NCBI GenBank assembly: GCA_035635475.1
Contig: DASQAZ010000117.1
Span: 21,988 to 85,987, forward strand
Direction of reading: 5' to 3'
Length of the DNA: 64,000 bases
Source: Bacteroidota bacterium
GTDB lineage: Bacteria; Bacteroidota; Ignavibacteria; UBA10030; SZUA-254
Below are positions 1 through 64,000 of this stretch, one piece after another. Every line of letters starts with the position of its first letter. The stretch's first letter is position 1. Both the position numbers and the translations under genes were made by a program. Below the pieces are notes generated by a model. The model worked only from the letters and a program-made list of their open reading frames with translations. It did no database searches and was not told where the DNA came from.

Positions 1-1482
1 GGATTTGTAGGATTCGGCAAAAGCGTCCCACGGGTTGTCGCGAACCTGCTTGTGCCCGAGCGAAATGCGCCGTTGAGCGACATCGACTCCGAGGATCACG
101 ACCTCGAGCCGGTCCCCCTTTTTCACGACCTCACCCGGGTGCCGGATTTTCTTTGTCCATGACAGGTCTGAAATGTGCACCAGACCGTCCACGCCGTCTT
201 CGAGCTCAACGAACACCCCAAAGTTCGTCAGGTTGCGGACAATGCCGGTGTGTTTGGATCCGACCGGATATTTCTCAAGAAGATTCATCCACGGATCGGG
301 CTCCAGCTGTTTCATTCCGAGGGAGATCTTCTTGTTTTCTTTGTCCAGGCTGAGGATGACCGCATCGACCATCTGTCCCATCGAGACGACTTGCGACGGA
401 TGCTTGATATGCTGGGTCCAGCTCATTTCCGAAATGTGAATGAGGCCCTCGATCCCTTTTTCAATCTCAATGAATGCTCCGTAATCGGCGAGCGAGACGA
501 CTTTCCCCGTGACCTTTGTTCCCACCGGATATTTCGTCTCGATGTTTTCCCACGGATGGGGCTGCAGTTGCTTCAGGCCGAGTGAGATGCGCTTCTTTGC
601 CTCGTCGAAATCCAGAACGACGACGGTGATCGTCTGATCGAGCTTCACGACTTCGGAGGGATGGTTGACCCGGCCCCAGGAAAGGTCGGTGATATGAATG
701 AGACCGTCGACCCCGCCCAAATCGACGAAGACGCCGAAGTCCGTGATCGCTTTTGCGGTGCCTTCGAGAACCTGGCCCTTCTCGAGGCTGTTCAGGATCA
801 GACTGCGCTGCTCCTGCATCTCGGCCTCGATGAGAACCTTGTGACTTACGACCACGTTTTCATTCGGGTGGTTGATCTTCGCCACGCGGAATTCCATCGT
901 CTTGCCGAGAAACTGGTCGAAATCCCGGACCGGCTTCACGTCGATCTGGGAGCCGGGAAGGAAGGCATCGAGACCCATCAGGTCAACGACCAGGCCCCCC
1001 TTGATACGCCGGGTGACTTTCCCCGTCAGCACCTCGCCGGTTTCGTACGATTTTGTAATGCGCTCCCACGTCCGCATGAAATCGGCGCGCTTCCGGGACA
1101 GAACGAGTTGGCCGTCCTTATTCTCGACGGCTTCAAGAAACACTTCCACGTCATCGCCGGGTTTCAGCTCGTCAATATTCGGAAACTCCGCAAGCGGCAC
1201 GAGTCCCTCCGACTTGAAGCCGATATCGATCGCAACGCCGTTGTCTGTAATCGCCACAATCTTGCCCTTGACAATTTGTCCCTCATGGATGCTGCTGAAC
1301 GTGTTGTCATAGAGCCGGGCCAGCTCTTTGAATTCCTCCGGAGAATACTCTCGCTCCTCAATTTCAGAAAAATTGAATTTCTTGCCGGTGGAGCGGGTTG
1401 GTGTATGAGAAGGTCTTACAGCGTCTCTCAATGATGGGGGTGCCGCCGCTTGAAGCATCTTGTCCTTACTATCTTCCGCCAT
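1..1482 (-). CDS. rpsA: 30S ribosomal protein S1 (N-terminal ~490 aa; the C-terminus runs off the window start)
   Basis: Minus-strand translation from ATG at 1482..1480 (preceded by GGAG) reads [20 protein letters not shown]...[32 protein letters not shown]. Further downstream there are repeated S1 domains, e.g. [57 protein letters not shown]. It is absent from the ORF track because there is no in-window stop. The plus-strand ORFs 175..585 and 661..1434 are antisense artefacts. Confidence 0.85.
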
Positions 1483-1630
1483 TCAGTCTCCTTACTGCCG
1501 GTCGATTCGCATGGTTACCGCCTCGACCGTACTCTCTTTTTCGCGGCGGCGGTGAAAGTCATCTGAACACCCGCCGTTCGGAAAAAGATTGTAACTGTTT
1601 GCTTGATGATTGTTAATTAGGATGACTTTC

Positions 1631-2572
1631 TTACACTTGTGCGCTGACCGGTTCGCCCGGTGATCCAGAGCGTTCCGGACGAGATTGGGGTGCCATCTCT
1701 TCGACCGCTTGCTTGATTCGCTCCATCAGCCATTGGGGAGTCGATGTCGCGCCGCTGATTCCGGCCGTCTCTACGCCGGCAAACCACTCGGCCCGCAACT
1801 CCGATTCCATCTCGACGAAGTAGGTTCGCGGGTTTGCCTCCTGGCAGATATGATAGAGAACCTTTCCGTTCGAGCTGTTCCGGCCCGCGACGAACACTAC
1901 CACGTCGTTGCTCCTCGCAAATTCCCGGAGCTTTTTGTCGCGCCCGAAGACTTGTCCGCAGATGGTATCTTTCGCGTGAAACTCGGCGGCTTCCTCATCG
2001 AAGCTGTCGATCACCAATTCCTTGATTCGTTTTTGAAACTCTTCCTTGAGTTGGTAAAATGTTGCCTTATCCATCGTGGTTTGGGAGAACAGTACCGTTT
2101 TCCGGTTGAGATCAACCTGGGCGATCTCCTCCATCGATTTAATTACGATGGCTTGCCCATTGGTCTGACCGACCAGACCGATGACCTCGGCGTGATCTTT
2201 CTTCCCGTAGATGACGACCTGATAACCCTGGTCGTGAAACTTCTTGATCCTCTCCTGCACTTTCCAGACGACGGGGCACGTGGCATCGACGAGCGTGACT
2301 CCCGCCTCGCGGGCGCGCGCGAAGGTCGATGGGGGCTCGCCGTGCGCCCGGATCAAAACTTTTCCGTCCCGGATATTCGGGAGGTCGGCGTGGGAGATTG
2401 TCTTCAATCCCCTTTTTCTCAGCCGCTCGGTTTCCATGGGGTTGTGGATAATGTCACCGAGGACGTAGAGCGATTCGCCGGGAGGATTCGCCCCGAGCTC
2501 CGCCTCGGCGATGTCAATCGTTCGGATGACACCCCAGCAGAACCCTGCGCTCTTATCGATCGTGACTGTCAC
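1631..2572 (-). CDS. ispH: 4-hydroxy-3-methylbut-2-enyl diphosphate reductase (IspH/LytB)
   Basis: Translation has IspH signatures SAGFCWGV, DATCPVVWKV and GRNSSNGKVLY. Length (313 aa) is typical. Confidence 0.9.
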   Translation of the reverse strand: MTVTIDKSAGFCWGVIRTIDIAEAELGANPPGESLYVLGDIIHNPMETERLRKRGLKTISHADLPNIRDGKVLIRAHGEPPSTFARAREAGVTLVDATCPVVWKVQERIKKFHDQGYQVVIYGKKDHAEVIGLVGQTNGQAIVIKSMEEIAQVDLNRKTVLFSQTTMDKATFYQLKEEFQKRIKELVIDSFDEEAAEFHAKDTICGQVFGRDKKLREFARSNDVVVFVAGRNSSNGKVLYHICQEANPRTYFVEMESELRAEWFAGVETAGISGATSTPQWLMERIKQAVEEMAPQSRPERSGSPGEPVSAQV

Positions 2573-3249
2573 GCCCGGCTCCGTAAAATTTCTCTCGCTT
2601 TCTGTACGACGTATTCAACCTGTTGTTCAACCGAGAGCCGCGACGTGTCGAGCTCAATCGCGTCGGGCGCCTTCCGAAGGGGACTGTTCACGCGGCTCGC
2701 GTCTCTTTGATCTCGTTCTTCAAGCTCGCCCTTCAACGTATCGACCGGGACTTCGATCCCTCCGCCCTGCAGTTCCCGGGCGCGGCGCCTGGCCCGTTCT
2801 TTGACGTCCGCGACAAGGTAGATTTTCAGATCGGCATCAGGAAGCACGACCGTCCCGATATCCCGGCCTTCGATCACCACGCCGCCTCCTTGAGCGATCC
2901 TGCGCTGCTGACGAACCATGATCTCACGCACTTGCTTGATCGCGCTCACCCGGCTTACAGCTTTGGTGACGGCCGGGCTTCGGATCGCACGCGTGACATC
3001 TCGCCCGTTCACTTTCACTTTGAATTCGTCCCGGGAGTGCTCAAAGGTCAGCTGCATTTCTTTGGCGAGTTTTCCGATGAGCCGCTCATCTCCCAGGTCA
3101 AGCTTTTCCTCAAGCGCCCTGAGCGTCACCGCCCGGTACATGGCCCCGGTATCGATGAAAACGTAGCCCAATCGGTCTGCCGTCAGCCGCGCGGTGGTAC
3201 TCTTGCCCGACGCGGCGGGGCCGTCGATTGCAATGACCAGTTTCTTCAA
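2569..3249 (-). CDS. cmk: cytidylate kinase
   Basis: N-terminal P-loop IAIDGPAASGKSTTARL and overall CMP-kinase architecture. It overlaps ispH by 4 bp (operon). Confidence 0.9.
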   Translation of the reverse strand: MKKLVIAIDGPAASGKSTTARLTADRLGYVFIDTGAMYRAVTLRALEEKLDLGDERLIGKLAKEMQLTFEHSRDEFKVKVNGRDVTRAIRSPAVTKAVSRVSAIKQVREIMVRQQRRIAQGGGVVIEGRDIGTVVLPDADLKIYLVADVKERARRRARELQGGGIEVPVDTLKGELEERDQRDASRVNSPLRKAPDAIELDTSRLSVEQQVEYVVQKAREILRSRA

Positions 3250-3350
3250 AATCCGGGCGTTTTGGGTGGATCCTTGAGCCGGTCAATATACTAAATAATC
3301 TCCACCGAATCAATACCGAAACGGCCCTAAAATTCCTTATCTTTCATAAT

Positions 3351-3887
3351 ATGAGGAAATTGACGTACGACGAACTATCGGCCAAACGCCTCACCCCTGA
3401 GCAGCTCTCGCAGGAGCAGCGGTACCCGATTTTCATCCTGCTGGACAATATTCGGAGTTTGTACAACGTCGGCTCAATCTTCAGGACGGCAGACGGCGCC
3501 CGCATTTCGAACCTGATCCTCTGCGGGTACACGCCCCATCCGCCGAGAAAAGAGATCGAGAAAACTGCGCTCGGAGCAACGGGGACGGTTCCCTGGACTT
3601 ATATCACCAGCGCGGTGGAGGCGATCGCGGAATTAAAGTCCAAAGGGATCCGAATTTGCGTCCTCGAACAGACCGAAACGAGCCGGGCCTACCACTCCAT
3701 CACACCCGACCTTTTTCCGGTATGTCTCGTTGTCGGGAATGAGATCACGGGCGTTTCCGCGCAGGTGATGGCGGAGGCGGATCTTGCAGTCGAGATTCCG
3801 ATGTTCGGAATGAAGCAGTCGCTGAACGCCGCCGTGGCGTTGGGGATTACGCTCTTTGAGTTCGTCCGGGTGTGGAACGGCCGTTGA
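3351..3887 (+). CDS. SpoU/TrmH-family (SPOUT) RNA 2'-O-methyltransferase
   Basis: SPOUT motifs: LLDNIRSLYNVGSIFRTADGA (motif 1), LVVGNEITGVS (motif 2), IPMFGMKQSLNAAVALGITLFE (motif 3). Confidence 0.7.
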   Translation: MRKLTYDELSAKRLTPEQLSQEQRYPIFILLDNIRSLYNVGSIFRTADGARISNLILCGYTPHPPRKEIEKTALGATGTVPWTYITSAVEAIAELKSKGIRICVLEQTETSRAYHSITPDLFPVCLVVGNEITGVSAQVMAEADLAVEIPMFGMKQSLNAAVALGITLFEFVRVWNGR

Positions 3888-3944
3888 AGCCTCCCACTTG
3901 TCCCGCATGGTCCTGCGGTGCGGGACATGGCGGGACCGGCGGGA

Positions 3945-6900
3945 TTATGCGGGGTTATCGATGATCTCGCGCACGCGCTGGAGGATCGCGTCGGACATAT
4001 ACGGCTTCTGGATAAAATCCTTCGCACCGGCCTTTACCATGTCCATCTTCAAGCGGGGTTCGAAATACCCGCTGGCAAGAACGGCCTTCACGTGCGGGTT
4101 GATTTCCTTGATTGCCTGAAACATTTCCCATCCTCCCAGTTTGGGCAAACCCATGTCCGACAGGACGAGGGCGATCTCATCCTTGTGGTTCCTGTAAACC
4201 TCAACCGCCGTCTTCCCGTCGTGGGCTGTGAGCACACGATACCCCTGTTGTTCGAAGAGTCCCTTGAGTAAGTCGCACAGCAATACCTCATCCTCCACCA
4301 CAAGAATCGTTTCGTGGCCGCCCGGGGGTTCACTCCGGGTGTCGCCCTCTGCGGGCGCGGTTTCCTCAGCGCCGGTCTGCACCGGCAGGAAAATGCTGAA
4401 TGTCGTGCCCGCGCCGCGCCTGCTCTCGACATCAATAAATCCGTGATGGCTGTCGACTACGCCGTAGACAACCGCCAGGCCCAAACCTGTTCCTTTGCCG
4501 ACTTCTTTCGTCGTGAAGAACGGTTCGAAGATCCGGTTCTTCGTGGCCTCGTCCATTCCGAGGCCGTTATCAGCGACGCTCACGCACACATACTTGCCGC
4601 CCGAGGCGGTAGAAAACCGGGCGGCGACCACGGATCCCGGGCAAACGGAGGTGCGTAGGGTCAGGACCCGGGCGCGTGTCCCGTTCGATTCGTCGAGCAT
4701 CGCATCCCTCGCATTCACGCTCAGGTTCAATAACGCCTGATGAAGCTGCGAAGCGTCGGCGACCACGGGGGGCACCTTGTCTTCGAGCTGCGTGGAGATC
4801 GTGATAATTTTTGGAAATGTTTGCGCCAGCATCTTCGTCAGTTCCCGGACAGTCTCGTTCACATCGATCGATTGGAACGACGGATCGCTCCTTCGCGCGA
4901 ATGTGAGCAACTGCCTGACGAGGGAGGCGCCCCGTTCGACGGCAACCGTTATAGTTTCAAGTCCTTGCTTGACCTTGGCCGGCTCGGCTTTGTTGCGCTG
5001 CATCAGGGTGGTGTATCCCAGAATGATCCCGAGTATGTTATTAAAATCGTGCGCAATCCCGCCGGCGAGGGTTCCGATGCCCTCCATCTTCTGTGCCTGC
5101 CGGAACTGTTCCTCCAGTTTCTTGCGTTCCGTAATATCTCTGAGAAAACCGCGGTAGGCGACCGTCTTCCCCTGCGGATCGTGAACCGCCCAGGTGTTCG
5201 CGAGAACGACCCTGCGTTCCCCGTTTTTTCGTCTAATTTCCAGCTCAAAGTCCAGGACGGACCCGTCTCGAGCCAGCTTGTCTTTGAAGATGTCGCGGTA
5301 TCCGGCGTTGACATAGACGTCGCGGTCCAGATCAACCTTCAAAAGCTCTTCCTTCGATGCATACCCCAAGAGTTCGATTCCCGAACTGTTAACGTCCATC
5401 AGTGTTCCGTCAGGGGCGCTCAGGAAGATGGCGTCTTTCGATTCTTCAAAGAGAGTCCGGTACTTTTCCTCCGAAAGCCGGAGCAGTTCTTCCGAACGTT
5501 TTTGCTCCGTCACATCGCGCTGTGTTCCCCAAACCCGTTTCAGCAATCCCTTATCGACGATGCCCACGAGATTATTCAGGAAGTACCGTTTGGCTCCGGT
5601 TCTGTCGGTTCCCCGCGACTGGGCGTCGGTGAGGCGGTAATCGGACTGAATGAACGCACCGAGCAAGCCGTTCCCTCCGCCCTCATCCGGAGGAAGGAGA
5701 TCTCCCACTTTGCATCCGATAATCTCCTTCGCGTGCGAGAACCCGTGAATATGGGCAATCGCATCGTTGCACTCCGCGAGATAGGCGTGGGAATAGAATA
5801 GCTTGACTTGCTCCGCTTCAGGTAAAGAAGTCCCGATCGGCTTTTCGAGTTCAAACCGCCAGATTCCCTCGGAACTCTGTTCGACAAACCTCCGGTAGCG
5901 CTCTTCGCCGACGCGGAGGGCTTCTTCCGCCTGCTTTCGTTCGATGGCCCTCGCCACCTGCGATGAGACAAATTCAAGGATATTTTGTTCCCGTTCGCCG
6001 TAAGCGTCCGGATCGGAATAGTGCTGAACGACCATGACTCCGATGGTTTTCTTCTCGACGACGAGCGGGACGCCAAGCCAGATGGGCGACGGCGAGCCGA
6101 TCAGCTCGGCCTCTCCGCGCCGCCGTAGTTCCTCGTGTACCGAGGTGTTGCAGAGGAGCGGTGTCCCGGTCCTCAGGACGAATTCCGTCAAACCCTTCCC
6201 GGGCTTTTTCGGAGGCGATGGTGAGTCGGCTTCGTCGACGAAATACGGAAAGCTGATGAGGCCCGAGCGCTCATCATAGAGCGCGATATAGAAGTTGTTT
6301 GCGGACATGACCTCATGGATGATCCCGTGGACAGCCCGGAACAGCTCCTCGAGCGTGGGCGCGATATCCGCCGCCTGGGCGATACGATAGACGGCCGATT
6401 GAAGCTGTTCGGCACGTTTGCGTTCGGTGATGTCCTGGGCAACGACAAGCTGTGCGTTTCTGCCGCCGAATTGCAACTTGTGAGAGCTGACTTCCACATC
6501 GATGACCGTGCCGTCTTTCAGAGTATGTCTCCAGGGCCCCGAAGGATGGACACTCGGGTCCGGTTCCTTCAACCGGGCTTTTAAAAGCGGCACATCTTCA
6601 GTGGGACGGATCTCCGTGATCCGCATGGCGAGAAATTCTTCGCGGGAATATCCATATTTCTCCACCGCAGATTCATTCACCTCGAGAAACTCCAGCGTGC
6701 CGGTATCAAAGACCCACATCGGGAGCGGACTATTCCGGAACATCAGGCGGAAGCTCTCTTCCCGCTCCATCGCCGCCTGCTGGGCTTCCTTTAATGCCGA
6801 GAATTCTTTCCGTCGCTCGGAGATATCCCGTGCGATCCCGACGAGGCCGACCGGGTTTCCGGATTCGTCACGCACTACCGAGGTCCACAACTCGACGGGA

Positions 6901-7565
6901 AAATCGGTTCCGTCCTTCCGGCGGTTGACGAGCTCGCCGTTCCAGGATCCCGCCATTGTGGCTGACAGAATCTGGCGTGTGAGATCCGGAGAATGACCGG
7001 GTGACCGGACGATCTCGATATTCCGCCCGACCAGCTCCTCCTCGGTGTAGCCGTACATTTCGCAGAAGGCTGGATTTATAAATAGTATCGTGTTGTCCAA
7101 CCCCGTCAAACAGAACGAGTCGCGCGTGCACGTCAGAGCATAGGCAATGAGCCTGAGTTTTTGCGCGGCCTCAGTCCGGTCGGTCACATCGCGCGATATG
7201 ACGACGACCTGAGCAGGGTTTCCCCTGCTGTCGCGGTTCAGGCTCCCCTGCGATTCGATGTGCCGCACCTGGCCGTCCTTGGCCATGAAACGGTACTCGG
7301 CCCGCCGGCCCACACCCGTCTTGACCGCTTCCTGGAAGACCCGCCGGATATGGTCCCTGTCCTCGGGGTGGACATCCTCGAATGAGTCTGTTCCCCGGGC
7401 GTCGGTATCCCCGAGAATTCTCCGGTAGTTCGGATTAGTATAGAGGCGCCTTCCCTCGAGGTCGAGAACGGCGATCAGTTCATCCACGTTTTCCAGAATG
7501 AGACCCAGCAGGCGGTCATCCAGCAGCAGCTTCGGCGGCGAGATCGGTTTCTTCAATTCCAACAT
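3945..7565 (-). CDS. multi-PAS/GAF hybrid sensor histidine kinase with C-terminal receiver domain
   Basis: 1206 aa with several PAS-like segments. HisKA H-box is [13 protein letters not shown], followed by an HATPase_c region ([16 protein letters not shown]) and a C-terminal REC domain ([10 protein letters not shown]...LVLSDMGLP...KP). Confidence 0.85.
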
Positions 7566-7665
7566 GTAACAAAATATGCTAAATCTGGGTTTTTTTGAGG
7601 CTTGAATCTAGGAAAGTTTCAGGGGCACTTCAAGTGGGGTATGTCGTTCATCACTCTAAAGCGGA

Positions 7666-8337
7666 TTAATACGTCACATCATACGCCAGGGTGAAGAATT
7701 CCTCGCGTTCGTGGGTGTGGATCCGGATGACGCCGGCGCGGACGAGCCCGACGAGGGTCCGTGACGCCCGGCGATCGCTGATATTGACCAGCCTTCCGAA
7801 TTCCCGGAGTGTGATGCGCTGGTGCTGCTCCAAATGCTGAAACAACCTTCGCTCGTTCTCCCCGATCGCTATTTTGAGCGGCGGCGCGTTCACATTTTCA
7901 TTTTCGAGAATGCGGACGACTTCCCGGCTGGCCATGACGGTTTTGTCGTTCATCCGGATGTAGACGCGTGTATTTTCCCCGTTCATACGGTCGTGCGCTC
8001 CGAGAAAATAATGGGGCTTGTTCCGGCTTTCCTCGATTCGGCATACGATGACGTCCCTCCCATCAAAAGGCACAATCGTGATGCTCGGCCGAATCGCCGG
8101 GTCGCAGCAGTCTCTTCCGGCGAGCTCGATCAGTTCAACCTCGGATTTTTCACTCTCGACACCCGCGATCGAACCGTCGTCGTCAACCCCGAAGAGAATC
8201 GTCCCGCCCTTCGTGTTTGCGAACGAGATGATCGTACGGGCAATTTTCTCCGGCGATGAGATCCGCCGCTTGAATTCGATGCCGAATCCTTCGCCGTCTT
8301 CGATCAGCCGATTGACATCGCGAAAATTCATGTCCAA
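7666..8337 (-). CDS. AlbA_2 (Schlafen-like divergent AAA) domain protein with C-terminal winged-helix HTH; putative transcriptional regulator
   Basis: N-terminal pattern EFKRRISSPEKIARTIISFANTKGGTILFGVDDDG is typical of the AlbA_2 putative DNA-binding domain. The C-terminal part LFQHLEQHQRITLREFGRLVNISDRRASRTLVGLVRAGVI looks like a wHTH. Confidence 0.6.
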   Translation of the reverse strand: MDMNFRDVNRLIEDGEGFGIEFKRRISSPEKIARTIISFANTKGGTILFGVDDDGSIAGVESEKSEVELIELAGRDCCDPAIRPSITIVPFDGRDVIVCRIEESRNKPHYFLGAHDRMNGENTRVYIRMNDKTVMASREVVRILENENVNAPPLKIAIGENERRLFQHLEQHQRITLREFGRLVNISDRRASRTLVGLVRAGVIRIHTHEREEFFTLAYDVTY

Positions 8338-8369
8338 TAGATCCAGTAATTGAGGGCTGTGTGCCAGGG

Positions 8370-8789
8370 CTATCGGCCCTGCCGGTCGAGGTAGCCCTGG
8401 AGGATCAGCGCCGAGGCCATCTCGTCGATCGTCCCCCGGGACCTGCGCTTGAATTTCCCGACATTCATCTCGCGGAGAGTCCGGTGCGCCTCCTGTGTCG
8501 TGAAGCGTTCATCCTGCCGGACAATTTCAATTCCAAGCTCCGCTTCGAGCGCCCGAATGAACTCCTCAACTTCTTCCGCCTTTGAACCCTTTTGGCCTTT
8601 GAGATTCAAGGGAATGCCGACGACTATTTTTTCAACTTCAAATTCGCCTGCGATGCGTTTGATTTCCCCGATCAATTTTTCCGAATTCGGCAGGACCGTC
8701 ACGCCGCGTGCGATGATGTTCAGCGGGTCGCTGACGGCGATGCCGACGCGCTTGCTTCCATAATCGATGCCGAGAACGCGTTTCCCCAA
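8370..8789 (-). CDS. ruvX: Holliday-junction resolvase-like protein RuvX/YqgF
   Basis: RNase-H-fold YqgF signature VLGIDYGSKRVGIAVSD. 139 aa. Confidence 0.85.
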   Translation of the reverse strand: MGKRVLGIDYGSKRVGIAVSDPLNIIARGVTVLPNSEKLIGEIKRIAGEFEVEKIVVGIPLNLKGQKGSKAEEVEEFIRALEAELGIEIVRQDERFTTQEAHRTLREMNVGKFKRRSRGTIDEMASALILQGYLDRQGR

Positions 8790-8801
8790 CGCCGATCAGG
8801 C

Positions 8802-9143
8802 TCAATTGTTCGATGGGATCCGGCCTTCAAGCGGCTGGGAGAGAAAACTCTTGAGAAGTTTTCCCGGCTTGAAATGGGACTTCCGGCGTGAGGGCACGAA
8901 GATCACTTCTCCCGATTTGGGATTGCGGGCTTTTGGTTTCGACTTTGTGGGCTTGACTTCAAAAACTCCGAAGTCGCGGATCTCGATGCGCAGCCCGGGA
9001 TTGGCGCTCATCATGATTTCGCGCACGGCGGTGAATACCCGCTCGGTCCACTTCGCGGAGGCATTCACCTTCTCGCCGCTCGCGAGCGCCACCTTCCTGA
9101 TGATATCTCTCTTCGTGTACGTCCTCGCCCGCCGACCGTTCAT
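8802..9143 (-). CDS. hup: HU/IHF-family DNA-binding protein
   Basis: HU-fold arm motif RDFGVFEVKPTKSKPKARNPKSGEVIFVPSRRKSHFKPGKLLK. Confidence 0.8.
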   Translation of the reverse strand: MNGRRARTYTKRDIIRKVALASGEKVNASAKWTERVFTAVREIMMSANPGLRIEIRDFGVFEVKPTKSKPKARNPKSGEVIFVPSRRKSHFKPGKLLKSFLSQPLEGRIPSNN

Positions 9144-9156
9144 TAAATCCCCCTTC

Positions 9157-11340
9157 CTATTCCATAAGGCGTTCAGCCCTGTAGACGCCTTTGATTTTCC
9201 GCAGCTTCTCGATCACGCGAGCGAGGTGATCCGTATGCTTGACGCCGATGATAATCGTCCCCTCGAAGGCGGAGTCTCTTGCATCGATCTTGACGCCGCG
9301 AATGTTCGTATTCTGATAGGTCGATATCGCGTGGGTGATCTCGTTGAGCATGCCGGCGCGATCTTCGCCGGAGATGCGGATCGCCGTCGGATATTCGACG
9401 CCGTTGGTGACGGGCCATCCGACTTCCACAATCCGCCGGGGATCGGTCGCAATCATGGAGGTCAGGTTCTTGCACGACTTCACATGGATTTTCACTCCCT
9501 CGCCCTTCGTGACGAATCCAACGATCTCGTCGCCGGGGATCGGGTTGCAGCACTTTGCATAGCTGTGCATGAAGTTGTCGTGGCTGCCAAAGAGCGTGAT
9601 TCCTCCGGTAATGCTTCTGGCGGTGCTGAGAAACCTGTTGAACAAACCTTCCGTCTTCTCCGGCTTGGACGCTTCCGGTTGCAAGTGCTTCTGCTTCAAT
9701 TCGATTTCCTGGAGGACGGCCTCGGGATTGATCTCACCGCGATGAATCTTCAAATAGAACTCGCGGAGATCGTCAATCCTGAAGTCGTGCAGGTATTTCA
9801 CCATCTCATCTTCGCCGATGTGCGCCTTGAACTTCTTGGCCTTCTTCTCCCACTGTTCCCGGCCTTCCGCGATTGCCGAACGCTCTTCTTCCTTCAGCCA
9901 CTTGCGGACCTGCGCCTTTGCCTTGTGCGTGACGACGAATTGGTCCCAATCGGCTTTCGGAGTCTGGTGTTTCGATGTGATGATCTCGACCTGATCGCCG
10001 CTGCGGAGCTGGGAATCGAGGGGGACAATCCTCCCGTTGACCTTTGCGCTGAGGCAATGAAAGCCCACGTTGGAGTGGACGGCGAAGGCGAAGTCGACGG
10101 GGGTCGCCCCTTTCGGCAGGATTCTCAGCTCGCCCTTGGGCGTGAACAAATAAATCTCGTCCTGGTACAAATTCAGTTTGAAGCTTTCCATGAGCTGTTT
10201 CGCCGGCGCTTCCTCATCGGCGTGCTCGAAGATCTCGCGCACCCAGGAGATCCAGTTCTCCAGCTCCTCATCCAGCGTCGAGAGATTCTCTTTGTACTTC
10301 CAGTGGGCTGCAACTCCCTTTTCGGCGATTTCGTGCATGGTCCGGGTCCGGATCTGCATCTCCACCATCTTCCCCTCCGGCCCGACGACGGTCGCATGAA
10401 TTGAACGGTAGCCGTTCTTCTTCGGAACCGAAATGTAATTCTTAAAGCGCTCCGGGATGGGGATATAAATAGAAGAGATGATCCCGTAAGCGGTGAAGCA
10501 ATCATTCTCATTCTCGGTGTCGAGGATGATGCGCACCGCAAACAGATCGTAAATTTCGTCGAGCGGCTTGCTCCGGCCCACCATCTTATTATAGATGCTG
10601 TAAAGGTGTTTCGGTCTTCCTTCGCTTTCGAATTTCATCCCCTCCTCCACAAGGCGCTTTTCGAGGGGCACGACAAATTTGCGGATGTACGACTCCCGCT
10701 CCTTCCGACGGGCTTTGAGCTGGCGCGCAATGTTTTCATAGTCTTCCGGATGAAGGTACTTGAAGGCGAGGTCTTCCAGCTCCCATTTAATCTTTGCCAG
10801 GCCGAACCGGTGGGCAAATGGCGCATAAATGTCAAGCGTCTCTTTCGCCAGGCGAAGCTGCTTCTCCTGGGGGAGGTATTCGAGCGTCCGCATGTTGTGC
10901 AGCCGATCGGCAAATTTCAGGAGCATCACGCGGATATCGTTCACCATGGAGAGCAGCATCTTTCGATAGCTCTCGGCCTGGGTCACCTCATGACTGCGGA
11001 AAATGTCCGATATCTTGGTAGCACCGTCGACGATGTCGGCGACCGTATCGCCGAATTCCTGACGGATGTCCTTGATTTGGAATTCGGTATCTTCTGCAAC
11101 GTCATGGAGGAGCGCGCTTGCCACGGACACGTCATCGAGGGGAATTTCTTTCGCCACAACCATCGCCACTTCGTAGGGGTGGTTGAAAAACGGATCGCCG
11201 GACGCCCGGATGTCGTTCTTGTGGGCCTCCAGACTGAACTCGAAGGCCTTCCGGATCAGCTCTTCGTTGACCGTTCGAAGGTTCTTCCGGCAAACGATAA
11301 GAAGATCTTCGAGTTTCTTTTTATATATGCCGTCGCGCAT
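9157..11340 (-). CDS. rel: bifunctional (p)ppGpp synthetase/hydrolase RelA/SpoT
   Basis: 727 aa. Contains an HD hydrolase motif (HPYEVAMVVA...LLHDVAEDT), a synthetase domain (YRSIHATVVGPEGKMVEMQIRT) and TGS and ACT-like C-terminal regions. Confidence 0.9.
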   Translation of the reverse strand: MRDGIYKKKLEDLLIVCRKNLRTVNEELIRKAFEFSLEAHKNDIRASGDPFFNHPYEVAMVVAKEIPLDDVSVASALLHDVAEDTEFQIKDIRQEFGDTVADIVDGATKISDIFRSHEVTQAESYRKMLLSMVNDIRVMLLKFADRLHNMRTLEYLPQEKQLRLAKETLDIYAPFAHRFGLAKIKWELEDLAFKYLHPEDYENIARQLKARRKERESYIRKFVVPLEKRLVEEGMKFESEGRPKHLYSIYNKMVGRSKPLDEIYDLFAVRIILDTENENDCFTAYGIISSIYIPIPERFKNYISVPKKNGYRSIHATVVGPEGKMVEMQIRTRTMHEIAEKGVAAHWKYKENLSTLDEELENWISWVREIFEHADEEAPAKQLMESFKLNLYQDEIYLFTPKGELRILPKGATPVDFAFAVHSNVGFHCLSAKVNGRIVPLDSQLRSGDQVEIITSKHQTPKADWDQFVVTHKAKAQVRKWLKEEERSAIAEGREQWEKKAKKFKAHIGEDEMVKYLHDFRIDDLREFYLKIHRGEINPEAVLQEIELKQKHLQPEASKPEKTEGLFNRFLSTARSITGGITLFGSHDNFMHSYAKCCNPIPGDEIVGFVTKGEGVKIHVKSCKNLTSMIATDPRRIVEVGWPVTNGVEYPTAIRISGEDRAGMLNEITHAISTYQNTNIRGVKIDARDSAFEGTIIIGVKHTDHLARVIEKLRKIKGVYRAERLME

Positions 11341-11434
11341 ACCGTTCCGGTACCAGTCTCAACATCGAACGGGAGTTGTAAGTTCATCAAAATGCTGAAC
11401 TTGCTCCCCAAGAATATACTCCCGATGAGAATAA

Positions 11435-12091
11435 ATGTCAAGAATCGACCGGGCCGGAGGTCTGTTGAATGTCATAAAGAATTTCCGTAAGTTTTTGCAG
11501 GATCTTCCACCATCAGATTCCGGAGCCTTGCTATCAGACACTGAGAAACGGTTCCTGCTGGAGGCAGCACGTTCTTCAGTAGTGTCGGCCGTGAGGAAAA
11601 CGCCGCCGCGGTATTTCGAGTCTCACGAACCGTCCCTCGTCAGGCGGTGCGGGGCGTTTGTAACGCTCCGGGAAGGAAATGAACTGAGGGGCTGCATCGG
11701 GTACATCGATCCGATAAAACCCCTGGCGATCACGGTTTGCGAAGTCGCCGCCAAGGCGGCGCTTGAAGACACGCGTTTTCCGCCGGTAACACCGGGGGAA
11801 CTGGAGGGAATCAACATCGAAATCTCGGTGATCTCCCCCCTGACGAGGATGAAAGAGATCACGGAGATCGAGCTGGGAAAACATGGCTTGCTTATCGAAT
11901 ATAAAAGAAGCCGCGGATTGCTGCTTCCGCAGGTCCCGGCTGAGTTTGGCTGGGATCGCGGAACGTTTCTCGCGCAGACTGCCCGAAAAGCCGGACTGCC
12001 GCCCTTGATCTGGAATAATCCCGAAGCGGAGACCTATTTCTTCACTGCAGAGATTTTCGATGAGAAGTCGGAAATCCACGAGCGGATCTGA
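11435..12091 (+). CDS. AMMECR1 domain protein (AmmeMemoRadiSam system protein A-like)
   Basis: AMMECR1 core motif LRGCIGYI. The size (218 aa) fits. It overlaps the next gene by 32 bp. Confidence 0.8.
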   Translation: MSRIDRAGGLLNVIKNFRKFLQDLPPSDSGALLSDTEKRFLLEAARSSVVSAVRKTPPRYFESHEPSLVRRCGAFVTLREGNELRGCIGYIDPIKPLAITVCEVAAKAALEDTRFPPVTPGELEGINIEISVISPLTRMKEITEIELGKHGLLIEYKRSRGLLLPQVPAEFGWDRGTFLAQTARKAGLPPLIWNNPEAETYFFTAEIFDEKSEIHERI

Positions 12092-12956
12092 CGCTCCATC
12101 GCCTGATGAAATCACCGTGAGACCTCAAGACCCGGGCATACGCCATCCTGCGGTCGCCGGGATGTTCTATCCTGATGACCCGGCCGTTCTCGATAAGCAG
12201 CTCGAGACTCTTCTGGGCCATGCGGAGCTCCAACCGTCGCGGGGGAGCGTGGTGGGGATGATCCTTCCTCACGCAGGGTACGCATATTCGGGATACACCG
12301 CCTCCCTCGGTTACAAATTGCTCAGGAAAAAACCTGTCGACACCGTTGTGATCGTCTCGCCGAGCCACAGGGAATATTTCGACGGCATTTCAGTGTATGG
12401 CGGGTCGGCATACCGCACGCCTCTCGGCGATCTGAAAATCGACGAGGATGTGCGCACCGAACTTCTGAAAAACGACGCGGTCATCGTCTCCTCCGACGCC
12501 GGACACCGCGGGGAGCACGCGATCGAGGTGCAACTCCCCTTCATTCAAAAGGTGCTGAGCGGCGCGAAGATCGTTCCGATTGTCATGGGTGAGCAGCGGC
12601 GCGAGTATTGTTTTCATCTGGGAAAAAGGCTCGCGGATGTCCTCCGGCACAAGAGGGTGTTGCTCATCGCGAGCAGCGACCTTTCCCACTACCATCCGTA
12701 TGAGGAGGCGCAGTCACTCGACGCAATCATCATCGGCGACGTCGCGCAATTTGACTATGAAAAGATGATGAACGACCTCGAGTCGGAGCGCGCGGAAGCC
12801 TGCGGGGGCGGACCTATGGTCGCGGTTCTCGACGCCGCCCACCGGCTTGGGGCAAGCCGCGCCGAAATTCTCTACCACTGCAATTCAGGCGACATTACGG
12901 GCGATCGTCACAGTGTGGTCGGCTACCTCTCTGCGGCCCTCCTCAGCCCGAACTAG
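12060..12956 (+). CDS. MEMO1-family protein (AmmeMemoRadiSam system protein B-like)
   Basis: Memo signatures AVAGMFYP, ILPHAGYAYSGYTA, and an HxxE region GHRGEHAIEV. An alternative GTG start at ~12117 (VRPQDPG...) is possible. Confidence 0.8.
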   Translation: MRSRKSTSGSDAPSPDEITVRPQDPGIRHPAVAGMFYPDDPAVLDKQLETLLGHAELQPSRGSVVGMILPHAGYAYSGYTASLGYKLLRKKPVDTVVIVSPSHREYFDGISVYGGSAYRTPLGDLKIDEDVRTELLKNDAVIVSSDAGHRGEHAIEVQLPFIQKVLSGAKIVPIVMGEQRREYCFHLGKRLADVLRHKRVLLIASSDLSHYHPYEEAQSLDAIIIGDVAQFDYEKMMNDLESERAEACGGGPMVAVLDAAHRLGASRAEILYHCNSGDITGDRHSVVGYLSAALLSPN

Positions 12957-12962
12957 CCAGGC

Positions 12963-13901
12963 ATGCCTCAGTCACGTTTTCCCCGAGTTTCGATCGTCGG
13001 CGCCGGTGCCGTCGGCTCTTCGATCGGCAGGGCGCTCTTCGAGAAGGGGTATCCGATCGCATCCGTCATCAGCCGGACGGGCGATCGTGCGATCGCGCTC
13101 GCCCGTTCGGTGAAATGCAGCCGGGTTTCAACCCAAATCGGCGACGTTGCCCCGGAGAGCGAGTGCATCCTTCTCGCCGTCTCCGACGGCGCCCTTCCCG
13201 CGGTCGCGGGACAGCTTTCAAGGCTGCGCTCCCTCAAATTCAGGAAACTGTTCGCCGTTCACTGCTCGGGCGTGTATGCTGCTGACGTTCTGGAACCATT
13301 GAGGCGGCGGGGGGTTCTCGTCGCGTCCATGCATCCGATTCAGACGTTTCCCTCCGGCCGGCACGCGCATCAGCGGCGGACTCCTCTTCGCGGGATTTAC
13401 TACGGAATTGAAGGGGAGCCTGAGGCACTCAAGCGCACGAAGCGGCTGGTCGATGATCTTGAGGGCAGAGTAGTCGTTATAAAGAAGGAGATGAAACCCC
13501 TCTACCATGTCATTTGCGTTATGGCGTCGAATTACATGCTGGTGTTCCTCAATGCGATCGAGGAGCTGACGAAAATCCTGAGCGTACAGCCGGGATGGAC
13601 GGAAATCTTCGGCCCCCTGATGACCGCCACGATGGAAAACGCCGTAAAGCAAACGGCGGCAGCTTCGCTCACAGGTCCGATCGTACGCGGTGATTTGTCG
13701 ACCGTCGATCTTCACCTCCGCGCACTCTCCCGTTATGCGCCCGAATTTCTGCCGCTCTATACAATGGGCGGAATCGAAGTCGCGCGGATTGCCGGCATGC
13801 GAGGGAGTATGAGCCGCGGTGAGTTCAACGGCGTCATCGCCCGGTTCAGGCGGTTCCTCAAGAGCAATCCATTCACCAACAAACGGAAGGCGAAGCGTTG
13901 A
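12963..13901 (+). CDS. Rossmann-fold NAD(P)-binding oxidoreductase-like protein (DUF2520-type, ProC/F420-dependent reductase-like N-terminus)
   Basis: N-terminal dinucleotide-binding motif VSIVGAGAVGSSIGRAL. Length ~310 aa. Family assignment is from memory of DUF2520 architecture. Confidence 0.5.
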   Translation: MPQSRFPRVSIVGAGAVGSSIGRALFEKGYPIASVISRTGDRAIALARSVKCSRVSTQIGDVAPESECILLAVSDGALPAVAGQLSRLRSLKFRKLFAVHCSGVYAADVLEPLRRRGVLVASMHPIQTFPSGRHAHQRRTPLRGIYYGIEGEPEALKRTKRLVDDLEGRVVVIKKEMKPLYHVICVMASNYMLVFLNAIEELTKILSVQPGWTEIFGPLMTATMENAVKQTAAASLTGPIVRGDLSTVDLHLRALSRYAPEFLPLYTMGGIEVARIAGMRGSMSRGEFNGVIARFRRFLKSNPFTNKRKAKR

Positions 13902-14965
13902 AAGCCCTCATCACAAGCGGGGGGCGCGGGACGAGACTGCGCCCGCTCACCCATACGCAGAATAAGCATCTGATCCCGATCGCGAACAAACCGATACTCC
14001 ACTATGCAATCGAAGCGGCGGTCGATGCAGGGATCAGGCAGATCGGAATTGTCTGCAACGCCGACAGCGACGAAGTCCAGCGATCGATCGGCAACGGAAA
14101 GCAGTGGGACGCAAAGATAACGTACATTCGGCAGAAGGCCCCCCTGGGATTGGCGCACGCCGTAAAGATTTCTCAGAATTTTATCCGGAATGACAAATTC
14201 ATTTTCTATCTCGGCGACAATATGGTGGTGGGCGGCATCAAGCGGTTCATCGATGAGTTCGACCGGAGCGACTCCAACTGCTTCTTGACGCTCGCCAAGG
14301 TGAAGGACCCGGAACGATTCGGCGTGCCCGAGATCAAACGCGGCAAGATCGTCCGTGTTGAGGAAAAGCCGGCGAAACCGAGAAGCCACTTCGCGGTCGC
14401 CGGGATTTACCTCTACGACCGCCATATCTTCGAAGCAACAAAGCATATCAGGCCGAGCAAGCGTGGAGAGTTGGAGATCTCCGATGCGCACCAGTACATG
14501 ATCGACAAAGGATACAAGATCGGATACAGCGAAATTACCGGCTGGTGGAAAGACACGGGCAAGCCATCGGATTTGCTCGAGGCGAACCGGATGGTTCTCG
14601 ACAGCCTCGAGGCGAGAATCGACGGCGCCGTTGACAAGTCGTCCACCGTCGCGGGGAAAGTCGTACTGGAAAAGGGAGCGCGCCTGATCAACAGCGTCGT
14701 ACGGGGCCCCGCGATCATCGGGAAAAATTGCACGATCGAGAATAGCTATGTTGGGCCGTTCACTTCGATCGGCGACGGGACGCAGATACGTAATTCCGAG
14801 GTTGAGTACAGTATCGTCCTCGGGGACTGTAAGATACTCAACGTCCGGATCCGGATCGAAGGGAGCATTCTCGGCAACGACGTGGAAATCGTTGATGCGA
14901 TGGGCAAGCCTCACGTTCACAGATTTATGATCGGCGACCAGAGCCGGGTGGAAGTGGCATGGTGA
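13898..14965 (+). CDS. long-form glucose-1-phosphate thymidylyl/nucleotidyl-transferase (RmlA-like with C-terminal left-handed β-helix)
   Basis: N-terminal signature KALITSGGRGTRLRPLTHTQNKHLIPIANKPIL. C-terminal hexapeptide-repeat-like region (GKNCTIENSYVGPFTSIGDGTQIRNSEVEYSIV). Confidence 0.75.
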   Translation: MKALITSGGRGTRLRPLTHTQNKHLIPIANKPILHYAIEAAVDAGIRQIGIVCNADSDEVQRSIGNGKQWDAKITYIRQKAPLGLAHAVKISQNFIRNDKFIFYLGDNMVVGGIKRFIDEFDRSDSNCFLTLAKVKDPERFGVPEIKRGKIVRVEEKPAKPRSHFAVAGIYLYDRHIFEATKHIRPSKRGELEISDAHQYMIDKGYKIGYSEITGWWKDTGKPSDLLEANRMVLDSLEARIDGAVDKSSTVAGKVVLEKGARLINSVVRGPAIIGKNCTIENSYVGPFTSIGDGTQIRNSEVEYSIVLGDCKILNVRIRIEGSILGNDVEIVDAMGKPHVHRFMIGDQSRVEVAW

Positions 14966-14969
14966 CGAA

Positions 14970-15752
14970 ATGAACTATCAAACACTGCTGGTGAGAACCG
15001 AGAAACGCATTTGTTTCATAACCCTTAACCGGCCGGAGAAACTGAACGCCCTGAATCTCCGCTGCAAACAGGAACTCAGGCAACTGTTCGCCGACTTGCA
15101 CACAAACCGCGAAGTAGATGTGGCGATCGTGACGGGGTCGGGGGAAAAGGCGTTCGCGGCGGGAACCGATATCAATGAACTCTCTTCTCTCGACAGGGAG
15201 ACGGGCAAAGAGTTTGCCCTGAACGGCCAGGCGGTCTTTGACATGATCCAGCATCTGGGCAAACCGGTGATCGCGGCCGTCAACGGGTACGCTCTCGGGG
15301 GCGGATGCGAGCTGGCCCTCGCCTGTCACATCCGTATTGCATCGGAGAACGCCATCTTCGGTCAGCCGGAAGTTAACCTGGGCCTCGTCCCCGGCTACGG
15401 CGGGACACAGCGCTCGGCTCGATTGATTGGGGCCGGGAAAACTGCCGAGATGCTCCTCACAGGAAATCAGATCAGCGCAGCCGAAGCCCTCCGCATCGGT
15501 CTGGTCAACAAGGTCGTCCCTCAGGCAAGCTTGCCTGCAGAGGCTGAGGCCATTGCGGTCGCAATTCTCTCCAAGGCCCAGATTGCCGTCCGGATGGCGC
15601 TCAAAGCGATCAACATCAGCATGGAGTTGCCGCTCAGCGAAGGTCTGAAGATCGAAGCAACCTTGTTCGGCGAGTGCTGCGGAACGAAGGACTTCAAAGA
15701 GGGCACGAGGGCATTCCTCGAAAAGCGCAAACCTAAATTTACCGGCGAATGA
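14970..15752 (+). CDS. enoyl-CoA hydratase/isomerase (crotonase family)
   Basis: Crotonase signatures ITLNRPEKLNAL, AAVNGYALGGGCELALACHIRIA, and an oxyanion-hole region. Confidence 0.8.
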   Translation: MNYQTLLVRTEKRICFITLNRPEKLNALNLRCKQELRQLFADLHTNREVDVAIVTGSGEKAFAAGTDINELSSLDRETGKEFALNGQAVFDMIQHLGKPVIAAVNGYALGGGCELALACHIRIASENAIFGQPEVNLGLVPGYGGTQRSARLIGAGKTAEMLLTGNQISAAEALRIGLVNKVVPQASLPAEAEAIAVAILSKAQIAVRMALKAINISMELPLSEGLKIEATLFGECCGTKDFKEGTRAFLEKRKPKFTGE

Positions 15753-16282
15753 ACTGGGGCAGCGCGATCCACCGGCCCATGGTTGTCCGTGCGGTCATCT
15801 CGCTTCTCCTTGGCGCTGCGGCGTTGGGGCTGTTTGTGCTGAACCGGATCAGCCTCCTGCGGCCTGATCGATCCGGATCGGCGTCGACCGCGTCCCGGCA
15901 AGAACCTCGCGCCGGGGGAAACCGCCCCGATCTCCCCCCCGCGCTCGGAGATCTCGACCGGGAGGTCGATTCGGTACTCATCCGATTTGGAATCCAGTCT
16001 TCGTGGATCCGTAAGAAAACCATCGCCATCCCGAACGCCGATTTCCCGCGCATCGAGCGCAGAGTGCTTCTGCCCAACGATATTGCCACCATCTCGATGA
16101 ACGCCGCCTTCAACACGATGGCGAAGCGGTACAACGGCCGGGCAGTCGCCTCGGAGAATCTCAAGGAGAACTATGTCACGATCCATATTGAGACGGGGGG
16201 CTCGATCGTTCAAACCATCATCCTGCGTCCCACGGCGAACCTCAGGCGGGCAGCACGCAAAGGCTCGTTGACGCGGGCCTGA
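15749..16282 (+). CDS. hypothetical membrane-anchored protein
   Basis: ORF overlaps the crotonase gene by 4 bp and sits within a co-directional operon. It has an N-terminal TM helix (VVRAVISLLLGAAALGLFVL). No recognisable family. The minus-strand ORFs over the same region look less protein-like. Confidence 0.4.
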   Translation: MNWGSAIHRPMVVRAVISLLLGAAALGLFVLNRISLLRPDRSGSASTASRQEPRAGGNRPDLPPALGDLDREVDSVLIRFGIQSSWIRKKTIAIPNADFPRIERRVLLPNDIATISMNAAFNTMAKRYNGRAVASENLKENYVTIHIETGGSIVQTIILRPTANLRRAARKGSLTRA

Positions 16283-16351
16283 AAATACAATGAAAGATTG
16301 AACTCAATGGCGACGCAATCGATACAACCCCGGGAAGCCGGGGCCTTGACG

Positions 16352-17794
16352 ATGGACAAACTCGTTTCTTTGTGCAAGCGCAGAGGATTTGTCTTCCAAT
16401 CGAGCGAGATCTACGGGGGATTGAACGGCGCATGGGACTACGGCCCGATGGGTGTCGAGCTCTTGAACAACCTCAAGGCAGAATGGTGGAGGGAGATGAC
16501 CTTCCGGGACAATATCGAGGGGATCGACGCCGCCATTTTGATGCATCCGAAAGTGTGGGAAGCCTCCGGTCACGTTGAGAATTTTACCGATCCGATGGTC
16601 GATTGCCGGACATGCAAGGCCCGATACCGACTGGATGTCCTTTTCGAAGAGCTGTCTGTCAAAAAGCAGAAAGAATTGCTGCGTCAGGTCGAGCCGGGCT
16701 TCCCGATTCCCGCGGAAGACGAACGCTTCGTCGATGAATTCAAAAAAAAGGTCGAGCATGAACCTCAGAAATTCCTGGCAATCCTCTCCTGTCCCAACTG
16801 CGGCAACAAATCTACGTTCACGGATGCGCGCAAATTCAATCTGATGTTCAAGACATTTGTCGGCCCTCTCGAAGATTCGGGCGCCCTCGTCTACCTGCGT
16901 CCCGAAACCGCGCAGGGAATTTTCGTGAACTTCCTCAACGTCCAATCAGCGTCGAGGCAGAAGATCCCCTTCGGCATCGCCCAGATCGGCAAGGCGTTCC
17001 GGAACGAGATTAATACAAAAAACTTCCTCTTCCGCACCCGTGAGTTCGAGCAGATGGAGATGCAGTTCTTCGTGAAACCCGGGTCGGACGTCGAATGGTT
17101 CGAATACTGGCGGGAGGCGCGGATGAAGTGGTTCCAGGCGCTCGGGATGCGCGCCGACCGGCTCCGGTGGCACCGGCATGAGCCCGACAAATTGGCCCAT
17201 TACGCCAAGGATGCCTACGATATCGAGTACGCGTTCCCTTTCGGCTGGGGAGAAATCGAGGGCGTTCATAATCGCACCGACTTCGATCTGTCCCGCCATG
17301 AACAATTCTCCGGCAAGAGCCTGAAATACTTCGACGAGCAGAACAAGGAGAAATACACGCCCTTTATCATCGAGACATCGGCGGGGGCCAGCCGGTCGTT
17401 TATGGCATTCCTGGCCGACGCCTACTCCGAAGAAGCTGCGCCGACGGCCGAGGGATCGACCGAGACCCGGGTGGTGATGAAATTTAATCCCCGGCTCGCG
17501 CCTATCAAAGCTGCAATTTTTCCGCTTGTCAACCGGGACGGCATGCCCGAGATCGCAGAACGGATCGAACGGGATCTGAGGCCCAGGATGCGCGTGTTCC
17601 GCGATGAGAGCGGGGCCGTGGGGCGCCGCTACCGGCGACAGGATGAGATCGGAACCCCGTACTGCATCACCGTCGATTCACAGACGCTCCAGGATCAAAC
17701 GGTGACCGTCCGCCACCGGGACACCATGCTGCAGGACAGAATTGCGAGTGAAAAGCTTCTTCCCTATCTTACGGAAAGGTTCGCGGTCCCGTAA
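16352..17794 (+). CDS. glyQS: glycine--tRNA ligase (dimeric class II GlyRS)
   Basis: MDKLVSLCKRRGFVFQSSEIYGGLNGAWDYGP is the canonical GlyRS N-terminus. The ORF opens at 16298, but the Met at 16352 matches known N-termini. Class II motifs are present. Confidence 0.88.
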   Translation: MDKLVSLCKRRGFVFQSSEIYGGLNGAWDYGPMGVELLNNLKAEWWREMTFRDNIEGIDAAILMHPKVWEASGHVENFTDPMVDCRTCKARYRLDVLFEELSVKKQKELLRQVEPGFPIPAEDERFVDEFKKKVEHEPQKFLAILSCPNCGNKSTFTDARKFNLMFKTFVGPLEDSGALVYLRPETAQGIFVNFLNVQSASRQKIPFGIAQIGKAFRNEINTKNFLFRTREFEQMEMQFFVKPGSDVEWFEYWREARMKWFQALGMRADRLRWHRHEPDKLAHYAKDAYDIEYAFPFGWGEIEGVHNRTDFDLSRHEQFSGKSLKYFDEQNKEKYTPFIIETSAGASRSFMAFLADAYSEEAAPTAEGSTETRVVMKFNPRLAPIKAAIFPLVNRDGMPEIAERIERDLRPRMRVFRDESGAVGRRYRRQDEIGTPYCITVDSQTLQDQTVTVRHRDTMLQDRIASEKLLPYLTERFAVP

Positions 17795-17839
17795 AACGGG
17801 ATCTCCGCCGAAGGGCCATCAACAATAAGGAGTTATGCA

Positions 17840-18511
17840 ATGAAATCATCGCTTAATCTCGTCGTGGTTCTGCTTCTCTCCGCCTCCCTCCTGATGATGG
17901 GATGCCATGCGAGCAACACTCTCAAGGGAGGAGCGATCGGCGCAGGCGCCGGAGCGATCATCGGGGGACTGATCGGCAAGGCCGCGGGAAATACGGCGGC
18001 CGGCGTTATCCTGGGGGCTGCGATCGGCGGCGCGGCCGGGTTGGCGATCGGGCATTACATGGACAAGCAGGCCGAGGAGATGAAACAGGACCTGAAGAAC
18101 GCAAAAATCGAACGAGTGGGCGAGGGAATCAAGATTACCTTCGACACCGGAATCCTCTTCAAAACCAATTCATCCGAGCTGCAGTCCGAGGCGAAGAAGA
18201 ATCTCGGGGACCTCGCGAAGATCCTCAACAAGTATCCGGACACGAACATTCTGATCGACGGGCACACCGACTCGACCGGGACCGCCGACTACAACCAGCA
18301 CCTATCCGAGCGGAGGGCTGAATCGGTTGCGAATGATCTGAAAGGACTCGCAGTTGCCGGATCGCGTTTGACGACGCGGGGTTTCGGCGAGTCACAGCCG
18401 GTTGCCTCAAACGTGTCCTCCGAAGGACGGCAGCAGAATCGCCGCGTTGAGGTCGCCATCTTCGCGAACGATAAGCTGAAAGAGGCGGCAACGAACAACC
18501 AGCTCGAGTAA
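17840..18511 (+). CDS. OmpA-family lipoprotein (glycine-zipper N-terminus, OmpA C-like peptidoglycan-binding domain)
   Basis: Signal/lipobox LLMMGC. Gly-zipper GGAIGAGAGAIIGGLIG. OmpA_C motifs GHTDSTGTADYNQHLSERRA and NRRVEV. AGGAG RBS upstream. Confidence 0.8.
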   Translation: MKSSLNLVVVLLLSASLLMMGCHASNTLKGGAIGAGAGAIIGGLIGKAAGNTAAGVILGAAIGGAAGLAIGHYMDKQAEEMKQDLKNAKIERVGEGIKITFDTGILFKTNSSELQSEAKKNLGDLAKILNKYPDTNILIDGHTDSTGTADYNQHLSERRAESVANDLKGLAVAGSRLTTRGFGESQPVASNVSSEGRQQNRRVEVAIFANDKLKEAATNNQLE

Positions 18512-18612
18512 CCTCGAGCAAGCGCGGCCCGGGATCCCCAATCGATATCAATCGACTGGCAATTCGAGTTACACAGGGCGGATTTGGGGCGCTGGCCGCG
18601 GCATTTCTGTTC

Positions 18613-19725
18613 ATGGGGAATTGTTTCGGCCAGTGGATCGGCGATTCGGCCGTTGAAGCTCATACCCACCGCGGTATTGAGTACGTTTACAACCTCTCAT
18701 TCGACAGCGCGCGCGCCGAGTTTCAGTATGTCCGGCGGGAGAAGCCCGACCACCCTGCAGGGTACTTTTTTCTCGCAATGGTGGACTGGTGGAGAATCAT
18801 CACCGACCTGGACAACACATCGCGCGATGATCGATTCCTCTCCCAGCTCGACCGGGTAATCGATCTCTGCGACAGCCGCCTGAAAAAAAACGAGCACGAC
18901 ACGGCGGCGCTTTTCTTTAAAGGCGGGGCCCTCGGATTCCGTGGGCGCCTTCACGGCAATCGGGAGGACTGGGTGCAGGCCGCAAGCGACGGGCGGGCCG
19001 CGCTGCCGATCGTTCAGGAGGCCTACAAGTTAGCACCAAACAACCGCGACGTCCTCCTCGGCATGGGAATCTACGATTACTATGCCGCGGTCGTTCCCGA
19101 GAGGTATCCCTTCGTCAAACCGTTTATGATTTTCTTTCCGAAGGGCAACAGAGAGAAGGGACTCCGGGAGCTGCGTGAGGCGGCCGCCAAGGCGAGGTAC
19201 GCAAACACCGAGGCAAACTACGTGCTTCTCCAGGTGTTGCAGAATTTCGAGAAGCGGTACGACGAAGCGCTCCCGCTGGCGCAGAAACTTCACGAGCGGT
19301 TCCCCGACAATGTGATCTTTCACAAGTACCTGGGGCGCTGTTACGCCTCGGTTGCGAACTGGGAGGAGATCGAACGGACCTTCTCACAGATCCTCGAGCG
19401 AGTTCAAAACAAGAAACTCGGCTACGATGCGATTGTCGAACGCGAAGCACACTACTACGTCGGGCTCTCCGCGATGAACCGGGCGGATTACGCGGCCGCC
19501 CTGGAACACTTTTACCGGACGGACGAACTGTCCCGCTCAATCGACCGGAAAGATCCCACGGGATTCATGGTGATGACCAACCTGAAGATCGGTCTAATTT
19601 ACGACCTTCAGAAAAAGCGCAGCCTGGCGCTGGAACAGTACGGCAAAGTGCTCAAGATGGACGACTACCAGGACGCTCACAGGCAGGCCGGGCAATACAT
19701 GAAAACTCCTTACGCCAAATTCTAA
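18613..19725 (+). CDS. TPR-like repeat protein, function unknown
   Basis: Helical-repeat composition with multiple TPR-like Y/A/L patterns. Start is uncertain: a hydrophobic signal-like segment is encoded in frame upstream of the ATG without a canonical start. Confidence 0.5.
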   Translation: MGNCFGQWIGDSAVEAHTHRGIEYVYNLSFDSARAEFQYVRREKPDHPAGYFFLAMVDWWRIITDLDNTSRDDRFLSQLDRVIDLCDSRLKKNEHDTAALFFKGGALGFRGRLHGNREDWVQAASDGRAALPIVQEAYKLAPNNRDVLLGMGIYDYYAAVVPERYPFVKPFMIFFPKGNREKGLRELREAAAKARYANTEANYVLLQVLQNFEKRYDEALPLAQKLHERFPDNVIFHKYLGRCYASVANWEEIERTFSQILERVQNKKLGYDAIVEREAHYYVGLSAMNRADYAAALEHFYRTDELSRSIDRKDPTGFMVMTNLKIGLIYDLQKKRSLALEQYGKVLKMDDYQDAHRQAGQYMKTPYAKF

Positions 19726-19735
19726 CTCTCCTTGA

Positions 19736-20479
19736 ATGATAAAAATCATTCTGTTCGGTCTGATCGCCGCCGCCGCCGAAGTCCTGGGAGGGACGCTGAT
19801 CGTCCTAAGGAAAGAATGGCCAAAAAGGATTCAGGAATATCTGATCGCGCTGAGCGCCGGGTTCCTTCTCGCGCTCGTCTTCTTCGATCTGATCCCGGTG
19901 AGCCTCAATCTCGTGGGGCCATTTGCCTCCCTCTATATTATACTCGGCTTCTCCACTCTTCATTTTTTTGAGCACACGCTCGTGGGCCATCTCCATTTCG
20001 GTGAGGAGACTCACACCGATGTCATGGTCTCCCGCCTGGCGAGCCTTTCCGCGTTCGCCGGCCTCTTCATCCACGCATTCTTCGACGGAATTTCAATCTC
20101 GGCGGGGATGCAGTACGACTATTTTATCGGACTGCTCGTCTTTATCGCGATCCTGCTGCATAAACTGCCGGAAGGGCTGACGATCGCTTCGATCATGATC
20201 GCCGCCAGTCAGCCGAGGAAGAACGCCTTCCTGGCATCGCTTGCGATCGGTGTCGCCACCATGCTCGGAATCGTGATTGTATTCCTGATATCGGGGCTGG
20301 AGAAGAGTACCGTGGGGATTGCCTTCGCCTTCTCTGCGGGTGCGGCGACGTACGTGGGAGCAAGCGACCTCATACCCGAGGTCAACCGGTCAAAGAACCG
20401 GGTTGTGCCGCTGATCGTCTTCGCGGGAATGCTGCTCTTTTACCTCAGCCAGCAGGCACTCGTTGGGATCTTGCGGTAA
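19736..20479 (+). CDS. ZIP-family zinc/metal transporter (ZupT-like)
   Basis: Eight predicted TM segments. HKLPEG motif and the His-rich loop HLHFGEETH are typical of ZIP. Confidence 0.8.
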   Translation: MIKIILFGLIAAAAEVLGGTLIVLRKEWPKRIQEYLIALSAGFLLALVFFDLIPVSLNLVGPFASLYIILGFSTLHFFEHTLVGHLHFGEETHTDVMVSRLASLSAFAGLFIHAFFDGISISAGMQYDYFIGLLVFIAILLHKLPEGLTIASIMIAASQPRKNAFLASLAIGVATMLGIVIVFLISGLEKSTVGIAFAFSAGAATYVGASDLIPEVNRSKNRVVPLIVFAGMLLFYLSQQALVGILR

Positions 20480-20491
20480 CGCGTTCCCGTC

Positions 20492-21436
20492 TCAGAAACT
20501 TATGGTCACACGATGGACAGCTCCGATTTGGCCGAAGGAGGAGAAGGCGTAATCGACGTTGTACATCTCGGTGTTGATTCCTCCGCCGATGGAGAATCCG
20601 GCGAGACCGGAGCTCGAAAGGATCTTAAAATCCTGTCTTCGCTCATTGTTGTAGCCGACGCGGAGGTGCACATTCGGCCCCGGCGCGAGCTCGACTCCGA
20701 TCGCAAACGCTCTGAATCTGCGGCCGAAGGAATCCTGATGTTCATTCACTTTGTCGAGGCTGACCATCAGCACCGCCGGCAGGTGTTCCGGATAGAGCGA
20801 GACTCCGATTCTTAGATCCAGAGGCAGGTTCTCCCTCGTATTGAAATACGGATCAAGCTGTGTGCCGAGGTTGAGCAGGCTCGCGCCGATCGTCATCCTG
20901 TCAGGCACCGCGAGGTACTGCACCCCGAAGTCGAGTGCGGCTGCCGAGGAACGCGCTTCGGCGATAGAGGAATAGATAAATTTCGCGTTGACCCCATACG
21001 TGAGCCCCGGCTGCAAGGGGCCGGCGTAACCGACGGTCATCGCGAGTTCCCCGGCGCCGAATGTCCCGAGATCCTCCCCTTCCTCACCCGTTCGATTGAA
21101 TTCCCCGTAGTTGATGTACACGATACCGGCGCCGACGAAGCCCAGGTTCGGGACTTCCGTCCCGAAACTGGCGTGCCCGGCATTGATGTCGAGGAGATGC
21201 TTGAGAAACCCAAACGAGACACGCCTCTGCGTCAGCGTCCCGAGACCCGCGGGGTTATAGAAAATCGCGTTCGGATCGTCGGTCATTGTAACGAACCCCC
21301 CGCCCAGCGCGGCGGCGCGTGCGCCCACATCAAGCCCGAGAAAATTATAGGTGCTATTGTCCTGGGCCCGGAGCGTGAAGGCAGATGGTATGAAGAGCGC
21401 CGCTAGGACAATGATGGTGGGGAGAAGGACGCGCAT
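20492..21436 (-). CDS. outer-membrane β-barrel protein, PorV/PorQ/FadL-like (possible T9SS-associated porin)
   Basis: Signal peptide MRVLLPTIIVLAALFIPSAFTLRAQ at the internal Met (ATG 21436..21434). FYNPAGLG motif. Alternating β-strand pattern ending in aromatic VTISF. The 596-aa ORF in the track is an artefactual 5' extension that overlaps deoC on the other strand. Confidence 0.5.
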   Translation of the reverse strand: MRVLLPTIIVLAALFIPSAFTLRAQDNSTYNFLGLDVGARAAALGGGFVTMTDDPNAIFYNPAGLGTLTQRRVSFGFLKHLLDINAGHASFGTEVPNLGFVGAGIVYINYGEFNRTGEEGEDLGTFGAGELAMTVGYAGPLQPGLTYGVNAKFIYSSIAEARSSAAALDFGVQYLAVPDRMTIGASLLNLGTQLDPYFNTRENLPLDLRIGVSLYPEHLPAVLMVSLDKVNEHQDSFGRRFRAFAIGVELAPGPNVHLRVGYNNERRQDFKILSSSGLAGFSIGGGINTEMYNVDYAFSSFGQIGAVHRVTISF

Positions 21437-21733
21437 GAGTTGGAATCTACTCAATTGCATGAAGAGATACAAAAATCGCGTCATCACGCCCGCTGTTTCT
21501 TTTTCCCAAAATAGTCGTATATTGAAGCGAATGATCGATAATTTCATCGTCATTGACATATCCGGATGGTGAGCAAAGAGATTGAGCGGCTTGTCCAATC
21601 GATCTTGAATGATCCGCCGGGGGAGCATCCCTGCTGCAAGGACGGAACATGCTCGGACGGTCTCTGCGTCATTCATAATAAGGAAGGCGTCCGGAGCATC
21701 GTCCACAACGGTGCGGCGAGGGTCACCGCGGGG

Positions 21734-22459
21734 ATGGGCATTGAGGCGGCAGGCGGGATCGAGACAGACCTCGCCAGATTGATCGACCACACGCTCCTCA
21801 AACCTGATGCGACCAAGGAGCAGATTACGAAGCTCTGTGCGGAGGCGAAGAAGTATAACTTTGCAAGTGTCTGTATCAACCCCTGCTATGTCTCCCTTTG
21901 CGCGAAATTGCTCCGCGATACACCGGTCAAAGTCTGTACCGTGATCGGCTTCCCGCTGGGCGCTACGAGCACGGCCGCGAAAGCATTCGAAGGGGAGCAG
22001 GCGCTTCGCGACGGCGCGAACGAGCTGGATATGGTCATGAACGTCGGGATGCTGAAATCCGCCGAGTATGAATATGTCGAGAATGATATTTTCGCCGTCG
22101 TCACCACGTCGCGCCGCTATGGGGCTCTCACGAAGGTCATCCTCGAAACTTCGCTCCTGACCGATGAAGAAAAAATCAAGGGCTGCCTGTTGGCGAAGCG
22201 GGCGGGGGCAGATTTTGTGAAAACATCGACCGGATTTGCAGGGGGCGGTGCAACGGTCGGCGATATCGCCTTGATGCGCCACGTGGTGGGGTCGGCGATG
22301 GGTGTAAAGGCGTCGGGCGGCGTGCGAACGCGCGAGGAAGCTCTCGCGCTGGTCGCCAGCGGAGCCGACCGGATCGGCGCGAGTGCCAGCGTGAAGATCG
22401 TCGGCGGGAATGGCGAGGGTCGGATCGGCTCAAATCTGAAAGCCATGCAGTCATATTAA
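21734..22459 (+). CDS. deoC: deoxyribose-phosphate aldolase
   Basis: [37 protein letters not shown], and the Schiff-base lysine region FVKTSTGF. The ORF opens at 21566, but Met57 (21734) gives a canonical DeoC N-terminus and length (242 aa). Confidence 0.85.
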
Positions 22460-22483
22460 CGTCCACAACAATCTGAGGGCTTT

Positions 22484-22954
22484 ATGATTCTATTCAAAGG
22501 AGCGTTTCCGGTGTTCGCCATCGCGGCAGCGATGATCGTCGCCGGCTGCTCTTCATCAAAGCAAAGCGAGAAGACCGGCTCGACAACCGTTCAGAACCCG
22601 TCCGAAACGTCATCGAAGCCGGAGGGCGCGAAGACCGATACGTTCGACGTGAAGGTCGACAACTCAAAGAAGCCGTCGTACGAACCAACGGCGACCGCCG
22701 CCCAGCCCGGAAACTTCGCCGTGCAGATCGGCGCGTACCAGAAGCAGGAAAATGCCGATCGCGTCGCAGCTCTTGCGAGGGACCGGTTTGCGGTGACCAT
22801 CACCACGGTTTTCGACCGGACGAAAGGCCTGTGGAAAGTACTCGTGGGAAATTTTCCGACGAAAGATCAGGCGAGGCAATTTCGCGATGAGATGGTTCAG
22901 AAATACCCGAGCGATTACAAGGATGCGTGGACGACCGACATCCCGCAGCAGTAA
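22484..22954 (+). CDS. SPOR-domain lipoprotein
   Basis: Lipoprotein signal IVAGCSSS. C-terminal SPOR-like fold (FAVQIGAYQKQENADRVAALAR...WKVLVGNFPTKDQARQF). Confidence 0.55.
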   Translation: MILFKGAFPVFAIAAAMIVAGCSSSKQSEKTGSTTVQNPSETSSKPEGAKTDTFDVKVDNSKKPSYEPTATAAQPGNFAVQIGAYQKQENADRVAALARDRFAVTITTVFDRTKGLWKVLVGNFPTKDQARQFRDEMVQKYPSDYKDAWTTDIPQQ

Positions 22955-23501
22955 ACGCGGGCTGACGCTTCCGCTTTTGTTAGTTGGCGCGGTCGTTCTG
23001 TGGGGATGTTCATCTGCGAAAGAGGCGGAGCAGAAGGTTGAAGCCCCGGCGCCGAAGAGCGACGACCTCAGGCGATACGAGAAGACGTTTAATCCCTCCG
23101 ACTTCGATTCGGACATCAAGCTCATTAAAGAAGAGGAAAAGACCGAGCGATCGACATTTGAATCCACGAATGTCGTCACGACCGCAGTCCCCGACACGAT
23201 TCGGGGTTTCAGAATCCAGGTCCTGCTGACGCAGGACATCGACGAGGCCGTCCGCATCCGGGACAGCGTCGAGTCGTTGCTTCCCGAAGAATGGACGTAT
23301 ATCGTTTACGATTCGCCCTACTACAAGGTCCGCCTGGGGAATTGCGAGGATCGCGCCGCCGCCAGCCCCCTCCTGAAAAAAATATCCTCCCTTGGATTTA
23401 AGAGCGCCTGGATTGTGCCCGACAACGTCGTGAGAAACTTACCGCCGAAGCCTCCCGATACGAGCATAGAACCGCAGAAGCAGTTCAAGAATAAACACTG
23501 A
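22923..23501 (+). CDS. SPOR-domain lipoprotein (second copy)
   Basis: Signal MRGRPTSRSSKRGLTLPLLLVGAVVLWGCSS. C-terminal SPOR-like segment FRIQVLLTQDIDEAVRIRDSV...YKVRLGNCEDRAAA. It overlaps the preceding gene by 32 bp. The ORF track starts it at 22887. Confidence 0.5.
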   Translation: MRGRPTSRSSKRGLTLPLLLVGAVVLWGCSSAKEAEQKVEAPAPKSDDLRRYEKTFNPSDFDSDIKLIKEEEKTERSTFESTNVVTTAVPDTIRGFRIQVLLTQDIDEAVRIRDSVESLLPEEWTYIVYDSPYYKVRLGNCEDRAAASPLLKKISSLGFKSAWIVPDNVVRNLPPKPPDTSIEPQKQFKNKH

Positions 23502-23513
23502 TCCCGGCGAAGA

Positions 23514-25208
23514 CTACCGGAAACTGATCACCACTCCCTCGAGGGGCCATCGGGCTCTGACTCTGAGCGTATCGGCGAAGATCGCAAAGCGTTCCGCAGG
23601 CCGGAAAGGAAACGGCGTGCCGTATGAGTAGCTTCCGTTGCCGTCTGCATCCCGGAAGGCCGAAATAGTATACCTCCCTTCAATCACCCGGTCGAGCACA
23701 AAGGGACCGGGGGAACCGAGAACCAACCTGCGCGGTTTGAGCTGAGTGTTGGAAATATTCGCCGCGAGGATGTAAATCTTGCCTCTCGCGCCCGGTGAAT
23801 CGTCCCGTACCTCCCCCTTGATGCTTCCGAGCGTCTTCTCATCAACCGTCGAGAACTTTCTCGTCCACAGACTGTCGCGCAAATGGTTGCCCGAAAGATC
23901 GCGCAACGAATCCAGCGCGATGCGCAGGACATACGGCGTTGAAAGCGGCCACGGTTGGGAGGGGACGAATGAAGCCTGAGCGGAGTTCCACCACTTAAAC
24001 CCTCCTGCCACGATACGTTGAGCGGTATCGGTCAGATGAAAGCCCCGTTCGAACGGTAATGGCCGGATCGCCTCGCTGAATGCGATGTGAATGCTGTCAT
24101 CCGCTTGAACGCTCTTGTCCCCTTCCTGAATATTCTCGATTTTCATCGCAGGTCTTGTTGTGTCGGGAACGGCTGAGCCCGAAAAAATGCCGCTGCCGGG
24201 TGGCATATCGAGAACATTTCCGCGAACATCCCTTAGTTCGTTCAGCCTCACGCGGTAGGTTTTCGAGCTCTCCTGATCTGCGGTGTAGATTTGGGCCGCG
24301 AGCGAAGATCCGTCCACGAATGAGAAATCATAGGCCGATAATTGGGAGCCGGTTGCCGTGTCAATGATCGATACGTTCGTCGCCCGGAGGCCGGTCGTTT
24401 CCATCATCTCGCTGAATTTCAGGAGCACGTGGGAACGATCGATCGATCGGGCGCTCGACAGAAACGGCCTCGTCGTGTCCTCCCGCGTCAGCTGATATTG
24501 CATTCCGGAAATCCTGGGCCTCAGGCTATCCAGCACGATGTCTGTATTTGCAATCCCAAACTCGTCCGTCTGCGCATCGTACAGGAGATTCCGATACTGG
24601 TCGCGCACCGCAATAAGACGGTACCTGCCCAGCGCGAGGTTTGTGAGATTAAACGTCCCATCCTTCCCCGTCTGGGTCGCATAATCCGGTTTCGACCGGG
24701 CGGGATTCAGCGTATCGGGGTTGCGGGAATCTAACGAGTAGGCGAAGATCATTACTCCGGCAGGCGTGGGGTCGAACACTCTGCCGGAAACCGACGCCGA
24801 GTCGAGATGTCCGCCTGTGGAAAACGGGAGGGCGTAGGCTCGTGCCATCTTGTTCTTCCGGGTATCGACAACGTCGGTCCCGATGGTGACGATGTACGTC
24901 GCATTGGGGCGGAGCGAATCGGAGAACTGTATTTCAACCCCGGTGCCGCTCCAATCGAAGGTGAGCAGACCGACCGATGGCGAGATGAACATCGATCCCT
25001 CCACGCTGCTCCGATCGACGTACTTACTGAACGCCAGGCTGAACCTGTTATCGCGATAGTTCAGAGTCCCCGGCGGAGGGTAAGAACGAACAACTTCCGG
25101 CGGCGTGGTATCGGGCGGACCGCCGGAGGGCGGTGCCTGGCCAGCGCAGAAGAAGGAAATCGTTGCGACGATGGAGCACACGAGAATAGGAAGTATTGTT
25201 TGGTTCAC
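23514..25208 (-). CDS. secreted/lipo-protein with bacterial Ig-like (SbsA-type) domains
   Basis: Signal peptide. Pro-rich linker GGPPDTTPPEVVRSYPPPGT followed by β-rich Ig-like repeats. It is separated by 6 bp from mltG, which lies upstream in the same transcriptional direction (minus strand). Confidence 0.5.
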   Translation of the reverse strand: MNQTILPILVCSIVATISFFCAGQAPPSGGPPDTTPPEVVRSYPPPGTLNYRDNRFSLAFSKYVDRSSVEGSMFISPSVGLLTFDWSGTGVEIQFSDSLRPNATYIVTIGTDVVDTRKNKMARAYALPFSTGGHLDSASVSGRVFDPTPAGVMIFAYSLDSRNPDTLNPARSKPDYATQTGKDGTFNLTNLALGRYRLIAVRDQYRNLLYDAQTDEFGIANTDIVLDSLRPRISGMQYQLTREDTTRPFLSSARSIDRSHVLLKFSEMMETTGLRATNVSIIDTATGSQLSAYDFSFVDGSSLAAQIYTADQESSKTYRVRLNELRDVRGNVLDMPPGSGIFSGSAVPDTTRPAMKIENIQEGDKSVQADDSIHIAFSEAIRPLPFERGFHLTDTAQRIVAGGFKWWNSAQASFVPSQPWPLSTPYVLRIALDSLRDLSGNHLRDSLWTRKFSTVDEKTLGSIKGEVRDDSPGARGKIYILAANISNTQLKPRRLVLGSPGPFVLDRVIEGRYTISAFRDADGNGSYSYGTPFPFRPAERFAIFADTLRVRARWPLEGVVISFR

Positions 25209-25213
25209 GATGT

Positions 25214-26239
25214 TCAGCGACTGAACTCTTCTTCCCGCATCGCTTCCTGCTCATCGCGGAATTTCCTGTACCGCCGCGCGGCGCGCCGGTGTTCGAGATA
25301 GGTGCGGGTAAAGGTGTGACCCCCCTGCCCGTTCGCCACAAAGAAGAGATACCGATGCCTCACCGGAAAGAGGGCGGCAAGAATGGAGGCCCGCCCGGGA
25401 TTGCCGATCGGCCCCGGCGGCAAACCATAATTGCGGTACGTATTATAAGGCGATTCGCGGTGGAGGTCGCTGAGTCTCAATCGCCGCGGCCCGTCTACCA
25501 GGATGAATTGAACCGTCGGATCGGCCTCCAGCCTCATGCGCCGCTCGAGCCGGTTATAATAGACGCCCGCCACTTTGGCGCGTTCCGAATCGATCGCGGT
25601 CTCCCCGTTGACAATCGACGCCAGGACGAGTACATCGTTGAGCGATTTGTCGGCGGAATCCAGCCTCCCCCTCAGCGAATCGTTCATGAATTTCCAGAAC
25701 TCTCCGACCTGCTCTCTGATGATTTGTTCCTCATCCATCTGCCAGTACAATCTGTACGTATCCGGCATCAGGTAGCCCTCGAGCGAAGTTGCCTGCACGC
25801 CGAGCGTGTGCGCAAAATTTGAATCGTAGACCAGCGTCATATACCGGAGGGAGTCGATTCCAAGGGTCCGGGCAAGAATCTTCGCCTGGCGGGCGGCCTT
25901 CACGCCCTCGGGAAGCATGACCGTGATCGGCTCGATCGTTCTGCCTGAGCGTAAGTCCTCCAGCATTTCCCTGTTCGACATCCCGCTCGTAAATCGATAC
26001 TTTCCGACTTGCATTTTCGTCGTGAGGCCGAGAATTCTTCCGGCCGCGTCGATGAGCGCACGGCTGCGGATAATCCCCCCGATCTCGAGCGAGTCGAGAA
26101 CCCGCTGGAAGTTTTCTCCCCGCGAGACTGTGATCGATCGATCGCCCTCGAAAGAATTTGGCGCCCACAGGATTTCGTAAGCGGCAATCAGTCCCAGGGC
26201 GAGCACGGCCGCCAGAATTCGCAGCAGCCACTTCCTCAT
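25214..26239 (-). CDS. mltG: endolytic murein transglycosylase MltG (YceG-like)
   Basis: N-terminal TM. YceG-like core (YRLYWQMDEEQII, ASIVNGET, GLPPGPIGNPG). Confidence 0.85.
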   Translation of the reverse strand: MRKWLLRILAAVLALGLIAAYEILWAPNSFEGDRSITVSRGENFQRVLDSLEIGGIIRSRALIDAAGRILGLTTKMQVGKYRFTSGMSNREMLEDLRSGRTIEPITVMLPEGVKAARQAKILARTLGIDSLRYMTLVYDSNFAHTLGVQATSLEGYLMPDTYRLYWQMDEEQIIREQVGEFWKFMNDSLRGRLDSADKSLNDVLVLASIVNGETAIDSERAKVAGVYYNRLERRMRLEADPTVQFILVDGPRRLRLSDLHRESPYNTYRNYGLPPGPIGNPGRASILAALFPVRHRYLFFVANGQGGHTFTRTYLEHRRAARRYRKFRDEQEAMREEEFSR

Positions 26240-28179
26240 TGGACACCCTCCCTCCGGATCTCATTGTACCGGCCGAGGTACCGGAGAGACTTCGCGCTGT
26301 CGTGGTAAGCGAACTGGTAGACCCCCGCGAGCTGTTTGTACCCGTTCGCGTAGGAAGGATTATTTTTTATCAGAGCTTCAAGAGTGTTTACGGCCTCGCC
26401 CGGCTTATTTTCTCTGATGGAGATTTCTGCGGACGCCGATTGCGCGTCCCAGTATTGTGGATGGAGCCGGAGGGCCGTCTGCACCTCCTCAGAAGCCTTT
26501 CCAAGATTTCCTGCCAAAAAATAAGCGCGACCCAGGAGCAAATGCGTCTTTGAGGACTGGGGATCGATCTCGAGAGACCTCCTCAGTAGTCGACCGGCTT
26601 CATCTACGTTGCGGGCCGAGAGCTCCGAAGCCGCCGCGCCCGACATCCGGCCTGCAAGCTGTGGAGTAAAGTGTGCGCGCGCAGGATCGAAGGGGAATAC
26701 CTCCATGATTTCCGGATGCGATTCATCCGTTTGAAAGAGAGGGTTTTCGTTGACGACCTCAAACCAATTGCGCAACAGAGCAAGATGCGTGACCTTCTTC
26801 CGGACAAGATATTGCTTGAGCTTGTCAAGATTCCCGATATTGTTGATCATTTCCGGGGATACGAGCCCGACCATATCGACGATCTTTCTGTCCGAATAAT
26901 AAGCGATTGCTCCTACATCATGCGTCGCCACAACGCTCCCGGCCGGGAGGTTGTCGTGGATCCAACGAGCCGTCCGGACTTGCCGCTCGCCGATATACCG
27001 GCAGTACTCCGCGTAGGTGTCCTTCATCTCCCACGAAGCCGCCGCAAACTGCACACCGAAGACGAGGATCAGGAACCCGCCGGCCATCAATTCGGTTCGC
27101 GGCCGCCCGAGGCCCCGGAAAATCTTCTTTCCCAGCTCAAGAAGCGAACCGACTCCCCGCAAGCCTAGCAGGATGACGAACGGCAGAATGGGCATCAGAT
27201 ATCGTCCTTCCTGATAGAGGTAGGGAAGATTGAGCCAGTAGACGAGAAATAATCCTATCGGCCAGAGCAGAGAGATCAACAGATCATCCGGCCGCAACCT
27301 CAACACCGACCGCAGCACGCTCACGACGCCTGTCGCGACGAGGAGGCAGAAGATCCGGAGGTGACCGTCGGTAAGAAACCCGAAAACCTGCTGCGGAAAA
27401 CCCGACCCTCCGCCGGAGTAATATTTTATCTTCGCAGCATAGGTGTTCGGGAACAACGAGCCGGACAGCCAGAGGTTGAATCCGACATACGCACAGCCGA
27501 TTCCTGCGGCCACCAGCCCGGATCGGATCAGCCACGCGGAATCGTCTGTTCCCTTTCTTTTCGGCTGATTCCGGCGAAGGACCGAACTGCGGTATGCGGC
27601 ATCAATGGCAATAATGACCAGAAACAGGAGCGCTTCGGGACGCGTCCAGATCGCAAGGCCGCCGGCAATGCCGAGCCGGAGGGGTCTTCGGATCGTGTAG
27701 AAATAATGCACCGCGAGAAGCATGAACAAAAACAGCGTAGTTTCCATGCCGGAGTCCGCGACCCATTCCAGTCGGGGCTCGAGCAGCACTAAAAGCGCTG
27801 CAGCGGCAGCAAATAAACCGGTCCCCAGAATCTTCTTCGCAAGGGCGTAGAGCATCCATGCCGAAAGGGCAAAGAAGACGATGCCCAGTGAGTAACTGAG
27901 CAGGAACTCATTCGAGGTGAACGAGAATCCTGCGGCGAGCAGAAGCGTGTAGAGAGGCGAGGTCGAGCCGGAGGTGACCGTCTGATTCTGATAGTACGAG
28001 TAGGACCCGTACTCATGGAGATTCTTCGCGAACTGAAGGTGGATCCAGGGGTCATCGAGCGGGAAGCCAACCGCGCCGTTCACACGATACGCATTCCAGC
28101 CTGCGAAGATGCACATCCCCGATCCGAGAACCATCACGGGGATCAGGAAGTACGCCGTTTTCTTCGTCCGATCATTCAT
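26236..28179 (-). CDS. GT-C fold (PMT/ArnT-like, family 39-like) glycosyltransferase with C-terminal TPR repeats (TMTC-like architecture)
   Basis: ~11 N-terminal TM helices with the first-loop acidic motif PLDDPW typical of GT-C enzymes. The C-terminal ~180 aa are TPR repeats (LLLGRAYFLAGNLGKASEE...). It overlaps mltG by 4 bp. Confidence 0.5.
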   Translation of the reverse strand: MNDRTKKTAYFLIPVMVLGSGMCIFAGWNAYRVNGAVGFPLDDPWIHLQFAKNLHEYGSYSYYQNQTVTSGSTSPLYTLLLAAGFSFTSNEFLLSYSLGIVFFALSAWMLYALAKKILGTGLFAAAAALLVLLEPRLEWVADSGMETTLFLFMLLAVHYFYTIRRPLRLGIAGGLAIWTRPEALLFLVIIAIDAAYRSSVLRRNQPKRKGTDDSAWLIRSGLVAAGIGCAYVGFNLWLSGSLFPNTYAAKIKYYSGGGSGFPQQVFGFLTDGHLRIFCLLVATGVVSVLRSVLRLRPDDLLISLLWPIGLFLVYWLNLPYLYQEGRYLMPILPFVILLGLRGVGSLLELGKKIFRGLGRPRTELMAGGFLILVFGVQFAAASWEMKDTYAEYCRYIGERQVRTARWIHDNLPAGSVVATHDVGAIAYYSDRKIVDMVGLVSPEMINNIGNLDKLKQYLVRKKVTHLALLRNWFEVVNENPLFQTDESHPEIMEVFPFDPARAHFTPQLAGRMSGAAASELSARNVDEAGRLLRRSLEIDPQSSKTHLLLGRAYFLAGNLGKASEEVQTALRLHPQYWDAQSASAEISIRENKPGEAVNTLEALIKNNPSYANGYKQLAGVYQFAYHDSAKSLRYLGRYNEIRREGVQ

Positions 28180-28206
28180 CCGACTTCACGCCCGGCTCAA
28201 TCCAAC

Positions 28207-29205
28207 TTAGATCGGGAGATTCGGCTCTGCATGGAGGTCGAATGCCGATTCGATTCCTTTCTTGAGAAGGAGATAACCCGTCATGGCGATCATGGCTCCG
28301 TTATCCGTGCAGTATTCAAGTCTTGGGACGAACAGCCGGAAGTTCCGGCTCGCAGCAAGCGCTTCCATGCGCCGCCGCAGCTCCGAATTCGCCGACACTC
28401 CGCCCGCAATCGCGACGTCGTTGACACCGGTCCGCTTCAACGCCCGGAGGATCTTCTCAATCAAAACCTCCGCCATCGCAGCCTGAAAACTTGCACAGAG
28501 ATCCTTCACCCGGCTTTCGCCGTCACCCCGCAGGGTGTGATCGCGAAGCCAGTAGCGAACCGCGGTCTTGATGCCGCTGAAACTGAAATCGAGGCTCTCG
28601 TCCCCGAGCATCGACCGCGGAAATTTCACGAATTCGGGATTTCCGGACTGTGCCAGCCTGTCGAGCACAGGTCCGCCCGGAAAGCCGAGGCCGAGCATTT
28701 TCGCGACCTTGTCGTAGGCCTCGCCCGCAGCGTCGTCGAGCGTTTCGCCCAGGAGTTCGTGCTCGAGAATGTTTCTGACGAGCACAAGCTGCGTGTGTCC
28801 CCCTGAAACCGTCAGACAAAGAAAGGGGAGATTGGGCCTTGGCTCATCGATGAAATTTGAATAGAGGTGCGCCTCCATGTGATTAACGCCTACGAAGGGC
28901 ACGCGGAGGCCGTAGGCCAATGCTTTGGCGAAATTCAGCCCCACCAGGAGCGCGCCCATGAGGCCGGGCCCGTAGGTCGCACAGACGGCATCGAGCTGAT
29001 TCTTGCCGATCCCCGCTGTGCGCAGTGCCTCCTCAACGACCGGGACGATCAACCGTTGGTGTGCCCGCGATGCGAGCTCCGGTACGACCCCCCCATATTC
29101 GCCGTGGGCGAGCTGCGATGAGATCACATTCGACTGTACGATGCCGTCCTGAAGAACGGCGGCGGATGTCTCGTCGCATGACGTTTCAATTCCGAGAATA
29201 TTCAT
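28207..29205 (-). CDS. tsaD: tRNA N6-adenosine threonylcarbamoyltransferase TsaD
   Basis: MNILGIETSCDETSAAV plus Kae1/TsaD metal-binding His motifs (VGVNHMEAHL). ATG at 29205..29203. The ORF track extends it 23 codons further. Confidence 0.9.
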   Translation of the reverse strand: MNILGIETSCDETSAAVLQDGIVQSNVISSQLAHGEYGGVVPELASRAHQRLIVPVVEEALRTAGIGKNQLDAVCATYGPGLMGALLVGLNFAKALAYGLRVPFVGVNHMEAHLYSNFIDEPRPNLPFLCLTVSGGHTQLVLVRNILEHELLGETLDDAAGEAYDKVAKMLGLGFPGGPVLDRLAQSGNPEFVKFPRSMLGDESLDFSFSGIKTAVRYWLRDHTLRGDGESRVKDLCASFQAAMAEVLIEKILRALKRTGVNDVAIAGGVSANSELRRRMEALAASRNFRLFVPRLEYCTDNGAMIAMTGYLLLKKGIESAFDLHAEPNLPI

Positions 29206-29341
29206 CGACTCTAAGAATAAGCGAAAAGTTCGGCTGATTTTCAAGCGTCGCGACGGCCTAAAAGTCACTTGCAAAGGTGAGCTAATTTTTTTATCTTGAG
29301 GCCATTATCGGAGAGCCTTCCACCTCGCACGTGCAAATCCA

Positions 29342-30535
29342 GTGTCCGCAACTGAAAACGTCGACCTTTCGAGGCTGAGAATTCAGCACGAAGAAAAACT
29401 GGAAGAGCGTCCGAGAAGGGCTCATCGTACCGGTGTCATCCTCTATGCCGCGGGAGCGCTCTTCCTGGCTCTGGTGGCGTTTGTCTTCATACGCACGTCG
29501 TTGAGCTCCGCCGAGACCGTCGAGCTCGCAACCGTTTCGTTCGTTTCTCCGTCCCAGTCCAATGAGATCCTCACGGCAAGCGGTTATGTCGTGGCACAGC
29601 AGAAGGCGTCTGTTGCTTCAAAGGCAACGGGGCGTATCGTCTTTCTTGGGCACCATGAAGGAGATAAGGTAACGAAGGGCGAAATCATCGCTCGAATCGA
29701 AAGCGCCGACGTCGAGGCGGCGCTGGCCCAGGCACAGGCGGAACTCGCGCTCGCCCGCGCGGACCGCGAGGATGCCGGGAGGTCGCTTGAACGTTCAAAG
29801 GCAATGCTGAGCCGCGAGCTTATTTCTCAGGCAGAATTCGACGCCGCGAAGGCGCGCGACGACCGCGTCCGCGCGACGATTCAATCGAAGGATGCAGCGG
29901 TGAGAGCGGCAGAGGTACAGGTTGAGAATACCCGGATCCGGGCGCCGTTCGATGGAACGATCCTGACGAAGAATGCCGACGTGGGTGAGGTCGTTGCCCC
30001 GTTCGCAGCGGGGGCAAGTTCCCGGGTGGCAGTCGTCACAATCGCCGACATGTCCTCGCTCCAGGTCGAGGCGGACGTCTCGGAGTCAAACATCGAGCGC
30101 ATTACGGTTGAGCAGCCGTGTGAGATTGCACTCGATGCCTATCCGGACAAGCGCTATCGCGGCAGGGTGGACAAGATCGTACCGACGGCAGATCGCGCTA
30201 AAGCAACTGTCCTCACAAAGATCCGCTTCCTGGAACGGGACAAGCGCGTGCTGCCCGAAATGAGCGCCAAAATCCATTTCCTGGCCGAGGGGACTCCCGA
30301 GAGCCCCTCCTCGAAGCCGAGGCTTGTCATTGATTCAACGGCCATTGCCGTTCGCGACGGGCAGAAGGTTGCCTTCGTCATCCGCGGCGACGAGGCAAGC
30401 GCCGTTGCAGTCCAGCTCGGAGATCCCCTTGGAAAATCGATCGAGGTCCGCCGCGGGCTGTCGGCCGGCGACCGCGTGGTCCTGAAGCCGTCACAGAATA
30501 TGCAAACCGGAACGAAGGTGAAAATAAAGGAGTAG
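29342..30535 (+). CDS. efflux transporter periplasmic adaptor subunit (MacA/HlyD family)
   Basis: N-terminal TM anchor, long coiled-coil (AQAELALARADRED...), and lipoyl/β-barrel MFP domains. Confidence 0.8.
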   Translation: MSATENVDLSRLRIQHEEKLEERPRRAHRTGVILYAAGALFLALVAFVFIRTSLSSAETVELATVSFVSPSQSNEILTASGYVVAQQKASVASKATGRIVFLGHHEGDKVTKGEIIARIESADVEAALAQAQAELALARADREDAGRSLERSKAMLSRELISQAEFDAAKARDDRVRATIQSKDAAVRAAEVQVENTRIRAPFDGTILTKNADVGEVVAPFAAGASSRVAVVTIADMSSLQVEADVSESNIERITVEQPCEIALDAYPDKRYRGRVDKIVPTADRAKATVLTKIRFLERDKRVLPEMSAKIHFLAEGTPESPSSKPRLVIDSTAIAVRDGQKVAFVIRGDEASAVAVQLGDPLGKSIEVRRGLSAGDRVVLKPSQNMQTGTKVKIKE

Positions 30536-30545
30536 ATAATCGGCT

Positions 30546-31214
30546 ATGGCAATCGTCTCGATACAGAAGCTTTCCAAGTCATACTGGCGTGACTCGCATG
30601 AGATTCCGGTTCTCCGGGATATCTCATTTGAAATCCCGGAAGGAGATTTTCTCGGACTGATGGGCCCGTCGGGTTCGGGGAAAACGACGTTGTTGAATCT
30701 GATCGCGGGCATCGATAAGCCCACGGCTGGAAGAATCGATGTTGCCGGAACGGACATTAGCACGATGAGCGAATCCGCTCTTGCTGGCTGGAGGGCCAGG
30801 CACATCGGATTCGTTTTTCAATTTTATAACCTGTTGCCGGTCCTCACCGCCCGCGAAAATGTCGAACTCCCCCTCTTCCTCTCCAAACTTTCGAAGAAGG
30901 AAAGAAAAGAACATGTGGAGTTCGCGTTGAAGGTTGTCGGCCTCGAGGAGCGGATGAACCATTATCCGAAACAGCTTTCGGGCGGCCAGGAGCAGCGCGT
31001 CGCAATCGCACGGGCGATCGTTACCGACCCGACGCTCCTGGTAGCAGACGAGCCAACCGGGGACCTCGACAAGAGCTCGGCCGAAGAGATTCTAAAGCTT
31101 CTCGAACGGCTCAACTCGGAATTTAAGAAAACCGTCGTCATGGTCACTCACGACCCTCGCGCCGCGGAACGCGCACACTCGGTGCGGCATCTGGATAAGG
31201 GAGAGCTATCGTAG
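30546..31214 (+). CDS. ABC transporter ATP-binding protein (MacB/LolD-type)
   Basis: Walker [10 protein letters not shown], signature [14 protein letters not shown], Walker [13 protein letters not shown]. Confidence 0.85.
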
Positions 31215-31217
31215 AAC

Positions 31218-32378
31218 ATGTATATCCTTAAGCTCATACTTCGAAACGCCCTTCGTCACAAGCTTCGGACCTTGCTGACGATCGTGGGGATCGCCATTGC
31301 GGTCCTGGCATTCGGCATCATGAGAACCGTCGTTACATCCTGGTATTCAGGAGTGGAGTCGTCCCAGGCCAACCGCATGCTCACCGTGCACAAGGTCTCG
31401 TTCATCTTCGATCTCCCCCTTGCGTATCGTGACCGGATCACGAAGGTCCCGGGCGTGAAAAAGGTTTCGTTCGCAAATTGGTTCCAGGGTATCTATATCG
31501 ATAAGAACCAATTCTTCGCCCGCCTGGCCGTGGATCCGGAGACAATCTGGGATGTCTCTCCCGAGTTCGTCGTCTCCGATTCCGTCAAGGAAGCCCTGAA
31601 GAAACAGCGAAACGCCTGCGTGATCGGCGCAAAGCTGGAACACGATTACAATCTGCACGTGGGGGACCTCATGAGTATCGAAGGGGACATTTATCCCGGA
31701 AAATGGCAGATGCAGATCGTCGGGGTCTACCACGGCAAAGATCAGACCGTGGACGAAACGCAGATGCTCTTCAACTGGCATTATCTTGATGAAGAGCTCA
31801 AACAGAACGAGCCCGGGCGGGATGGGCATGTTGGATGGTATATTCTACAAATAGAGAATCCCAACGACCGCGCGAGGATCTCGGCGGCAGTCGACGATCT
31901 CTTCACAAATTCATCGGCGGAGACGAAAACGCAGACGGAAAAAGAATTTCAGCAGAGCTTCGTATCGATGTCAGGAGCAATCCTGACGGCCATCAACGTC
32001 GTCGCGTTTGTCATTATCGGCATCATCCTTCTCGTCCTGTCGAATACGATGGCGATGACCGCCCGGGAACGGATCGGCGAATATGCGGTGATGCGGACAC
32101 TGGGATTTTCCACAAGAAATATTTCCCAGCTGGTCGCCGGCGAATCGCTCCTGATTTCGCTTCTCGGCGGCCTTATCGGCCTGGCGGTTACCTTTCCGTT
32201 ATGTGCCGCCATTCAGAAAATCGTACCCACCGGGTGGTTCCCCGTGTTTAACGTCGAAACCGCCACGGTCGTCCTCGCCTTTGGATCGGCAATCGCCGCG
32301 GGGGTGATTGCGGCCGCATTCCCGATCAGCCGCGCCATCGGAATGAGGATCGTCGACGGTTTGCGGCACATCGGTTGA
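31218..32378 (+). CDS. ABC transporter permease, FtsX/MacB-like
   Basis: N-terminal TM, large periplasmic domain, and a C-terminal FtsX 3-TM bundle. Confidence 0.8.
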   Translation: MYILKLILRNALRHKLRTLLTIVGIAIAVLAFGIMRTVVTSWYSGVESSQANRMLTVHKVSFIFDLPLAYRDRITKVPGVKKVSFANWFQGIYIDKNQFFARLAVDPETIWDVSPEFVVSDSVKEALKKQRNACVIGAKLEHDYNLHVGDLMSIEGDIYPGKWQMQIVGVYHGKDQTVDETQMLFNWHYLDEELKQNEPGRDGHVGWYILQIENPNDRARISAAVDDLFTNSSAETKTQTEKEFQQSFVSMSGAILTAINVVAFVIIGIILLVLSNTMAMTARERIGEYAVMRTLGFSTRNISQLVAGESLLISLLGGLIGLAVTFPLCAAIQKIVPTGWFPVFNVETATVVLAFGSAIAAGVIAAAFPISRAIGMRIVDGLRHIG

Positions 32379-33553
32379 CCGCGATGAAAATTCCCTTTTC
32401 GTATATCATAAGAAGTATGTGGACGCGCCGGCTCACCACGGTGCTCACGACCGGGGGCATTGCGCTGGTCGCCTTCGTATTCGCCGCGGTGCTGATGATG
32501 GCGTACGGTTTGGAAAAGACCCTGGTCGACACCGGATCGGACCATAATCTGATCATCCTGCGAAAATCCGCCTCGGCGGAGTTGCAGAGCCAGCTGGACC
32601 GGAATGCGGCGAACGTCATCAAGACACAGCCCGAAATTGCGATGGACGCCGAGGGCAAGCCGCTCGCCACAAACGAACTCTTCACGATCATCAATCTGTT
32701 GAAAAAGGAAGGCGGAGCGATGGGGAACATAACGGTCAGGGGGGTGACACCGCAGTCGATGAAACTCCGGCCACAGATCTCGCTCATCGAGGGACGCATG
32801 TTCACTCCCGGCACCTCCGAGATTATCGTGGGATCCAACATCGCCCAACGGTTCGAGGGATGCTCGGTCGGACAGAAGTTGAAATTCGGCGGAGGCCTGT
32901 GGACGATTGTCGGAATTTTCGACGGGCACGGAACGGGATTCAGCTCCGAAATCTGGGGAGATGTGGAGCAGATGCTGCCCGCGTTCGGCCGTCCGGTTTT
33001 CTCTTCCGTCACACTCGAGCTCAAGGATCGCGACGGTTACAACGCCCTGAAGGCAAGAATCGAAGGCGATCCGCGTCTCAACTATCTGGAAGTTGACAGG
33101 GAAAAGGATTACTACCAGAAGCAATCCCAGGCAATGGCGACGTTCATCACGATACTTGGCATCGTCGTCACCGTGATTTTCAGCGTTGGAGCTGTTGTCG
33201 GAGCCATGATCACGATGTACGCCGCCGTCGCGAACCGCACAATTGAAATCGGCACCATGCGCGCTTTGGGATTCCGCCGCAGGAGTATCCTTGCCGCATT
33301 TCTAGTAGAAGGGCTTCTGATCTCCCTCATTGGCGCTGCGATCGGATTATTTGCCGCCTCATTCCTGCAGTTGTTCATCATCTCGACGCTAAATTTCGGA
33401 ACGTTCACGGAGCTTGCTTTCGGCTTCAGTCTCTCCCCCTCCGTCATACGCAACACATTCATCTTCGCCGTGGTCATGGGAATTGTCGGAGGTTTTCTTC
33501 CCGCAGTACGCGCGTCGCGCCTGAATATCGTCAACGCCCTGAGGGCGTCCTGA
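32375..33553 (+). CDS. ABC transporter permease, FtsX/MacB-like (second copy)
   Basis: Same architecture as the upstream permease. 4-bp overlap. Confidence 0.8.
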   Translation: MTAMKIPFSYIIRSMWTRRLTTVLTTGGIALVAFVFAAVLMMAYGLEKTLVDTGSDHNLIILRKSASAELQSQLDRNAANVIKTQPEIAMDAEGKPLATNELFTIINLLKKEGGAMGNITVRGVTPQSMKLRPQISLIEGRMFTPGTSEIIVGSNIAQRFEGCSVGQKLKFGGGLWTIVGIFDGHGTGFSSEIWGDVEQMLPAFGRPVFSSVTLELKDRDGYNALKARIEGDPRLNYLEVDREKDYYQKQSQAMATFITILGIVVTVIFSVGAVVGAMITMYAAVANRTIEIGTMRALGFRRRSILAAFLVEGLLISLIGAAIGLFAASFLQLFIISTLNFGTFTELAFGFSLSPSVIRNTFIFAVVMGIVGGFLPAVRASRLNIVNALRAS

Positions 33554-33591
33554 GAAGCCGCCTTCTTGCTTCGCTCGTCTTTCTCTTTCTC

Positions 33592-34017
33592 TTGCTCCTC
33601 GGCGGCGCCCCGCTGCTGAGCCAGGACCGCGGCTTCGGCCTGGGCATCATCATCGGTGAGCCGACCGGGATCAGCTTCAAGGGATGGGTAAACGAGAGGA
33701 ATGCCATTGACGGCGGCCTCGCGTGGTCGTTCACCCGGAATGGCTCCGTCCACGTGCACGCCGATTACCTCTGGCATTCGTTCCGCGTCTTCCAGACGCA
33801 GGAGAGAATACCCATCTATTATGGCATCGGCGGAAGAATCAGGACAGGCCACAACGAGGAGGCACAACTCGGGGTACGGGTGCCTGTCGGCATCGGATAC
33901 CTGTTCAAAGATGCGCCGGTGGATCTGTTTTTCGAAATCGCCCCGATCGTCGACCTCGCCCCCAAAACCGAGCTCGAGGCCAATGCCGGATTGGGCGCAA
34001 GATTCTGGTTCCCGTAA
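33592..34017 (+). CDS. small outer-membrane β-barrel protein
   Basis: Amphipathic β-strand pattern with C-terminal ...GARFWFP. Coordinates use the first canonical (TTG) start, but a complete signal peptide (RSRLLASLVFLFLLLLGGAPLLSQ) is encoded in frame upstream. The true start may be CTG at 33550. Confidence 0.45.
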   Translation: MLLGGAPLLSQDRGFGLGIIIGEPTGISFKGWVNERNAIDGGLAWSFTRNGSVHVHADYLWHSFRVFQTQERIPIYYGIGGRIRTGHNEEAQLGVRVPVGIGYLFKDAPVDLFFEIAPIVDLAPKTELEANAGLGARFWFP

Positions 34018-34118
34018 CAATTGCACCGCTCGCAGCGGATTTCTATTGCCTGGCACCGCACTTTTTCGTATATTGTACTCACTTCGAGCTGAAAAACCCC
34101 TAGACTCTGAGGAATTCA

Positions 34119-34310
34119 ATGGCAAAAGTATGTGACGTGTGCGGAAAAAAGCCGGTCAGCGGCAATAACATTAGCCATGCCCACAATAAGACGCGGCGCC
34201 GGTGGCTCCCGAACCTTCGGAGCGTCCGGGCGCTGATCGATGGACGAGTCCATCGCATGCGCGTGTGTACGACCTGCATCAAGCAAGGCCGCGTCGTAAA
34301 GGCCGCGTAG
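34119..34310 (+). CDS. rpmB: 50S ribosomal protein L28
   Basis: [33 protein letters not shown] is the canonical L28 N-terminus. Confidence 0.9.
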
Positions 34311-34384
34311 GCCCTCCCGGCGGGAGGGGAGCGGCATGGCCGCGCCAAGACCTCCGCGCTTCGCCGGTCTTCAACGAAGAGAAT

Positions 34385-34999
34385 ATGTCCATCCCGAATT
34401 CGCTGACGGTTCTTCGGATCCTCCTCACCCCGCTCTTCCTCATCCTGCTCTTTTCAGAGTCCTCATTTCTTAAACAGCTTGCCCTTCTCGTCTATATCGT
34501 CGCTGCCCTGACCGACTGGTACGACGGCCGCGTTGCAAGGCAATACGGAAACGTCTCCCGGTGGGGGAAATTTCTCGATCCTTTGGCCGACAAAATTCTT
34601 GCCGCTGCAGCACTTTTCTCTTTTGTCTTCCTCCGGCTCGTGGACGCCTGGATGGTCTGGATCATTGTTGCCCGTGACGCTCTGATCACGAGCCTGCGGA
34701 GCTACGCCGAGTGGAAGAATGAGCCGATTGTCACCTCCAAGACGGCGCAGGCCAAAACGTTCGGCGAGTTTACGATCATCTATTACATCCTCATTGTGTA
34801 TGTTGCAAGCCAGATCGGTTTCATCGAACATCGTCTGGACAATTTGCTCGCAACGCTGCTGGACAAACGGGTCCTGTTCGGCATGATGCTCCTCGTAACG
34901 CTCTCCTCCATCGGAACGGCCGTGATGTATCTCTTTGACAACAGAAAATTCCTGCGCGAACTGTATGCAAGATACTTCGGCGCGGCAGGATCGGGCTGA
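34385..34999 (+). CDS. pgsA: CDP-diacylglycerol--glycerol-3-phosphate 3-phosphatidyltransferase
   Basis: CDP-alcohol phosphatidyltransferase motif DWYDGRVAR...G...DPLADK. Start at internal Met (MSIPNSLTVLRILLTP). The ORF track begins 61 codons earlier with an Arg/Pro-rich non-protein-like extension. Confidence 0.85.
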   Translation: MSIPNSLTVLRILLTPLFLILLFSESSFLKQLALLVYIVAALTDWYDGRVARQYGNVSRWGKFLDPLADKILAAAALFSFVFLRLVDAWMVWIIVARDALITSLRSYAEWKNEPIVTSKTAQAKTFGEFTIIYYILIVYVASQIGFIEHRLDNLLATLLDKRVLFGMMLLVTLSSIGTAVMYLFDNRKFLRELYARYFGAAGSG

Positions 35000-35456
35000 C
35001 CGGGGCCCGGCTTCCTTCCCCATCCGTCTCGTCGCGACAGGTTTATTCTCCGGGTATTCCCCCATCGCACCCGGGACTGCCGGCAGCCTCCTCGGCGTCG
35101 CCCTCTATTTAATCCCCGGATTCGAAGCCGATGCGGTTCTTGCTATAGCGATCATCGTCACATTTCTCCTCGGCGTCTATGCCTCTGCACAAATGGAGAA
35201 CGAGCTCGGCGAAGACCCGCCCGTCGTCGTGATCGATGAGGTCGTTGGGATGTGGATCTCCCTCCTTCTCCTGCCAAAAACTGTATGGGTTGTCTCGCTT
35301 TCGTTTCTCTTATTCCGCGCATTCGACATTCTCAAACCTCCTCCCGCACGCCGGCTCGAGCAGTATCGGCATGGATGGGGAATCATGCTTGATGATGTCG
35401 CGGCGGGGGTCTATGCCAATGTCGCGGCGAGGTTCGTGCTGCTCCTCTTCCGATGA
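34965..35456 (+). CDS. pgpA: phosphatidylglycerophosphatase A
   Basis: PgpA N-terminal motif LVATGLFSGYSPIAPGTAGSL. Start is ambiguous (ATG 34935 or 34965). It overlaps the pgsA 3' end. Confidence 0.7.
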   Translation: MQDTSARQDRADRGPASFPIRLVATGLFSGYSPIAPGTAGSLLGVALYLIPGFEADAVLAIAIIVTFLLGVYASAQMENELGEDPPVVVIDEVVGMWISLLLLPKTVWVVSLSFLLFRAFDILKPPPARRLEQYRHGWGIMLDDVAAGVYANVAARFVLLLFR

Positions 35457-36697
35457 GAAGCATCATCATAACGATCGGCGATGAGCTTTTGATCGGTCAG
35501 GTCATGAACACCAATGCCTCGTTCATCGCAGAAAAACTCACCGCCGCGGGTGTCGAGGTTTGCCGCATGCTCACCGTGTCGGACGATGAGCCGGAGATCG
35601 TGAAAGCGTTCGAGGAGGCGCTTCCCCGGTACGACCTTACCATTGCCACCGGCGGCCTGGGGCCGACGCATGACGATGTCACGAAGAAGGCGGTGTGCCG
35701 GTTTTTCGGTGTTGATCTCGTCCCGAGCCCGGAAGTTCGAAGGACGATCGAGGAATTCCTGCTCCAGCGGAATATTCCCTGGTCGCAGGCGGCGGAAGAG
35801 CAAACTCTGGTGCCCCGCGGAGCGGTGATCATCCCAAACCGCCGGGGTACGGCGCCCGGCGAACTCATCGAGCGGGATCATCGCCATCTCGTCGTCCTGC
35901 CCGGCGTTCCCCACGAGATGGAAGGCATGGTGGAAGAGTTCGTTGTCCCGTTTGTGAAGGAGAGGTCTTCGGGGCAGGTGATTCTCAATCGAACGCTGAA
36001 AACAACAGGCATTTCCGAGTCCGCGCTCGCGGAGCGGATCGGCGCGATCGATCAGCTCCTCGCGCGGGGAGAACGGCTCGCGTTTCTTCCGTCCGCATCC
36101 GGCGTTCGCATGCGCATCTCGGTAACAAACAGCGACCGGGCCGCTGCCGAACGGAGAATCAGCGAGATCGAATCCGTCATCCGTGCCCGCGTGGGGAAAT
36201 ATATCTACGGGGCCGACCAGGAGGAGCTGGAACAAGTGGTGGGCGCCATACTGCGGGAGCGAGGACTGAGAATTGCCGTGGCAGAATCGTGCACCGGAGG
36301 TTTAATCGCCGACAAGATCACGAATGTGCCGGGAAGCTCAGACTATTTCGAGCGCGGGGTCGTCGCCTACAGCAACGCCTCCAAAATTGACCTTCTCCAC
36401 GTGCCATCCCGGCTGATCAATCAGCACGGGGCGGTCAGCCAGGAGGTTGCCGAGGCGATGGCAACCGGCATTCGGACCGTTTCCGGCACCGACATCGGGC
36501 TCTCCACAACCGGAATCGCCGGGCCGGCGGGCGGTACGGAGGAAAAACCGGTGGGTCTGGTCTGGATCGGCTATTCCGACGTTTCACGGACAATTGCCGT
36601 CAAGTTTCAGTTCGGCCGTGAACGCCTTATAATTAAACAACGGGCCGCGCAAGCCTCTCTGGAGATGGTCAGAAGAAGGCTCCTCAAGATCAGGTAG
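35453..36697 (+). CDS. cinA: competence/damage-inducible protein CinA (MoCF-binding domain + C-terminal PncC NMN-deamidase domain)
   Basis: MRSIIITIGDELLIGQVMNTNASFIAEKL N-terminus. C-terminal CinA_C region (AVAESCTGGLIADKITNVPGSS). Confidence 0.9.
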   Translation: MRSIIITIGDELLIGQVMNTNASFIAEKLTAAGVEVCRMLTVSDDEPEIVKAFEEALPRYDLTIATGGLGPTHDDVTKKAVCRFFGVDLVPSPEVRRTIEEFLLQRNIPWSQAAEEQTLVPRGAVIIPNRRGTAPGELIERDHRHLVVLPGVPHEMEGMVEEFVVPFVKERSSGQVILNRTLKTTGISESALAERIGAIDQLLARGERLAFLPSASGVRMRISVTNSDRAAAERRISEIESVIRARVGKYIYGADQEELEQVVGAILRERGLRIAVAESCTGGLIADKITNVPGSSDYFERGVVAYSNASKIDLLHVPSRLINQHGAVSQEVAEAMATGIRTVSGTDIGLSTTGIAGPAGGTEEKPVGLVWIGYSDVSRTIAVKFQFGRERLIIKQRAAQASLEMVRRRLLKIR

Positions 36698-36698
36698 A

Positions 36699-37265
36699 AT
36701 GGCGTCCGTTCGCACGTTCATCGCCTTCAACACACCCGAGGCTATCCGTCAATCGATCACGGCGTTACAATCGGAGCTACGGAAGTCCGGTGCTGATGTC
36801 CGCTGGGAGACGCCCGATACGTTTCACGTCACGATCAAGTTTCTCGGAAATGTGGATGAATCGCAACTCCCGGGGCTCACCCGGCAGATTCAATCGGCGT
36901 GCGAAAATTATCGATCCTTCGAGGTTTGGTACCGGGGGGCGGGGGGCTTCCCGGATCTGAAGCATCCGCGCGTGATCTGGCTGGGGTGCGAAAACGAGGA
37001 TGGAACGCTCGCCAAAATCAGAAGCTCGCTCGATGCCCTCTTGCTCCCGCACGGATTTGAGATTGAAGAGCGGCCCTTCCGCCCACACGTCACGCTCGGA
37101 CGAATCAGGAGTCCGAAGGGCTTGCATTACTTGACTCCAAAGCTGGAAAACCTTACCTTTGAGCCACAGATGGGAACGATTCGCGAAGTTCTCGTCGTGA
37201 AGAGCGTGTTGCGGCCTCAGGGAGCGGCGTACACCGTCTTATCGTCAATTCAACTTCAATCATAA
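36699..37265 (+). CDS. thpR: RNA 2',3'-cyclic phosphodiesterase (ThpR/LigT, 2H family)
   Basis: Two HxT/S-x motifs, HVTIKF and HVTLGR. Confidence 0.75.
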   Translation: MASVRTFIAFNTPEAIRQSITALQSELRKSGADVRWETPDTFHVTIKFLGNVDESQLPGLTRQIQSACENYRSFEVWYRGAGGFPDLKHPRVIWLGCENEDGTLAKIRSSLDALLLPHGFEIEERPFRPHVTLGRIRSPKGLHYLTPKLENLTFEPQMGTIREVLVVKSVLRPQGAAYTVLSSIQLQS

Positions 37266-37269
37266 CAGA

Positions 37270-37692
37270 ATGGCCTCAACACGTATGGGACTGCGAGCCA
37301 AAGGAAAGGCCAAGATCGTGCTCTTCATCGACGACGAAACGCCGTGGCTGAACATGATCAAGACCGCCGTTGAAAACGCACCGTTCGACATCATGACTGC
37401 CGACAGCGGGGAAGCCGCCCTAAGGAAAATCAAGCGGAAAAAGCCGGATTTAATTCTCAGCGATGTGCGGATGCCCGCCATGAACGGGTTCGACCTCTTT
37501 GAAAAAATCCGGAGCGATCCCCGTTACAGGAATGTCCCTTATGTTTTCATGTCCTCCATCGATGATTTTGACGCACGTCGAACCGCAAAGGAAATCGGTG
37601 CGGATGATTACGTGGAGAAACCGATCGACACCGAGCAGGTCGAGTCTATTGTCCTGAAGCTGTTGACGCGGTTCAAGGACAACAAGTCGTAA
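37270..37692 (+). CDS. single-domain response regulator (CheY-like receiver only)
   Basis: Receiver residues are intact: acidic pocket LFIDDETP, phospho-acceptor LILSDVRMP, conserved Lys in VEKP. No output domain. Confidence 0.75.
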   Translation: MASTRMGLRAKGKAKIVLFIDDETPWLNMIKTAVENAPFDIMTADSGEAALRKIKRKKPDLILSDVRMPAMNGFDLFEKIRSDPRYRNVPYVFMSSIDDFDARRTAKEIGADDYVEKPIDTEQVESIVLKLLTRFKDNKS

Positions 37693-37741
37693 GAATTAAG
37701 TCACGTGCCTCGACCATTCACTCATCGTTAAGGAGGGTATC

Positions 37742-38833
37742 ATGGCGGAAGAAATGACACAACGAGAATCGCGCATGCAAGCGCTCCGGATTGCGATCGA
37801 GCAGATCGAGAAGCAGCACGGTAAGGGAGCGATCATGAAGCTCGACGGGGGGCCGATCGCCAAAATCGAGGCAATTTCGACCGGCTCGATCTCCCTCGAC
37901 GGCGCGACCGGCATCGGCGGCATCCCGCGGGGCCGTGTCATCGAGGTGTTCGGCCCGGAGGCGTCGGGTAAGACGACGCTCTGCCTGCATGTTATCGCAG
38001 AAGCGCAGCGGAAGAGCGGCATCGCGGCGTTTATCGACACCGAACATGCACTCGATATCGCTTACGCAAAGAGACTCGGCGTCGACGTCAACAACTTGCT
38101 GCTCTCGCAGCCCGAGTACGGCGAACAGGCGCTGGAGATCGTGGAGACACTTGTAAGAAGCGGGGCGCTCGATGTCATCGTGATCGATTCCGTCGCCGCT
38201 CTCACTCCCCGCGCCGAAATTGAAGGCGAGATGGGCGATCCGACGATGGGAGTGCAGGCGCGGCTCATGTCGCAGGCGCTTCGGAAGCTTACGGCGGCAA
38301 TCAGCAAATCGAAAACATCGGTGATCTTCACCAACCAGCTGAGACAAAAAATCGGCATCATGTTCGGGAATCCGGAAACAACAACCGGAGGCAACGCACT
38401 GAAGTTTTATGCCTCGCTCCGGCTCGACGTCCGTCGCATCGAAGCAATCAAGGACGGACAGAACATTGTCGGGAATCGGGTAAAGGTCAAGGTTGTGAAG
38501 AATAAGGTCGCCCCGCCCTTCAAAGAGGCTCAATTTGATATTCTGTATAACGAGGGGATCTCAAAGCTCGGCGATCTGATCGATATTGCGGTCGACCATA
38601 ACGTGATCTCCAAGAGCGGTTCGTGGTTCGGCTATGGAAGCGAACGGATCGGCCAGGGGCGCGACGCTGTCAAGAAGTTCCTGCTCGACAACGAGAGGAT
38701 GGCGAAAGAGATCGATCTCGTGATGCGCAAGAAACTGGGCTTGATCGAGGAGGACGCTCAGCCAAAGCATGTCAAGCCGGAACCCGCGGCCCCCAGGCAC
38801 GAAATCGCGTTGAAAAAGCCGGCGAGGGTCTGA
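37742..38833 (+). CDS. recA: recombinase RecA
   Basis: Walker [11 protein letters not shown]. RecA loops L1/L2 ([36 protein letters not shown]). Confidence 0.95.
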
Positions 38834-38857
38834 CCCGCCGGGATCGGACCCTGCGTC

Positions 38858-39505
38858 ATGCTCGTTACAAAGATCGAATGGCAGAAACGGGATCCTCACC
38901 GCGTGAACCTGTTCATCGACGGTGAGTTTGCCTTCGGCCTCCAGGACGAGGTTCTGCTCCGCAGCGGGATCCGCAAGGGAGATCAGCTCTCGGAGGAAGA
39001 ACTGGAAACAATGCAGGCCTCCGGGGAATTTGCGCTTGCCAAACGACAAGCCCTGAGGATTCTCGCCCGCCGCCTCAGGAGCGAAGCCGAAATCAGGACA
39101 CACCTTCTCGAAAAAGAGTTCCATCCACGAACCGTCGACCGCGTCATTCTCAAACTCCGGGAGCTGCGCCTGGTGGACGACCTGCGCTTCGCGCGCGCGT
39201 GCGTCCACGACATGCGGCTGCGGAGAGCCCTGGGCCGCATCGCACTCGAGCGTCAGCTTCGATTAAAGGGCGTTCCGCGATCGACGATCATGGAGGTGCT
39301 TGGCGAAGTCGGAGGACGGGAAGACGATGCTGCAATCGCGCTCCAGGCGGTAACCAAGCTTCTGAAACGCTATAGCACATCCCGAAAGAAGCTTTTGCCC
39401 GAGCAGCAGCGCGCACGGGCGATTCAGTTCCTTGCACGGCGGGGCTTCGACGGCGAGACGATCTCCCGGGTGATAACGAGAGCGACGCGGGAGGACCGTT
39501 CGTGA
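38858..39505 (+). CDS. recX: recombination regulator RecX
   Basis: RecX three-repeat helical architecture. It lies immediately downstream of recA. Confidence 0.8.
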   Translation: MLVTKIEWQKRDPHRVNLFIDGEFAFGLQDEVLLRSGIRKGDQLSEEELETMQASGEFALAKRQALRILARRLRSEAEIRTHLLEKEFHPRTVDRVILKLRELRLVDDLRFARACVHDMRLRRALGRIALERQLRLKGVPRSTIMEVLGEVGGREDDAAIALQAVTKLLKRYSTSRKKLLPEQQRARAIQFLARRGFDGETISRVITRATREDRS

Positions 39506-39529
39506 GGCGGGGGAGGAACAACGGCGCGC

Positions 39530-40195
39530 ATCATTTTTGATATCGAAACACTCGGCCTGCCGATCGAATCGTTCGACGAAGCGCGCCGGGCCTACCTGTT
39601 GAAGTCAGCGGAGACACAACACGCGAGGGAAACCGAGGTCCAGAAGCTGAGCCTCAGTCCGCTGACGGCCCAGATCGTCGCGATCGGCATGCTGAATCCC
39701 GACACCATGGCGGGGAAAGTTCTGTACCAATCGGCAAAACAAGAGCAGTCCGGGCCTGACGAGCGCAACATCGAGTACCACGCCGGCACTGAAGAGCAGA
39801 TCGTGCGCCAATTCTGGGATGACGTGAGGCACTACGATCAGTTTATCACTTTTAATGGCCGGAGCTTCGACTGTCCGTTTCTGATGATTCGGTCTGCCAT
39901 GCTGTCGATTCCGCCTACGCGCAGTCTCATGCCCTACCGGTACGACTCATCGACTCACTGCGATTTACTCGATCAGTTGACATTTTACGGGGCCGTCCGC
40001 CGCTTCAATCTCGATTTCTACTGCAAGTCGTTCGGGATCAAGAGCCCGAAAAGCGAAGGCGTCTCCGGCCTCGACATCGGTCCGATGTTTCGTGAAGGCA
40101 AGTTCAAGGAGATCGCACAGTACTGCGCAGGCGATGTGATCGCCACGGCGGAGCTGTTCAGGAAGTGGGATGCGTTCATTAATATCAAAGCCTAG
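39530..40195 (+). CDS. 3'-5' exonuclease, PolB-exonuclease-like RNase-H fold (DNA_pol_B_exo2/YprB-like)
   Basis: Exo I IIFDIETLGLP, Exo II ITFNGRSFDCPFL, Exo III YCAGDVIATAELF. The first canonical start (TTG 39599) lies downstream of Exo I. The frame is open from the recX stop (39506) with GGGGGAGG immediately upstream, so initiation is probably at ATC/ATT 39530/39533 or the sequence contains an error. Confidence 0.7.
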   Translation: MIFDIETLGLPIESFDEARRAYLLKSAETQHARETEVQKLSLSPLTAQIVAIGMLNPDTMAGKVLYQSAKQEQSGPDERNIEYHAGTEEQIVRQFWDDVRHYDQFITFNGRSFDCPFLMIRSAMLSIPPTRSLMPYRYDSSTHCDLLDQLTFYGAVRRFNLDFYCKSFGIKSPKSEGVSGLDIGPMFREGKFKEIAQYCAGDVIATAELFRKWDAFINIKA

Positions 40196-40204
40196 CTCCT
40201 GGCG

Positions 40205-41062
40205 ATGACCGGGCAGATCCGCTCCGCCGGCGCTTCCTCTCCCCGGCTTGACGAAACAGATTTCCTGGTAGTCGACGTCGAGACAACAGGACTGTCCGCC
40301 GAAGGCGGGGATCGCGTCTGCGAACTCGGGGCTGTCAAGCTGCGGGGCGGCGCCGTCATCGCCACGCTCGGAACATTGATCGATCCCTGCCGGCCTATCT
40401 CAAACGGAGCGTACGCCGTCAATCACATCTCCCCCGAGATGCTTCGGGACGCGCCGGTCTTCACCGGTGTGGCCGAGCGGTTGTGGGGCATGATGCAGGA
40501 CTCGATTCTTGTGGCCTACAACGCCCCCTTCGATCTCTCCTTTCTTGCCGTCGAATTCCGTCTCCTTGGCTATCCGCCCATCCTCAATCCCGTAGTCGAT
40601 GCTTTGGCGATTGCCCGCCGTCTGCTTCCAGGGCTCGAACGATACCCTCAGGGAAATGTGGCACGAATCCTCGGAATCGGGGGCTCGGTGCAACACCGCG
40701 CGCTCGAGGATGCGATGGTCACCGCGAAGATCTTCACGGTTTTTTCATCGATCCTCAAGGCGTACGATTGCACGGCCGTCTCTGATCTGAACCGCAGGGA
40801 TCTACTTCAGGTGCTCTACAACCGGAGAATGAGCATCCTGACCGATGCCCTGTCGAGCGCACGCGATGTCTGGATCAAGTACCTCTCCCCTTCCAACGGG
40901 GAGATTTCGGACCGGATCGTCTCGCCCAAGGAACTCAGCGGGAAAAGCCCCGGCGCGGAGGCCCGCTATCTCATCGCCTATTGCCACACGGCAAAGGGCG
41001 AGAGAGATTTCAGGATCGACCGCATCCTCGATCTCCGGTTGATGGATTCCAAATCGGTGTGA
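40205..41062 (+). CDS. DnaQ-like DEDDh 3'-5' exonuclease fused to a C-terminal WYL domain
   Basis: Exo I VVDVETTGLS, Exo II LVAYNAPFDLSFL, Exo III HRALEDAMVTA (DEDDh). The C-terminal ~100 aa carry the WYL signature VWIKYLSPSNGEISDRIVSPKELSG...YLIAYCHTAKGERDFRIDRILDL. Confidence 0.7.
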   Translation: MTGQIRSAGASSPRLDETDFLVVDVETTGLSAEGGDRVCELGAVKLRGGAVIATLGTLIDPCRPISNGAYAVNHISPEMLRDAPVFTGVAERLWGMMQDSILVAYNAPFDLSFLAVEFRLLGYPPILNPVVDALAIARRLLPGLERYPQGNVARILGIGGSVQHRALEDAMVTAKIFTVFSSILKAYDCTAVSDLNRRDLLQVLYNRRMSILTDALSSARDVWIKYLSPSNGEISDRIVSPKELSGKSPGAEARYLIAYCHTAKGERDFRIDRILDLRLMDSKSV

Positions 41063-41083
41063 CCCCGCAGCGGGGGGCGGGAA

Positions 41084-44000
41084 TCAGGAGACGGGATGAA
41101 TCGGAAGGCGGATCACGAACGCAGTGCCCTCGCGGGCGTCATTACGGGCTTCCACGCTGCCGCGGTGACTCTCCACGATCCACTTGACAAGCGCCAGCCC
41201 CAATCCTGTTCCCCCTCCCATTGAGCTCTCCGATTGCCCGCTCCTGAACGGATCAAAGATATTCGGGAGGATTTCGGACGAAATGCCCTTGCCGGAGTTG
41301 AAAAATCTGAAGACGAGTTCATGTTCCTCCGCCGTGTAGCTCAGGCGAATTCTTCCCTTGGCAGGGGTAAACTTGATCGCATTGTCGAGAAGATTAAAGA
41401 GTATGTGGCGCATCTGGCCGGGGTCGGCCCGGATAGACACCGGGGGTCCCTTTCTCAGCACCATGCTGATTTTCTTCTCGCGCGTTAATATCTGCGATTC
41501 ACGATAGAATTCCCTTAACAGGTCGTAGAAATTGATATCCGTTAGATCCAGTTTGAATGTGCCGGCCTGCATCCTGCTTAAACTAAGCAGCTCGTCGACG
41601 ACCCTCGTGAGGTGGAGGACTTCATCGTACGTCTCGCTCAATGCCCTCCGCAGCGACTGGCTGGAGAGGTCGGGCCTCAGGGCGTTCTCGAGCTGACTCC
41701 TGAGGATTGTGAGGGGCGTGCGCAACTGATGGGAGGCCATCGATGAAAGACTCAGCGTTCGCTGAGCGCGCGCGCGAATCTTCTCCACAACCTCATTGAT
41801 GTCCCGCGCCAGGTCATGCCTCCTCCGGGCCGGGTCTGTGCCCAGCCGTTGAAATCCTTCGGCGGAAGGGAGCCGCTCTTCGGAACCGGTATCGAATAGT
41901 CTCTCGATCCGGACGGCCGCCTGCCACAATACTTCTTCTGCCTTCGCGATCTCGCTGATATCGCGAGCGACCCCGATGAGGCCCAGGACCGTCCCTTTGC
42001 CGTCCCTGATCTGCGACGTGCTGAGAAAGACGGGAAAGTCCCTGCCGTCCTTCGTCCGGTTGAGCAGTTCCCCCGCCCAACCGCGCCGGCGGGAGTGTTC
42101 GAAGATCTGCCGTGAGAGCTCCGGCGATGTCGAGGGAGAACGAACGACATCCGGGAATTTCCCCAGGATTTCCTTCTCGGCGTAGCCGTACTTGTCAAGA
42201 AACGCCCGGTTGGCAAAGATGATCCGGTTTTCGAGATTCGTTATGCAGATCATCTCGGTGGTACTCTCCAGGGCCTGCGCAAGAAGCCGGATTTGTTTTT
42301 CAGTCTGCCTCTGCTGCGTAATATCGCGTCCGGTCGTCGAGGCTCCGCTGATCCAACCGGCCTCCTCTGTAATCGGCGAGACCGTGAGAGACAACATGAT
42401 CCGCCGTCCGTCCTTATGCAGGCACTCTGTTTCGTAATGCTCCAGCGCCTCTCCGCGCTTGATCGTGTCGAGGATTTGCCGCAGATCATCGGGATGGTCC
42501 GCCGGAATCAGAGTCGAGATCGGGCGGCCGATCATGTCCTCGGCGGCATATCCGTACACGCGCTCAGCCCCCCGGTTCCAGCTCGTGATGATGCCCTCCG
42601 TGGTCTGACTGATGATGGCATCGTCCGAAGATTCGATGATCGCCGCAAATTTGATCAGCGCCTCCTGAGCCCGCTTGTGCACGGTCATGTCGACGATCGA
42701 TACCAGAACCGTCGAATACGTTTCCTCACTCCCCGGCGGAACCGACCACTTCAGATAGATGTTGATCGTCTCCCCCCGGAAAGTCTTATTGACATCCTCG
42801 CTCTCGAAGACCGTCTTGCCCTGGGCGACCGCGGTCACCTCTTCTCTGAACACTTGATAGGATTCCCGGCTCAAGACTCTCTGCAGTCCCTCCAGGAAGT
42901 CCGATTTGCTTCGGGCTTCATAGAGACGAAGGGTCGCCTGGTTCACGTCGACCACTTTCACCTTCGCGGCACATTCCGCCACCGCCTCCGGGTGCGTTCT
43001 GAAATGCAGGGCAACGTCCGAAACCCCCTTCGCGCGCAATCCGTCGACGAACTTCTTGACCTCCGAGAAGTCTTCTTCCCAGAGCGAGATGGGTGAGTTT
43101 TCGAAGAATCCCCGGTATCGCTCCCTGCTCTGAAAGAGCGTCTCCTCCGCCTGGATCCGTTCCCCGATCTCGTGAGCGAGAGCGTCATTCACCCCCGCCA
43201 GTTCGGCGGTTCGTTCGCGAACGCGTTGTTCAAGCTCGTCGTTGAGCTTCCGGACTTCCTCTTCCGCCTGCCAGCGTTCGGTGATGTCCTGAGACGTGCC
43301 TGCCATGCGCTCGGGGATGCCGGCATCGGATTTGATCACCTTCCCCTCCCCATGGACGATGCGGACGATGCCGTCGGGACGAACGATGCGGTGGTCGAAC
43401 GCAAACGGCTCTCCGGTCCTTTCCGATTGCTCGACACGGGCCTTCACTCTCGCCCGGTCGTCGGGATGGACAGCCGTCAGGAAGCTTTCGTATGTCCCCT
43501 CGAACCCCTTCCGGTTCACTCCGTAGATATCATAGAGCTCGTCGGACCACGTGATCCGGTTTTCAACGATATTCCACTCCCAGCTCCCGATATGGGCCTG
43601 CTCCTGCGCCTCGGTCAGCATTCTGTTGACCTCGCTCAGCTGCACCGTTCGCAGGCGGACCCGGTCCTCGAGCTCATCCCGGGCCGTTTGAAGGGATTCA
43701 ATCGCCTCGCGGCGCTCGGCGCCTGCAGCAGCCAGGCAGAGAGTCGTCAGAGCTACGACCCCCATGAACATTTGCAGCGCCAAGAGGCGCTCGTCAATCG
43801 TATGGCCCTTGAAGGGCCCTGATCCCAATGACTCAAACCAGATCGCAACGATCGAGAGAACAAACGTCGAGGTCGTGGCTCCCTTCTGTCCGAACCGCAA
43901 GGCTGCCCAGATCAGGACGGGAAAGATATAGTAGGGTCTGATGTATCGTGCCAGAGCGGGCTGGAACCAATCGCCGAAATTTATCATCGCTACCGCGGCC

Positions 44001-44596
44001 AGAACGACGACGAGGATTGCAGCTTCGAGTTTTCGCAAAAACGAATGACCCTGGGGCGGCGTGCGAAGCCACGCGGTGATCAACGGACAAACGACAAGCG
44101 CTCCGATCGCATCGCCGATCCACCAGGTCATCCAGGTGTAGCCGAAACCTCCCGAATCAATTTTCCCGGCGATCCACAGGCTTGACACGCCGATGCTGGG
44201 ACTGACGGCGGTGCTGAAGAGCACGCACAGGATCACAAAACCGAGAACATCCCGCACCCGTTCGAGCCCTACATGAAACCCGCCCCGGCGGAACAGGTAA
44301 ACCGCAACAACCGCTTCCAGCATGTTGCCGATTCCGATCGAGAGCGCAACCGGGATCGGCGCGCCCACCGTGGCATTTGCCAGGAATGCGCCGAGCAGCA
44401 CACCCGGCCACAGCCGGTATCCGAAGATCAGAAGGGCAGCAATGGATATTCCCGTGGGGGGCCAGACGAGCGTGGCAAATCCGGAGACCGCATTGATCGC
44501 TAATCCCAGTCGCGCCGCCCCGAAATAGACGGCAGCGAGAATTACAATCTCCACCGCTTGCCGGGCGCGGGAGGGCGTTTCAGTTCGCGGGGACAT
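41084..44596 (-). CDS. sensor histidine kinase with N-terminal MASE1 membrane domain and four PAS domains
   Basis: MASE1-like multi-TM N-terminus. Repeated PAS segments. HisKA H-box SMASHQLRTPLTILRSQLE. HATPase_c (GTGLGLALV). Start taken at MSPRTETPS (44596). The ORF opens at 44647. Confidence 0.85.
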   Translation of the reverse strand: MSPRTETPSRARQAVEIVILAAVYFGAARLGLAINAVSGFATLVWPPTGISIAALLIFGYRLWPGVLLGAFLANATVGAPIPVALSIGIGNMLEAVVAVYLFRRGGFHVGLERVRDVLGFVILCVLFSTAVSPSIGVSSLWIAGKIDSGGFGYTWMTWWIGDAIGALVVCPLITAWLRTPPQGHSFLRKLEAAILVVVLAAVAMINFGDWFQPALARYIRPYYIFPVLIWAALRFGQKGATTSTFVLSIVAIWFESLGSGPFKGHTIDERLLALQMFMGVVALTTLCLAAAGAERREAIESLQTARDELEDRVRLRTVQLSEVNRMLTEAQEQAHIGSWEWNIVENRITWSDELYDIYGVNRKGFEGTYESFLTAVHPDDRARVKARVEQSERTGEPFAFDHRIVRPDGIVRIVHGEGKVIKSDAGIPERMAGTSQDITERWQAEEEVRKLNDELEQRVRERTAELAGVNDALAHEIGERIQAEETLFQSRERYRGFFENSPISLWEEDFSEVKKFVDGLRAKGVSDVALHFRTHPEAVAECAAKVKVVDVNQATLRLYEARSKSDFLEGLQRVLSRESYQVFREEVTAVAQGKTVFESEDVNKTFRGETINIYLKWSVPPGSEETYSTVLVSIVDMTVHKRAQEALIKFAAIIESSDDAIISQTTEGIITSWNRGAERVYGYAAEDMIGRPISTLIPADHPDDLRQILDTIKRGEALEHYETECLHKDGRRIMLSLTVSPITEEAGWISGASTTGRDITQQRQTEKQIRLLAQALESTTEMICITNLENRIIFANRAFLDKYGYAEKEILGKFPDVVRSPSTSPELSRQIFEHSRRRGWAGELLNRTKDGRDFPVFLSTSQIRDGKGTVLGLIGVARDISEIAKAEEVLWQAAVRIERLFDTGSEERLPSAEGFQRLGTDPARRRHDLARDINEVVEKIRARAQRTLSLSSMASHQLRTPLTILRSQLENALRPDLSSQSLRRALSETYDEVLHLTRVVDELLSLSRMQAGTFKLDLTDINFYDLLREFYRESQILTREKKISMVLRKGPPVSIRADPGQMRHILFNLLDNAIKFTPAKGRIRLSYTAEEHELVFRFFNSGKGISSEILPNIFDPFRSGQSESSMGGGTGLGLALVKWIVESHRGSVEARNDAREGTAFVIRLPIHPVS

Positions 44597-44643
44597 TGAT
44601 ATGGGGGGGAAAGGGGCCGGGGGCTTCACCCCGCCGGTTCGAG

Positions 44644-45318
44644 TCAACGATCGATGAGGATGAACCCTTCCCCATGCATCGTGTGGATGAGCTTTCTTGA
44701 AAAGCCTTTATCGAGGGCATTGCGCAGGTAGCTGATGTACACATCGACGATGTTCGTACCGGTTTCGAACTTGTACCCCCAAATCTGCTCAATCAGCCGT
44801 TTACGCGTGAGGATTTGGTTCTTATTTCGAAGAAGAAATTCCAGGAGTGAAAACTCCTTTTCACTCAGCGGAATCTTTTCGCCCGCGCGCTCCACGGTCC
44901 GCCGTACGACATCCATCGTGAGATCGGCTGCCTGCAGAACGGCTGTCCGGGAGAAACCGGAGCGCCGGAGAACGGCTTCGATACGCGCGACCAGCTCGCC
45001 GGAGTCGAACGGCTTTGCGAGGTAATCGTCGGCCCCGGTCCTCAGGCCTTCGATGCGGTGCTCGACCCCCTCCAATGCGGTCAGAATAAGCACGGGAGTC
45101 GCATACGACGCAGCGCGGAGATCACGCAATACCTCCAGACCCGACTTCTTCGGCAGATTGAGGTCGAGCACGATTATATCATATCCCCCTCGTCTCGCCC
45201 GCGCCTCTGCATCGATGCCATCCCCCGCGATCTCGACGAAATTGCCGGCCCGTTCGAGCTGTTCCTTGATTGATCGCGCCAGCTTCTTCTCGTCTTCGAC
45301 GAGCAGGATGCGAATCAT
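44644..45318 (-). CDS. OmpR-family two-component response regulator (REC + winged-helix Trans_reg_C)
   Basis: MIRILLVEDE...IIVLDLNLP receiver. C-terminal wHTH with LTRKRLIEQIWGY. ATG at 45318..45316. The ORF track extends it 43 codons upstream. Confidence 0.85.
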   Translation of the reverse strand: MIRILLVEDEKKLARSIKEQLERAGNFVEIAGDGIDAEARARRGGYDIIVLDLNLPKKSGLEVLRDLRAASYATPVLILTALEGVEHRIEGLRTGADDYLAKPFDSGELVARIEAVLRRSGFSRTAVLQAADLTMDVVRRTVERAGEKIPLSEKEFSLLEFLLRNKNQILTRKRLIEQIWGYKFETGTNIVDVYISYLRNALDKGFSRKLIHTMHGEGFILIDR

Positions 45319-45745
45319 CGGCTTTCCATCTACCAATTCCCGACGCATGAGATTCGTCCGGTCATGGTGATCCAAAAGGGTGGCACTGCCACCGATCGAA
45401 GGGTCAGCGCCCGCTTGAAGGGCCATGTGCCCCGACCGCTGAGGCAAGCCCTGTTGCGCGGATCTGAAGCAACGAATGAGACAGGATCCCCTCGACGAAA
45501 TGCCACGCCCCCGAAAGTCACGGAAATATAGGGAGCCTTGGGGTCATTGTCAATTTGAAATCCTTTTCCGGGATGCTCCCGGCCGCAAATGGGGCCGGAG
45601 CGATGGATATTCAACCGCCCGGGGGTAGCAAAGGGAAGGGTTTCTAAGAAAATTCTAATGAACATTAGCGCATTTTAACTTGCTAATTGCCAGGTTTGAG
45701 ATTACCTTGAAATGGTGGATTAGTGGAGGCTGTACATGGGGTGAT

Positions 45746-45780
45746 GGGAGGGTGAAGCATAGGTCGCCCTCCTTTTTTTT
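45746..45780 (+). terminator. rho-independent terminator (plus-strand orientation)
   Basis: GGGAGGG-(14 nt loop)-CCCTCC followed by T8 (45773..45780). There is no annotated plus-strand CDS upstream of it, so it may mark a candidate sRNA 3' end. Confidence 0.5.
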
Positions 45781-45828
45781 GCCCCCAAAGCTCCCGCTCT
45801 CGATCCAGGGAAGTGCGGGGTTTTTTAT

Positions 45829-46455
45829 TTAATACCCCCCGCGAAACTTCTCCCTGAGATCGAGAATATGCAGCGCGATAGCGTTACGAACTTCCGCTGC
45901 CTCCCTCGTAAGATCGAAGAACACCTCACCCTCAACGATGCGCCGCTGCCTCATCTCACGGAGAGCGGCAATCGAGCAATTCGCCGCTGCGAGCCCGCGC
46001 TTGCAGTAGGCGATGTTGCCGCCCAGCTCTTCCAGATCGTCGCCGATCGACGTACCCCCTGCGATCTTTGCCGGAGCAATCATCGCGCTCGAAACAAAAT
46101 CGACCACTGCCGAAGCGAGGCGTGCATGTTCGGGAAGCGAGTCGACGAGACGCAGTGCGCGCAGCGCGAACGATTGCGCGAGCAAATAGACGGGAATCCC
46201 CGCACAATCCCCTACACAGAACGGCTCATTTTCTCCGAAGCCCACGGAGGCCTTCCACTCCTCCCCCTCATCGAGCTCTTCATCCTCACGATCCGGTGCA
46301 GCGCCCCACACGGGGCCCGGCATCCATCCCCATCCTATCGCACGCGCAATGGAATGAGCTCGGAAGATGAGGTCCATACACCGCTCGACCTTCCTGTCCT
46401 GCTCGCGCATGAACTCCTCCCACCGAAACTCATCCCATATTTCCTTTTCGTCCAT
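45829..46455 (-). CDS. hypothetical protein
   Basis: Start taken at MDEKEIWDEFRWEEFMREQ (46455). The ORF opens at 46536 with a low-complexity extension. Acidic stretch DREDEELDEGEE. No recognisable family. Confidence 0.4.
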   Translation of the reverse strand: MDEKEIWDEFRWEEFMREQDRKVERCMDLIFRAHSIARAIGWGWMPGPVWGAAPDREDEELDEGEEWKASVGFGENEPFCVGDCAGIPVYLLAQSFALRALRLVDSLPEHARLASAVVDFVSSAMIAPAKIAGGTSIGDDLEELGGNIAYCKRGLAAANCSIAALREMRQRRIVEGEVFFDLTREAAEVRNAIALHILDLREKFRGGY

Positions 46456-46492
46456 CAAGCGGCCTCTGTTGGCTGAAAACGTGGGTCGTATT

Positions 46493-47065
46493 TTACGACT
46501 GTCCGGGCGCGCGTTGAAGGAGTCTGCGGCGGACAAGCACCGCGGCGCCGAGCTTCAGCATATCCCAGAAAGAAAAAATCAGGAAGCCGTTCCGGAAGGC
46601 ATCGGCGAAGTCATGGTCGTAGAAGACAAACAACTGAAGCGTGCCGAGGCTGAAGATTGTCAGGAGGCCGACCGTCATCGAGATTGCCGTCCAAAGAATG
46701 CTTCGATTTCGCTGAACGAGGTAGCCGACGACGAAGGCGGCGATGGGAAAACCGATGAGATAACCGCCCGTCGGCCCTGCCAGCTTTGCGAGGCCGTATC
46801 CCCAGTGGGAAAACACCGGGAGCCCCGCGGCGCCGGCGGCAAGATACATGAGCTGGCTTAGCGCGCCATTTCGTTTCCCGAGAAGGGCCCCCGCGAGCAG
46901 GACAAAAAACGTTTGAAGGGTGTAGGGAACCGGCTGATGGGGTATTTCAATCTGAGCGCCGACTGCGGTCGCCCCTGCGAACGCAAGCATCCACAGCGTT
47001 TGGGCCAGAGCGGATTGTTCTTCGAGAACCGATGACCGGATCGACGCAGCCTGAAGCATTTCCAT
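46493..47065 (-). CDS. bioY: biotin transporter BioY (ECF-type S component)
   Basis: BioY signature VPYTLQTFFVLLAGALLG...YLAAGAAGLPVFS. Confidence 0.8.
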   Translation of the reverse strand: MEMLQAASIRSSVLEEQSALAQTLWMLAFAGATAVGAQIEIPHQPVPYTLQTFFVLLAGALLGKRNGALSQLMYLAAGAAGLPVFSHWGYGLAKLAGPTGGYLIGFPIAAFVVGYLVQRNRSILWTAISMTVGLLTIFSLGTLQLFVFYDHDFADAFRNGFLIFSFWDMLKLGAAVLVRRRLLQRAPGQS

Positions 47066-47073
47066 AGGAGCTC

Positions 47074-47931
47074 CTAGATGATGTGATTGTGTAACCAGCC
47101 GACCGTCAATTCGATCACGCTGTCCAGAGTTCGGAATTGGTCCTCGTCCCTGGATGACGCTTTAAAAAGATGCCCGGCCTTCGCGATCGGTTCATACTCA
47201 GTCGTCGATTTGGGTGCGCGCATATACAGCATTTCCGCCTCTCTGATCGGAACCGAAACGTCCGCTTCACCGTGGAGCAGAAGCCACGGCACGCCGACCC
47301 TTCCAGCGGCATCTGCGATGCTCAGTTCACGCGGGTGCTGCTCCAGATCGTTGAGCAGATTGATACCTAATCGAAGCGGACCGGCAGCGGTATCCCGGGA
47401 CAGCGGGAGATAACCGAGCTTTCTCCACGTCAGTTTCTGATGCTGCGTCCACCGGTCGAATGTCGACACTGCCGACCATGTGACAAGCCCGCCGACCCTT
47501 CGGTCGATCGCCGCGCGGATGATTGCCACTCCGCCGCCCCGCGAATGCCCCAGAATGACGATCTTGCCGGCATCGAGAATCCCCGGCCCGATCTTTCCGT
47601 CTGCTACGGCATCAATAACGGCCCCGAGATCCGCGATTTCCCGTGAAATCGTATTCGCCTCGAAGCGGTCGAATCTCGTGATCCGGTCTTCATCGTCTTC
47701 GACGCCGTTCTGCGAAAAATTGAACGTTATGGCGCCGAATCCCTTTTCGGCGAACTGTTCGCCAGCATGCGGAAAGAAGCCCCAATCCTTGAACGCCATG
47801 AAACTGTGGCAGATGATCAGAACCGGCTTCTTCCGAACGGCGCCGTTCTGGAACCGGAGGTCGCCGTGCAGGGGTTCGTGGGAAAGGTTCGTGAGTGTGA
47901 ACGGCTCGCGAACGAGGAGAGTCTCGACCAT
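47074..47931 (-). CDS. α/β-hydrolase fold protein (dienelactone hydrolase/BAAT-like)
   Basis: Nucleophile elbow GHSRGG. C-terminal acid/His (LLLHGEADVSVP...AGHLF). Confidence 0.7.
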   Translation of the reverse strand: MVETLLVREPFTLTNLSHEPLHGDLRFQNGAVRKKPVLIICHSFMAFKDWGFFPHAGEQFAEKGFGAITFNFSQNGVEDDEDRITRFDRFEANTISREIADLGAVIDAVADGKIGPGILDAGKIVILGHSRGGGVAIIRAAIDRRVGGLVTWSAVSTFDRWTQHQKLTWRKLGYLPLSRDTAAGPLRLGINLLNDLEQHPRELSIADAAGRVGVPWLLLHGEADVSVPIREAEMLYMRAPKSTTEYEPIAKAGHLFKASSRDEDQFRTLDSVIELTVGWLHNHII

Positions 47932-48230
47932 CTTTGATCAAAATACGAAATCGGCACCCCCTTGTCAAGGTACTCTTGGCGGGCCGGGCCACCCCCCGCG
48001 TGCCTGAAAATGAAGCAATTTTAATGGTAAAAGGGCTTGAGATTACATCAGGCATTTGCTATATTTAAGAAGCGGTAACCGGGAAATTCCATCGCGACGG
48101 GGACTCAGCCCCCTTGGACTGCGCGCACTCACTCCGAAAATCGTCAACTCTATTGATGTCCGGACCTGCTCCGGGTCGGCAACTCGAAAGAAACAAAACT
48201 TCTGATCAAATTCTGTAAGGGTAGATCGGT

Positions 48231-51200
48231 ATGAAACGCATTGTTGCGCTTTTTGCGGCTCTGATGGTGCTGAGCCATTTCGCTTCGGCGCAGGTGACGC
48301 CGTGGCAGTGGGTTAATCCCCTCCCCCAGGGAAATCTCCTGAACAGCATCTGGGCGTTCAGCACCGACACGGCGGTTTCCGTCGGCGAACTGGGAACTAT
48401 ATTAAAAACGTCGAACGGCGGCATGACCTGGAGCGTGCAGTTCAACGCTGCGGGGATTACCGACCAGTTGTTCGCAGTGCAGTTCGCCACGAGCACCATC
48501 GGGTGGGCGGCGGGGGGATCCGGGAGGATTTTGAAAACGACGGACGGAGGGATCACCTGGGACATCCAGAACCCGCTCGTACCGAATGACCTCTACTCGA
48601 TTGATTTTGTATCGCCGACCACAGGATGGACATGCGGATTCCAGGGTGCGATTCTCAAAACAACCAATGGCGGTTTGAACTGGACCCCGCAGAACAGCAC
48701 CTCAACTTCCACGCTCTATTCCCTCTACTTTTTAACACCGACCACCGGATGGGCCGTGGGAGTCGGGGGTACAATATTGAAAACGACCGACGCCGGAACT
48801 ACCTGGGCGCAGGAAACAAGCGGAACAACCCAGCCGCTGTTCTCAGTCTACTTTACTTCCCCCTCGGTCGGTTTTGCCGTGGGGGCGTTTGGATTGATGT
48901 TCAAGACGAGCAATGGAGGAGCGACCTGGATACCGCTGACGAGCGGCACGAATCTCAGTTTGTTCGGACTCCAGTTCGCGTCGTCGTTGAATGGCTGGGT
49001 CATCGGAGAATACGGGACGATCATCAAGACCACGAATGGGGGGGTCTCCTGGTTCGCCCAGGCCGGCCAGACTTTCAACGACCTGTTCGGCGTGCGATTT
49101 ATCTCAACCACAACCGGCTGGGCGGTGGGAGATTTCGGGACGATGATCAAGACGACTGACGGGGGCACAACCTGGACCCCCCAGTCGAACGGAATCAAGA
49201 ACACCATCGCTGCGATCTCTTTTCCCAGCGTCAGCGTCGGTTACACGGCCGGGGATATCGGGACGATCGCAAGTACGACCGATGGCGGACGGACTTGGAC
49301 CCAGCTGAACAGCGGATCGTTCCGACCCTTGTGGGGCGTCGACTTCATCAGCACCACAACCGGCTGGGTGGTGGGCGACAGCGCAACCATTCTCAGGACC
49401 ACAAATAGCGGATTCTCATGGTCGGTGCAGCACAGCCACACTGATCCAAGCCTGTACTCTGTCTCTATGATAAATTCCACTACCGGATGGACCGTGGGAG
49501 ATTTTGGGACAATTCTCGCAACCAGCAACGCCGGGATCACCTGGACGCCGCAAGTTGCCAACACGACGCAATCGCTTCTCCGTGTTAAGTTCGCGGATGC
49601 GACGACCGGCTGGACGGTCGGCTACGGCGGAACGATTTTCAAGACAACCAACGGAGGCACCACATGGACGCCTCAAACCAGCGGAACCACACAGCCGCTC
49701 TATTCCCTGGAGGTGATCAGCCCCTCCACCGCCTACGCGGGAGGCGACTTCGGTACGCTGGTCCATACGACCGACGGCGGGGCGACATGGACCACCCAGA
49801 CAACGAATACGGACGCGACTCTTTATGGCCTCTCGTTCTATTCGCCGTCCGTAGGGTTCGCCGCCGGAGACGTCGGTACAATTCTGTACACGGCCGACGG
49901 GGGTGCAACCTGGACGCTGCCCTACAGTCCGACAGTGAATCCGCTCTTCGAAGCTCAGGTCGTAAAATCCGGAACGGGAGGAGTCGTATTCGCGGCGGGA
50001 ACCGGGGGAACGATCATCTGTGCCGCCATCTCCCCTCTTCCGATCCGGTCCTGGACCGGTGCATTCGATTCGTTGTGGACAAGCCCCGGAAACTGGAGTC
50101 CGGCAGGAACCCCCATCAAGGGTGACAGCGTCGTCATCCCTTTGACCGCGAACAATCCGGTCCTTCGTGCTGTGGTACAGGAAATCAACCTGGGGGGTTT
50201 GTCGATTGCCGCGGGTGCGAATCTGACCATCGGCGCGGGATTGTCACAGCTCATCGTCAAGGGAAGCATCAGCATATTCGGCACGCTCAACATCGAAGCC
50301 AATGCTTCGCCAAAAATCACCGTGGGGGGTAACTTCTCCACCGTCGTCGGCGGTGCGTTCAATCCGGGAAATTCAACAATTGTCTTCACGGGCCCCGGAC
50401 AGATCAAAGGCACGTTCAACGACATCGTCCTGAAAGAAAATGCGGTCGTGCAGACGGGCGGCAATGTCACCGTGAGAGACAACATCACCCTGCTTTCAAA
50501 TCTTCTTCAGCGGCAGGGCGATACGCTCACAATATTGAACTCCAGTCCGGGTTCGTTTCAAGGTCCGGCATTCGTCACCGGCGGAACGGTGAAGAGAGCG
50601 CTGCGGACCGGATCGGTCGACCAGTACCGTTTCGAGAGCCCGGCCACATTTTTGCGCTTTTACGGCGTCGGAACTCTTCCGGATACAGTCCTGATGACGA
50701 CCTTTCCCAACGTCTTTCCCCCCGGCCTGCCCGACTCACTGTTCGTGAAGCGATACTACACGATCACCGCGCTTGGCGGCAGCAATTATCAGGCTAGCCT
50801 CTCTCTGCGTTACGACAGCGTCGAATCTGCGATCCCAGTCAACGAATTGTCCCTCTTTCGCGACTCAAGCGGCGTGATTTTTAATATGGGAAGCTCGGAC
50901 TATCTCGACAGCGACGTCGTGGCAATTTCTCTCGACTCCGTCAGGAGTTTCTCCAAATGGTACCTCGGGAGATCCGATTACTTTCCGGTGCACCCGTTCG
51001 CATTTCTGGATACACTGGTCCTGACCGATCAGGGCAGCCTGACCGGAAAGCTTGTCCTCGGGGCCCAGGCGGGTGCAAGCGACGGAATCGATCCCGCTTT
51101 CGGGGAAACAGAGCTGGCCGCGAGGCCCCCGGCGGGAACCTTTGACGTACGGTGGGTGATTCCGCCTACGCGGGGGACGAGCACCGACGTCCGGAACCTC

Positions 51201-52580
51201 CTCGCTCCTCCACAGCAGCGAGTGTACACATTCACGATCCAGCCCGGCGCTGGCGGTTATCCGTTCACCTTACAATGGAACAAGGCGGGCTTCTGTACGG
51301 GCACGTTTCTCCTGCAGGACCAAGGATCGCAGGGGGGCCTGTTCTCGGTGAGTATGAAAGCGCAGAATTCGTTCGTTGTAACGAACTCCTCGGTCGGCTC
51401 GCTTCAGATCGTCCATCTTCCCCCGGTCTACTATTCGTTCAACCGGTCCTGGAACATGGTGTCGCTGCCGCTCACGGCAACGAACGGCTCAAAGCGGAGC
51501 CAGCTGTTCCCGACTGCCATCTCACCGCTGTTCGGCTATAACGGCGGCTACTATATCAGCGACACGATGCGGAACGGGTTCGGGTACTGGTTGAGATTAT
51601 CGACGGCCCAGACCCTCGGCTTCGACGGGTTGTCTCGGTCCCGCGACACGATCAACGTCGCAGACGGTTGGAACATGATCGGATCGATCTCCTCCTCCGT
51701 TGCAAAAACAAGCATCGTACAGATTCCCCCGGGCATTGTCGGCTCAAACTATTTTGGGTTCTCGAGCTCCTACATCGTTGCCGACTCGATCACGCCGGCA
51801 CGGGGTTACTGGGTCAAAGTGCACGGTGCGGGAAAGCTCGTCCTCTCCTCCACGGGAGCGGCGAACAAGCAGATTGCGGAGAATCCGCCGGCGGACGAGC
51901 TGTCCAAACTCAACCTCATTGGGGTTGAAGATCAGCGGGGCGATCATCAGGCGCTGTACTTCGGTTCCCCGGGGGTGTCACCGGAGATCGCATCCTGGTA
52001 CGACCTGCCTCCGACTCCTCCCGATCGATTGTTCGACGCCCGCTTCCAGTCGGGGAGCATGGTTCAGTCTATCGCCGACACAGGCGGAGAGTTCGCCGTC
52101 CGCGTCCAGTCCGACGCTTTTCCGATCAGGCTTTCGTGGAACCTCCGGCAGAGCACAGTACACTCGGTCGCGTTTTTCGACGCTCGATCGGGAGCGCAAT
52201 TGTCTCAGGTGCTGACCGATCGGGAGGGCACCATCCTGATTAATGCGCCGTTCGCAGGTGTCATCGGGGTACGCGTGGGGACGTCGGGAGCGTTACCCCG
52301 GCAATTCGCGCTCCGCCAGAATTACCCGAATCCATTCAATCCGACGACATCGATTCGGTTTGACTTGCCCGTCGACGCGACGATTTCCCTCAAGGTCTAC
52401 GATCTCGTTGGCAGGGAAGTGGCCGTGCTTTCGGATAATGAAAAATATCCGGCAGGGTCTCACGTCCTCCGGTTGAACGGAGGTGGATTCAGCTCCGGCG
52501 TTTATTTCTACCGCCTTTCCGCGCATGGCGCCGACAAGCGGGAATTTCAACAGGTCAAGAAGCTCGTGATGTTGAAGTAA
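48231..52580 (+). CDS. giant secreted protein: signal peptide, 13 Asp-box/BNR (Ycf48-like) β-propeller repeats, β-helix/Ig-like middle region, C-terminal T9SS sorting domain
   Basis: Signal peptide MKRIVALFAALMVLSHFASAQ. 13 repeats of x-T-T-[DN]-G-G-x-T-W at ~44-aa periodicity. Pro-poor Gly/Thr/Asn-rich middle region. C-terminal Por_Secre_tail-like segment NYPNPFNPTTSIRFDLPVDATISLKVYDLVGREVAVL...GVYFYRL. Confidence 0.85.
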   Translation: MKRIVALFAALMVLSHFASAQVTPWQWVNPLPQGNLLNSIWAFSTDTAVSVGELGTILKTSNGGMTWSVQFNAAGITDQLFAVQFATSTIGWAAGGSGRILKTTDGGITWDIQNPLVPNDLYSIDFVSPTTGWTCGFQGAILKTTNGGLNWTPQNSTSTSTLYSLYFLTPTTGWAVGVGGTILKTTDAGTTWAQETSGTTQPLFSVYFTSPSVGFAVGAFGLMFKTSNGGATWIPLTSGTNLSLFGLQFASSLNGWVIGEYGTIIKTTNGGVSWFAQAGQTFNDLFGVRFISTTTGWAVGDFGTMIKTTDGGTTWTPQSNGIKNTIAAISFPSVSVGYTAGDIGTIASTTDGGRTWTQLNSGSFRPLWGVDFISTTTGWVVGDSATILRTTNSGFSWSVQHSHTDPSLYSVSMINSTTGWTVGDFGTILATSNAGITWTPQVANTTQSLLRVKFADATTGWTVGYGGTIFKTTNGGTTWTPQTSGTTQPLYSLEVISPSTAYAGGDFGTLVHTTDGGATWTTQTTNTDATLYGLSFYSPSVGFAAGDVGTILYTADGGATWTLPYSPTVNPLFEAQVVKSGTGGVVFAAGTGGTIICAAISPLPIRSWTGAFDSLWTSPGNWSPAGTPIKGDSVVIPLTANNPVLRAVVQEINLGGLSIAAGANLTIGAGLSQLIVKGSISIFGTLNIEANASPKITVGGNFSTVVGGAFNPGNSTIVFTGPGQIKGTFNDIVLKENAVVQTGGNVTVRDNITLLSNLLQRQGDTLTILNSSPGSFQGPAFVTGGTVKRALRTGSVDQYRFESPATFLRFYGVGTLPDTVLMTTFPNVFPPGLPDSLFVKRYYTITALGGSNYQASLSLRYDSVESAIPVNELSLFRDSSGVIFNMGSSDYLDSDVVAISLDSVRSFSKWYLGRSDYFPVHPFAFLDTLVLTDQGSLTGKLVLGAQAGASDGIDPAFGETELAARPPAGTFDVRWVIPPTRGTSTDVRNLLAPPQQRVYTFTIQPGAGGYPFTLQWNKAGFCTGTFLLQDQGSQGGLFSVSMKAQNSFVVTNSSVGSLQIVHLPPVYYSFNRSWNMVSLPLTATNGSKRSQLFPTAISPLFGYNGGYYISDTMRNGFGYWLRLSTAQTLGFDGLSRSRDTINVADGWNMIGSISSSVAKTSIVQIPPGIVGSNYFGFSSSYIVADSITPARGYWVKVHGAGKLVLSSTGAANKQIAENPPADELSKLNLIGVEDQRGDHQALYFGSPGVSPEIASWYDLPPTPPDRLFDARFQSGSMVQSIADTGGEFAVRVQSDAFPIRLSWNLRQSTVHSVAFFDARSGAQLSQVLTDREGTILINAPFAGVIGVRVGTSGALPRQFALRQNYPNPFNPTTSIRFDLPVDATISLKVYDLVGREVAVLSDNEKYPAGSHVLRLNGGGFSSGVYFYRLSAHGADKREFQQVKKLVMLK
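48318..50028 (+). repeat. in-frame tandem array of 13 ~132-bp Asp-box/BNR blade repeats inside the giant CDS
   Basis: Repeated ILKTT[DN]GGxTW...TGW(A/T)VG units visible in the translation at constant spacing. Confidence 0.7.
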
Positions 52581-52595
52581 TCCGCGCCCGGCGGG

Positions 52596-53684
52596 ATGAC
52601 CCCACGAGTTCGGGATATTCTGCTGATTCTTGTTTTCAGCGTCGTGTTGCTTCTCGTGCTCGAAATGCTGACACGTTTGGTCCTGCCTCAGGATTATCGG
52701 ACGACTTCGTTGAATGGGCTCCCCACAGCTAAGGACGACAGCGTACTCGGCCACCTCAACCAACCCGGTACTCATGTCAGGCTGGACGCTCCCGAATTCT
52801 CCGTCGAGTATATTGTCGGCGATGAAGGTTTCCGGGACGAGGTGACTCATTCCCACCCCAAACCGGATAGTGTACTTCGTATTTTGCTGTTGGGGGATTC
52901 CTTCACCTGGGGCGCGGGTGTGGCGTACGAGGGAATCTGGCCTGTCGTGTTCGAGCACAGATGTCTGGCGGATGGGCTGTCCGTCGACGTCATCAAAGCC
53001 GGAGTGTCGGGTTACGATACCCGGCAGGAAGTGATCTACCTCGAAAGGCTCCTCCCGAAATACCGGCCAAACATCGTCATACTCGCCTTTCTTCCGAACG
53101 ATCTTGTCACCAACCTCCCGATGAGCGGCAACGATTCGCTCGAAAGCCGGCAGGCCCTCAAACAGGATTCTCTTCTCGTCCGCAACCAGGGGGTCAAAGA
53201 TTCACCGTTACACATCCTGACGCTGCTGAAGCGGCTGTTCATGTCAAACGATTTTCTCTACACGAAGCTCTATTTCAATACCGATCGATCCCAGTATTTC
53301 AGTGTCCCGATGGCCGATCGGCTGAAGGCCCAGATCATGATCACGAAAGCGCTCCTCGCGAGGGCGCTCACGTATTGCCGGTCGAACAACACCGCCTTCA
53401 TCGCGTATTCCATCCCCCAGCAAATTCAGGTCCTGGTCAGGGCTCGCAATTATCACCCTCCCGGAATTGATGTCGAGTTCATCGATCAGGAATTCTCGGC
53501 ATTTGCACGCGATAGCTCGTTCACCTGGATCCCGGCCCTGCCGGCGCTTGTTGAGCGGTATCAATCCGATGGCAAGGATCTTTTTTTTCGATTAAATGGC
53601 CACCTGAACAGGGAAGGAAATGCCGCGGTCGGGGACTATCTGTACTTGAAATTCAGGGAACTACGCAGGAATGAAATCAGGTAA
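52596..53684 (+). CDS. membrane-anchored SGNH/GDSL-family hydrolase (esterase/acyl-transferase-like)
   Basis: N-terminal TM. Block I LLLGDSFTWG (GDS). Block V NGHLN near the C-terminus (Asp/His). 15 bp downstream of the giant gene. Confidence 0.65.
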   Translation: MTPRVRDILLILVFSVVLLLVLEMLTRLVLPQDYRTTSLNGLPTAKDDSVLGHLNQPGTHVRLDAPEFSVEYIVGDEGFRDEVTHSHPKPDSVLRILLLGDSFTWGAGVAYEGIWPVVFEHRCLADGLSVDVIKAGVSGYDTRQEVIYLERLLPKYRPNIVILAFLPNDLVTNLPMSGNDSLESRQALKQDSLLVRNQGVKDSPLHILTLLKRLFMSNDFLYTKLYFNTDRSQYFSVPMADRLKAQIMITKALLARALTYCRSNNTAFIAYSIPQQIQVLVRARNYHPPGIDVEFIDQEFSAFARDSSFTWIPALPALVERYQSDGKDLFFRLNGHLNREGNAAVGDYLYLKFRELRRNEIR

Positions 53685-53700
53685 CGACGAAGCGCTCCGG

Positions 53701-54486
53701 TTAATCATATCGATCGAGCTTAAACCTTTCTCCGAGGTACAACCTCCTCGCCTCCGGGTCATTCGCCAGAAACTCCGCAGTGCCCGACTTGATGATTTTC
53801 CCCTCGAACATCAGGTAGGATCGGTCGGTGATTGAAAGTGTTTCGTGGACATTGTGATCGGTCACGAGAACGCCGATACCGCGGTTCTTCAAGTCGTGGA
53901 CGATCCGCATGATGTCCTCGACCGCGATGGGGTCGATGCCGGCGAATGGCTCGTCCAGCAGAATAAACTTTGGGTCCGTCGCCAACGACCTCGCGATCTC
54001 CGTGCGTCGCCGCTCACCCCCCGACAGCATGTATCCCTTGCTTTTCGCGACCTGCGTGATTCCAAAATCTTCCATGAGCTGGCCGCAGCGCGCCCGCTGG
54101 TCCGCCCGGGGTAGCTTCATTAACTCGAGAACGGCCAGGATGTTTTCCTCGACCGTAAGCTTCCGGAAGACGGACGCCTCCTGCGACAGGTAGCCGATGC
54201 CCATCCTGGCGCGTTTATACATCGGTTCCTTCGTAATCTCCCGGTCGTCGAGATAGACCTTGCCTGCCGTCGGTCCGATCATACCCACGATCATGTAAAA
54301 TGTCGTCGTCTTCCCGGCGCCGTTGGGTCCCAGCAAGCCGACGACTTCCCGCTGTTTCAGTTCCACGCTGACCGTGTCGACGACGAGACGCTTCTTGTAC
54401 CGTTTGCATAGTCCCTCCGATCGGAGCGTTCTCACGCCCTCCGCGGAATCCAGCGCACCGGCAGCCGTTGTTTCAGTCTCGCGCAT
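53701..54486 (-). CDS. lptB: LPS export ABC transporter ATP-binding protein LptB
   Basis: Aligns by eye with E. coli LptB throughout ([46 protein letters not shown]-terminal [10 protein letters not shown]). Start is uncertain (54486 or 54507). Confidence 0.85.
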
Positions 54487-54528
54487 CAATCGGTCTGTGC
54501 TCGGCACCGGGCGTCCGTTCGGTTGGAA

Positions 54529-55830
54529 TCAATTTGGAACTGCAATTCTCTTCGAGGGCCGGTTCTCACGCCAGCTAAATCCGGGCAGATTGTACTCGCT
54601 TTCCCGCCGCCTGATCATCTTCTCCGGGTAGTACTCCCCTTCCGGTCCGGCGATCACCTTCAACTTATCGATCCGGCCGTTCGCAAACACAATCGTGACA
54701 TGATCTCCGGAGGCTTTGTTCAGGCCGTTCGGTTTGCTTCCGTCGAAGAGATAATACAAGCTCGTGGCGGTCTTGTCCACATCGATACGCTGAATCTTAT
54801 TGTCGACAAACCGCATGGTAATCTCCTGCCCGGTCATTTGATCGAAACGGGTGGGGTACTGCGAGTCTCCGCGCGAAATCGCGTACGCGTTTCCCCGGAC
54901 ATAGACCGTCCCAAGCTTCCGGTTCCGGAGCTTGATGAAGATCGAATCGCCGGAGACCTGATTCTCCTGCGCCCCCTCGCCGGTGTACCAGAGAAACGGC
55001 GACCGCCGGAGGATGATGCTGTCGGCCTGCGTATACAATGTGCTCGCGCCCGCCTCCGCGGCGATCACGCCGCGGACGATTCTCACGCTGTCCCTGGCAA
55101 CGAGCTGACCGAGCGAGTCCTGGTAGGATTCCATGACACCGCTCGTCACAGCCAGCGTATCGAATGCTCCGTTCGAGGCGGTGTCGACCTGAAGCAGCCT
55201 CGGGTGATCCGTCATCCGGCTGTACCCCTTCTGCTTGAAATCCTCAAAATGGTTCCCGAATATCGTCATTCGATTGCGGCGGCCGGTGATTGTCACGTTA
55301 CCCCTTGCATCGGCTGACTGCTCCCGGCGGTCGTAGATCAGTTCGCGAGATTTGAGGATCGACTGCGTGTCGGAGACCGTCACATTTCCCCTGAAATAGA
55401 CTCGCTTTTGTTTCACAAAGTATTTGCCGTAATCGGCATTGAGAGTCGTATTCCGGTCTTCAACGGTTACCCGCTCGAAGGCTTCTGCAACTCTATCGTT
55501 GCCGTAATACATCCCGTGGCTGCACACCATTCTCATACTGCTGTCCCTCACCTCCACCTCGCCCTCGAGCTGGACAGTATTCGCCGTCAGGTACTGCAGG
55601 GCGCGTCTGCATGTCACGACGACGGACCCCTGCGTGAGTTTGACGTTCCCGATCAGCTCGCGCACCCGTTCCCCGTTGATTTCGCGGCCGGTCAGGCTGT
55701 CGGCATGGTTGAGCACCACAACCTTCTCGTCTTCCTGCGGCCTGGCAACACTCGGGAAGCAGAGAAGAAATCCCAACCCGATCGCAGCCCCGCGAAGATG
55801 ATTCCGGCGCAGCCAATCCGCCTCAACCAT
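54529..55830 (-). CDS. LptA/OstA-like periplasmic protein (long form, multiple OstA-N β-jellyroll repeats)
   Basis: Signal peptide. Repeated ...GNV.VT... β-jellyroll segments as in LptA/LptD-N. Positioned between lptC and lptB. Confidence 0.6.
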   Translation of the reverse strand: MVEADWLRRNHLRGAAIGLGFLLCFPSVARPQEDEKVVVLNHADSLTGREINGERVRELIGNVKLTQGSVVVTCRRALQYLTANTVQLEGEVEVRDSSMRMVCSHGMYYGNDRVAEAFERVTVEDRNTTLNADYGKYFVKQKRVYFRGNVTVSDTQSILKSRELIYDRREQSADARGNVTITGRRNRMTIFGNHFEDFKQKGYSRMTDHPRLLQVDTASNGAFDTLAVTSGVMESYQDSLGQLVARDSVRIVRGVIAAEAGASTLYTQADSIILRRSPFLWYTGEGAQENQVSGDSIFIKLRNRKLGTVYVRGNAYAISRGDSQYPTRFDQMTGQEITMRFVDNKIQRIDVDKTATSLYYLFDGSKPNGLNKASGDHVTIVFANGRIDKLKVIAGPEGEYYPEKMIRRRESEYNLPGFSWRENRPSKRIAVPN

Positions 55831-56377
55831 TCGCTTTTGACTGCCCGGTCACTTTGAAAATCGTGTAATGTTTTAACCCCTGGTCGGATTCCAGCCCGCG
55901 CCCCTCGATATGCTCGGTGGGAGAAAGGATATCGACGAAAGCGGGGGTCGTGACCCGTTGAGCGGCATTGCTCCAGTACAGATCCTCGGTTTTCAGGGTC
56001 GTGCCGCTGTCGGAAACAACGACAACGTTTTCATGGGCCTCGAAGTCGTGGGTTAAATCGTTCACTCTCCCCTTTTTCGCCGTCAAGACGGAGGTGTGAC
56101 GCTCGTTCTGATCATAAAAGTCAACAATAATCGTGGAGTCGAGGATCGTAAATCGCTGGTCGTTGAACATCGCGATATGACCCGCATGGAGGATCGCGGT
56201 CGTCTTCCCGGAGTCAGTGAACGTAATCGTTGCGTTCCAGCTTTCCTGCGAGGGAGTGCCAAGCCCCGAGCCAACGGCGGAAACGGAGGGCCGTACCTTC
56301 TCCTCCGAGCACGAAGAGAGCATCCACCAAAGCCCGGGGAGCAGAAAGAGGGGAAGCAAATCTTTCAGCTTTGGCAT
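55823..56377 (-). CDS. lptC: LptC-like lipoprotein
   Basis: Lipoprotein signal MLSSCSEE. ~180 aa β-jellyroll-type sequence. Operon position directly upstream of lptA. Confidence 0.55.
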   Translation of the reverse strand: MPKLKDLLPLFLLPGLWWMLSSCSEEKVRPSVSAVGSGLGTPSQESWNATITFTDSGKTTAILHAGHIAMFNDQRFTILDSTIIVDFYDQNERHTSVLTAKKGRVNDLTHDFEAHENVVVVSDSGTTLKTEDLYWSNAAQRVTTPAFVDILSPTEHIEGRGLESDQGLKHYTIFKVTGQSKANG

Positions 56378-56380
56378 CGA

Positions 56381-57367
56381 TTACGGAGTCTCTCCTCCCA
56401 ATCCGGCTTTTACCAGCTCATGCAGGTGAACCATTCCCACGGGCCGATGTTCCCCGTCTACGACGATGAGCTGGGAAATATTGTGCGCCTCCATTTCCTG
56501 GAGGGCGAGCGCGGCGAGGACGTTTTCCGGAATTGTTTTCGGATGTTTTGTCATCACCATCTCGGCGGTGATGTGTGTGAAATCGGTTGTCTTCTGGAGG
56601 AATCGGCGAAGGTCTCCGTCGGTGATAATGCCGATCAGCTTCCCGCCGCCGTCGACCACGCAGGTGGCGCCGAGGCGCTTCGACGTCATCTCGATGATGG
56701 CATCGCGGATCGGGATATCCCGTTTCACTCGGGGGACGGCGCCATCTTTCACCATCAATTCTTCTATCTTGAGAAGCAGCCGGCGGCCGACGCTCCCCCC
56801 GGGATGGTAGAGCGCGAAGTCTTCCACCGTAAAATTCCGTAGCTGAAGCAGCGCCATCGCCAGGGCATCCCCGAACACCAGTGCTGCGGTACTCGAGGAT
56901 GTGGGGGCAAGGTCATACGGGCATGCCTCCTCTTTGACCCCGGCATCGAGGATCATGTCGGAGATCAGCGCCAGTTTCGAGTTTGGATTTCCGACCATGG
57001 CGATGATCGGCACGCCGATGCGCTTGAACATCGGGAGCAGGCTGTGGAGTTCCGCCGTGTCGCCGCTTTTGGAAATACAAATAACAACATCCTCCTTCCT
57101 GACCATGCCCAGATCCCCGTGCAGGGCGTCGGAGGGATGGAGAAAGAGCGCCGGCGTGCCGGTGGAATTAAAGGTTGCTACAATTTTCCGGGCCACATTC
57201 CCGGATTTCCCCATTCCCGTAACAACGACACGTCCCCGGCACGCAAACAAGACTTCGACCGCCTTCGCAAAGTTTTGATCGATGCGATCTTCGAGCGCGG
57301 CGACCGCTTCCGCCTCGATCCGGACTACCTCCTTGCCTTTCTTGATGATATCCGCGGACTTGGTCAT
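56381..57367 (-). CDS. kdsD: arabinose-5-phosphate isomerase KdsD/KpsF (SIS + tandem CBS)
   Basis: SIS motif VVVTGMGKSGNVARKI. Two CBS domains in the C-terminal half. Confidence 0.85.
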   Translation of the reverse strand: MTKSADIIKKGKEVVRIEAEAVAALEDRIDQNFAKAVEVLFACRGRVVVTGMGKSGNVARKIVATFNSTGTPALFLHPSDALHGDLGMVRKEDVVICISKSGDTAELHSLLPMFKRIGVPIIAMVGNPNSKLALISDMILDAGVKEEACPYDLAPTSSSTAALVFGDALAMALLQLRNFTVEDFALYHPGGSVGRRLLLKIEELMVKDGAVPRVKRDIPIRDAIIEMTSKRLGATCVVDGGGKLIGIITDGDLRRFLQKTTDFTHITAEMVMTKHPKTIPENVLAALALQEMEAHNISQLIVVDGEHRPVGMVHLHELVKAGLGGETP

Positions 57368-58173
57368 TGTCTGGAAAAAAGTTTGAGTAAGCGTGCCGCT
57401 AATCCGCTGCTCTCTTTATGTTCGGGTTCGATAACGCCTTCGATGTGAACTTTCGTCTTGATCTTATTGTAGGTGAAGAAGGCATAGGTCAGATCGGCAT
57501 CGGAGTATTTTGATAAATCGGAGAAGAGGCGCCGTGACTCGAGCGCGATCCTCGGTTCGCGAATGTCCTTGTGGAGCATAAGATCGTTGTAATAATTCGT
57601 TACCGGAATCAATCGATTGACCCCGGTCGATGAATCATAAACCCAGACGCGCCTGTCCACGGTGCAGAAGGCGAGAACCAGCCGGTCCGCAACCGACGTG
57701 ACGGGATGCATGCTGACTTCCCTTACCGCCTCTCCGCATTGCGGGCATCGGCGGCCGGGAATCCACGTTGAATAGGTCCACCTCCTCACCTCTTCGAATT
57801 CCGATGGGATTTCTTCGGAATGGTGGCTGACAATTTCCACAGAAATCTGGCCGTCCAACACTTCCCGCATGGTCACGGATAGCGTGCCGGTCTTTGTCTC
57901 GATGGCGCCGTAGGCAAATACGGGCGCCAGCGGGTTGGATAAATCGGGTGTCAAGCCTTCGGGGCCAAGGATGATTTCCCCCTCCCCGCGCCTGCCCTTT
58001 CCAATCACCACCATGCCCCTGACCAGATCGTGATAGTGCCGGTAGCCGGGCCGATCGAGGGGAAGAATCCAATCCATCCACTCCCGTTCAAGAGGGGAGA
58101 TGGGCCTCGGATAACCCCGATCATCAGAACCGTCGCCCACCTTCACCTCGTCGGATGTTTCAATGAACGTCAC
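57364..58173 (-). CDS. hypothetical protein embedded in the Kdo/Lpt operon (contains a CPQC motif)
   Basis: 269 aa with no recognisable family. It overlaps kdsD by 4 bp and is flanked by kdsC. Cys pair CPQCGEAV. Confidence 0.5.
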   Translation of the reverse strand: MTFIETSDEVKVGDGSDDRGYPRPISPLEREWMDWILPLDRPGYRHYHDLVRGMVVIGKGRRGEGEIILGPEGLTPDLSNPLAPVFAYGAIETKTGTLSVTMREVLDGQISVEIVSHHSEEIPSEFEEVRRWTYSTWIPGRRCPQCGEAVREVSMHPVTSVADRLVLAFCTVDRRVWVYDSSTGVNRLIPVTNYYNDLMLHKDIREPRIALESRRLFSDLSKYSDADLTYAFFTYNKIKTKVHIEGVIEPEHKESSGLAARLLKLFSRQ

Positions 58174-58184
58174 TTCTGCACCGA

Positions 58185-58703
58185 TTAGATAAGATTTTTT
58201 GCTTTTAATATGAGGTCAACTACTTCCCGGACGGCTCCCCTTCCCCCGCGCGCTCTTGCGACGTAGTCAACAAGGTCCCGTACAACCGGGACAGCATCGT
58301 CCGGAGCGGCGCTCAGCCCGACCGTTTTCAGCAGCGGCACATCGAGTTCGTCGTCGCCGATGAAGCAGACTTCCTTTTGATTGAAGCCGAGGCGTCCGCA
58401 CACCTGGCGCGCGATAACCGTCTTGTCCTTCACTCCTTGATGAATCTCCGCAACGCCCAGCTCGCGGGCGCGTTTGGCGGTGGCTTTCGAGGAACGGCCG
58501 GAGACGATGGCGAACCTCAAGCCTTTTTGTGCCCCCCTCTCGATGCCGTACCCGTCATGAGCATCGAAAAGCTTGTACTCGCTCCCGTCATCCCCGTACA
58601 TGATCCGTCCATCGGTTAAGACGCCATCGACGTCCATGATGACCATCCGGATGGGTTTGCACTTGCCGCGCAGTTGCCGGCCGGTGGTTCGGTTAGATTG
58701 CAA
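58185..58703 (-). CDS. kdsC: 3-deoxy-D-manno-octulosonate 8-phosphate phosphatase KdsC (HAD family)
   Basis: KPIRMVIMDVDGVLTDG parallels E. coli ENIRLLILDVDGVLSDG. GDD...D HAD motifs. C-terminal GGRGAVREVVDLIL. Confidence 0.8.
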   Translation of the reverse strand: MQSNRTTGRQLRGKCKPIRMVIMDVDGVLTDGRIMYGDDGSEYKLFDAHDGYGIERGAQKGLRFAIVSGRSSKATAKRARELGVAEIHQGVKDKTVIARQVCGRLGFNQKEVCFIGDDELDVPLLKTVGLSAAPDDAVPVVRDLVDYVARARGGRGAVREVVDLILKAKNLI

Positions 58704-59517
58704 TCTTCTGCTTCACAATGTGATCGAGCGATACGACCTGCCGGAGCAACTCTTCGAGGCGGCTCAGTTTCAGTTGACTCGCGGCATCGCTGAGAGCACG
58801 GCGCGGATTTGGGTGTGTTTCGACGAACAGGCCGTCGATGCCGACCGCAACTCCGGCGCGGGCAATGGGGAAAATGAACTCTGGCTGGCCGTCACTCGAA
58901 TTCTTGCCGGCCCCGGGGAGCTGAACCGAATGCGTCGCGTCCAGAATCACGGGATACCCGGCGGTGCGCATGATGCTCAGCGATCGCATATCAACAACAA
59001 GATTGTTATAACCGAAGCTGGCCCCGCGCTCGGTCAGCATGACGTTCTTGTTCCCGGTCGCCTCCACTTTTTCCGCCTGATGGCGCATGTCCTGGGGAGC
59101 CATGAACTGACCCTTTTTGATATTGACCGGTTTGCCGGTTCGGCCGGCTGCGCGCAGAATGTCTGTCTGGCGGCAGAGGAATGCGGGAATTTGCAGGACA
59201 TCTGCTACCTCGGCAACCGGGGCCGCTTCCCGATCGGAATGAATGTCGGTGAGGACGGGGATATCGAATTCTTTCTTAACCTCCCACAGAATTGCGAGGG
59301 CTCTGTCCATCTCCAACCCCATGAATGCCAGGTTGCTTGTCCGATTGGCTTTCCGGTAGGAGGCCTTGAATATAAATGGAACGCGGAGCTTGTGCGCTAC
59401 CATCTGAATGCGCTCGGCGATCTTCAACGCCATCTCGCGTCCTTCAATGATGCAGGGACCGGCGATGAGGACAATCGGATTCCCCCCTCCGATTCTGATC
59501 TTGCCGATTCTAATCAT
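58693..59517 (-). CDS. kdsA: 3-deoxy-8-phosphooctulonate synthase KdsA
   Basis: Collinear with E. coli KdsA (FIFKASYRKANRTS, QIPAFLCRQTD, VMLTERGASFGYNNLVVDM, DATHSVQ). Start taken at MIRIGKIRIGGG. The ORF opens at 59553. Confidence 0.9.
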   Translation of the reverse strand: MIRIGKIRIGGGNPIVLIAGPCIIEGREMALKIAERIQMVAHKLRVPFIFKASYRKANRTSNLAFMGLEMDRALAILWEVKKEFDIPVLTDIHSDREAAPVAEVADVLQIPAFLCRQTDILRAAGRTGKPVNIKKGQFMAPQDMRHQAEKVEATGNKNVMLTERGASFGYNNLVVDMRSLSIMRTAGYPVILDATHSVQLPGAGKNSSDGQPEFIFPIARAGVAVGIDGLFVETHPNPRRALSDAASQLKLSRLEELLRQVVSLDHIVKQKIAI

Positions 59518-59665
59518 CCGGACTTCTGAGGCTGCCGATCTCTTCTCACGCATTCAAAGTACAAAAAAAAGCGAGGAATTTCAAAGAGGAGAGGCTGCAG
59601 GGCGGTTGCTCATCCTCAAGAATTCGATTGCTTATCTCACGGCTTCCGCGTATTTTGGTGCCACA

Positions 59666-60535
59666 ATGCTGGCCCTCAGGGCATACGCAAAGATCAATCT
59701 CGGGCTCCGGATACTCCGATTGCGAAATGATGGATACCACGATCTTGAGACGGTTTTTCATCGGATCAAACTCTTCGACGAACTCGAGCTTGAGAGGGCC
59801 GATACCATCTCGATCGAATGTTCCCCGGCGGAGCTCCCTGCGGACGAACGTAATCTCAGCTACAAGGCGGCATTGCTCTTGCGGCAGGAGCTCGCGCGAG
59901 GGGATGGAGTACACATCAAACTGAGGAAGAACATCCCTCTCGGCGCGGGACTGGGGGGAGGCAGCTCGGATGCGGCGTCCGCGCTCCTCGGGCTGCTTCA
60001 ACTCTGGGAGGCGGCCCTCCCCATCGATCGGCTGCGCTCAGTCGCGGCGCAGCTCGGCTCCGACGTGCCTTTTTTCCTGGAGAAGGGGATGGCGTATGCA
60101 ACCGGGCGAGGCGATGTTCTCGACTATTTTCACGTCGAGTTTCCCTACTGGATCGTCGTTGTCAGCCCAAACATCCATATATCGACAGCATGGGCGTATC
60201 AAGAGCTGAAGAACAGTAAACGCGCCATTGGAAATGACCGGGTGGCCCGGTCCTCTCTCAAAGATCTGCTGATCGAAAACCTCAATGACCCCCGGATGCT
60301 CCAAAATCTCATCCGCAATGATTTTGAACCGATCGTCCTGGGGACCCATGATGCCGTGGTTCGTCTCAAGCGGGGGCTCTACGACGCCGGTGCAGATTTC
60401 GCGCAGCTTTCCGGAAGCGGTTCGGCCGTCTACGGTCTTTTTAAAACCGAAGCTGCTGCTCACTCGGCAACAGAGGCATTCTCCGGGGAGCACCTGGTGT
60501 CCACAACCCCTCCCAACTTCGATCCGGACGTCTGA
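59666..60535 (+). CDS. ispE: 4-diphosphocytidyl-2-C-methyl-D-erythritol kinase IspE
   Basis: AYAKINLGLRILRLRNDGYHDLETVF and the GHMP kinase P-loop PLGAGLGGGSSDAAS. Start at internal Met 59666. The upstream part of the ORF overlaps kdsA antisense. Confidence 0.85.
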   Translation: MLALRAYAKINLGLRILRLRNDGYHDLETVFHRIKLFDELELERADTISIECSPAELPADERNLSYKAALLLRQELARGDGVHIKLRKNIPLGAGLGGGSSDAASALLGLLQLWEAALPIDRLRSVAAQLGSDVPFFLEKGMAYATGRGDVLDYFHVEFPYWIVVVSPNIHISTAWAYQELKNSKRAIGNDRVARSSLKDLLIENLNDPRMLQNLIRNDFEPIVLGTHDAVVRLKRGLYDAGADFAQLSGSGSAVYGLFKTEAAAHSATEAFSGEHLVSTTPPNFDPDV

Positions 60536-62556
60536 TGAATCTCCTGCCCGGCGCGAAGCTGCCGCTGGTCCTGGCCGTGATGATCTTTTCTCTTCCAAAA
60601 CCGGCTGGCTCCCAAGTATTGCCGTCCGACTCAACGAGGAGCGATACAACGCGGTCTATACGCCCGGATTCTCTCACGAAGTACCCGATCGCGATCGCGT
60701 TGGTGGGTTCGATCGACCGATCGATTGCACCCCGTCTTGTGATCGATGACTCAACGATGCACTTTTTGGACTACGAGTCGCTCGGCGACCTCGTCAGCGT
60801 CATGCCGGGGGCATTCGTCTTCGGATTGGGAAGCCCGGGGCAGTTTCAGGGGCTCACGCTGCAGGGGCTCGGCGCGCGGGATATTGCACTCCTCGGCGGC
60901 GGCACACTTCTCAATAATCCGTCCTCCGGAATGTACGATCTGAATCTTTTCTCTTTAGAAGACATTGGCCGCATTGAGATCGTCTCCGGTATCCGCTCAT
61001 TTCTCTACGGATTGAATTCCACCGGCGGGACAATTAATCTGGTGAACAAGAGCCTGAAGGCGCTCCATCCTAATTCTCACATACGATACAGCGAGGACGG
61101 ATACGGATACAGCGTGCTCGACGGCATGGTGAGTCAAAATATAAGCCGCGGTTTGAATATCACCGCCGGAATCCTGCACAGAACTGTCGATGGAAGATTT
61201 CTGAACACGGACGGTGATGCCTGGAGCGGCCGGGCGAGGCTGCGTTACAATTTGTCTGGCGAGGTGAGTCTCTTCGGTTCGGAAGTGTACAATCAGACCC
61301 GGCTCGATATGAACGGGGGGATCGACTCGACGACTCAGGCAGCGGATCGGTTTGATCGGATTCTGGCAAAGGTGCGGAATACGGACTCATATGAGAAGGT
61401 CTTCCGGCACGACATGCAACTCGGAATTGCCACGAACTTCCGGGCCGACTCGAGTGCGATCAACACGTTGACCTTTTACTATTCGACCAACCTCCGCGAA
61501 TACCGCGACGAGGAAAACCGGCCGACTCCGAACATGACGTTCCTCCAACAGAATCAATACTCGCGGTGGTATGGGTTGAAGTTGGCGGAGCGCCGGCTCG
61601 TGAACGATGTCGTGATCGACGCCGGTGCCGAGATTCAGCACCGGAGATTCCTCATCGGCCCGCCCGGAGAGGACGGTTCGACGACATTGGGGCGGGAAGT
61701 CGGATCGACTGACTACAGTGCCTTTGCGAAATCTGATGTGCACTTCGCGGAGATGCTGCGGGCTTCAGCGTATGGACGAGTCGAGAGCTATTTCGATCAG
61801 CACGAATTCTCGTTCGGCGCCGATGCAGCATGGAACCTATCCGACTGGTTGGAGCTATTCGGAGGTGCATCGCGATCCAGCCGGTTTCCCACAGCACAGG
61901 AATTGTACGGGACGCCGGCGGCGGACTCTTCGACGATTTCAGGTGAGTCGGAGCGCCATTTGCTCGTCGAGGGGGGACTGAGGTCACGCCCCGGCCGCGC
62001 ATGCGCGTTTGAATTAACCGCTTTCCGCCGGACCGTTGAAAATCCTATCGTCGTCCGGCAGTCGAACGCTCCGCCAGTGATGCCCACTTTCGAATTTTAC
62101 CGGGGCGAAACTCAATATCTGAGGGGGATCGACGGCTCTGCATCGCTCCGCTTCGGGAGTTTTCTTCTGGAAGGGAGCGCGCAGTATCTTGAAGTCCTCA
62201 CCGGAGATAATGTCGGGAATGAGTTTCCAAAATGGACAGGGCGCGGCGGGGCCTGGTTCCGGGATTCCCTTTTTGGGAGGCATCTGGATTTGAAGGCCGG
62301 CTTCCAGGGAAGGTTTTTCAGCTCGTTTCAAGGCCGTGGGTTCGATCAACTGGCCCAGATCGATGTTCCAACGTTGAATCCGGAAACGATTGATATGAAT
62401 GGGACCGTTGATTTTCTCCTTATCGCGCACATCGGCAGCGCGTACGTTCATCTGGTCTGGGAAAACTTGTTCGACCGGCAGTATATCATGCGAATCTTCT
62501 ATCCGATGCCCGCGAGGAATATTCGTTTCGGGATCACCTGGGATTTTCTGGATTGA
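60535..62556 (+). CDS. TonB-dependent outer-membrane receptor
   Basis: Signal peptide, plug-like N-terminal domain (IEIVSGIRSFLYGLNSTGGTINLV), and long β-barrel ending in aromatic ...FGITWDFLD. ATG overlaps the ispE stop. Confidence 0.7.
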   Translation: MNLLPGAKLPLVLAVMIFSLPKPAGSQVLPSDSTRSDTTRSIRPDSLTKYPIAIALVGSIDRSIAPRLVIDDSTMHFLDYESLGDLVSVMPGAFVFGLGSPGQFQGLTLQGLGARDIALLGGGTLLNNPSSGMYDLNLFSLEDIGRIEIVSGIRSFLYGLNSTGGTINLVNKSLKALHPNSHIRYSEDGYGYSVLDGMVSQNISRGLNITAGILHRTVDGRFLNTDGDAWSGRARLRYNLSGEVSLFGSEVYNQTRLDMNGGIDSTTQAADRFDRILAKVRNTDSYEKVFRHDMQLGIATNFRADSSAINTLTFYYSTNLREYRDEENRPTPNMTFLQQNQYSRWYGLKLAERRLVNDVVIDAGAEIQHRRFLIGPPGEDGSTTLGREVGSTDYSAFAKSDVHFAEMLRASAYGRVESYFDQHEFSFGADAAWNLSDWLELFGGASRSSRFPTAQELYGTPAADSSTISGESERHLLVEGGLRSRPGRACAFELTAFRRTVENPIVVRQSNAPPVMPTFEFYRGETQYLRGIDGSASLRFGSFLLEGSAQYLEVLTGDNVGNEFPKWTGRGGAWFRDSLFGRHLDLKAGFQGRFFSSFQGRGFDQLAQIDVPTLNPETIDMNGTVDFLLIAHIGSAYVHLVWENLFDRQYIMRIFYPMPARNIRFGITWDFLD

Positions 62557-62562
62557 GGAGGG

Positions 62563-63099
62563 ATGGAGAGCGCCAGAATGGTGGTTAGTGTTTTCGGCAG
62601 CTCCCGCCCCCGTCCGGGAGAACCCGACTATCAAACGGCGTACGAACTGGGAAAAATGCTCGCCGGCGCGGGCTACACGGTCTGTAACGGGGGATACGGC
62701 GGAATCATGGAAGCGAGCGCCCGCGGCGCACGTGAAGCGGGTGGTAGATCCATCGGTGTCGTCACCGATTTCTTTTCACGCCAGGCAAACCCGTACATCG
62801 ACGAAACGATTATTGAAGTCACGATCGTCGACCGACTGCAGAAGCTTCTCCACCTGGGCGATGCGTATGTGATCCTCAAAGGAGGCACCGGCACGCTTCT
62901 TGAGCTCGCGGCGCTCTGGGAGTTTATGAACAAAGGCATCATGCCCCGGAAACCGGCAATCGCGGTGGGTGACTTTTGGATGCCGATTGTGGATCGAATC
63001 GCTCAGGCGCTCATTCAAGAAGGGTCCGAGCGCGCAAGCCGGTATGTGACGGTCGTGGGTTCTCCCTCAGATGCTCTCCTCATTTTGGGTGGGGGATGA
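62563..63099 (+). CDS. LOG-family / TIGR00730-type Rossmann protein (putative nucleotide 5'-monophosphate nucleosidase)
   Basis: Motifs GGYGGIMEA and KGGTGTLLE. Confidence 0.8.
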   Translation: MESARMVVSVFGSSRPRPGEPDYQTAYELGKMLAGAGYTVCNGGYGGIMEASARGAREAGGRSIGVVTDFFSRQANPYIDETIIEVTIVDRLQKLLHLGDAYVILKGGTGTLLELAALWEFMNKGIMPRKPAIAVGDFWMPIVDRIAQALIQEGSERASRYVTVVGSPSDALLILGGG

Positions 63100-63328
63100 T
63101 ATCATGGAGGTGGTAAGTACCACCCTCGATAGTAAAGTAAAAACGCCACCCTTTTGTCACCCGGGCCTGCCAGATTCCGCGTGCTTCATCGTATTTTTTC
63201 GCGCGAAGGGAAGGATGACGGAGATCGCGGGCAAGAAAAAGCAGGCGACGATCGAATGCGCGCTGGATATTGGCCGGTGCACTCTCGTAGCTGCGAAGAA
63301 AGCGATCGCTGTAGCGAAAGTACATCAC
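63080..63328 (-). CDS. type II toxin-antitoxin system toxin, RelE/ParE superfamily
   Basis: 82 aa. RelE/ParE-like pattern ...RKGWRFYFTIEGGTYHLHDIIPHPK. It overlaps the upstream antitoxin gene by 4 bp. Confidence 0.7.
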   Translation of the reverse strand: MMYFRYSDRFLRSYESAPANIQRAFDRRLLFLARDLRHPSLRAKKYDEARGIWQARVTKGWRFYFTIEGGTYHLHDIIPHPK

Positions 63329-63597
63329 GAAGCTTTGCGTTTTCTTCTGCGCCGGGCGTGGGAGTGGAGGGAACGGATCGCTTGCTTGGCGGTCGCGAAG
63401 GGACCGTAAGATCGGCCTTTTCGATAATCTTCGATGCTTTCAGCAAGCCGCTTTTCAACGAGGGCTTTCGGTGTAAGGATCAAACGGTCCTCAACGAGTT
63501 CGATCTCCAGATAGTCCCCCGGAGAGAGACCGAGTTGGTCGTGGAGTTTTTTGGGGATCGCGACTTGGCGGCTCACCCCTACTTTGACAGCAGCCAT
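63325..63597 (-). CDS. AbrB/MazE/SpoVT-type antitoxin
   Basis: MAAVKVGVSRQVAIPKKLHDQLGLSPGDYLEIELVEDRLILTP is a swapped-hairpin AbrB-type domain. ATG 63597..63595 with AGGAG SD. The ORF-track extension to 63714 is not supported. Confidence 0.7.
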   Translation of the reverse strand: MAAVKVGVSRQVAIPKKLHDQLGLSPGDYLEIELVEDRLILTPKALVEKRLAESIEDYRKGRSYGPFATAKQAIRSLHSHARRRRKRKAS

Positions 63598-63637
63598 GGG
63601 GCACACTCCTTCTGATATTGTATTTTCATATAATTGT

Positions 63638-63666
63638 ATTATACGATATAAGACAGAGAGATGCAA
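63638..63666 (-). promoter_or_regulatory. σ70-type promoter of the antitoxin-toxin operon with overlapping palindromic operator
   Basis: Minus strand reads TTGCAT-17 nt-TATAAT. The -10 is part of the perfect palindrome TATAAT-TGT-ATTATA (63629..63643). Confidence 0.5.
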
Positions 63667-63744
63667 GAGCGGGTTGACTGGCCGACTCTGCATGGTCACG
63701 TTGGTGTCCGACAACCAAAGGAATTATCGGGGCTCCGGTATTGC

Positions 63745-63773
63745 TTGACATACCCCCTAATTTTTCGTACTAT
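63745..63773 (+). promoter_or_regulatory. σ70-like promoter upstream of the RDD-family gene
   Basis: TTGACA (63745..63750), 17-nt spacer, TACTAT (63768..63773). ~100 nt before the ATG at 63876. Confidence 0.4.
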
Positions 63774-63875
63774 CGTTCGAAGAATGCATTCAAACGATCA
63801 TTCCTTGTGCTCCGAAAAGCGAAATTGGACTTTCCACCTAAATCCTCCATCATAAACTAACTGGAGAAAGCTCCC

Positions 63876-64000
63876 ATGGAACAGATCGTCAATCAGCCAC
63901 CGCCGATGCAGTCTGCCGGAGTACGTTACGCCGGATTCTGGAGACGCGTTGTCGCGTATATCATCGATGAACTCATCCTCGGCGTCTTCTCCTTCATTCT
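63876..64000 (+). CDS. RDD-family membrane protein (5' end only; continues past window end)
   Basis: MEQIVNQPPPMQSAGVRYAGFWRRVVAYIIDELILGV is the RDD-domain N-terminal signature. GGAG RBS at 63863. Confidence 0.6.
   Translation, partial: MEQIVNQPPPMQSAGVRYAGFWRRVVAYIIDELILGVFSFI

Follow-up and report, generated by a model that had tools for sequence, protein, structure and literature searches.

A recA-recX gene block continued by two predicted 3'-5' exonucleases, one fused to a WYL domain, in an Ignavibacteria-type clade

Gene order and spacing of the block

The window is a 64,000-nt stretch of DNA, and an ORF check of it confirmed both the coordinates of all ORFs of the block and their location on the + strand. 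The gene order is (rpmB)-pgsA-pgpA-cinA-thpR-REC-recA-recX-exoB-exoWYL, and every Pfam call for these genes is above its curated cut-off. The first-pass annotation had described a co-directional series from cinA to the second exonuclease. These genes are present, but the conserved run is longer, i.e., it begins before cinA and includes pgsA and pgpA as well as, probably, rpmB (34119-34310, +) at its upstream end.

The first gene of the conserved block, pgsA (34385-34999, +), encodes a CDP-alcohol phosphatidyltransferase (PF01066, E 2e-35) and was found in 10 long loci. Its orthologues are about 207 aa long with the N-terminus MSIPNS, and ATG 34385 is the likely start rather than the upstream GTG 34202 of the ORF list. 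The following pgpA (34935-35456, +; phosphatidylglycerophosphatase A, PF04608, E 2e-42) is conserved in position and overlaps both neighbours, namely the 3' end of pgsA and the beginning of cinA. cinA (35453-36697, +) combines MoCF_biosynth, CinA_KH and CinA domains (Pfam E 6e-57, 1e-34 and 5e-18), while thpR, also named ligT (36699-37265, +), encodes an RNA 2',3'-cyclic phosphodiesterase of the 2H family (PF02834, E 3e-26; TIGR02258 equivalog, 142 bits vs. a cut-off of 65.7). Next is a stand-alone, REC-only CheY-like receiver of 140 aa (37270-37692, +), for which PF00072 (E 2e-25) is the sole family over cut-off and which has the canonical acidic pocket, phospho-acceptor Asp and Lys. This gene lies between thpR and recA in every long related locus. 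recA (37742-38833, +; PF00154, E 2e-134, plus RecA_C) and recX (38858-39505, +; three RecX three-helix domains, PF21982, PF02631 and PF21981) precede the two exonuclease genes exoB (39521-40195, +) and exoWYL (40205-41062, +).

Gaps of 1-49 bp had been claimed for the series. This holds from cinA to recX (1, 4, 49 and 24 bp, in this order) and for exoB-exoWYL (9 bp), while the recX-exoB gap agrees only with a non-canonical exoB start. The REC-recA spacer (37693-37741) is the only regularly long gap of the block, with 13-113 bp across loci (mostly 36-66). A comparison of the spacer sequences across loci revealed a conserved AAGGAGG Shine-Dalgarno sequence and no conserved palindrome; an internal promoter or processing site may be located inside. 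A simple promoter/terminator scan of the locus gave a chance-level outcome.

Convergent to the block, a PAS histidine kinase (41084-44647) and an OmpR-type response regulator (44644-45447) occupy 41084-45447 on the - strand. They are part of a variable insertion zone 3' of exoWYL and outside of the conserved block, i.e., the pair is common only to the close relatives L081-L083 and L131, and other loci have different genes there.

The two exonucleases and the WYL domain

ExoWYL is a 285-aa fusion, as supported by Pfam, the AlphaFold (AF2) model and its orthologues. It consists of a DEDDh (DnaQ/RNase T-type) exonuclease domain (residues 21-177; 40265-40735, +) and a WYL domain (residues 210-278; 40832-41038, +). 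The exonuclease part matches PF00929 (E 1e-30) with the catalytic residues D24, E26, D110, H164 and D169, and the DEDDh set is conserved in 114-115 of 115 sequences. The two-domain make-up recurs in more than 100 orthologues, which are about 280 aa long. The AF2 model (pLDDT 91.6, pTM 0.89) matches the PolC, DinG, epsilon and ExoX exonucleases as well as solved WYL domains in a structure search. Among NCBIfam models, the best matches of the exonuclease domain are the PRK07883 DEDD-exonuclease, PolC and DinG; PRK07883 is on top (E 1e-39), with a whole-protein score of 136 vs. a cut-off of 495.

ExoB is a PolB-exonuclease-like DEDDy 3'-5' exonuclease (PF10108, E 5e-22; PF13482) whose residues D7, E9, N112, D117, Y201 and D205 are invariant in 20/20 orthologues. 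Both family calls of the first-pass annotation, PolB-exo-like and DnaQ(DEDDh), are thus borne out by Pfam as well as by NCBIfam and structure, and the conserved residues predict that both enzymes are catalytically intact.

The start of exoB is anomalous in the window, since no canonical start codon precedes the catalytic DxE motif. The first one (TTG 39599) is 93 bp past recX and downstream of the ExoI motif IIFDIET (39530-39550, with D-x-E at 39539-39547), such that a start there would remove this motif. Non-canonical candidates are ACG 39521 and ATC 39530. We propose ACG 39521, the position of which equals the ATG of relatives: the third codon before V[VI]FDIET is ATG in 12 relatives, whereas the window and L082 have ACG there and L004 has ATC. 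In the stretch from ACG to TTG, the window and L082 show 5 synonymous and 0 non-synonymous differences. The TGA stop of recX (39503-39505) is in frame with exoB, and the public annotation of exoB is truncated (198 aa). Despite the start anomaly, exoB is under strong purifying selection, with a dN/dS of 0.07 (exoWYL 0.17, recX 0.19).

The WYL call on the C-terminus of ExoWYL stands: PF13280 matches with E 4e-11 (43 bits vs. a cut-off of 21.8), the PADLOC WYL model agrees, and structure comparison with solved WYL structures identifies the part as a WYL domain. It folds into a five-stranded Sm/SH3-like barrel that follows a helical linker (residues 166-217), and neither Pfam nor the AF2 model shows an HTH or WCX domain. 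The nearest sequence match among solved entries is the C-terminal WYL domain of Pif1 (8bnv, E 2e-9; 8bns, E 5e-6), and the Arg residues proposed for ssDNA contact in the DdPif1 model are conserved in ExoWYL (PMC9964779). In T. elfii Pif1, the WYL domain is an accessory ssDNA-binding module that supports helicase activity (bioRxiv 10.1101/163188; PMC9964779). The WYL domain of ExoWYL thus presumably binds ssDNA. The ssDNA-sensing role assigned to it earlier is not established, given the missing HTH and WCX domains and the proximity to the accessory Pif1 type.

Conservation of the recX-exonuclease linkage

We compared 25 non-redundant related loci (<90% exoWYL identity), 16 of which extend upstream to recX. 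In 16/16 of these, recX is found just upstream of exoWYL (exoB is in between in 14 and absent in 2) and the block order is repeated with comparably small gaps. This tight order recurs across related loci, i.e., the linkage is not chance, and the suspected conservation of the neighbourhood is confirmed. The first-pass annotation had named two outcomes that would speak against it, namely exonuclease genes without recA linkage in related genomes and a C-terminus without WYL match; we find linkage in the relatives and a WYL domain.

Typical projected gaps are about 0-11 bp for recX-exoB and about 0-17 bp for exoB-exoWYL; in some loci the genes overlap, by about 24 bp at most. In gene calls made independently for a 499-kb contig, exoWYL is 3 bp from recX. 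Such near-zero or overlapping gaps in nearly all loci suggest translational coupling. Where exoB is lost, exoWYL has not drifted away but is located 3-28 bp from recX. Insertions pile up right after exoWYL and almost never occur within the block. exoB is absent from the nearest long relatives (L083, L104, L131), which shows that the exoB/exoWYL pair is not obligatory.

The recA linkage of exoWYL is limited to one Ignavibacteria-type clade and thus probably reflects about one evolutionary event. Since the flanking housekeeping genes (ABC-transporter, rpmB, BioY, hydrolase) are syntenic within the clade as well, part of the conservation may be phylogenetic inertia. Beyond the clade, clustering at 50% identity splits the DEDDh-WYL family into at least about 20 clusters. 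Homologues from Chloroflexota and Deltaproteobacteria (33-41% identity) have no recA, recX, exoB or defence genes among their neighbours. That is, they stand alone in uninformative surroundings, such that the protein needs no RecA/RecX neighbours.

The Kapabacteria-like loci L048 and L063 show recX, then one gene, then a Cho-like DEDDh-GIY-YIG fusion, which in L048 also has a UVR motif. This is a second type of DEDDh exonuclease beside recX, with a partner nuclease domain typical of repair proteins.

Proposed role and relation to known systems

We propose, with about an even chance of being right, that ExoB and ExoWYL are co-expressed 3'-end ssDNA-trimming exonucleases that work with RecA/RecX and that this lineage has added to an operon of the cinA-thpR-recA-recX type. 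We infer that the block is co-transcribed, that DNA and not RNA is the substrate of both enzymes, and that they act on the substrates of RecA. RecA, its filament inhibitor RecX and both exonucleases would then be translated from one message. ExoWYL would be a 3'-5' exonuclease of ssDNA, held on ssDNA tails by its WYL barrel as a built-in binding module, while ExoB would trim 3' termini as a proofreading-type DEDDy exonuclease. Both would process 3' ssDNA ends, i.e., the sites of RecA filaments and the primers of repair synthesis, either to clear away 3' ends that are damaged or non-homologous, or to curtail 3' tails and thereby, alongside RecX, restrain recombination. The clade of Ignavibacteria-like bacteria would thus likely share an apparently undescribed DNA-end-trimming add-on to the RecA system.

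Alternatively, and in line with the sensing idea of the first-pass annotation, the WYL domain could be an allosteric switch instead of a tether, such that ssDNA or another damage-derived nucleic-acid ligand activates an otherwise idle exonuclease. This would imply a damage response that is linked to RecA and works post-translationally and independently of SOS. DriD and PafBC are activated by ssDNA binding to their WYL domains (PMC9186387, PMC11804915), CapW has been deposited with bound ssDNA (PDB 9c5g), and all three are top structural matches. Furthermore, the confident inter-domain packing (see pTM above) and two long linker helices could pass a signal, while the conserved basic residues fit switch and tether equally. 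Tethering and gating are indistinguishable from sequence. We nevertheless regard a switch as unlikely, since the known ones need HTH repositioning in WCX-mediated dimers, ExoWYL has neither domain, and the WYL sequence is nearer to the Pif1 type, where the domain merely adds ssDNA affinity.

It is rather improbable that the genes are neighbours without shared function, i.e., inherited synteny in a young clade with exonucleases of general housekeeping. The syntenic flanks and the distant homologues away from recA are in line with this, but the near-zero gaps, the position of the insertions and the retained recX proximity of exoWYL upon exoB loss argue against it. In one version, ExoWYL would be the Pol III epsilon-like proofreader of the clade. 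JGI pipelines annotate it accordingly ('DNA polymerase III epsilon subunit family exonuclease'), and TIGR00573, a dnaq domain model, is over cut-off. However, the epsilon equivalogs are below theirs (TIGR01406 90 vs. 222.7; PRK05711 90.8 vs. 196), and the C-terminus is a WYL domain and not an alpha-binding tail.

We consider it similarly improbable that RNA 3' ends are the target of ExoWYL and/or ExoB, in concert with ThpR, with recA nearby due to shared stress regulation: sequence and structure comparisons give DNA exonucleases as top matches (PolC, DinG, epsilon, ExoX), ExoB falls into the PolB proofreading lineage, the exonuclease genes are directly 3' of recX and five genes from thpR, and Deinococcus has cinA-ligT-recA without them (PMC6300522).

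The anti-phage activity raised in the first-pass annotation, considered here as an anti-phage/anti-plasmid module triggered by RecA-generated or phage-derived ssDNA, finds no support and is very improbable: catalogues of CRISPR- or defence-associated domains include both WYL and DEDDh, separate ExoWYL domains are hit by the PADLOC models PDC-S48, Cas-associated DEDDh and WYL, and Cap18 and Cas2-DEDDh are structurally related, but these PADLOC matches are domain-level with none full-length and none for ExoB, the surroundings are vertically inherited housekeeping genes of even GC composition along the block without integrase, transposase or defence genes nearby, and IMG/VR holds no relatives of ExoWYL and only 27-31% identical ones of ExoB.

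The closest known systems include two operon types. recA-recX is a known operon type with standard co-transcription, found in many bacteria, and recA of the window is likewise directly followed by recX; pgsA-cinA-recA adjacency occurs in Bacillus subtilis, too. The order cinA, thpR, recA is shared with the radiation-induced cinA-ligT-recA cluster/operon described for every Deinococcus species (PMC6300522). The novelty assigned to the recA operon earlier is hence restricted to what the window adds to these operons, namely REC between thpR and recA and the two exonuclease genes after recX. Our literature search found neither addition in descriptions of such operons and no published description of recA-recX with two exonucleases. 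The DEDDh-WYL fusion is not new as an architecture and is already listed by Makarova et al. 2014 as WYL fused to a '3'->5' exoRNase' in a defence/CRISPR context (PMC4012209). The two-domain architecture is the same, whereas these fusions are catalogued only, with no recA/recX link or function reported there.

WYL-bearing Pif1 (T. elfii, D. desulfuricans, Sulfurihydrogenibium) also processes DNA and has one WYL domain, at its C-terminus, and no HTH/WCX; its catalytic part is an SF1B helicase, while that of ExoWYL is a DEDDh exonuclease. PafBC, DriD, CapW and BrxR are transcription factors, in contrast to ExoWYL, which lacks their HTH and WCX dimerisation domains and has a fused nuclease as output. 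E. coli exonuclease I (SbcB) carries an SH3-like domain that may be considered analogous to the WYL barrel. This is an analogy of architecture and not membership in the ExoI/ExoX group, i.e., the barrels have no sequence-level relation and ExoI possesses an additional domain at its C-terminus. E. coli sbcB and exoX are not known to belong to the recA operon. Finally, the DnaQ-Cho type fusions (DEDD exonuclease plus GIY-YIG, PRK07883 group) have the exonuclease domain that matches ExoWYL best among NCBIfam models, with GIY-YIG (plus UVR in L048) as C-terminal partner in place of WYL.

The recA-recX-exoB-exoWYL block in the window

On the + strand of the window, recA and recX are followed by the exonuclease genes exoB (PF10108 PolB-like DEDDy exonuclease) and exoWYL (DEDDh exonuclease-WYL fusion). 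The first-pass annotation had claimed such a pair appended to the recA-recX run, which is confirmed by the ORF list and the Pfam scan. The true upstream start of the + strand run is pgsA (34385-34999), followed by pgpA (34935-35456), cinA (35453-36697), thpR (ligT; 36699-37265; TIGR02258 equivalog), a gene for a 140-aa receiver-only protein (REC; 37270-37692), recA (37742-38833), recX (38858-39505), the PolB-exonuclease-like exoB (end at 40195; PF10108/PF13482) and exoWYL (40205-41062; 285 aa; PF00929 with E 1e-30 at residues 21-177 and PF13280 with E 4e-11 at residues 210-278). rpmB is probably also part of the upstream section of this run. Adjacency and co-direction of cinA, thpR, recA and recX are kept in related loci, and the GC content is even across the block. 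The neighbours are housekeeping genes, with an ABC/FtsX transporter on the upstream side and BioY and an alpha/beta hydrolase on the downstream side. The genes for a PAS histidine kinase and a response regulator are convergent with exoWYL and run towards its end.

Rfam and tRNA scans of the window gave no matches, and a consensus scan for sigma-70 promoters and intrinsic terminators gave counts at the chance level of shuffled sequence. Within the REC-recA spacers of 13 loci, no conserved SOS-box-like palindrome is evident. GC-rich inverted repeats, e.g., GGTGGTCCCCCACCAC, are found in this spacer in the related loci L084 (~6964-7026), L097 (~388-455) and L003 (~7076-7134); their sequence is not conserved across relatives and none is obvious in the window. 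They could represent an attenuator or processing site. Another element, an A/T-rich motif like AAAWTTGTAMATT, is located ~25-45 nt upstream of pgsA in low-GC relatives (L001, L002, L003, L084, L093, L100, L102) and comes in most of them after a hairpin and T-run 3' of rpmB. Together this looks like a terminator and a conserved promoter at the start of the transcription unit. The motif is absent upstream of pgsA in the high-GC window.

In the window, as in every long related locus, the stand-alone, CheY-like REC gene has the same fixed place in the block, with thpR on one side and recA on the other. This suggests phosphorylation-dependent control tied to the recA operon. We know of no described parallel for a receiver protein within a recA operon.

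Conservation within the clade and homologues outside it

Related loci were gathered by a genome scan, a metagenome scan for which only the WYL half served as seed, and one look-up with independent gene calls, and the window's proteins were mapped onto all collected loci. The genome scan with the full-length exoWYL alignment settled on generic DnaQ motifs, with at least four true orthologous loci among the matches listed. When defining non-redundant loci by less than 90% exoWYL identity, 25 loci result (identity between clusters 51-88%, median 62% for all pairs). More than 2000 relatives of exoWYL are found in the database. The top 120 of them are 243-311 aa long (most ~280 aa), nearly all are annotated as RNase_T+WYL, and organism names, where given, are all Ignavibacteria or Bacteroidota.

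Among the non-redundant loci, 16 of 25 reach far enough to place recX, and it is directly upstream of exoWYL in all of them (16/16). exoB lies between the two in 14/16, while the remaining 2 (L083/L131 and L104) are without it and show a recX-exoWYL gap of 3-28 bp. The adjacency of exoB and exoWYL is also found on at least 6 further short contigs. The full order pgsA-pgpA-cinA-thpR-REC-recA-recX-exoB-exoWYL is kept in ten long loci. Projected gaps are ~0-11 bp from recX to exoB and ~0-17 bp from exoB to exoWYL, with overlaps up to ~24 bp in some loci (exceptions are L001, L085 and L102). Since recX linkage is kept in 16/16 loci, the exonuclease genes are not scattered away from recA in these loci, and the claimed extension of the recA operon holds at the level of neighbourhood conservation. 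This evidence is from one clade only.

The loci L083, L104 and L131-L133 are the window's nearest long relatives (exoWYL 67-72% identical) and have lost exoB from the operon; assembly GCA_964512655.1 belongs to the lineage that lacks it there. Insertions are heaped just after exoWYL (kinase and response regulator, methyltransferase, others), with almost none inside the block; the sole ORF insertion there, among twelve long loci compared, is an extra 187-aa ORF without Pfam match between exoB and exoWYL of L001 (9386-9949). The variable zone after exoWYL (41063-45830 in the window; also in L001, L002, L084, L093 and L102) is located between otherwise syntenic genes. It holds the PAS histidine kinase and an OmpR-type regulator in the window, L083 and L131, one common ORF family in L002, L084, L093 and L102, whose L002 member is a SAM methyltransferase by Pfam, and unrelated ORFs in other loci.

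Outside the clade, full-length DEDDh-WYL homologues (33-41% identity) are found in Chloroflexia, Anaerolineae and Deltaproteobacteria MAGs. None of them has recA, recX or exoB within 10 kb, and their neighbours are uninformative: an ArsR-type HTH protein, a methyltransferase, an MFS transporter and unknowns. DEDDh-WYL proteins thus form a family that stands on its own, and a single lineage has taken it up into the recA operon. A linker+WYL profile was also searched against 1.8 billion representatives. Among its best 150 matches, 28 also carry an N-terminal exonuclease domain, and ~20 of these 28 are full length (265-290 aa).

Two further arrangements were observed. In the Kapabacteria-like MAGs L048 (8353-11755) and L063 (2798-6269), recX is followed by a YbbR-like gene and a 586-587-aa DEDDh-GIY-YIG fusion, which is Cho-like (UVR motif detected in L048); L048 also has five small ORFs without Pfam matches between recA and recX. 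This hints that DEDDh repair nucleases recur close to recX in this region of the tree. In the high-GC metagenome contigs L114 (1040-2664) and L124 (3806-6417), and probably also in L127, a PafC-type regulator (HTH_PafC-WYL-WCX) is placed tail-to-tail with a DnaQ-like gene (PF00929 exonuclease), i.e., a WYL/DEDDh neighbourhood that is unfused.

Domains of exoWYL and the start of exoB

The N-terminal domain of exoWYL (PF00929: 107.6 bits, cut-off 24, residues 21-177) has an RNase H-like exonuclease fold. Its ExoI/II/III residues D24, E26, D110, H164 and D169 are kept in 114-115/115 orthologues. Comparison values are highest for the PolC exonuclease (26.0), followed by S. aureus DinG bound to ssDNA (23.6), E. 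coli epsilon (23.5), ExoX (21.3) and RNase T (20.6). In agreement with this, the best NCBIfam matches are PRK07883-type DEDD exonuclease, PolC and DinG. An identity as DnaQ proper (Pol III epsilon) was rejected: TIGR01406 scores 90 vs. a cut-off of 222.7 and PRK05711 90.8 vs. 196, such that domain-level TIGR00573 alone passes among the epsilon-related models, and the C-terminus is a WYL domain rather than an alpha-binding tail.

That the second exonuclease ends in a WYL domain had been predicted from the sequence and is borne out by PF13280 (43.1 bits, cut-off 21.8, residues 210-278); the PADLOC WYL models (defence-system profiles) also match with E 9e-12. The domain forms an Sm/SH3-like five-stranded barrel that can be superposed on WYL domains of solved structure. 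Its nearest sequence matches among solved entries are the Pif1 helicases from Deferribacter (8bnv, E 2e-9) and Sulfurihydrogenibium (8bns, E 5e-6), which rank ahead of or alongside PafBC, PafC and BrxR. The match covers Pif1 residues 434-509, which make up the C-terminal WYL domain of these helicases (PMC9964779). In the profile alignment, exoWYL R237, R267, R270 and R273 correspond to R464, R495, R498 and R501 of DdPif1, a WYL-bearing bacterial Pif1 helicase, where they are proposed to contact ssDNA (PMC9964779). These four positions are Arg in 81-96% of orthologues (R/K in 97% at 267). In T. elfii Pif1, the WYL domain has been demonstrated to serve as an accessory module for ssDNA binding (bioRxiv 10.1101/163188).

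The first-pass annotation had related this WYL domain to those of the PafBC, DriD, BrxR and CapW regulators. exoWYL has neither an HTH (no Pfam HTH family; the N-terminus is the exonuclease domain) nor a WCX extension (no PF25583 match; the protein ends 7 residues after WYL) and is therefore not a regulator of the PafBC/DriD/BrxR type.

For exoB, both PF10108 (79 bits, cut-off 24) and PF13482 (38.6, cut-off 22) match. The ExoI DxE, ExoII NxxxFD and ExoIII YxxxD motifs are present, with D7, E9, N112, D117, Y201 and D205 invariant in 20/20 sequences. No close solved relative was found, only weak matches to archaeal PolB exonuclease domains. To our knowledge, no PF10108 member has been studied; in the literature, we found the family only in a classification paper (PMC3985635).

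The mechanical ORF start of exoB is TTG 39599, i.e., 93 bp after recX, and the small recX-exoB gap of the first-pass annotation does not hold for this canonical start. The ExoI motif IIFDIET (39530-39550) is in frame upstream of it, and in the stretch 39503-39601 the window has no ATG, GTG or TTG between the recX TGA and the exoB DxE motif. In 12 related loci, an ATG is placed exactly three codons before V[VI]FDIET; the equivalent position is ACG (39521) in the window and the 95%-identical L082, and ATC in L004. Public annotation of the window's lineage shortens exoB to 198 aa or less. From ACG 39521 to TTG 39599, window and L082 differ by 5 synonymous and 0 non-synonymous substitutions, and whole-gene dN/dS is lower for exoB (0.07) than for exoWYL (0.17) and recX (0.19), which places exoB under strong purifying selection. 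Such selection indicates that the region upstream of the first canonical start is translated. Given this stretch and the dN/dS of 0.07, we consider exoB to be functional, and a decaying pseudogene is ruled out by the same values. Its translation probably begins at a non-canonical codon or is coupled to the termination of recX.

Read-through of the recX TGA into a RecX-exoB fusion is possible for the window itself, where the recX stop is in frame with exoB, as is a putative recX stop in L004. We do not favour it, since the stop is out of frame in L082, whose recX and exoB overlap in different frames with a TTG at hand, and the best 120 exoB homologues, at 168-238 aa, are all too short for a RecX fusion.

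Around ACG 39521 we also observed the in-frame recX TGA 5 codons upstream, a Shine-Dalgarno-like run GGGGGAGGA at 39509-39517, and ATC/ATT at 39530/39533 downstream. L004, which has come to its ATC independently, has an in-frame TGA 12 codons upstream of it, putatively the recX stop. Judged by eye (window 39480-39520 vs. L082 900-960), the recX 3' end of the window appears to carry a ~22-nt insertion or duplication (GCGGGAGGA...GGGGGAGGA). It alters the RecX C-terminus, puts the recX stop into the exoB frame and removes the TTG from which exoB could start in L082.

Interpretation and relation to known systems

Operons built around recA have classically pointed the way to accessory factors of recombination; RecX, CinA and LigT all came to notice in this manner first. 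Both exonuclease superfamilies are already known, and the DEDDh-WYL fusion has been catalogued: Makarova et al. 2014 include WYL joined to a "3'->5' exoRNase" in their enzymatic architectures and place the YolD proteins of SOS operons in the WYL superfamily (PMC4012209). The main text of Mueller et al. 2019 makes no mention of an exonuclease class (PMC6789036). In Deinococcus, cinA-ligT-recA is known to form an operon induced by radiation (PMC6300522). The literature searched on WYL with exonuclease/DnaQ and on Ignavibacteria with recA/recX gave no description of the operon or of the fusion's function, in line with the assumption that the arrangement is undescribed, and we found no experimental DNA-repair literature for Ignavibacteria-type Bacteroidota. 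New are the fixed position of the fusion behind recX, the presence of a PF10108 exonuclease as its partner, a receiver protein as part of the operon, and the clade-wide conservation of the whole arrangement.

The observation behind the first-pass annotation is confirmed, while its interpretation is supported in part only. In the reading best supported by the sequence data, exoB and exoWYL would be expressed together and may process 3' ends as a pair joined to RecA/RecX. Here, exoWYL would act on ssDNA as a 3'-5' exonuclease that is tethered by its own ssDNA-binding barrel, and exoB would be a proofreading-type trimmer of 3' termini. The pair would either clean invading 3' ends (promoting recombination) or shorten 3' tails alongside RecX (restraining it).

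The first alternative to such tethering is an allosteric ssDNA switch, i.e., the WYL domain gates the exonuclease. WYL research is mostly about transcription factors. For DriD and PafBC, the activating ligand is ssDNA (PMC9186387, PMC11804915). In the most far-reaching version, ssDNA bound to the WYL barrel would directly gate an enzyme instead of a transcription factor, for which exoWYL would be the first case among WYL proteins: a damage-activated 3'-5' exonuclease, made stoichiometrically with RecA and RecX, that sets with its DEDDy partner the length or cleanliness of 3' ssDNA tails as a dedicated nuclease arm of RecA-filament control. We regard this version as rather unlikely. If true, it would concern a phylum in which the response to DNA damage has hardly been studied. 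As a further twist, exoB would be made only via coupled re-initiation or read-through after recX, an idea prompted by its missing canonical start codon in the window.

A second alternative assigns the exonucleases an RNA-end role together with thpR. In a third one, the arrangement reflects inherited synteny only or an epsilon-like housekeeping role; the wider region is also syntenic, as seen from clustering of flanking ORFs. Least supported is a defence module, the anti-phage role considered by the first-pass annotation, since PADLOC-DB 2.0 matches are domain-level only (the exonuclease part of exoWYL alone to PDC-S48, profile 4-167 of 411, plus generic DEDDh and WYL models; none for exoB), no full-length system protein with partner genes was found at the locus, its neighbours are housekeeping genes, and a phage origin is rejected, with no exoWYL relatives and only remote exoB relatives in IMG/VR.

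The locus makes two uncharacterised exonuclease families (PF10108 and DEDDh-WYL) candidate RecA-pathway components of Ignavibacteria-type Bacteroidota. exoWYL is also a simple system for studying WYL function on an enzyme, with 285 aa, a confident model and obvious point mutants. The proposed tethering would follow the logic of Pif1, and the architecture resembles that of ExoI. Genetic work in E. coli has made known the control of 3' tails by ExoI and ExoX; should the proposed role be correct, exoB and exoWYL would provide a bacterial counterpart to it within the recA operon itself.

Follow-up and report, generated by a model that had tools for sequence, protein, structure and literature searches.

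A previously undescribed protein family among the Kdo and LPS genes of Ignavibacteria and allied Bacteroidota: a candidate accessory factor

As essential processes, Kdo synthesis and LPS export have attracted intensive study as antibiotic targets, and the Kdo branch is generally taken to comprise just four soluble enzymes plus the transferase. In the E. coli-type cluster (yrbG-kdsD-kdsC-lptC-lptA-lptB), genes for Kdo synthesis share a transcript with lptC, lptA, and lptB. LPS assembly is furthermore under the control of LapB (YciM), a regulator on the cytoplasmic side of the inner membrane that combines an N-terminal TM anchor with TPR repeats and a C-terminal Cys4 rubredoxin-type site. C-terminal amphipathic membrane-targeting sequences are found, for example, in MinD and FtsA. 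To our knowledge, neither a tether for the Kdo pathway nor a dedicated non-enzymatic component of this pathway has been described.

The locus considered here belongs to a Bacteroidota bacterium of the Ignavibacteria (GenBank assembly GCA_035635475.1, contig DASQAZ010000117.1, positions 21,988 to 85,987); this stretch of 64,000 nucleotides is referred to as the window, and all features below are located on its minus strand. As in the E. coli-type cluster, the Kdo genes form one operon with lptC, lptA, and lptB, and KdsC, KdsD, LptC, and LptB are ordinary members of their families by NCBIfam cut-offs. However, the operon is led by kdsA and runs kdsA-kdsC-X-kdsD-lptC-lptA-lptB, with an uncharacterised gene (here called X), for which the E. 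coli cluster has no equivalent, wedged between kdsC and kdsD. The neighbours comprise kdsA (58,693–59,553; Kdo8P synthase of the Cys/metal-dependent type with the motif AGPC; NF003543, 402.7 bits), kdsC (58,185–58,703; Kdo8P phosphatase; TIGR01670, 162.7 bits against a cut-off of 106.95), kdsD (56,381–57,367; arabinose-5-phosphate isomerase of the KpsF/GutQ family with SIS and two CBS domains in Pfam; TIGR00393, 325.1 bits), lptC (55,823–56,377; TIGR04409, 68.3 bits), an lptA-like gene (54,529–55,830; 433 aa, OstA_2/LptD_N; PF13100, E 1.9e-14), and lptB (53,701–54,507; TIGR04406, 357.6 bits). The scores of KdsA, KdsC, KdsD, LptC, and LptB all exceed the curated NCBIfam cut-offs, and together with OstA_2 in the LptA-like protein they bear out the kds and lpt identities that had been assigned in the original prediction. 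Neither terminators or promoters nor RNA elements were found around X above chance.

Gene X (57,364–58,173) encodes 269 aa from a GTG codon that follows the TAA stop of kdsC after 11 nt, and its 3′ end reads CAATGA, so that the TGA stop shares 4 nt (57,364–57,367) with the ATG of kdsD; the ORF, the overlap, and the spacing are as initially described from the sequence. The true start codon is uncertain. Residues 1–20 (58,114–58,173) form a poorly conserved extension of low confidence (pLDDT <50 for residues 1–16 in the AF2 model) with further in-frame GTGs at codons 10 and 12, and most homologues start 11–20 residues downstream of the GTG used here, while the nearest relatives (76–86 % identity) likewise span 269 aa. 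The GTG start, which is not preceded by a clear ribosome-binding site, and a 148-aa ORF in another frame within X on the same strand might suggest that the ORF is spurious, a reading to which we attach practically no probability: it is already refuted by hundreds of homologues ranging from 100 % down to 21 % identity, by a confident AF2 model, and by a dN/dS of 0.32 against the closest relative. X is a genuine gene under purifying selection and deeply conserved, and it thus carries the coding signature whose absence would have spoken against the original proposal (dN/dS 0.32, ~240 homologues).

A search at E≤1e-3 returned 223 homologues, every one of them unnamed or annotated as "hypothetical", and a broad profile built from 81 sequences retrieved 244 proteins, all belonging to the X family. 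Nothing beyond this family was reached by exhaustive HMMER searches with a core-clade profile or by the broad 81-sequence profile. Among 1.84 billion proteins, 176 representatives at 50 % identity were found, all of about 230–270 aa and none of them a fusion, and the gene is present in at least 150 GTDB species genomes. The homologues derive from Ignavibacteria-type MAGs and one cultured Melioribacter strain. X is hence a previously undescribed, closed protein family that is restricted to Ignavibacteria and allied Bacteroidota; a literature search turned up no publication dealing with the family or with Ignavibacteria Kdo genes.

In 87 related loci, including some with X proteins of only 21–37 % identity, X occupies the same slot between kdsA/kdsC and kdsD, so the family is anything but absent from related kds/lpt loci. 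Members of 27–37 % identity show the core order kdsA-X-kdsD-lptC, and the slot is maintained despite differences in lptA/lptB and the outer flanks. The gap from X to kdsD has a median of 1 nt and does not exceed 30 nt in 79 of the 87 loci, the genes overlap in 41 of the 87 (in 27 by the same 4 nt as in the window), and the median gap from kdsC to X is 2 nt. In about 17 loci, X directly follows kdsA and kdsC is lacking. None of the 87 loci holds a family member in another gene context. Operon membership and probable translational coupling, as originally postulated for the single locus, are therefore supported family-wide; with regard to FCB taxa, across which a synteny check had been suggested, the arrangement is kept across Ignavibacteria and allied lineages and is not general to the group.

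The absence of a recognisable domain, likewise part of the original prediction, holds up in all searches of Pfam, NCBIfam, PADLOC, PDB sequences, and Foldseek PDB/BFVD. For X itself, no Pfam or NCBIfam match was obtained (the best were of zinc-finger type, E 0.1–0.3), member-by-member scans of the family yielded no consistent Pfam, NCBIfam, or PADLOC match, and neither the single protein nor a profile found a match among PDB sequences. The best Foldseek match in the PDB had an E of 0.017 at TM <0.2, the weak local matches being to F1-ATPase N-terminal barrels and NrdR, and matches to viral methyltransferase domains in BFVD (E ~2e-3) were judged meaningless (TM 0.17, rmsd 19 Å). The AF2 model itself is confident (pLDDT 88, pTM 0.81), and, as no relative is detectable, X may adopt a new fold. 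According to the model, two N-terminal helices would be followed by a β-rich core that includes a Gly-rich hairpin and the motif WTYSxWxPG, a zinc-ribbon-like insert, a helical subdomain, a variable linker, and a basic amphipathic helix; the predicted core consists of ten consecutive β-strands with helices at the ends only and is not Rossmann-like.

Conservation is highest at positions that are for the most part aromatic, Gly, or Pro, as exemplified by the family's best-conserved motif, W132-TYSTW-IPG140 (57,754–57,780; WTYSxWxPG), in which weighted conservation reaches 0.99 for W137 (invariant in the divergent set of members), 0.91 for S135, 0.88 for P139, 0.86 for G140, and 0.81 for W132. 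A Gly-rich β-hairpin loop, G58-K-G-R-R-G-E-G-E66 (57,976–58,002; family pattern GxGR[RWF]GxG), lies between strands 55–59 and 66–70 and is conserved to 0.72–0.77, with GRRG in 126, GRWG in 23, and GRFG in 17 of 199 members. The alignments furthermore reveal P190-VTNYYNDLM199 (57,577–57,606; PVTNFYNELM), with which the C-terminal helical subdomain begins (helix 191–201). An alignment of 81 diverse members contains no invariant column; fairly conserved polar positions (E29, Y44, R61, E104, S135, R151, N186, N196, D225, Y235, and N236) leave room for an enzymatic or ligand-binding site.

The zinc-ribbon-like insert (57,655–57,747), recognised by predicted secondary structure and weak zinc-finger profiles, is probably a structural metal site specific to the clade of the window. 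In the AF2 model, the knuckles C143-P-Q-C146 and C170-T-V-D173 flank strands 151–157, 165–170, and 175–180, which amounts to three Cys and one Asp where four Cys/His are expected of a zinc ribbon. The combination CCCD occurs in 119 and CCC[DN] in 126 of 199 members, the ligands being S/T/A elsewhere, and at the level of loci the Cys3 site is kept in ~47 and lost in ~37 of 84. The CPQC motif that had been singled out originally is thus indeed present at residues 143–146, but with ~40 % of the family lacking the Cys site it does not define the family, and judging from the alignment the putative Cys3-Asp site is dispensable. Curated zinc-ribbon or zinc-finger matches stay below threshold (TIGR03831, E 0.099 and 12.9 bits against a cut-off of 20.2; DUF7576, E 0.29), and zf-FPG_IleRS was weakly matched in only 2 of 32 members. 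A redox or thioredoxin-like role of CPQC was ruled out because the motif is not conserved. A metallochaperone for the metal-dependent KdsA was rejected as well, as Cys occupies the KdsA metal position in every locus compared and the Cys3 site of X is found in ~47 of 84.

Following a variable linker (residues 240–254; 57,412–57,456; pLDDT 63–68, no conserved columns), the protein ends in a basic amphipathic helix, SSGLAARLLKLFSRQ (residues 255–269; 57,367–57,411; helix 258–267), a predicted membrane-targeting tail. Across the family, the hydrophobic moment is 0.66 for the tail, compared to 0.44 for other blocks; the tail carries a net charge of +4 and is attached to an acidic body (core pI 5.8). 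A basic, acid-free, and amphipathic tail, by an ad hoc criterion of our own, is present in 71 % of X proteins versus 0–3 % of KdsA/C/D, LptB, and IspE; the hydrophobic moment by itself does not separate X tails from those of KdsA or KdsC. X contains neither a TM segment (maximum Kyte-Doolittle 1.02) nor a signal peptide. Its body hence looks soluble and cytoplasmic, and the basic tail probably mediates attachment to the inner membrane.

In evolutionary rate, X behaves like LptC/LptA and unlike the Kds enzymes, with a mean pairwise distance of 0.91 (LptA 0.99, LptC 0.72, enzymes 0.32–0.46) and a dN/dS well above the 0.06–0.10 of KdsA/C/D and LptB. X distances correlate with those of kdsD, lptC, lptA, and lptB (r 0.70–0.81), and a mirror-tree analysis pointed to no single partner (partial r 0.45 for kdsD and 0.49 for lptA).

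We propose, with a probability of roughly 40 %, that X is a non-catalytic, membrane-tethered accessory factor that links Kdo synthesis to LPS assembly at the membrane. The tail would anchor the acidic body at the inner membrane, on its cytoplasmic side, and X, acting as a tether, scaffold, or sensor, could couple soluble KdsA, KdsC, and KdsD, presumably made from the same transcript, to membrane-bound LPS assembly. We infer membrane binding, the lack of catalysis, an interaction with Kds/Lpt proteins, and an effect on LPS, and from the sequence a role in LPS making appears plausible. The accessory factor of the LPS/Kdo pathway that had originally been suggested gains from the kept operon slot; since the link to Kdo and LPS is one of gene context, X remains a candidate for it. 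More tentatively, and rather doubtful as it stands, X could be the first representative of a component that has a new fold, is tethered to the membrane, and serves the Kdo branch exclusively. As a tether it might assemble KdsD, KdsA, and KdsC near the membrane and thereby feed Kdo to the membrane-bound transferase; as a sensor it might perceive Kdo or LPS precursors and set the flux.

A serious rival, albeit one that we consider somewhat unlikely, is a new-fold enzyme of the Kdo/LPS pathway, possibly working at the membrane surface, for example, in the modification of Kdo or lipid A, as an alternative Kdo8P phosphatase, or as a substitute for the CMP-Kdo synthetase KdsB. X sits between two enzymes in a biosynthetic operon, a tail at the membrane would be in keeping with a lipid-linked substrate, and the moderately conserved Gly-rich hairpin with its Arg could, together with the conserved R151, D225, E104, and N196, be part of an active site. 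However, the family has no invariant residue, its charged positions reach only 0.7–0.9 weighted conservation, X evolves 3–5 times faster than the adjacent enzymes, and neither sequence profiles nor Foldseek reveal HAD, nucleotidyltransferase, or kinase signals in what is predicted to be a β-rich core of non-Rossmann type. Loci in which kdsA is followed by X in the absence of kdsC fit an alternative phosphatase, but the window carries both genes, so that X is not simply a replacement of KdsC; the family lacks a conserved N-terminal Asp motif (HAD DxD) and X has no HAD family match, whereas the adjacent KdsC scores 162.7 bits. A substitute for KdsB is suggested by the absence of kdsB from the operon, from the window ORFs tested, and from the flanks: tblastn found none in the window and the ±8 kb flanks (~1.2 Mb), with an E. 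coli KdsB query and no positive control. This candidate was rejected for want of any nucleotidyltransferase similarity, with no KdsB/cytidylyltransferase profile matching X (Pfam/NCBIfam, E≤1; E≤5 across 32 members) and no nucleotidyltransferase among its Foldseek PDB matches. As for a Kdo kinase (KdkA, the Kdo/WaaP family, or a protein-kinase-like fold), X has no Pfam match, its Foldseek PDB matches include no kinase, and the family has no invariant Lys/Asp set.

The two-knuckle CPxC…CxxD element between β-hairpins could alternatively belong to a zinc-ribbon, nucleic-acid-binding regulator of kds-lpt operon transcription or translation, for which the weak profile matches to YgiT, zf-FPG_IleRS, Zn_ribbon_TFIIB, and DUF7576, the appearance of NrdR in Foldseek, and the many conserved Arg in the clade of the window could be invoked. 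We regard this as very improbable, as the replacement of the Cys ligands extends to members 43–51 % identical to the window protein, the GRRG arginines are not kept in divergent members, the globular core is acidic, all zinc-finger matches fall under curated thresholds, and Pfam/NCBIfam scans detected no HTH or other DNA-binding domain. Guilt by association can of course mislead, and X might merely be carried in the operon while serving a function unrelated to LPS. This, too, is improbable, if a little less so, given that the slot persists at 21–37 % identity despite differing lptA/lptB and outer flanks, that stop/start overlaps are frequent, and that the family keeps to this one context throughout the 87 loci.

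The interest of the family lies in the retention, by an entire bacterial class and over deep divergence, of a fifth gene locked among the Kdo enzymes, which suggests that some need has gone unrecognised, for example, for localisation, for channelling of labile intermediates, or for flux control. Practical consequences are limited at present, as the lineage is environmental and poorly tractable and X is so far a candidate.

Compared to known systems, X resembles MinD and FtsA in the predicted short basic amphipathic helix that follows a flexible linker at the extreme C-terminus of a soluble body, as illustrated by tails such as …FLKKLFS, …LLKRFANVLRR, and …FFKKIFGK next to …GFLKRLFGG of MinD; the bodies are not homologous, however, and the likeness is physico-chemical and, on the side of X, drawn from sequence and model. 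The knuckles CPQC and CTVD are predicted to lie at hairpin turns around a small sheet as in the zinc-ribbon modules of the NrdR N-terminus, YgiT, and TFIIB, but none of the matches to these reaches its threshold, Asp or Asn takes the place of the fourth ligand, and ~40 % of the family lacks the ligands. LapB is not homologous to X either, which differs by the absence of a TM segment, by a dispensable Cys3-Asp site, and by the lack of a consistent TPR signal (none in Pfam and one weak PADLOC match in 1 of 30 members, E 0.035). Should the proposed role nevertheless hold, X and LapB would have in common that both act in the LPS pathway as non-enzymatic factors on the cytoplasmic side of the inner membrane and carry a Cys-based metal site.

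The ORF of the original prediction, here called X (57364..58173, minus strand; GTG start, 269 aa), is present in the window, and both junctions are as described: 11 nt separate the kdsC stop codon (TAA) from the GTG of X, and the X stop codon shares bases with the kdsD ATG in a 4-nt overlap (CAATGA). On the same strand, kdsA (58693..59553), kdsC (58185..58703), kdsD (56381..57367), lptC (55823..56377) and lptB (53701..54507) score above curated NCBIfam cut-offs or show clear Pfam domains, and a gene of 433 aa (54529..55830) is lptA-like by its Pfam OstA_2 domain only. The surrounding operon is of a known kind; the novelty lies in the inserted gene. Its start codon is somewhat uncertain, as most homologues begin 11–20 residues further in in the family alignment; residues 1–16 have a pLDDT below 50 in the AlphaFold2 model and alternative in-frame GTGs occur at codons 10 and 12, but the closest relatives are likewise 269 aa long, counter to a shorter start. 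Throughout the lineage (window and L001–L090, the related loci carrying X), the LptA-like protein measures 408–467 aa and combines OstA_2 with LptD_N/LptC-like signals; E. coli LptA is less than half this size.

A search of 5.8 billion proteins retrieved 223 homologues of X at E≤1e-3, none with a Pfam domain; those carrying names are all 'hypothetical protein', and their sources are mainly MAGs of Ignavibacteria, Ignavibacteriae or Bacteroidota. In an exhaustive HMMER search of 1.84 billion cluster representatives, a 32-sequence profile matched 176 proteins, nearly all of 225–270 aa or fragments, with no fusions or other families among them, and a broader 81-sequence profile (A3) yielded 244, again of the same family. 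A GTDB scan with two peptide patterns placed X in no fewer than 150 species genomes, which is a lower bound because these patterns are typical of the core clade. Melioribacter sp. OK-6-Me, a cultured strain, has a divergent member (WP_437345210.1), as does a MAG labelled Chlorobiota. Compared with L005, the closest locus with DNA, X has a dN/dS of 0.32 (kdsA 0.10, kdsC 0.10, kdsD 0.06, lptB 0.08, lptC 0.19) and is under purifying selection that is relaxed relative to these neighbours. X is a real gene of a closed family, which is undescribed (a literature search found nothing on it), has no detectable relatives and is restricted to one environmental lineage. The family represents a solid, well-delimited candidate, if as yet no strong surprise.

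Loci were gathered via individual X homologues and the genome scan, and genes were placed by tblastn with the window proteins; every locus was retrieved through X, and the sample covers X-bearing Ignavibacteria loci only. In essentially all loci long enough to judge, X immediately precedes kdsD and follows kdsC or kdsA, the rare exceptions being L068 (without kdsD) and L048 and L072 (larger gaps). This slot is kept by members only 27–37% identical. In about 17 loci, X follows kdsA directly; no kdsC was detectable between the two in L025, L029, L036, L040, L041, L043, L047, L058, L074, L076, L077, L083, L085 and L089. Among divergent homologues, P0202 (L087) retains the order kdsA-kdsC-X-kdsD-lptC-lptA-lptB, and P0247 (L085) and P0150 (L089) show kdsA-X-kdsD-lptC followed by unrelated genes. 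All three arrangements keep kdsA-X-kdsD(-lptC), which is therefore the invariant core. The gap from X to kdsD has a median of 1 nt and is at most 30 nt in 79 of 87 junctions, with overlap in 41 (27 of these by ATGA); the median from kdsC to X is 2 nt in related loci. Neither an excess of terminators or promoters nor an Rfam element was found around X. Upstream of kdsA, a divergently transcribed pair (59408..62556, plus strand) encodes a GHMP kinase (ispE-like) and, after it, a TonB-dependent receptor/Porin_10 protein, and this pair is conserved beside the operon in many loci (L001–L024) too.

Elsewhere in the window, a 1449-aa protein (48231..52580, plus strand) with about nine YCF48/BNR-type repeat stretches and the recurring motif TTDGG.TW (Pfam PSII_BNR, 1e-52) ends in a Por/T9SS sorting domain (Por_Secre_tail, 4e-6); it probably represents a large beta-propeller protein that is secreted or displayed at the surface. 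At 63080..63714 (minus strand), a 129-aa MazE/AbrB-type antitoxin (Pfam, 9.8e-10) overlaps by 4 nt an 82-aa ORF without a family match, likely forming a toxin-antitoxin pair. At 12060..14965 (plus strand), genes for a DUF2520/Rossmann-like protein and a long-form RmlA glucose-1-phosphate thymidylyltransferase come after one for a homologue of AmmeMemoRadiSam system protein B (TIGR04336, 287.8 bits). An ORF of 257 aa (661..1434, plus strand), a possible gene, has no NCBIfam or Pfam match.

The AlphaFold2 model of X, built with the family alignment, is confident (pLDDT 88, pTM 0.81) and predicts helices at residues 27–36 and 42–52, ten beta-strands in the segment from 55 to 189, helices within 191–239, a low-confidence stretch (240–257) and a terminal helix (258–267). 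Foldseek against the PDB gave nothing at E≤0.001 (TM ≤0.18), with recurrent weak local matches to F1-ATPase N-terminal beta-barrels (~78 columns) and NrdR; BFVD matches to viral methyltransferase-domain proteins (E ~2e-3) were not credited in view of a TM of 0.17 and an rmsd of ~19 Å. PDB sequence searches with the single protein and the profile were empty, PADLOC returned no match, and Pfam and NCBIfam gave only sub-threshold zinc-finger matches (E 0.1–0.3). The idea that X might substitute for KdsB finds no backing in Pfam, NCBIfam, the model or Foldseek, from which no nucleotidyltransferase signal or Rossmann-like pattern emerged. A search with one KdsB query and no positive control, covering the window ORFs tested and 1.2 Mb of flanks rather than whole genomes, found no kdsB.

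The core-clade alignment contains many invariant residues, including G60-R-R-G63, C143, C146 and C170; the 81-sequence alignment contains no invariant column. Over 199 full-length members with identities down to 21%, the best-conserved positions are E29, L37, P38, Y44, A87, G89, W132, S135, W137, P139, G140, P144, R151, W177, P190, F217, D225, A231, Y235 and N236, and a Gly-rich hairpin, GxGR[RWF]GxG, is moderately conserved. The CPQC motif, originally singled out as the sole recognisable feature, is indeed present and appears to belong to a zinc-ribbon-like Cys3-Asp site, which is probably structural; it is not family-wide, residues 143/146/170/173 being C-C-C-D in 119 of 199 members and C-C-C-N in 7, while the rest have Ser, Thr or Ala there (S-T-A-E in many loci 43–51% identical to the query). 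Since the cysteines are replaced in many members, the site is clade-specific and dispensable for family function. A role for X as metallochaperone for KdsA was considered and rejected: residue 34 of KdsA (58693..59553, minus strand) is the Cys of an AGPC motif, which marks the metal-dependent Kdo8P synthase class, in the window and every related locus examined, whereas X retains its Cys3 site in ~47 of 84 loci, without co-variation.

Pairwise-distance matrices from 54 loci correlate for X with those of kdsD (0.75), lptA (0.81), lptC (0.71) and lptB (0.71) but not with that of kdsA (0.20), and partial correlations singled out no partner. Mean divergence of X (0.91) resembles that of the non-enzymatic LptA (0.99) and LptC (0.72), unlike KdsA, KdsD and LptB (0.32–0.46). 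The kdsA matrix is almost uncorrelated with all others (r 0.14–0.25, vs 0.65–0.81 among the rest), which a horizontal replacement, heterogeneous rates or an artefact from the use of HSP-based sequences might explain.

The last 12–16 residues of X vary in sequence and are constant in character: hydrophobic residues are interspersed with Lys/Arg, and acidic ones are absent (e.g., LAARLLKLFSR, LLKRFANVLRR, FLKKLFS, FFKKIFGK). Family-wide, the best 11-mer hydrophobic moment of the tail is 0.66, vs 0.44 in 20-residue blocks elsewhere in these proteins, although the moment by itself fails to tell X tails from those of KdsA or KdsC. The final 16 residues carry a net charge of +4 on average, and of +2 or more in 97% of members; the remainder is acidic (median pI 5.8). 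An ad hoc criterion (≥4 large hydrophobic residues, ≥2 Lys/Arg, no Asp/Glu, moment ≥0.55) does separate them, picking out 71% of X tails vs 0–3% of the tails of KdsA, KdsC, KdsD, LptB and IspE encoded in these loci. X has neither a TM segment nor a signal peptide.

How X functions can be read in several ways. That it merely hitch-hikes in the operon with a function outside LPS is unlikely because the synteny is deep, and a zinc-ribbon nucleic-acid regulator, as the Cys3-Asp site might suggest, is likewise unlikely, given its dispensable ligands and the acidic core. A serious though less probable rival is a novel-fold enzyme working at the membrane, in favour of which speak the moderately conserved Gly-rich hairpin with its Arg, four further conserved positions (R151, D225, E104, N196) and the loci without kdsC; the lack of invariant catalytic-type residues better fits a non-catalytic, membrane-tethered accessory factor. 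Such a factor, given a probability of about 0.4, would connect Kdo synthesis with LPS assembly at the membrane, acting as tether, scaffold or sensor, and also best fits the fixed operon slot with its frequent stop/start overlaps, the evolutionary rate like that of structural Lpt proteins, and the soluble, acidic body whose basic amphipathic tail is conserved. The originally proposed Kdo/LPS accessory role gains from the slot and its tight junctions and stays a candidate. The tail itself may bind the membrane, by analogy with MinD/FtsA-type membrane-targeting helices, whose basic amphipathic pattern it shares.
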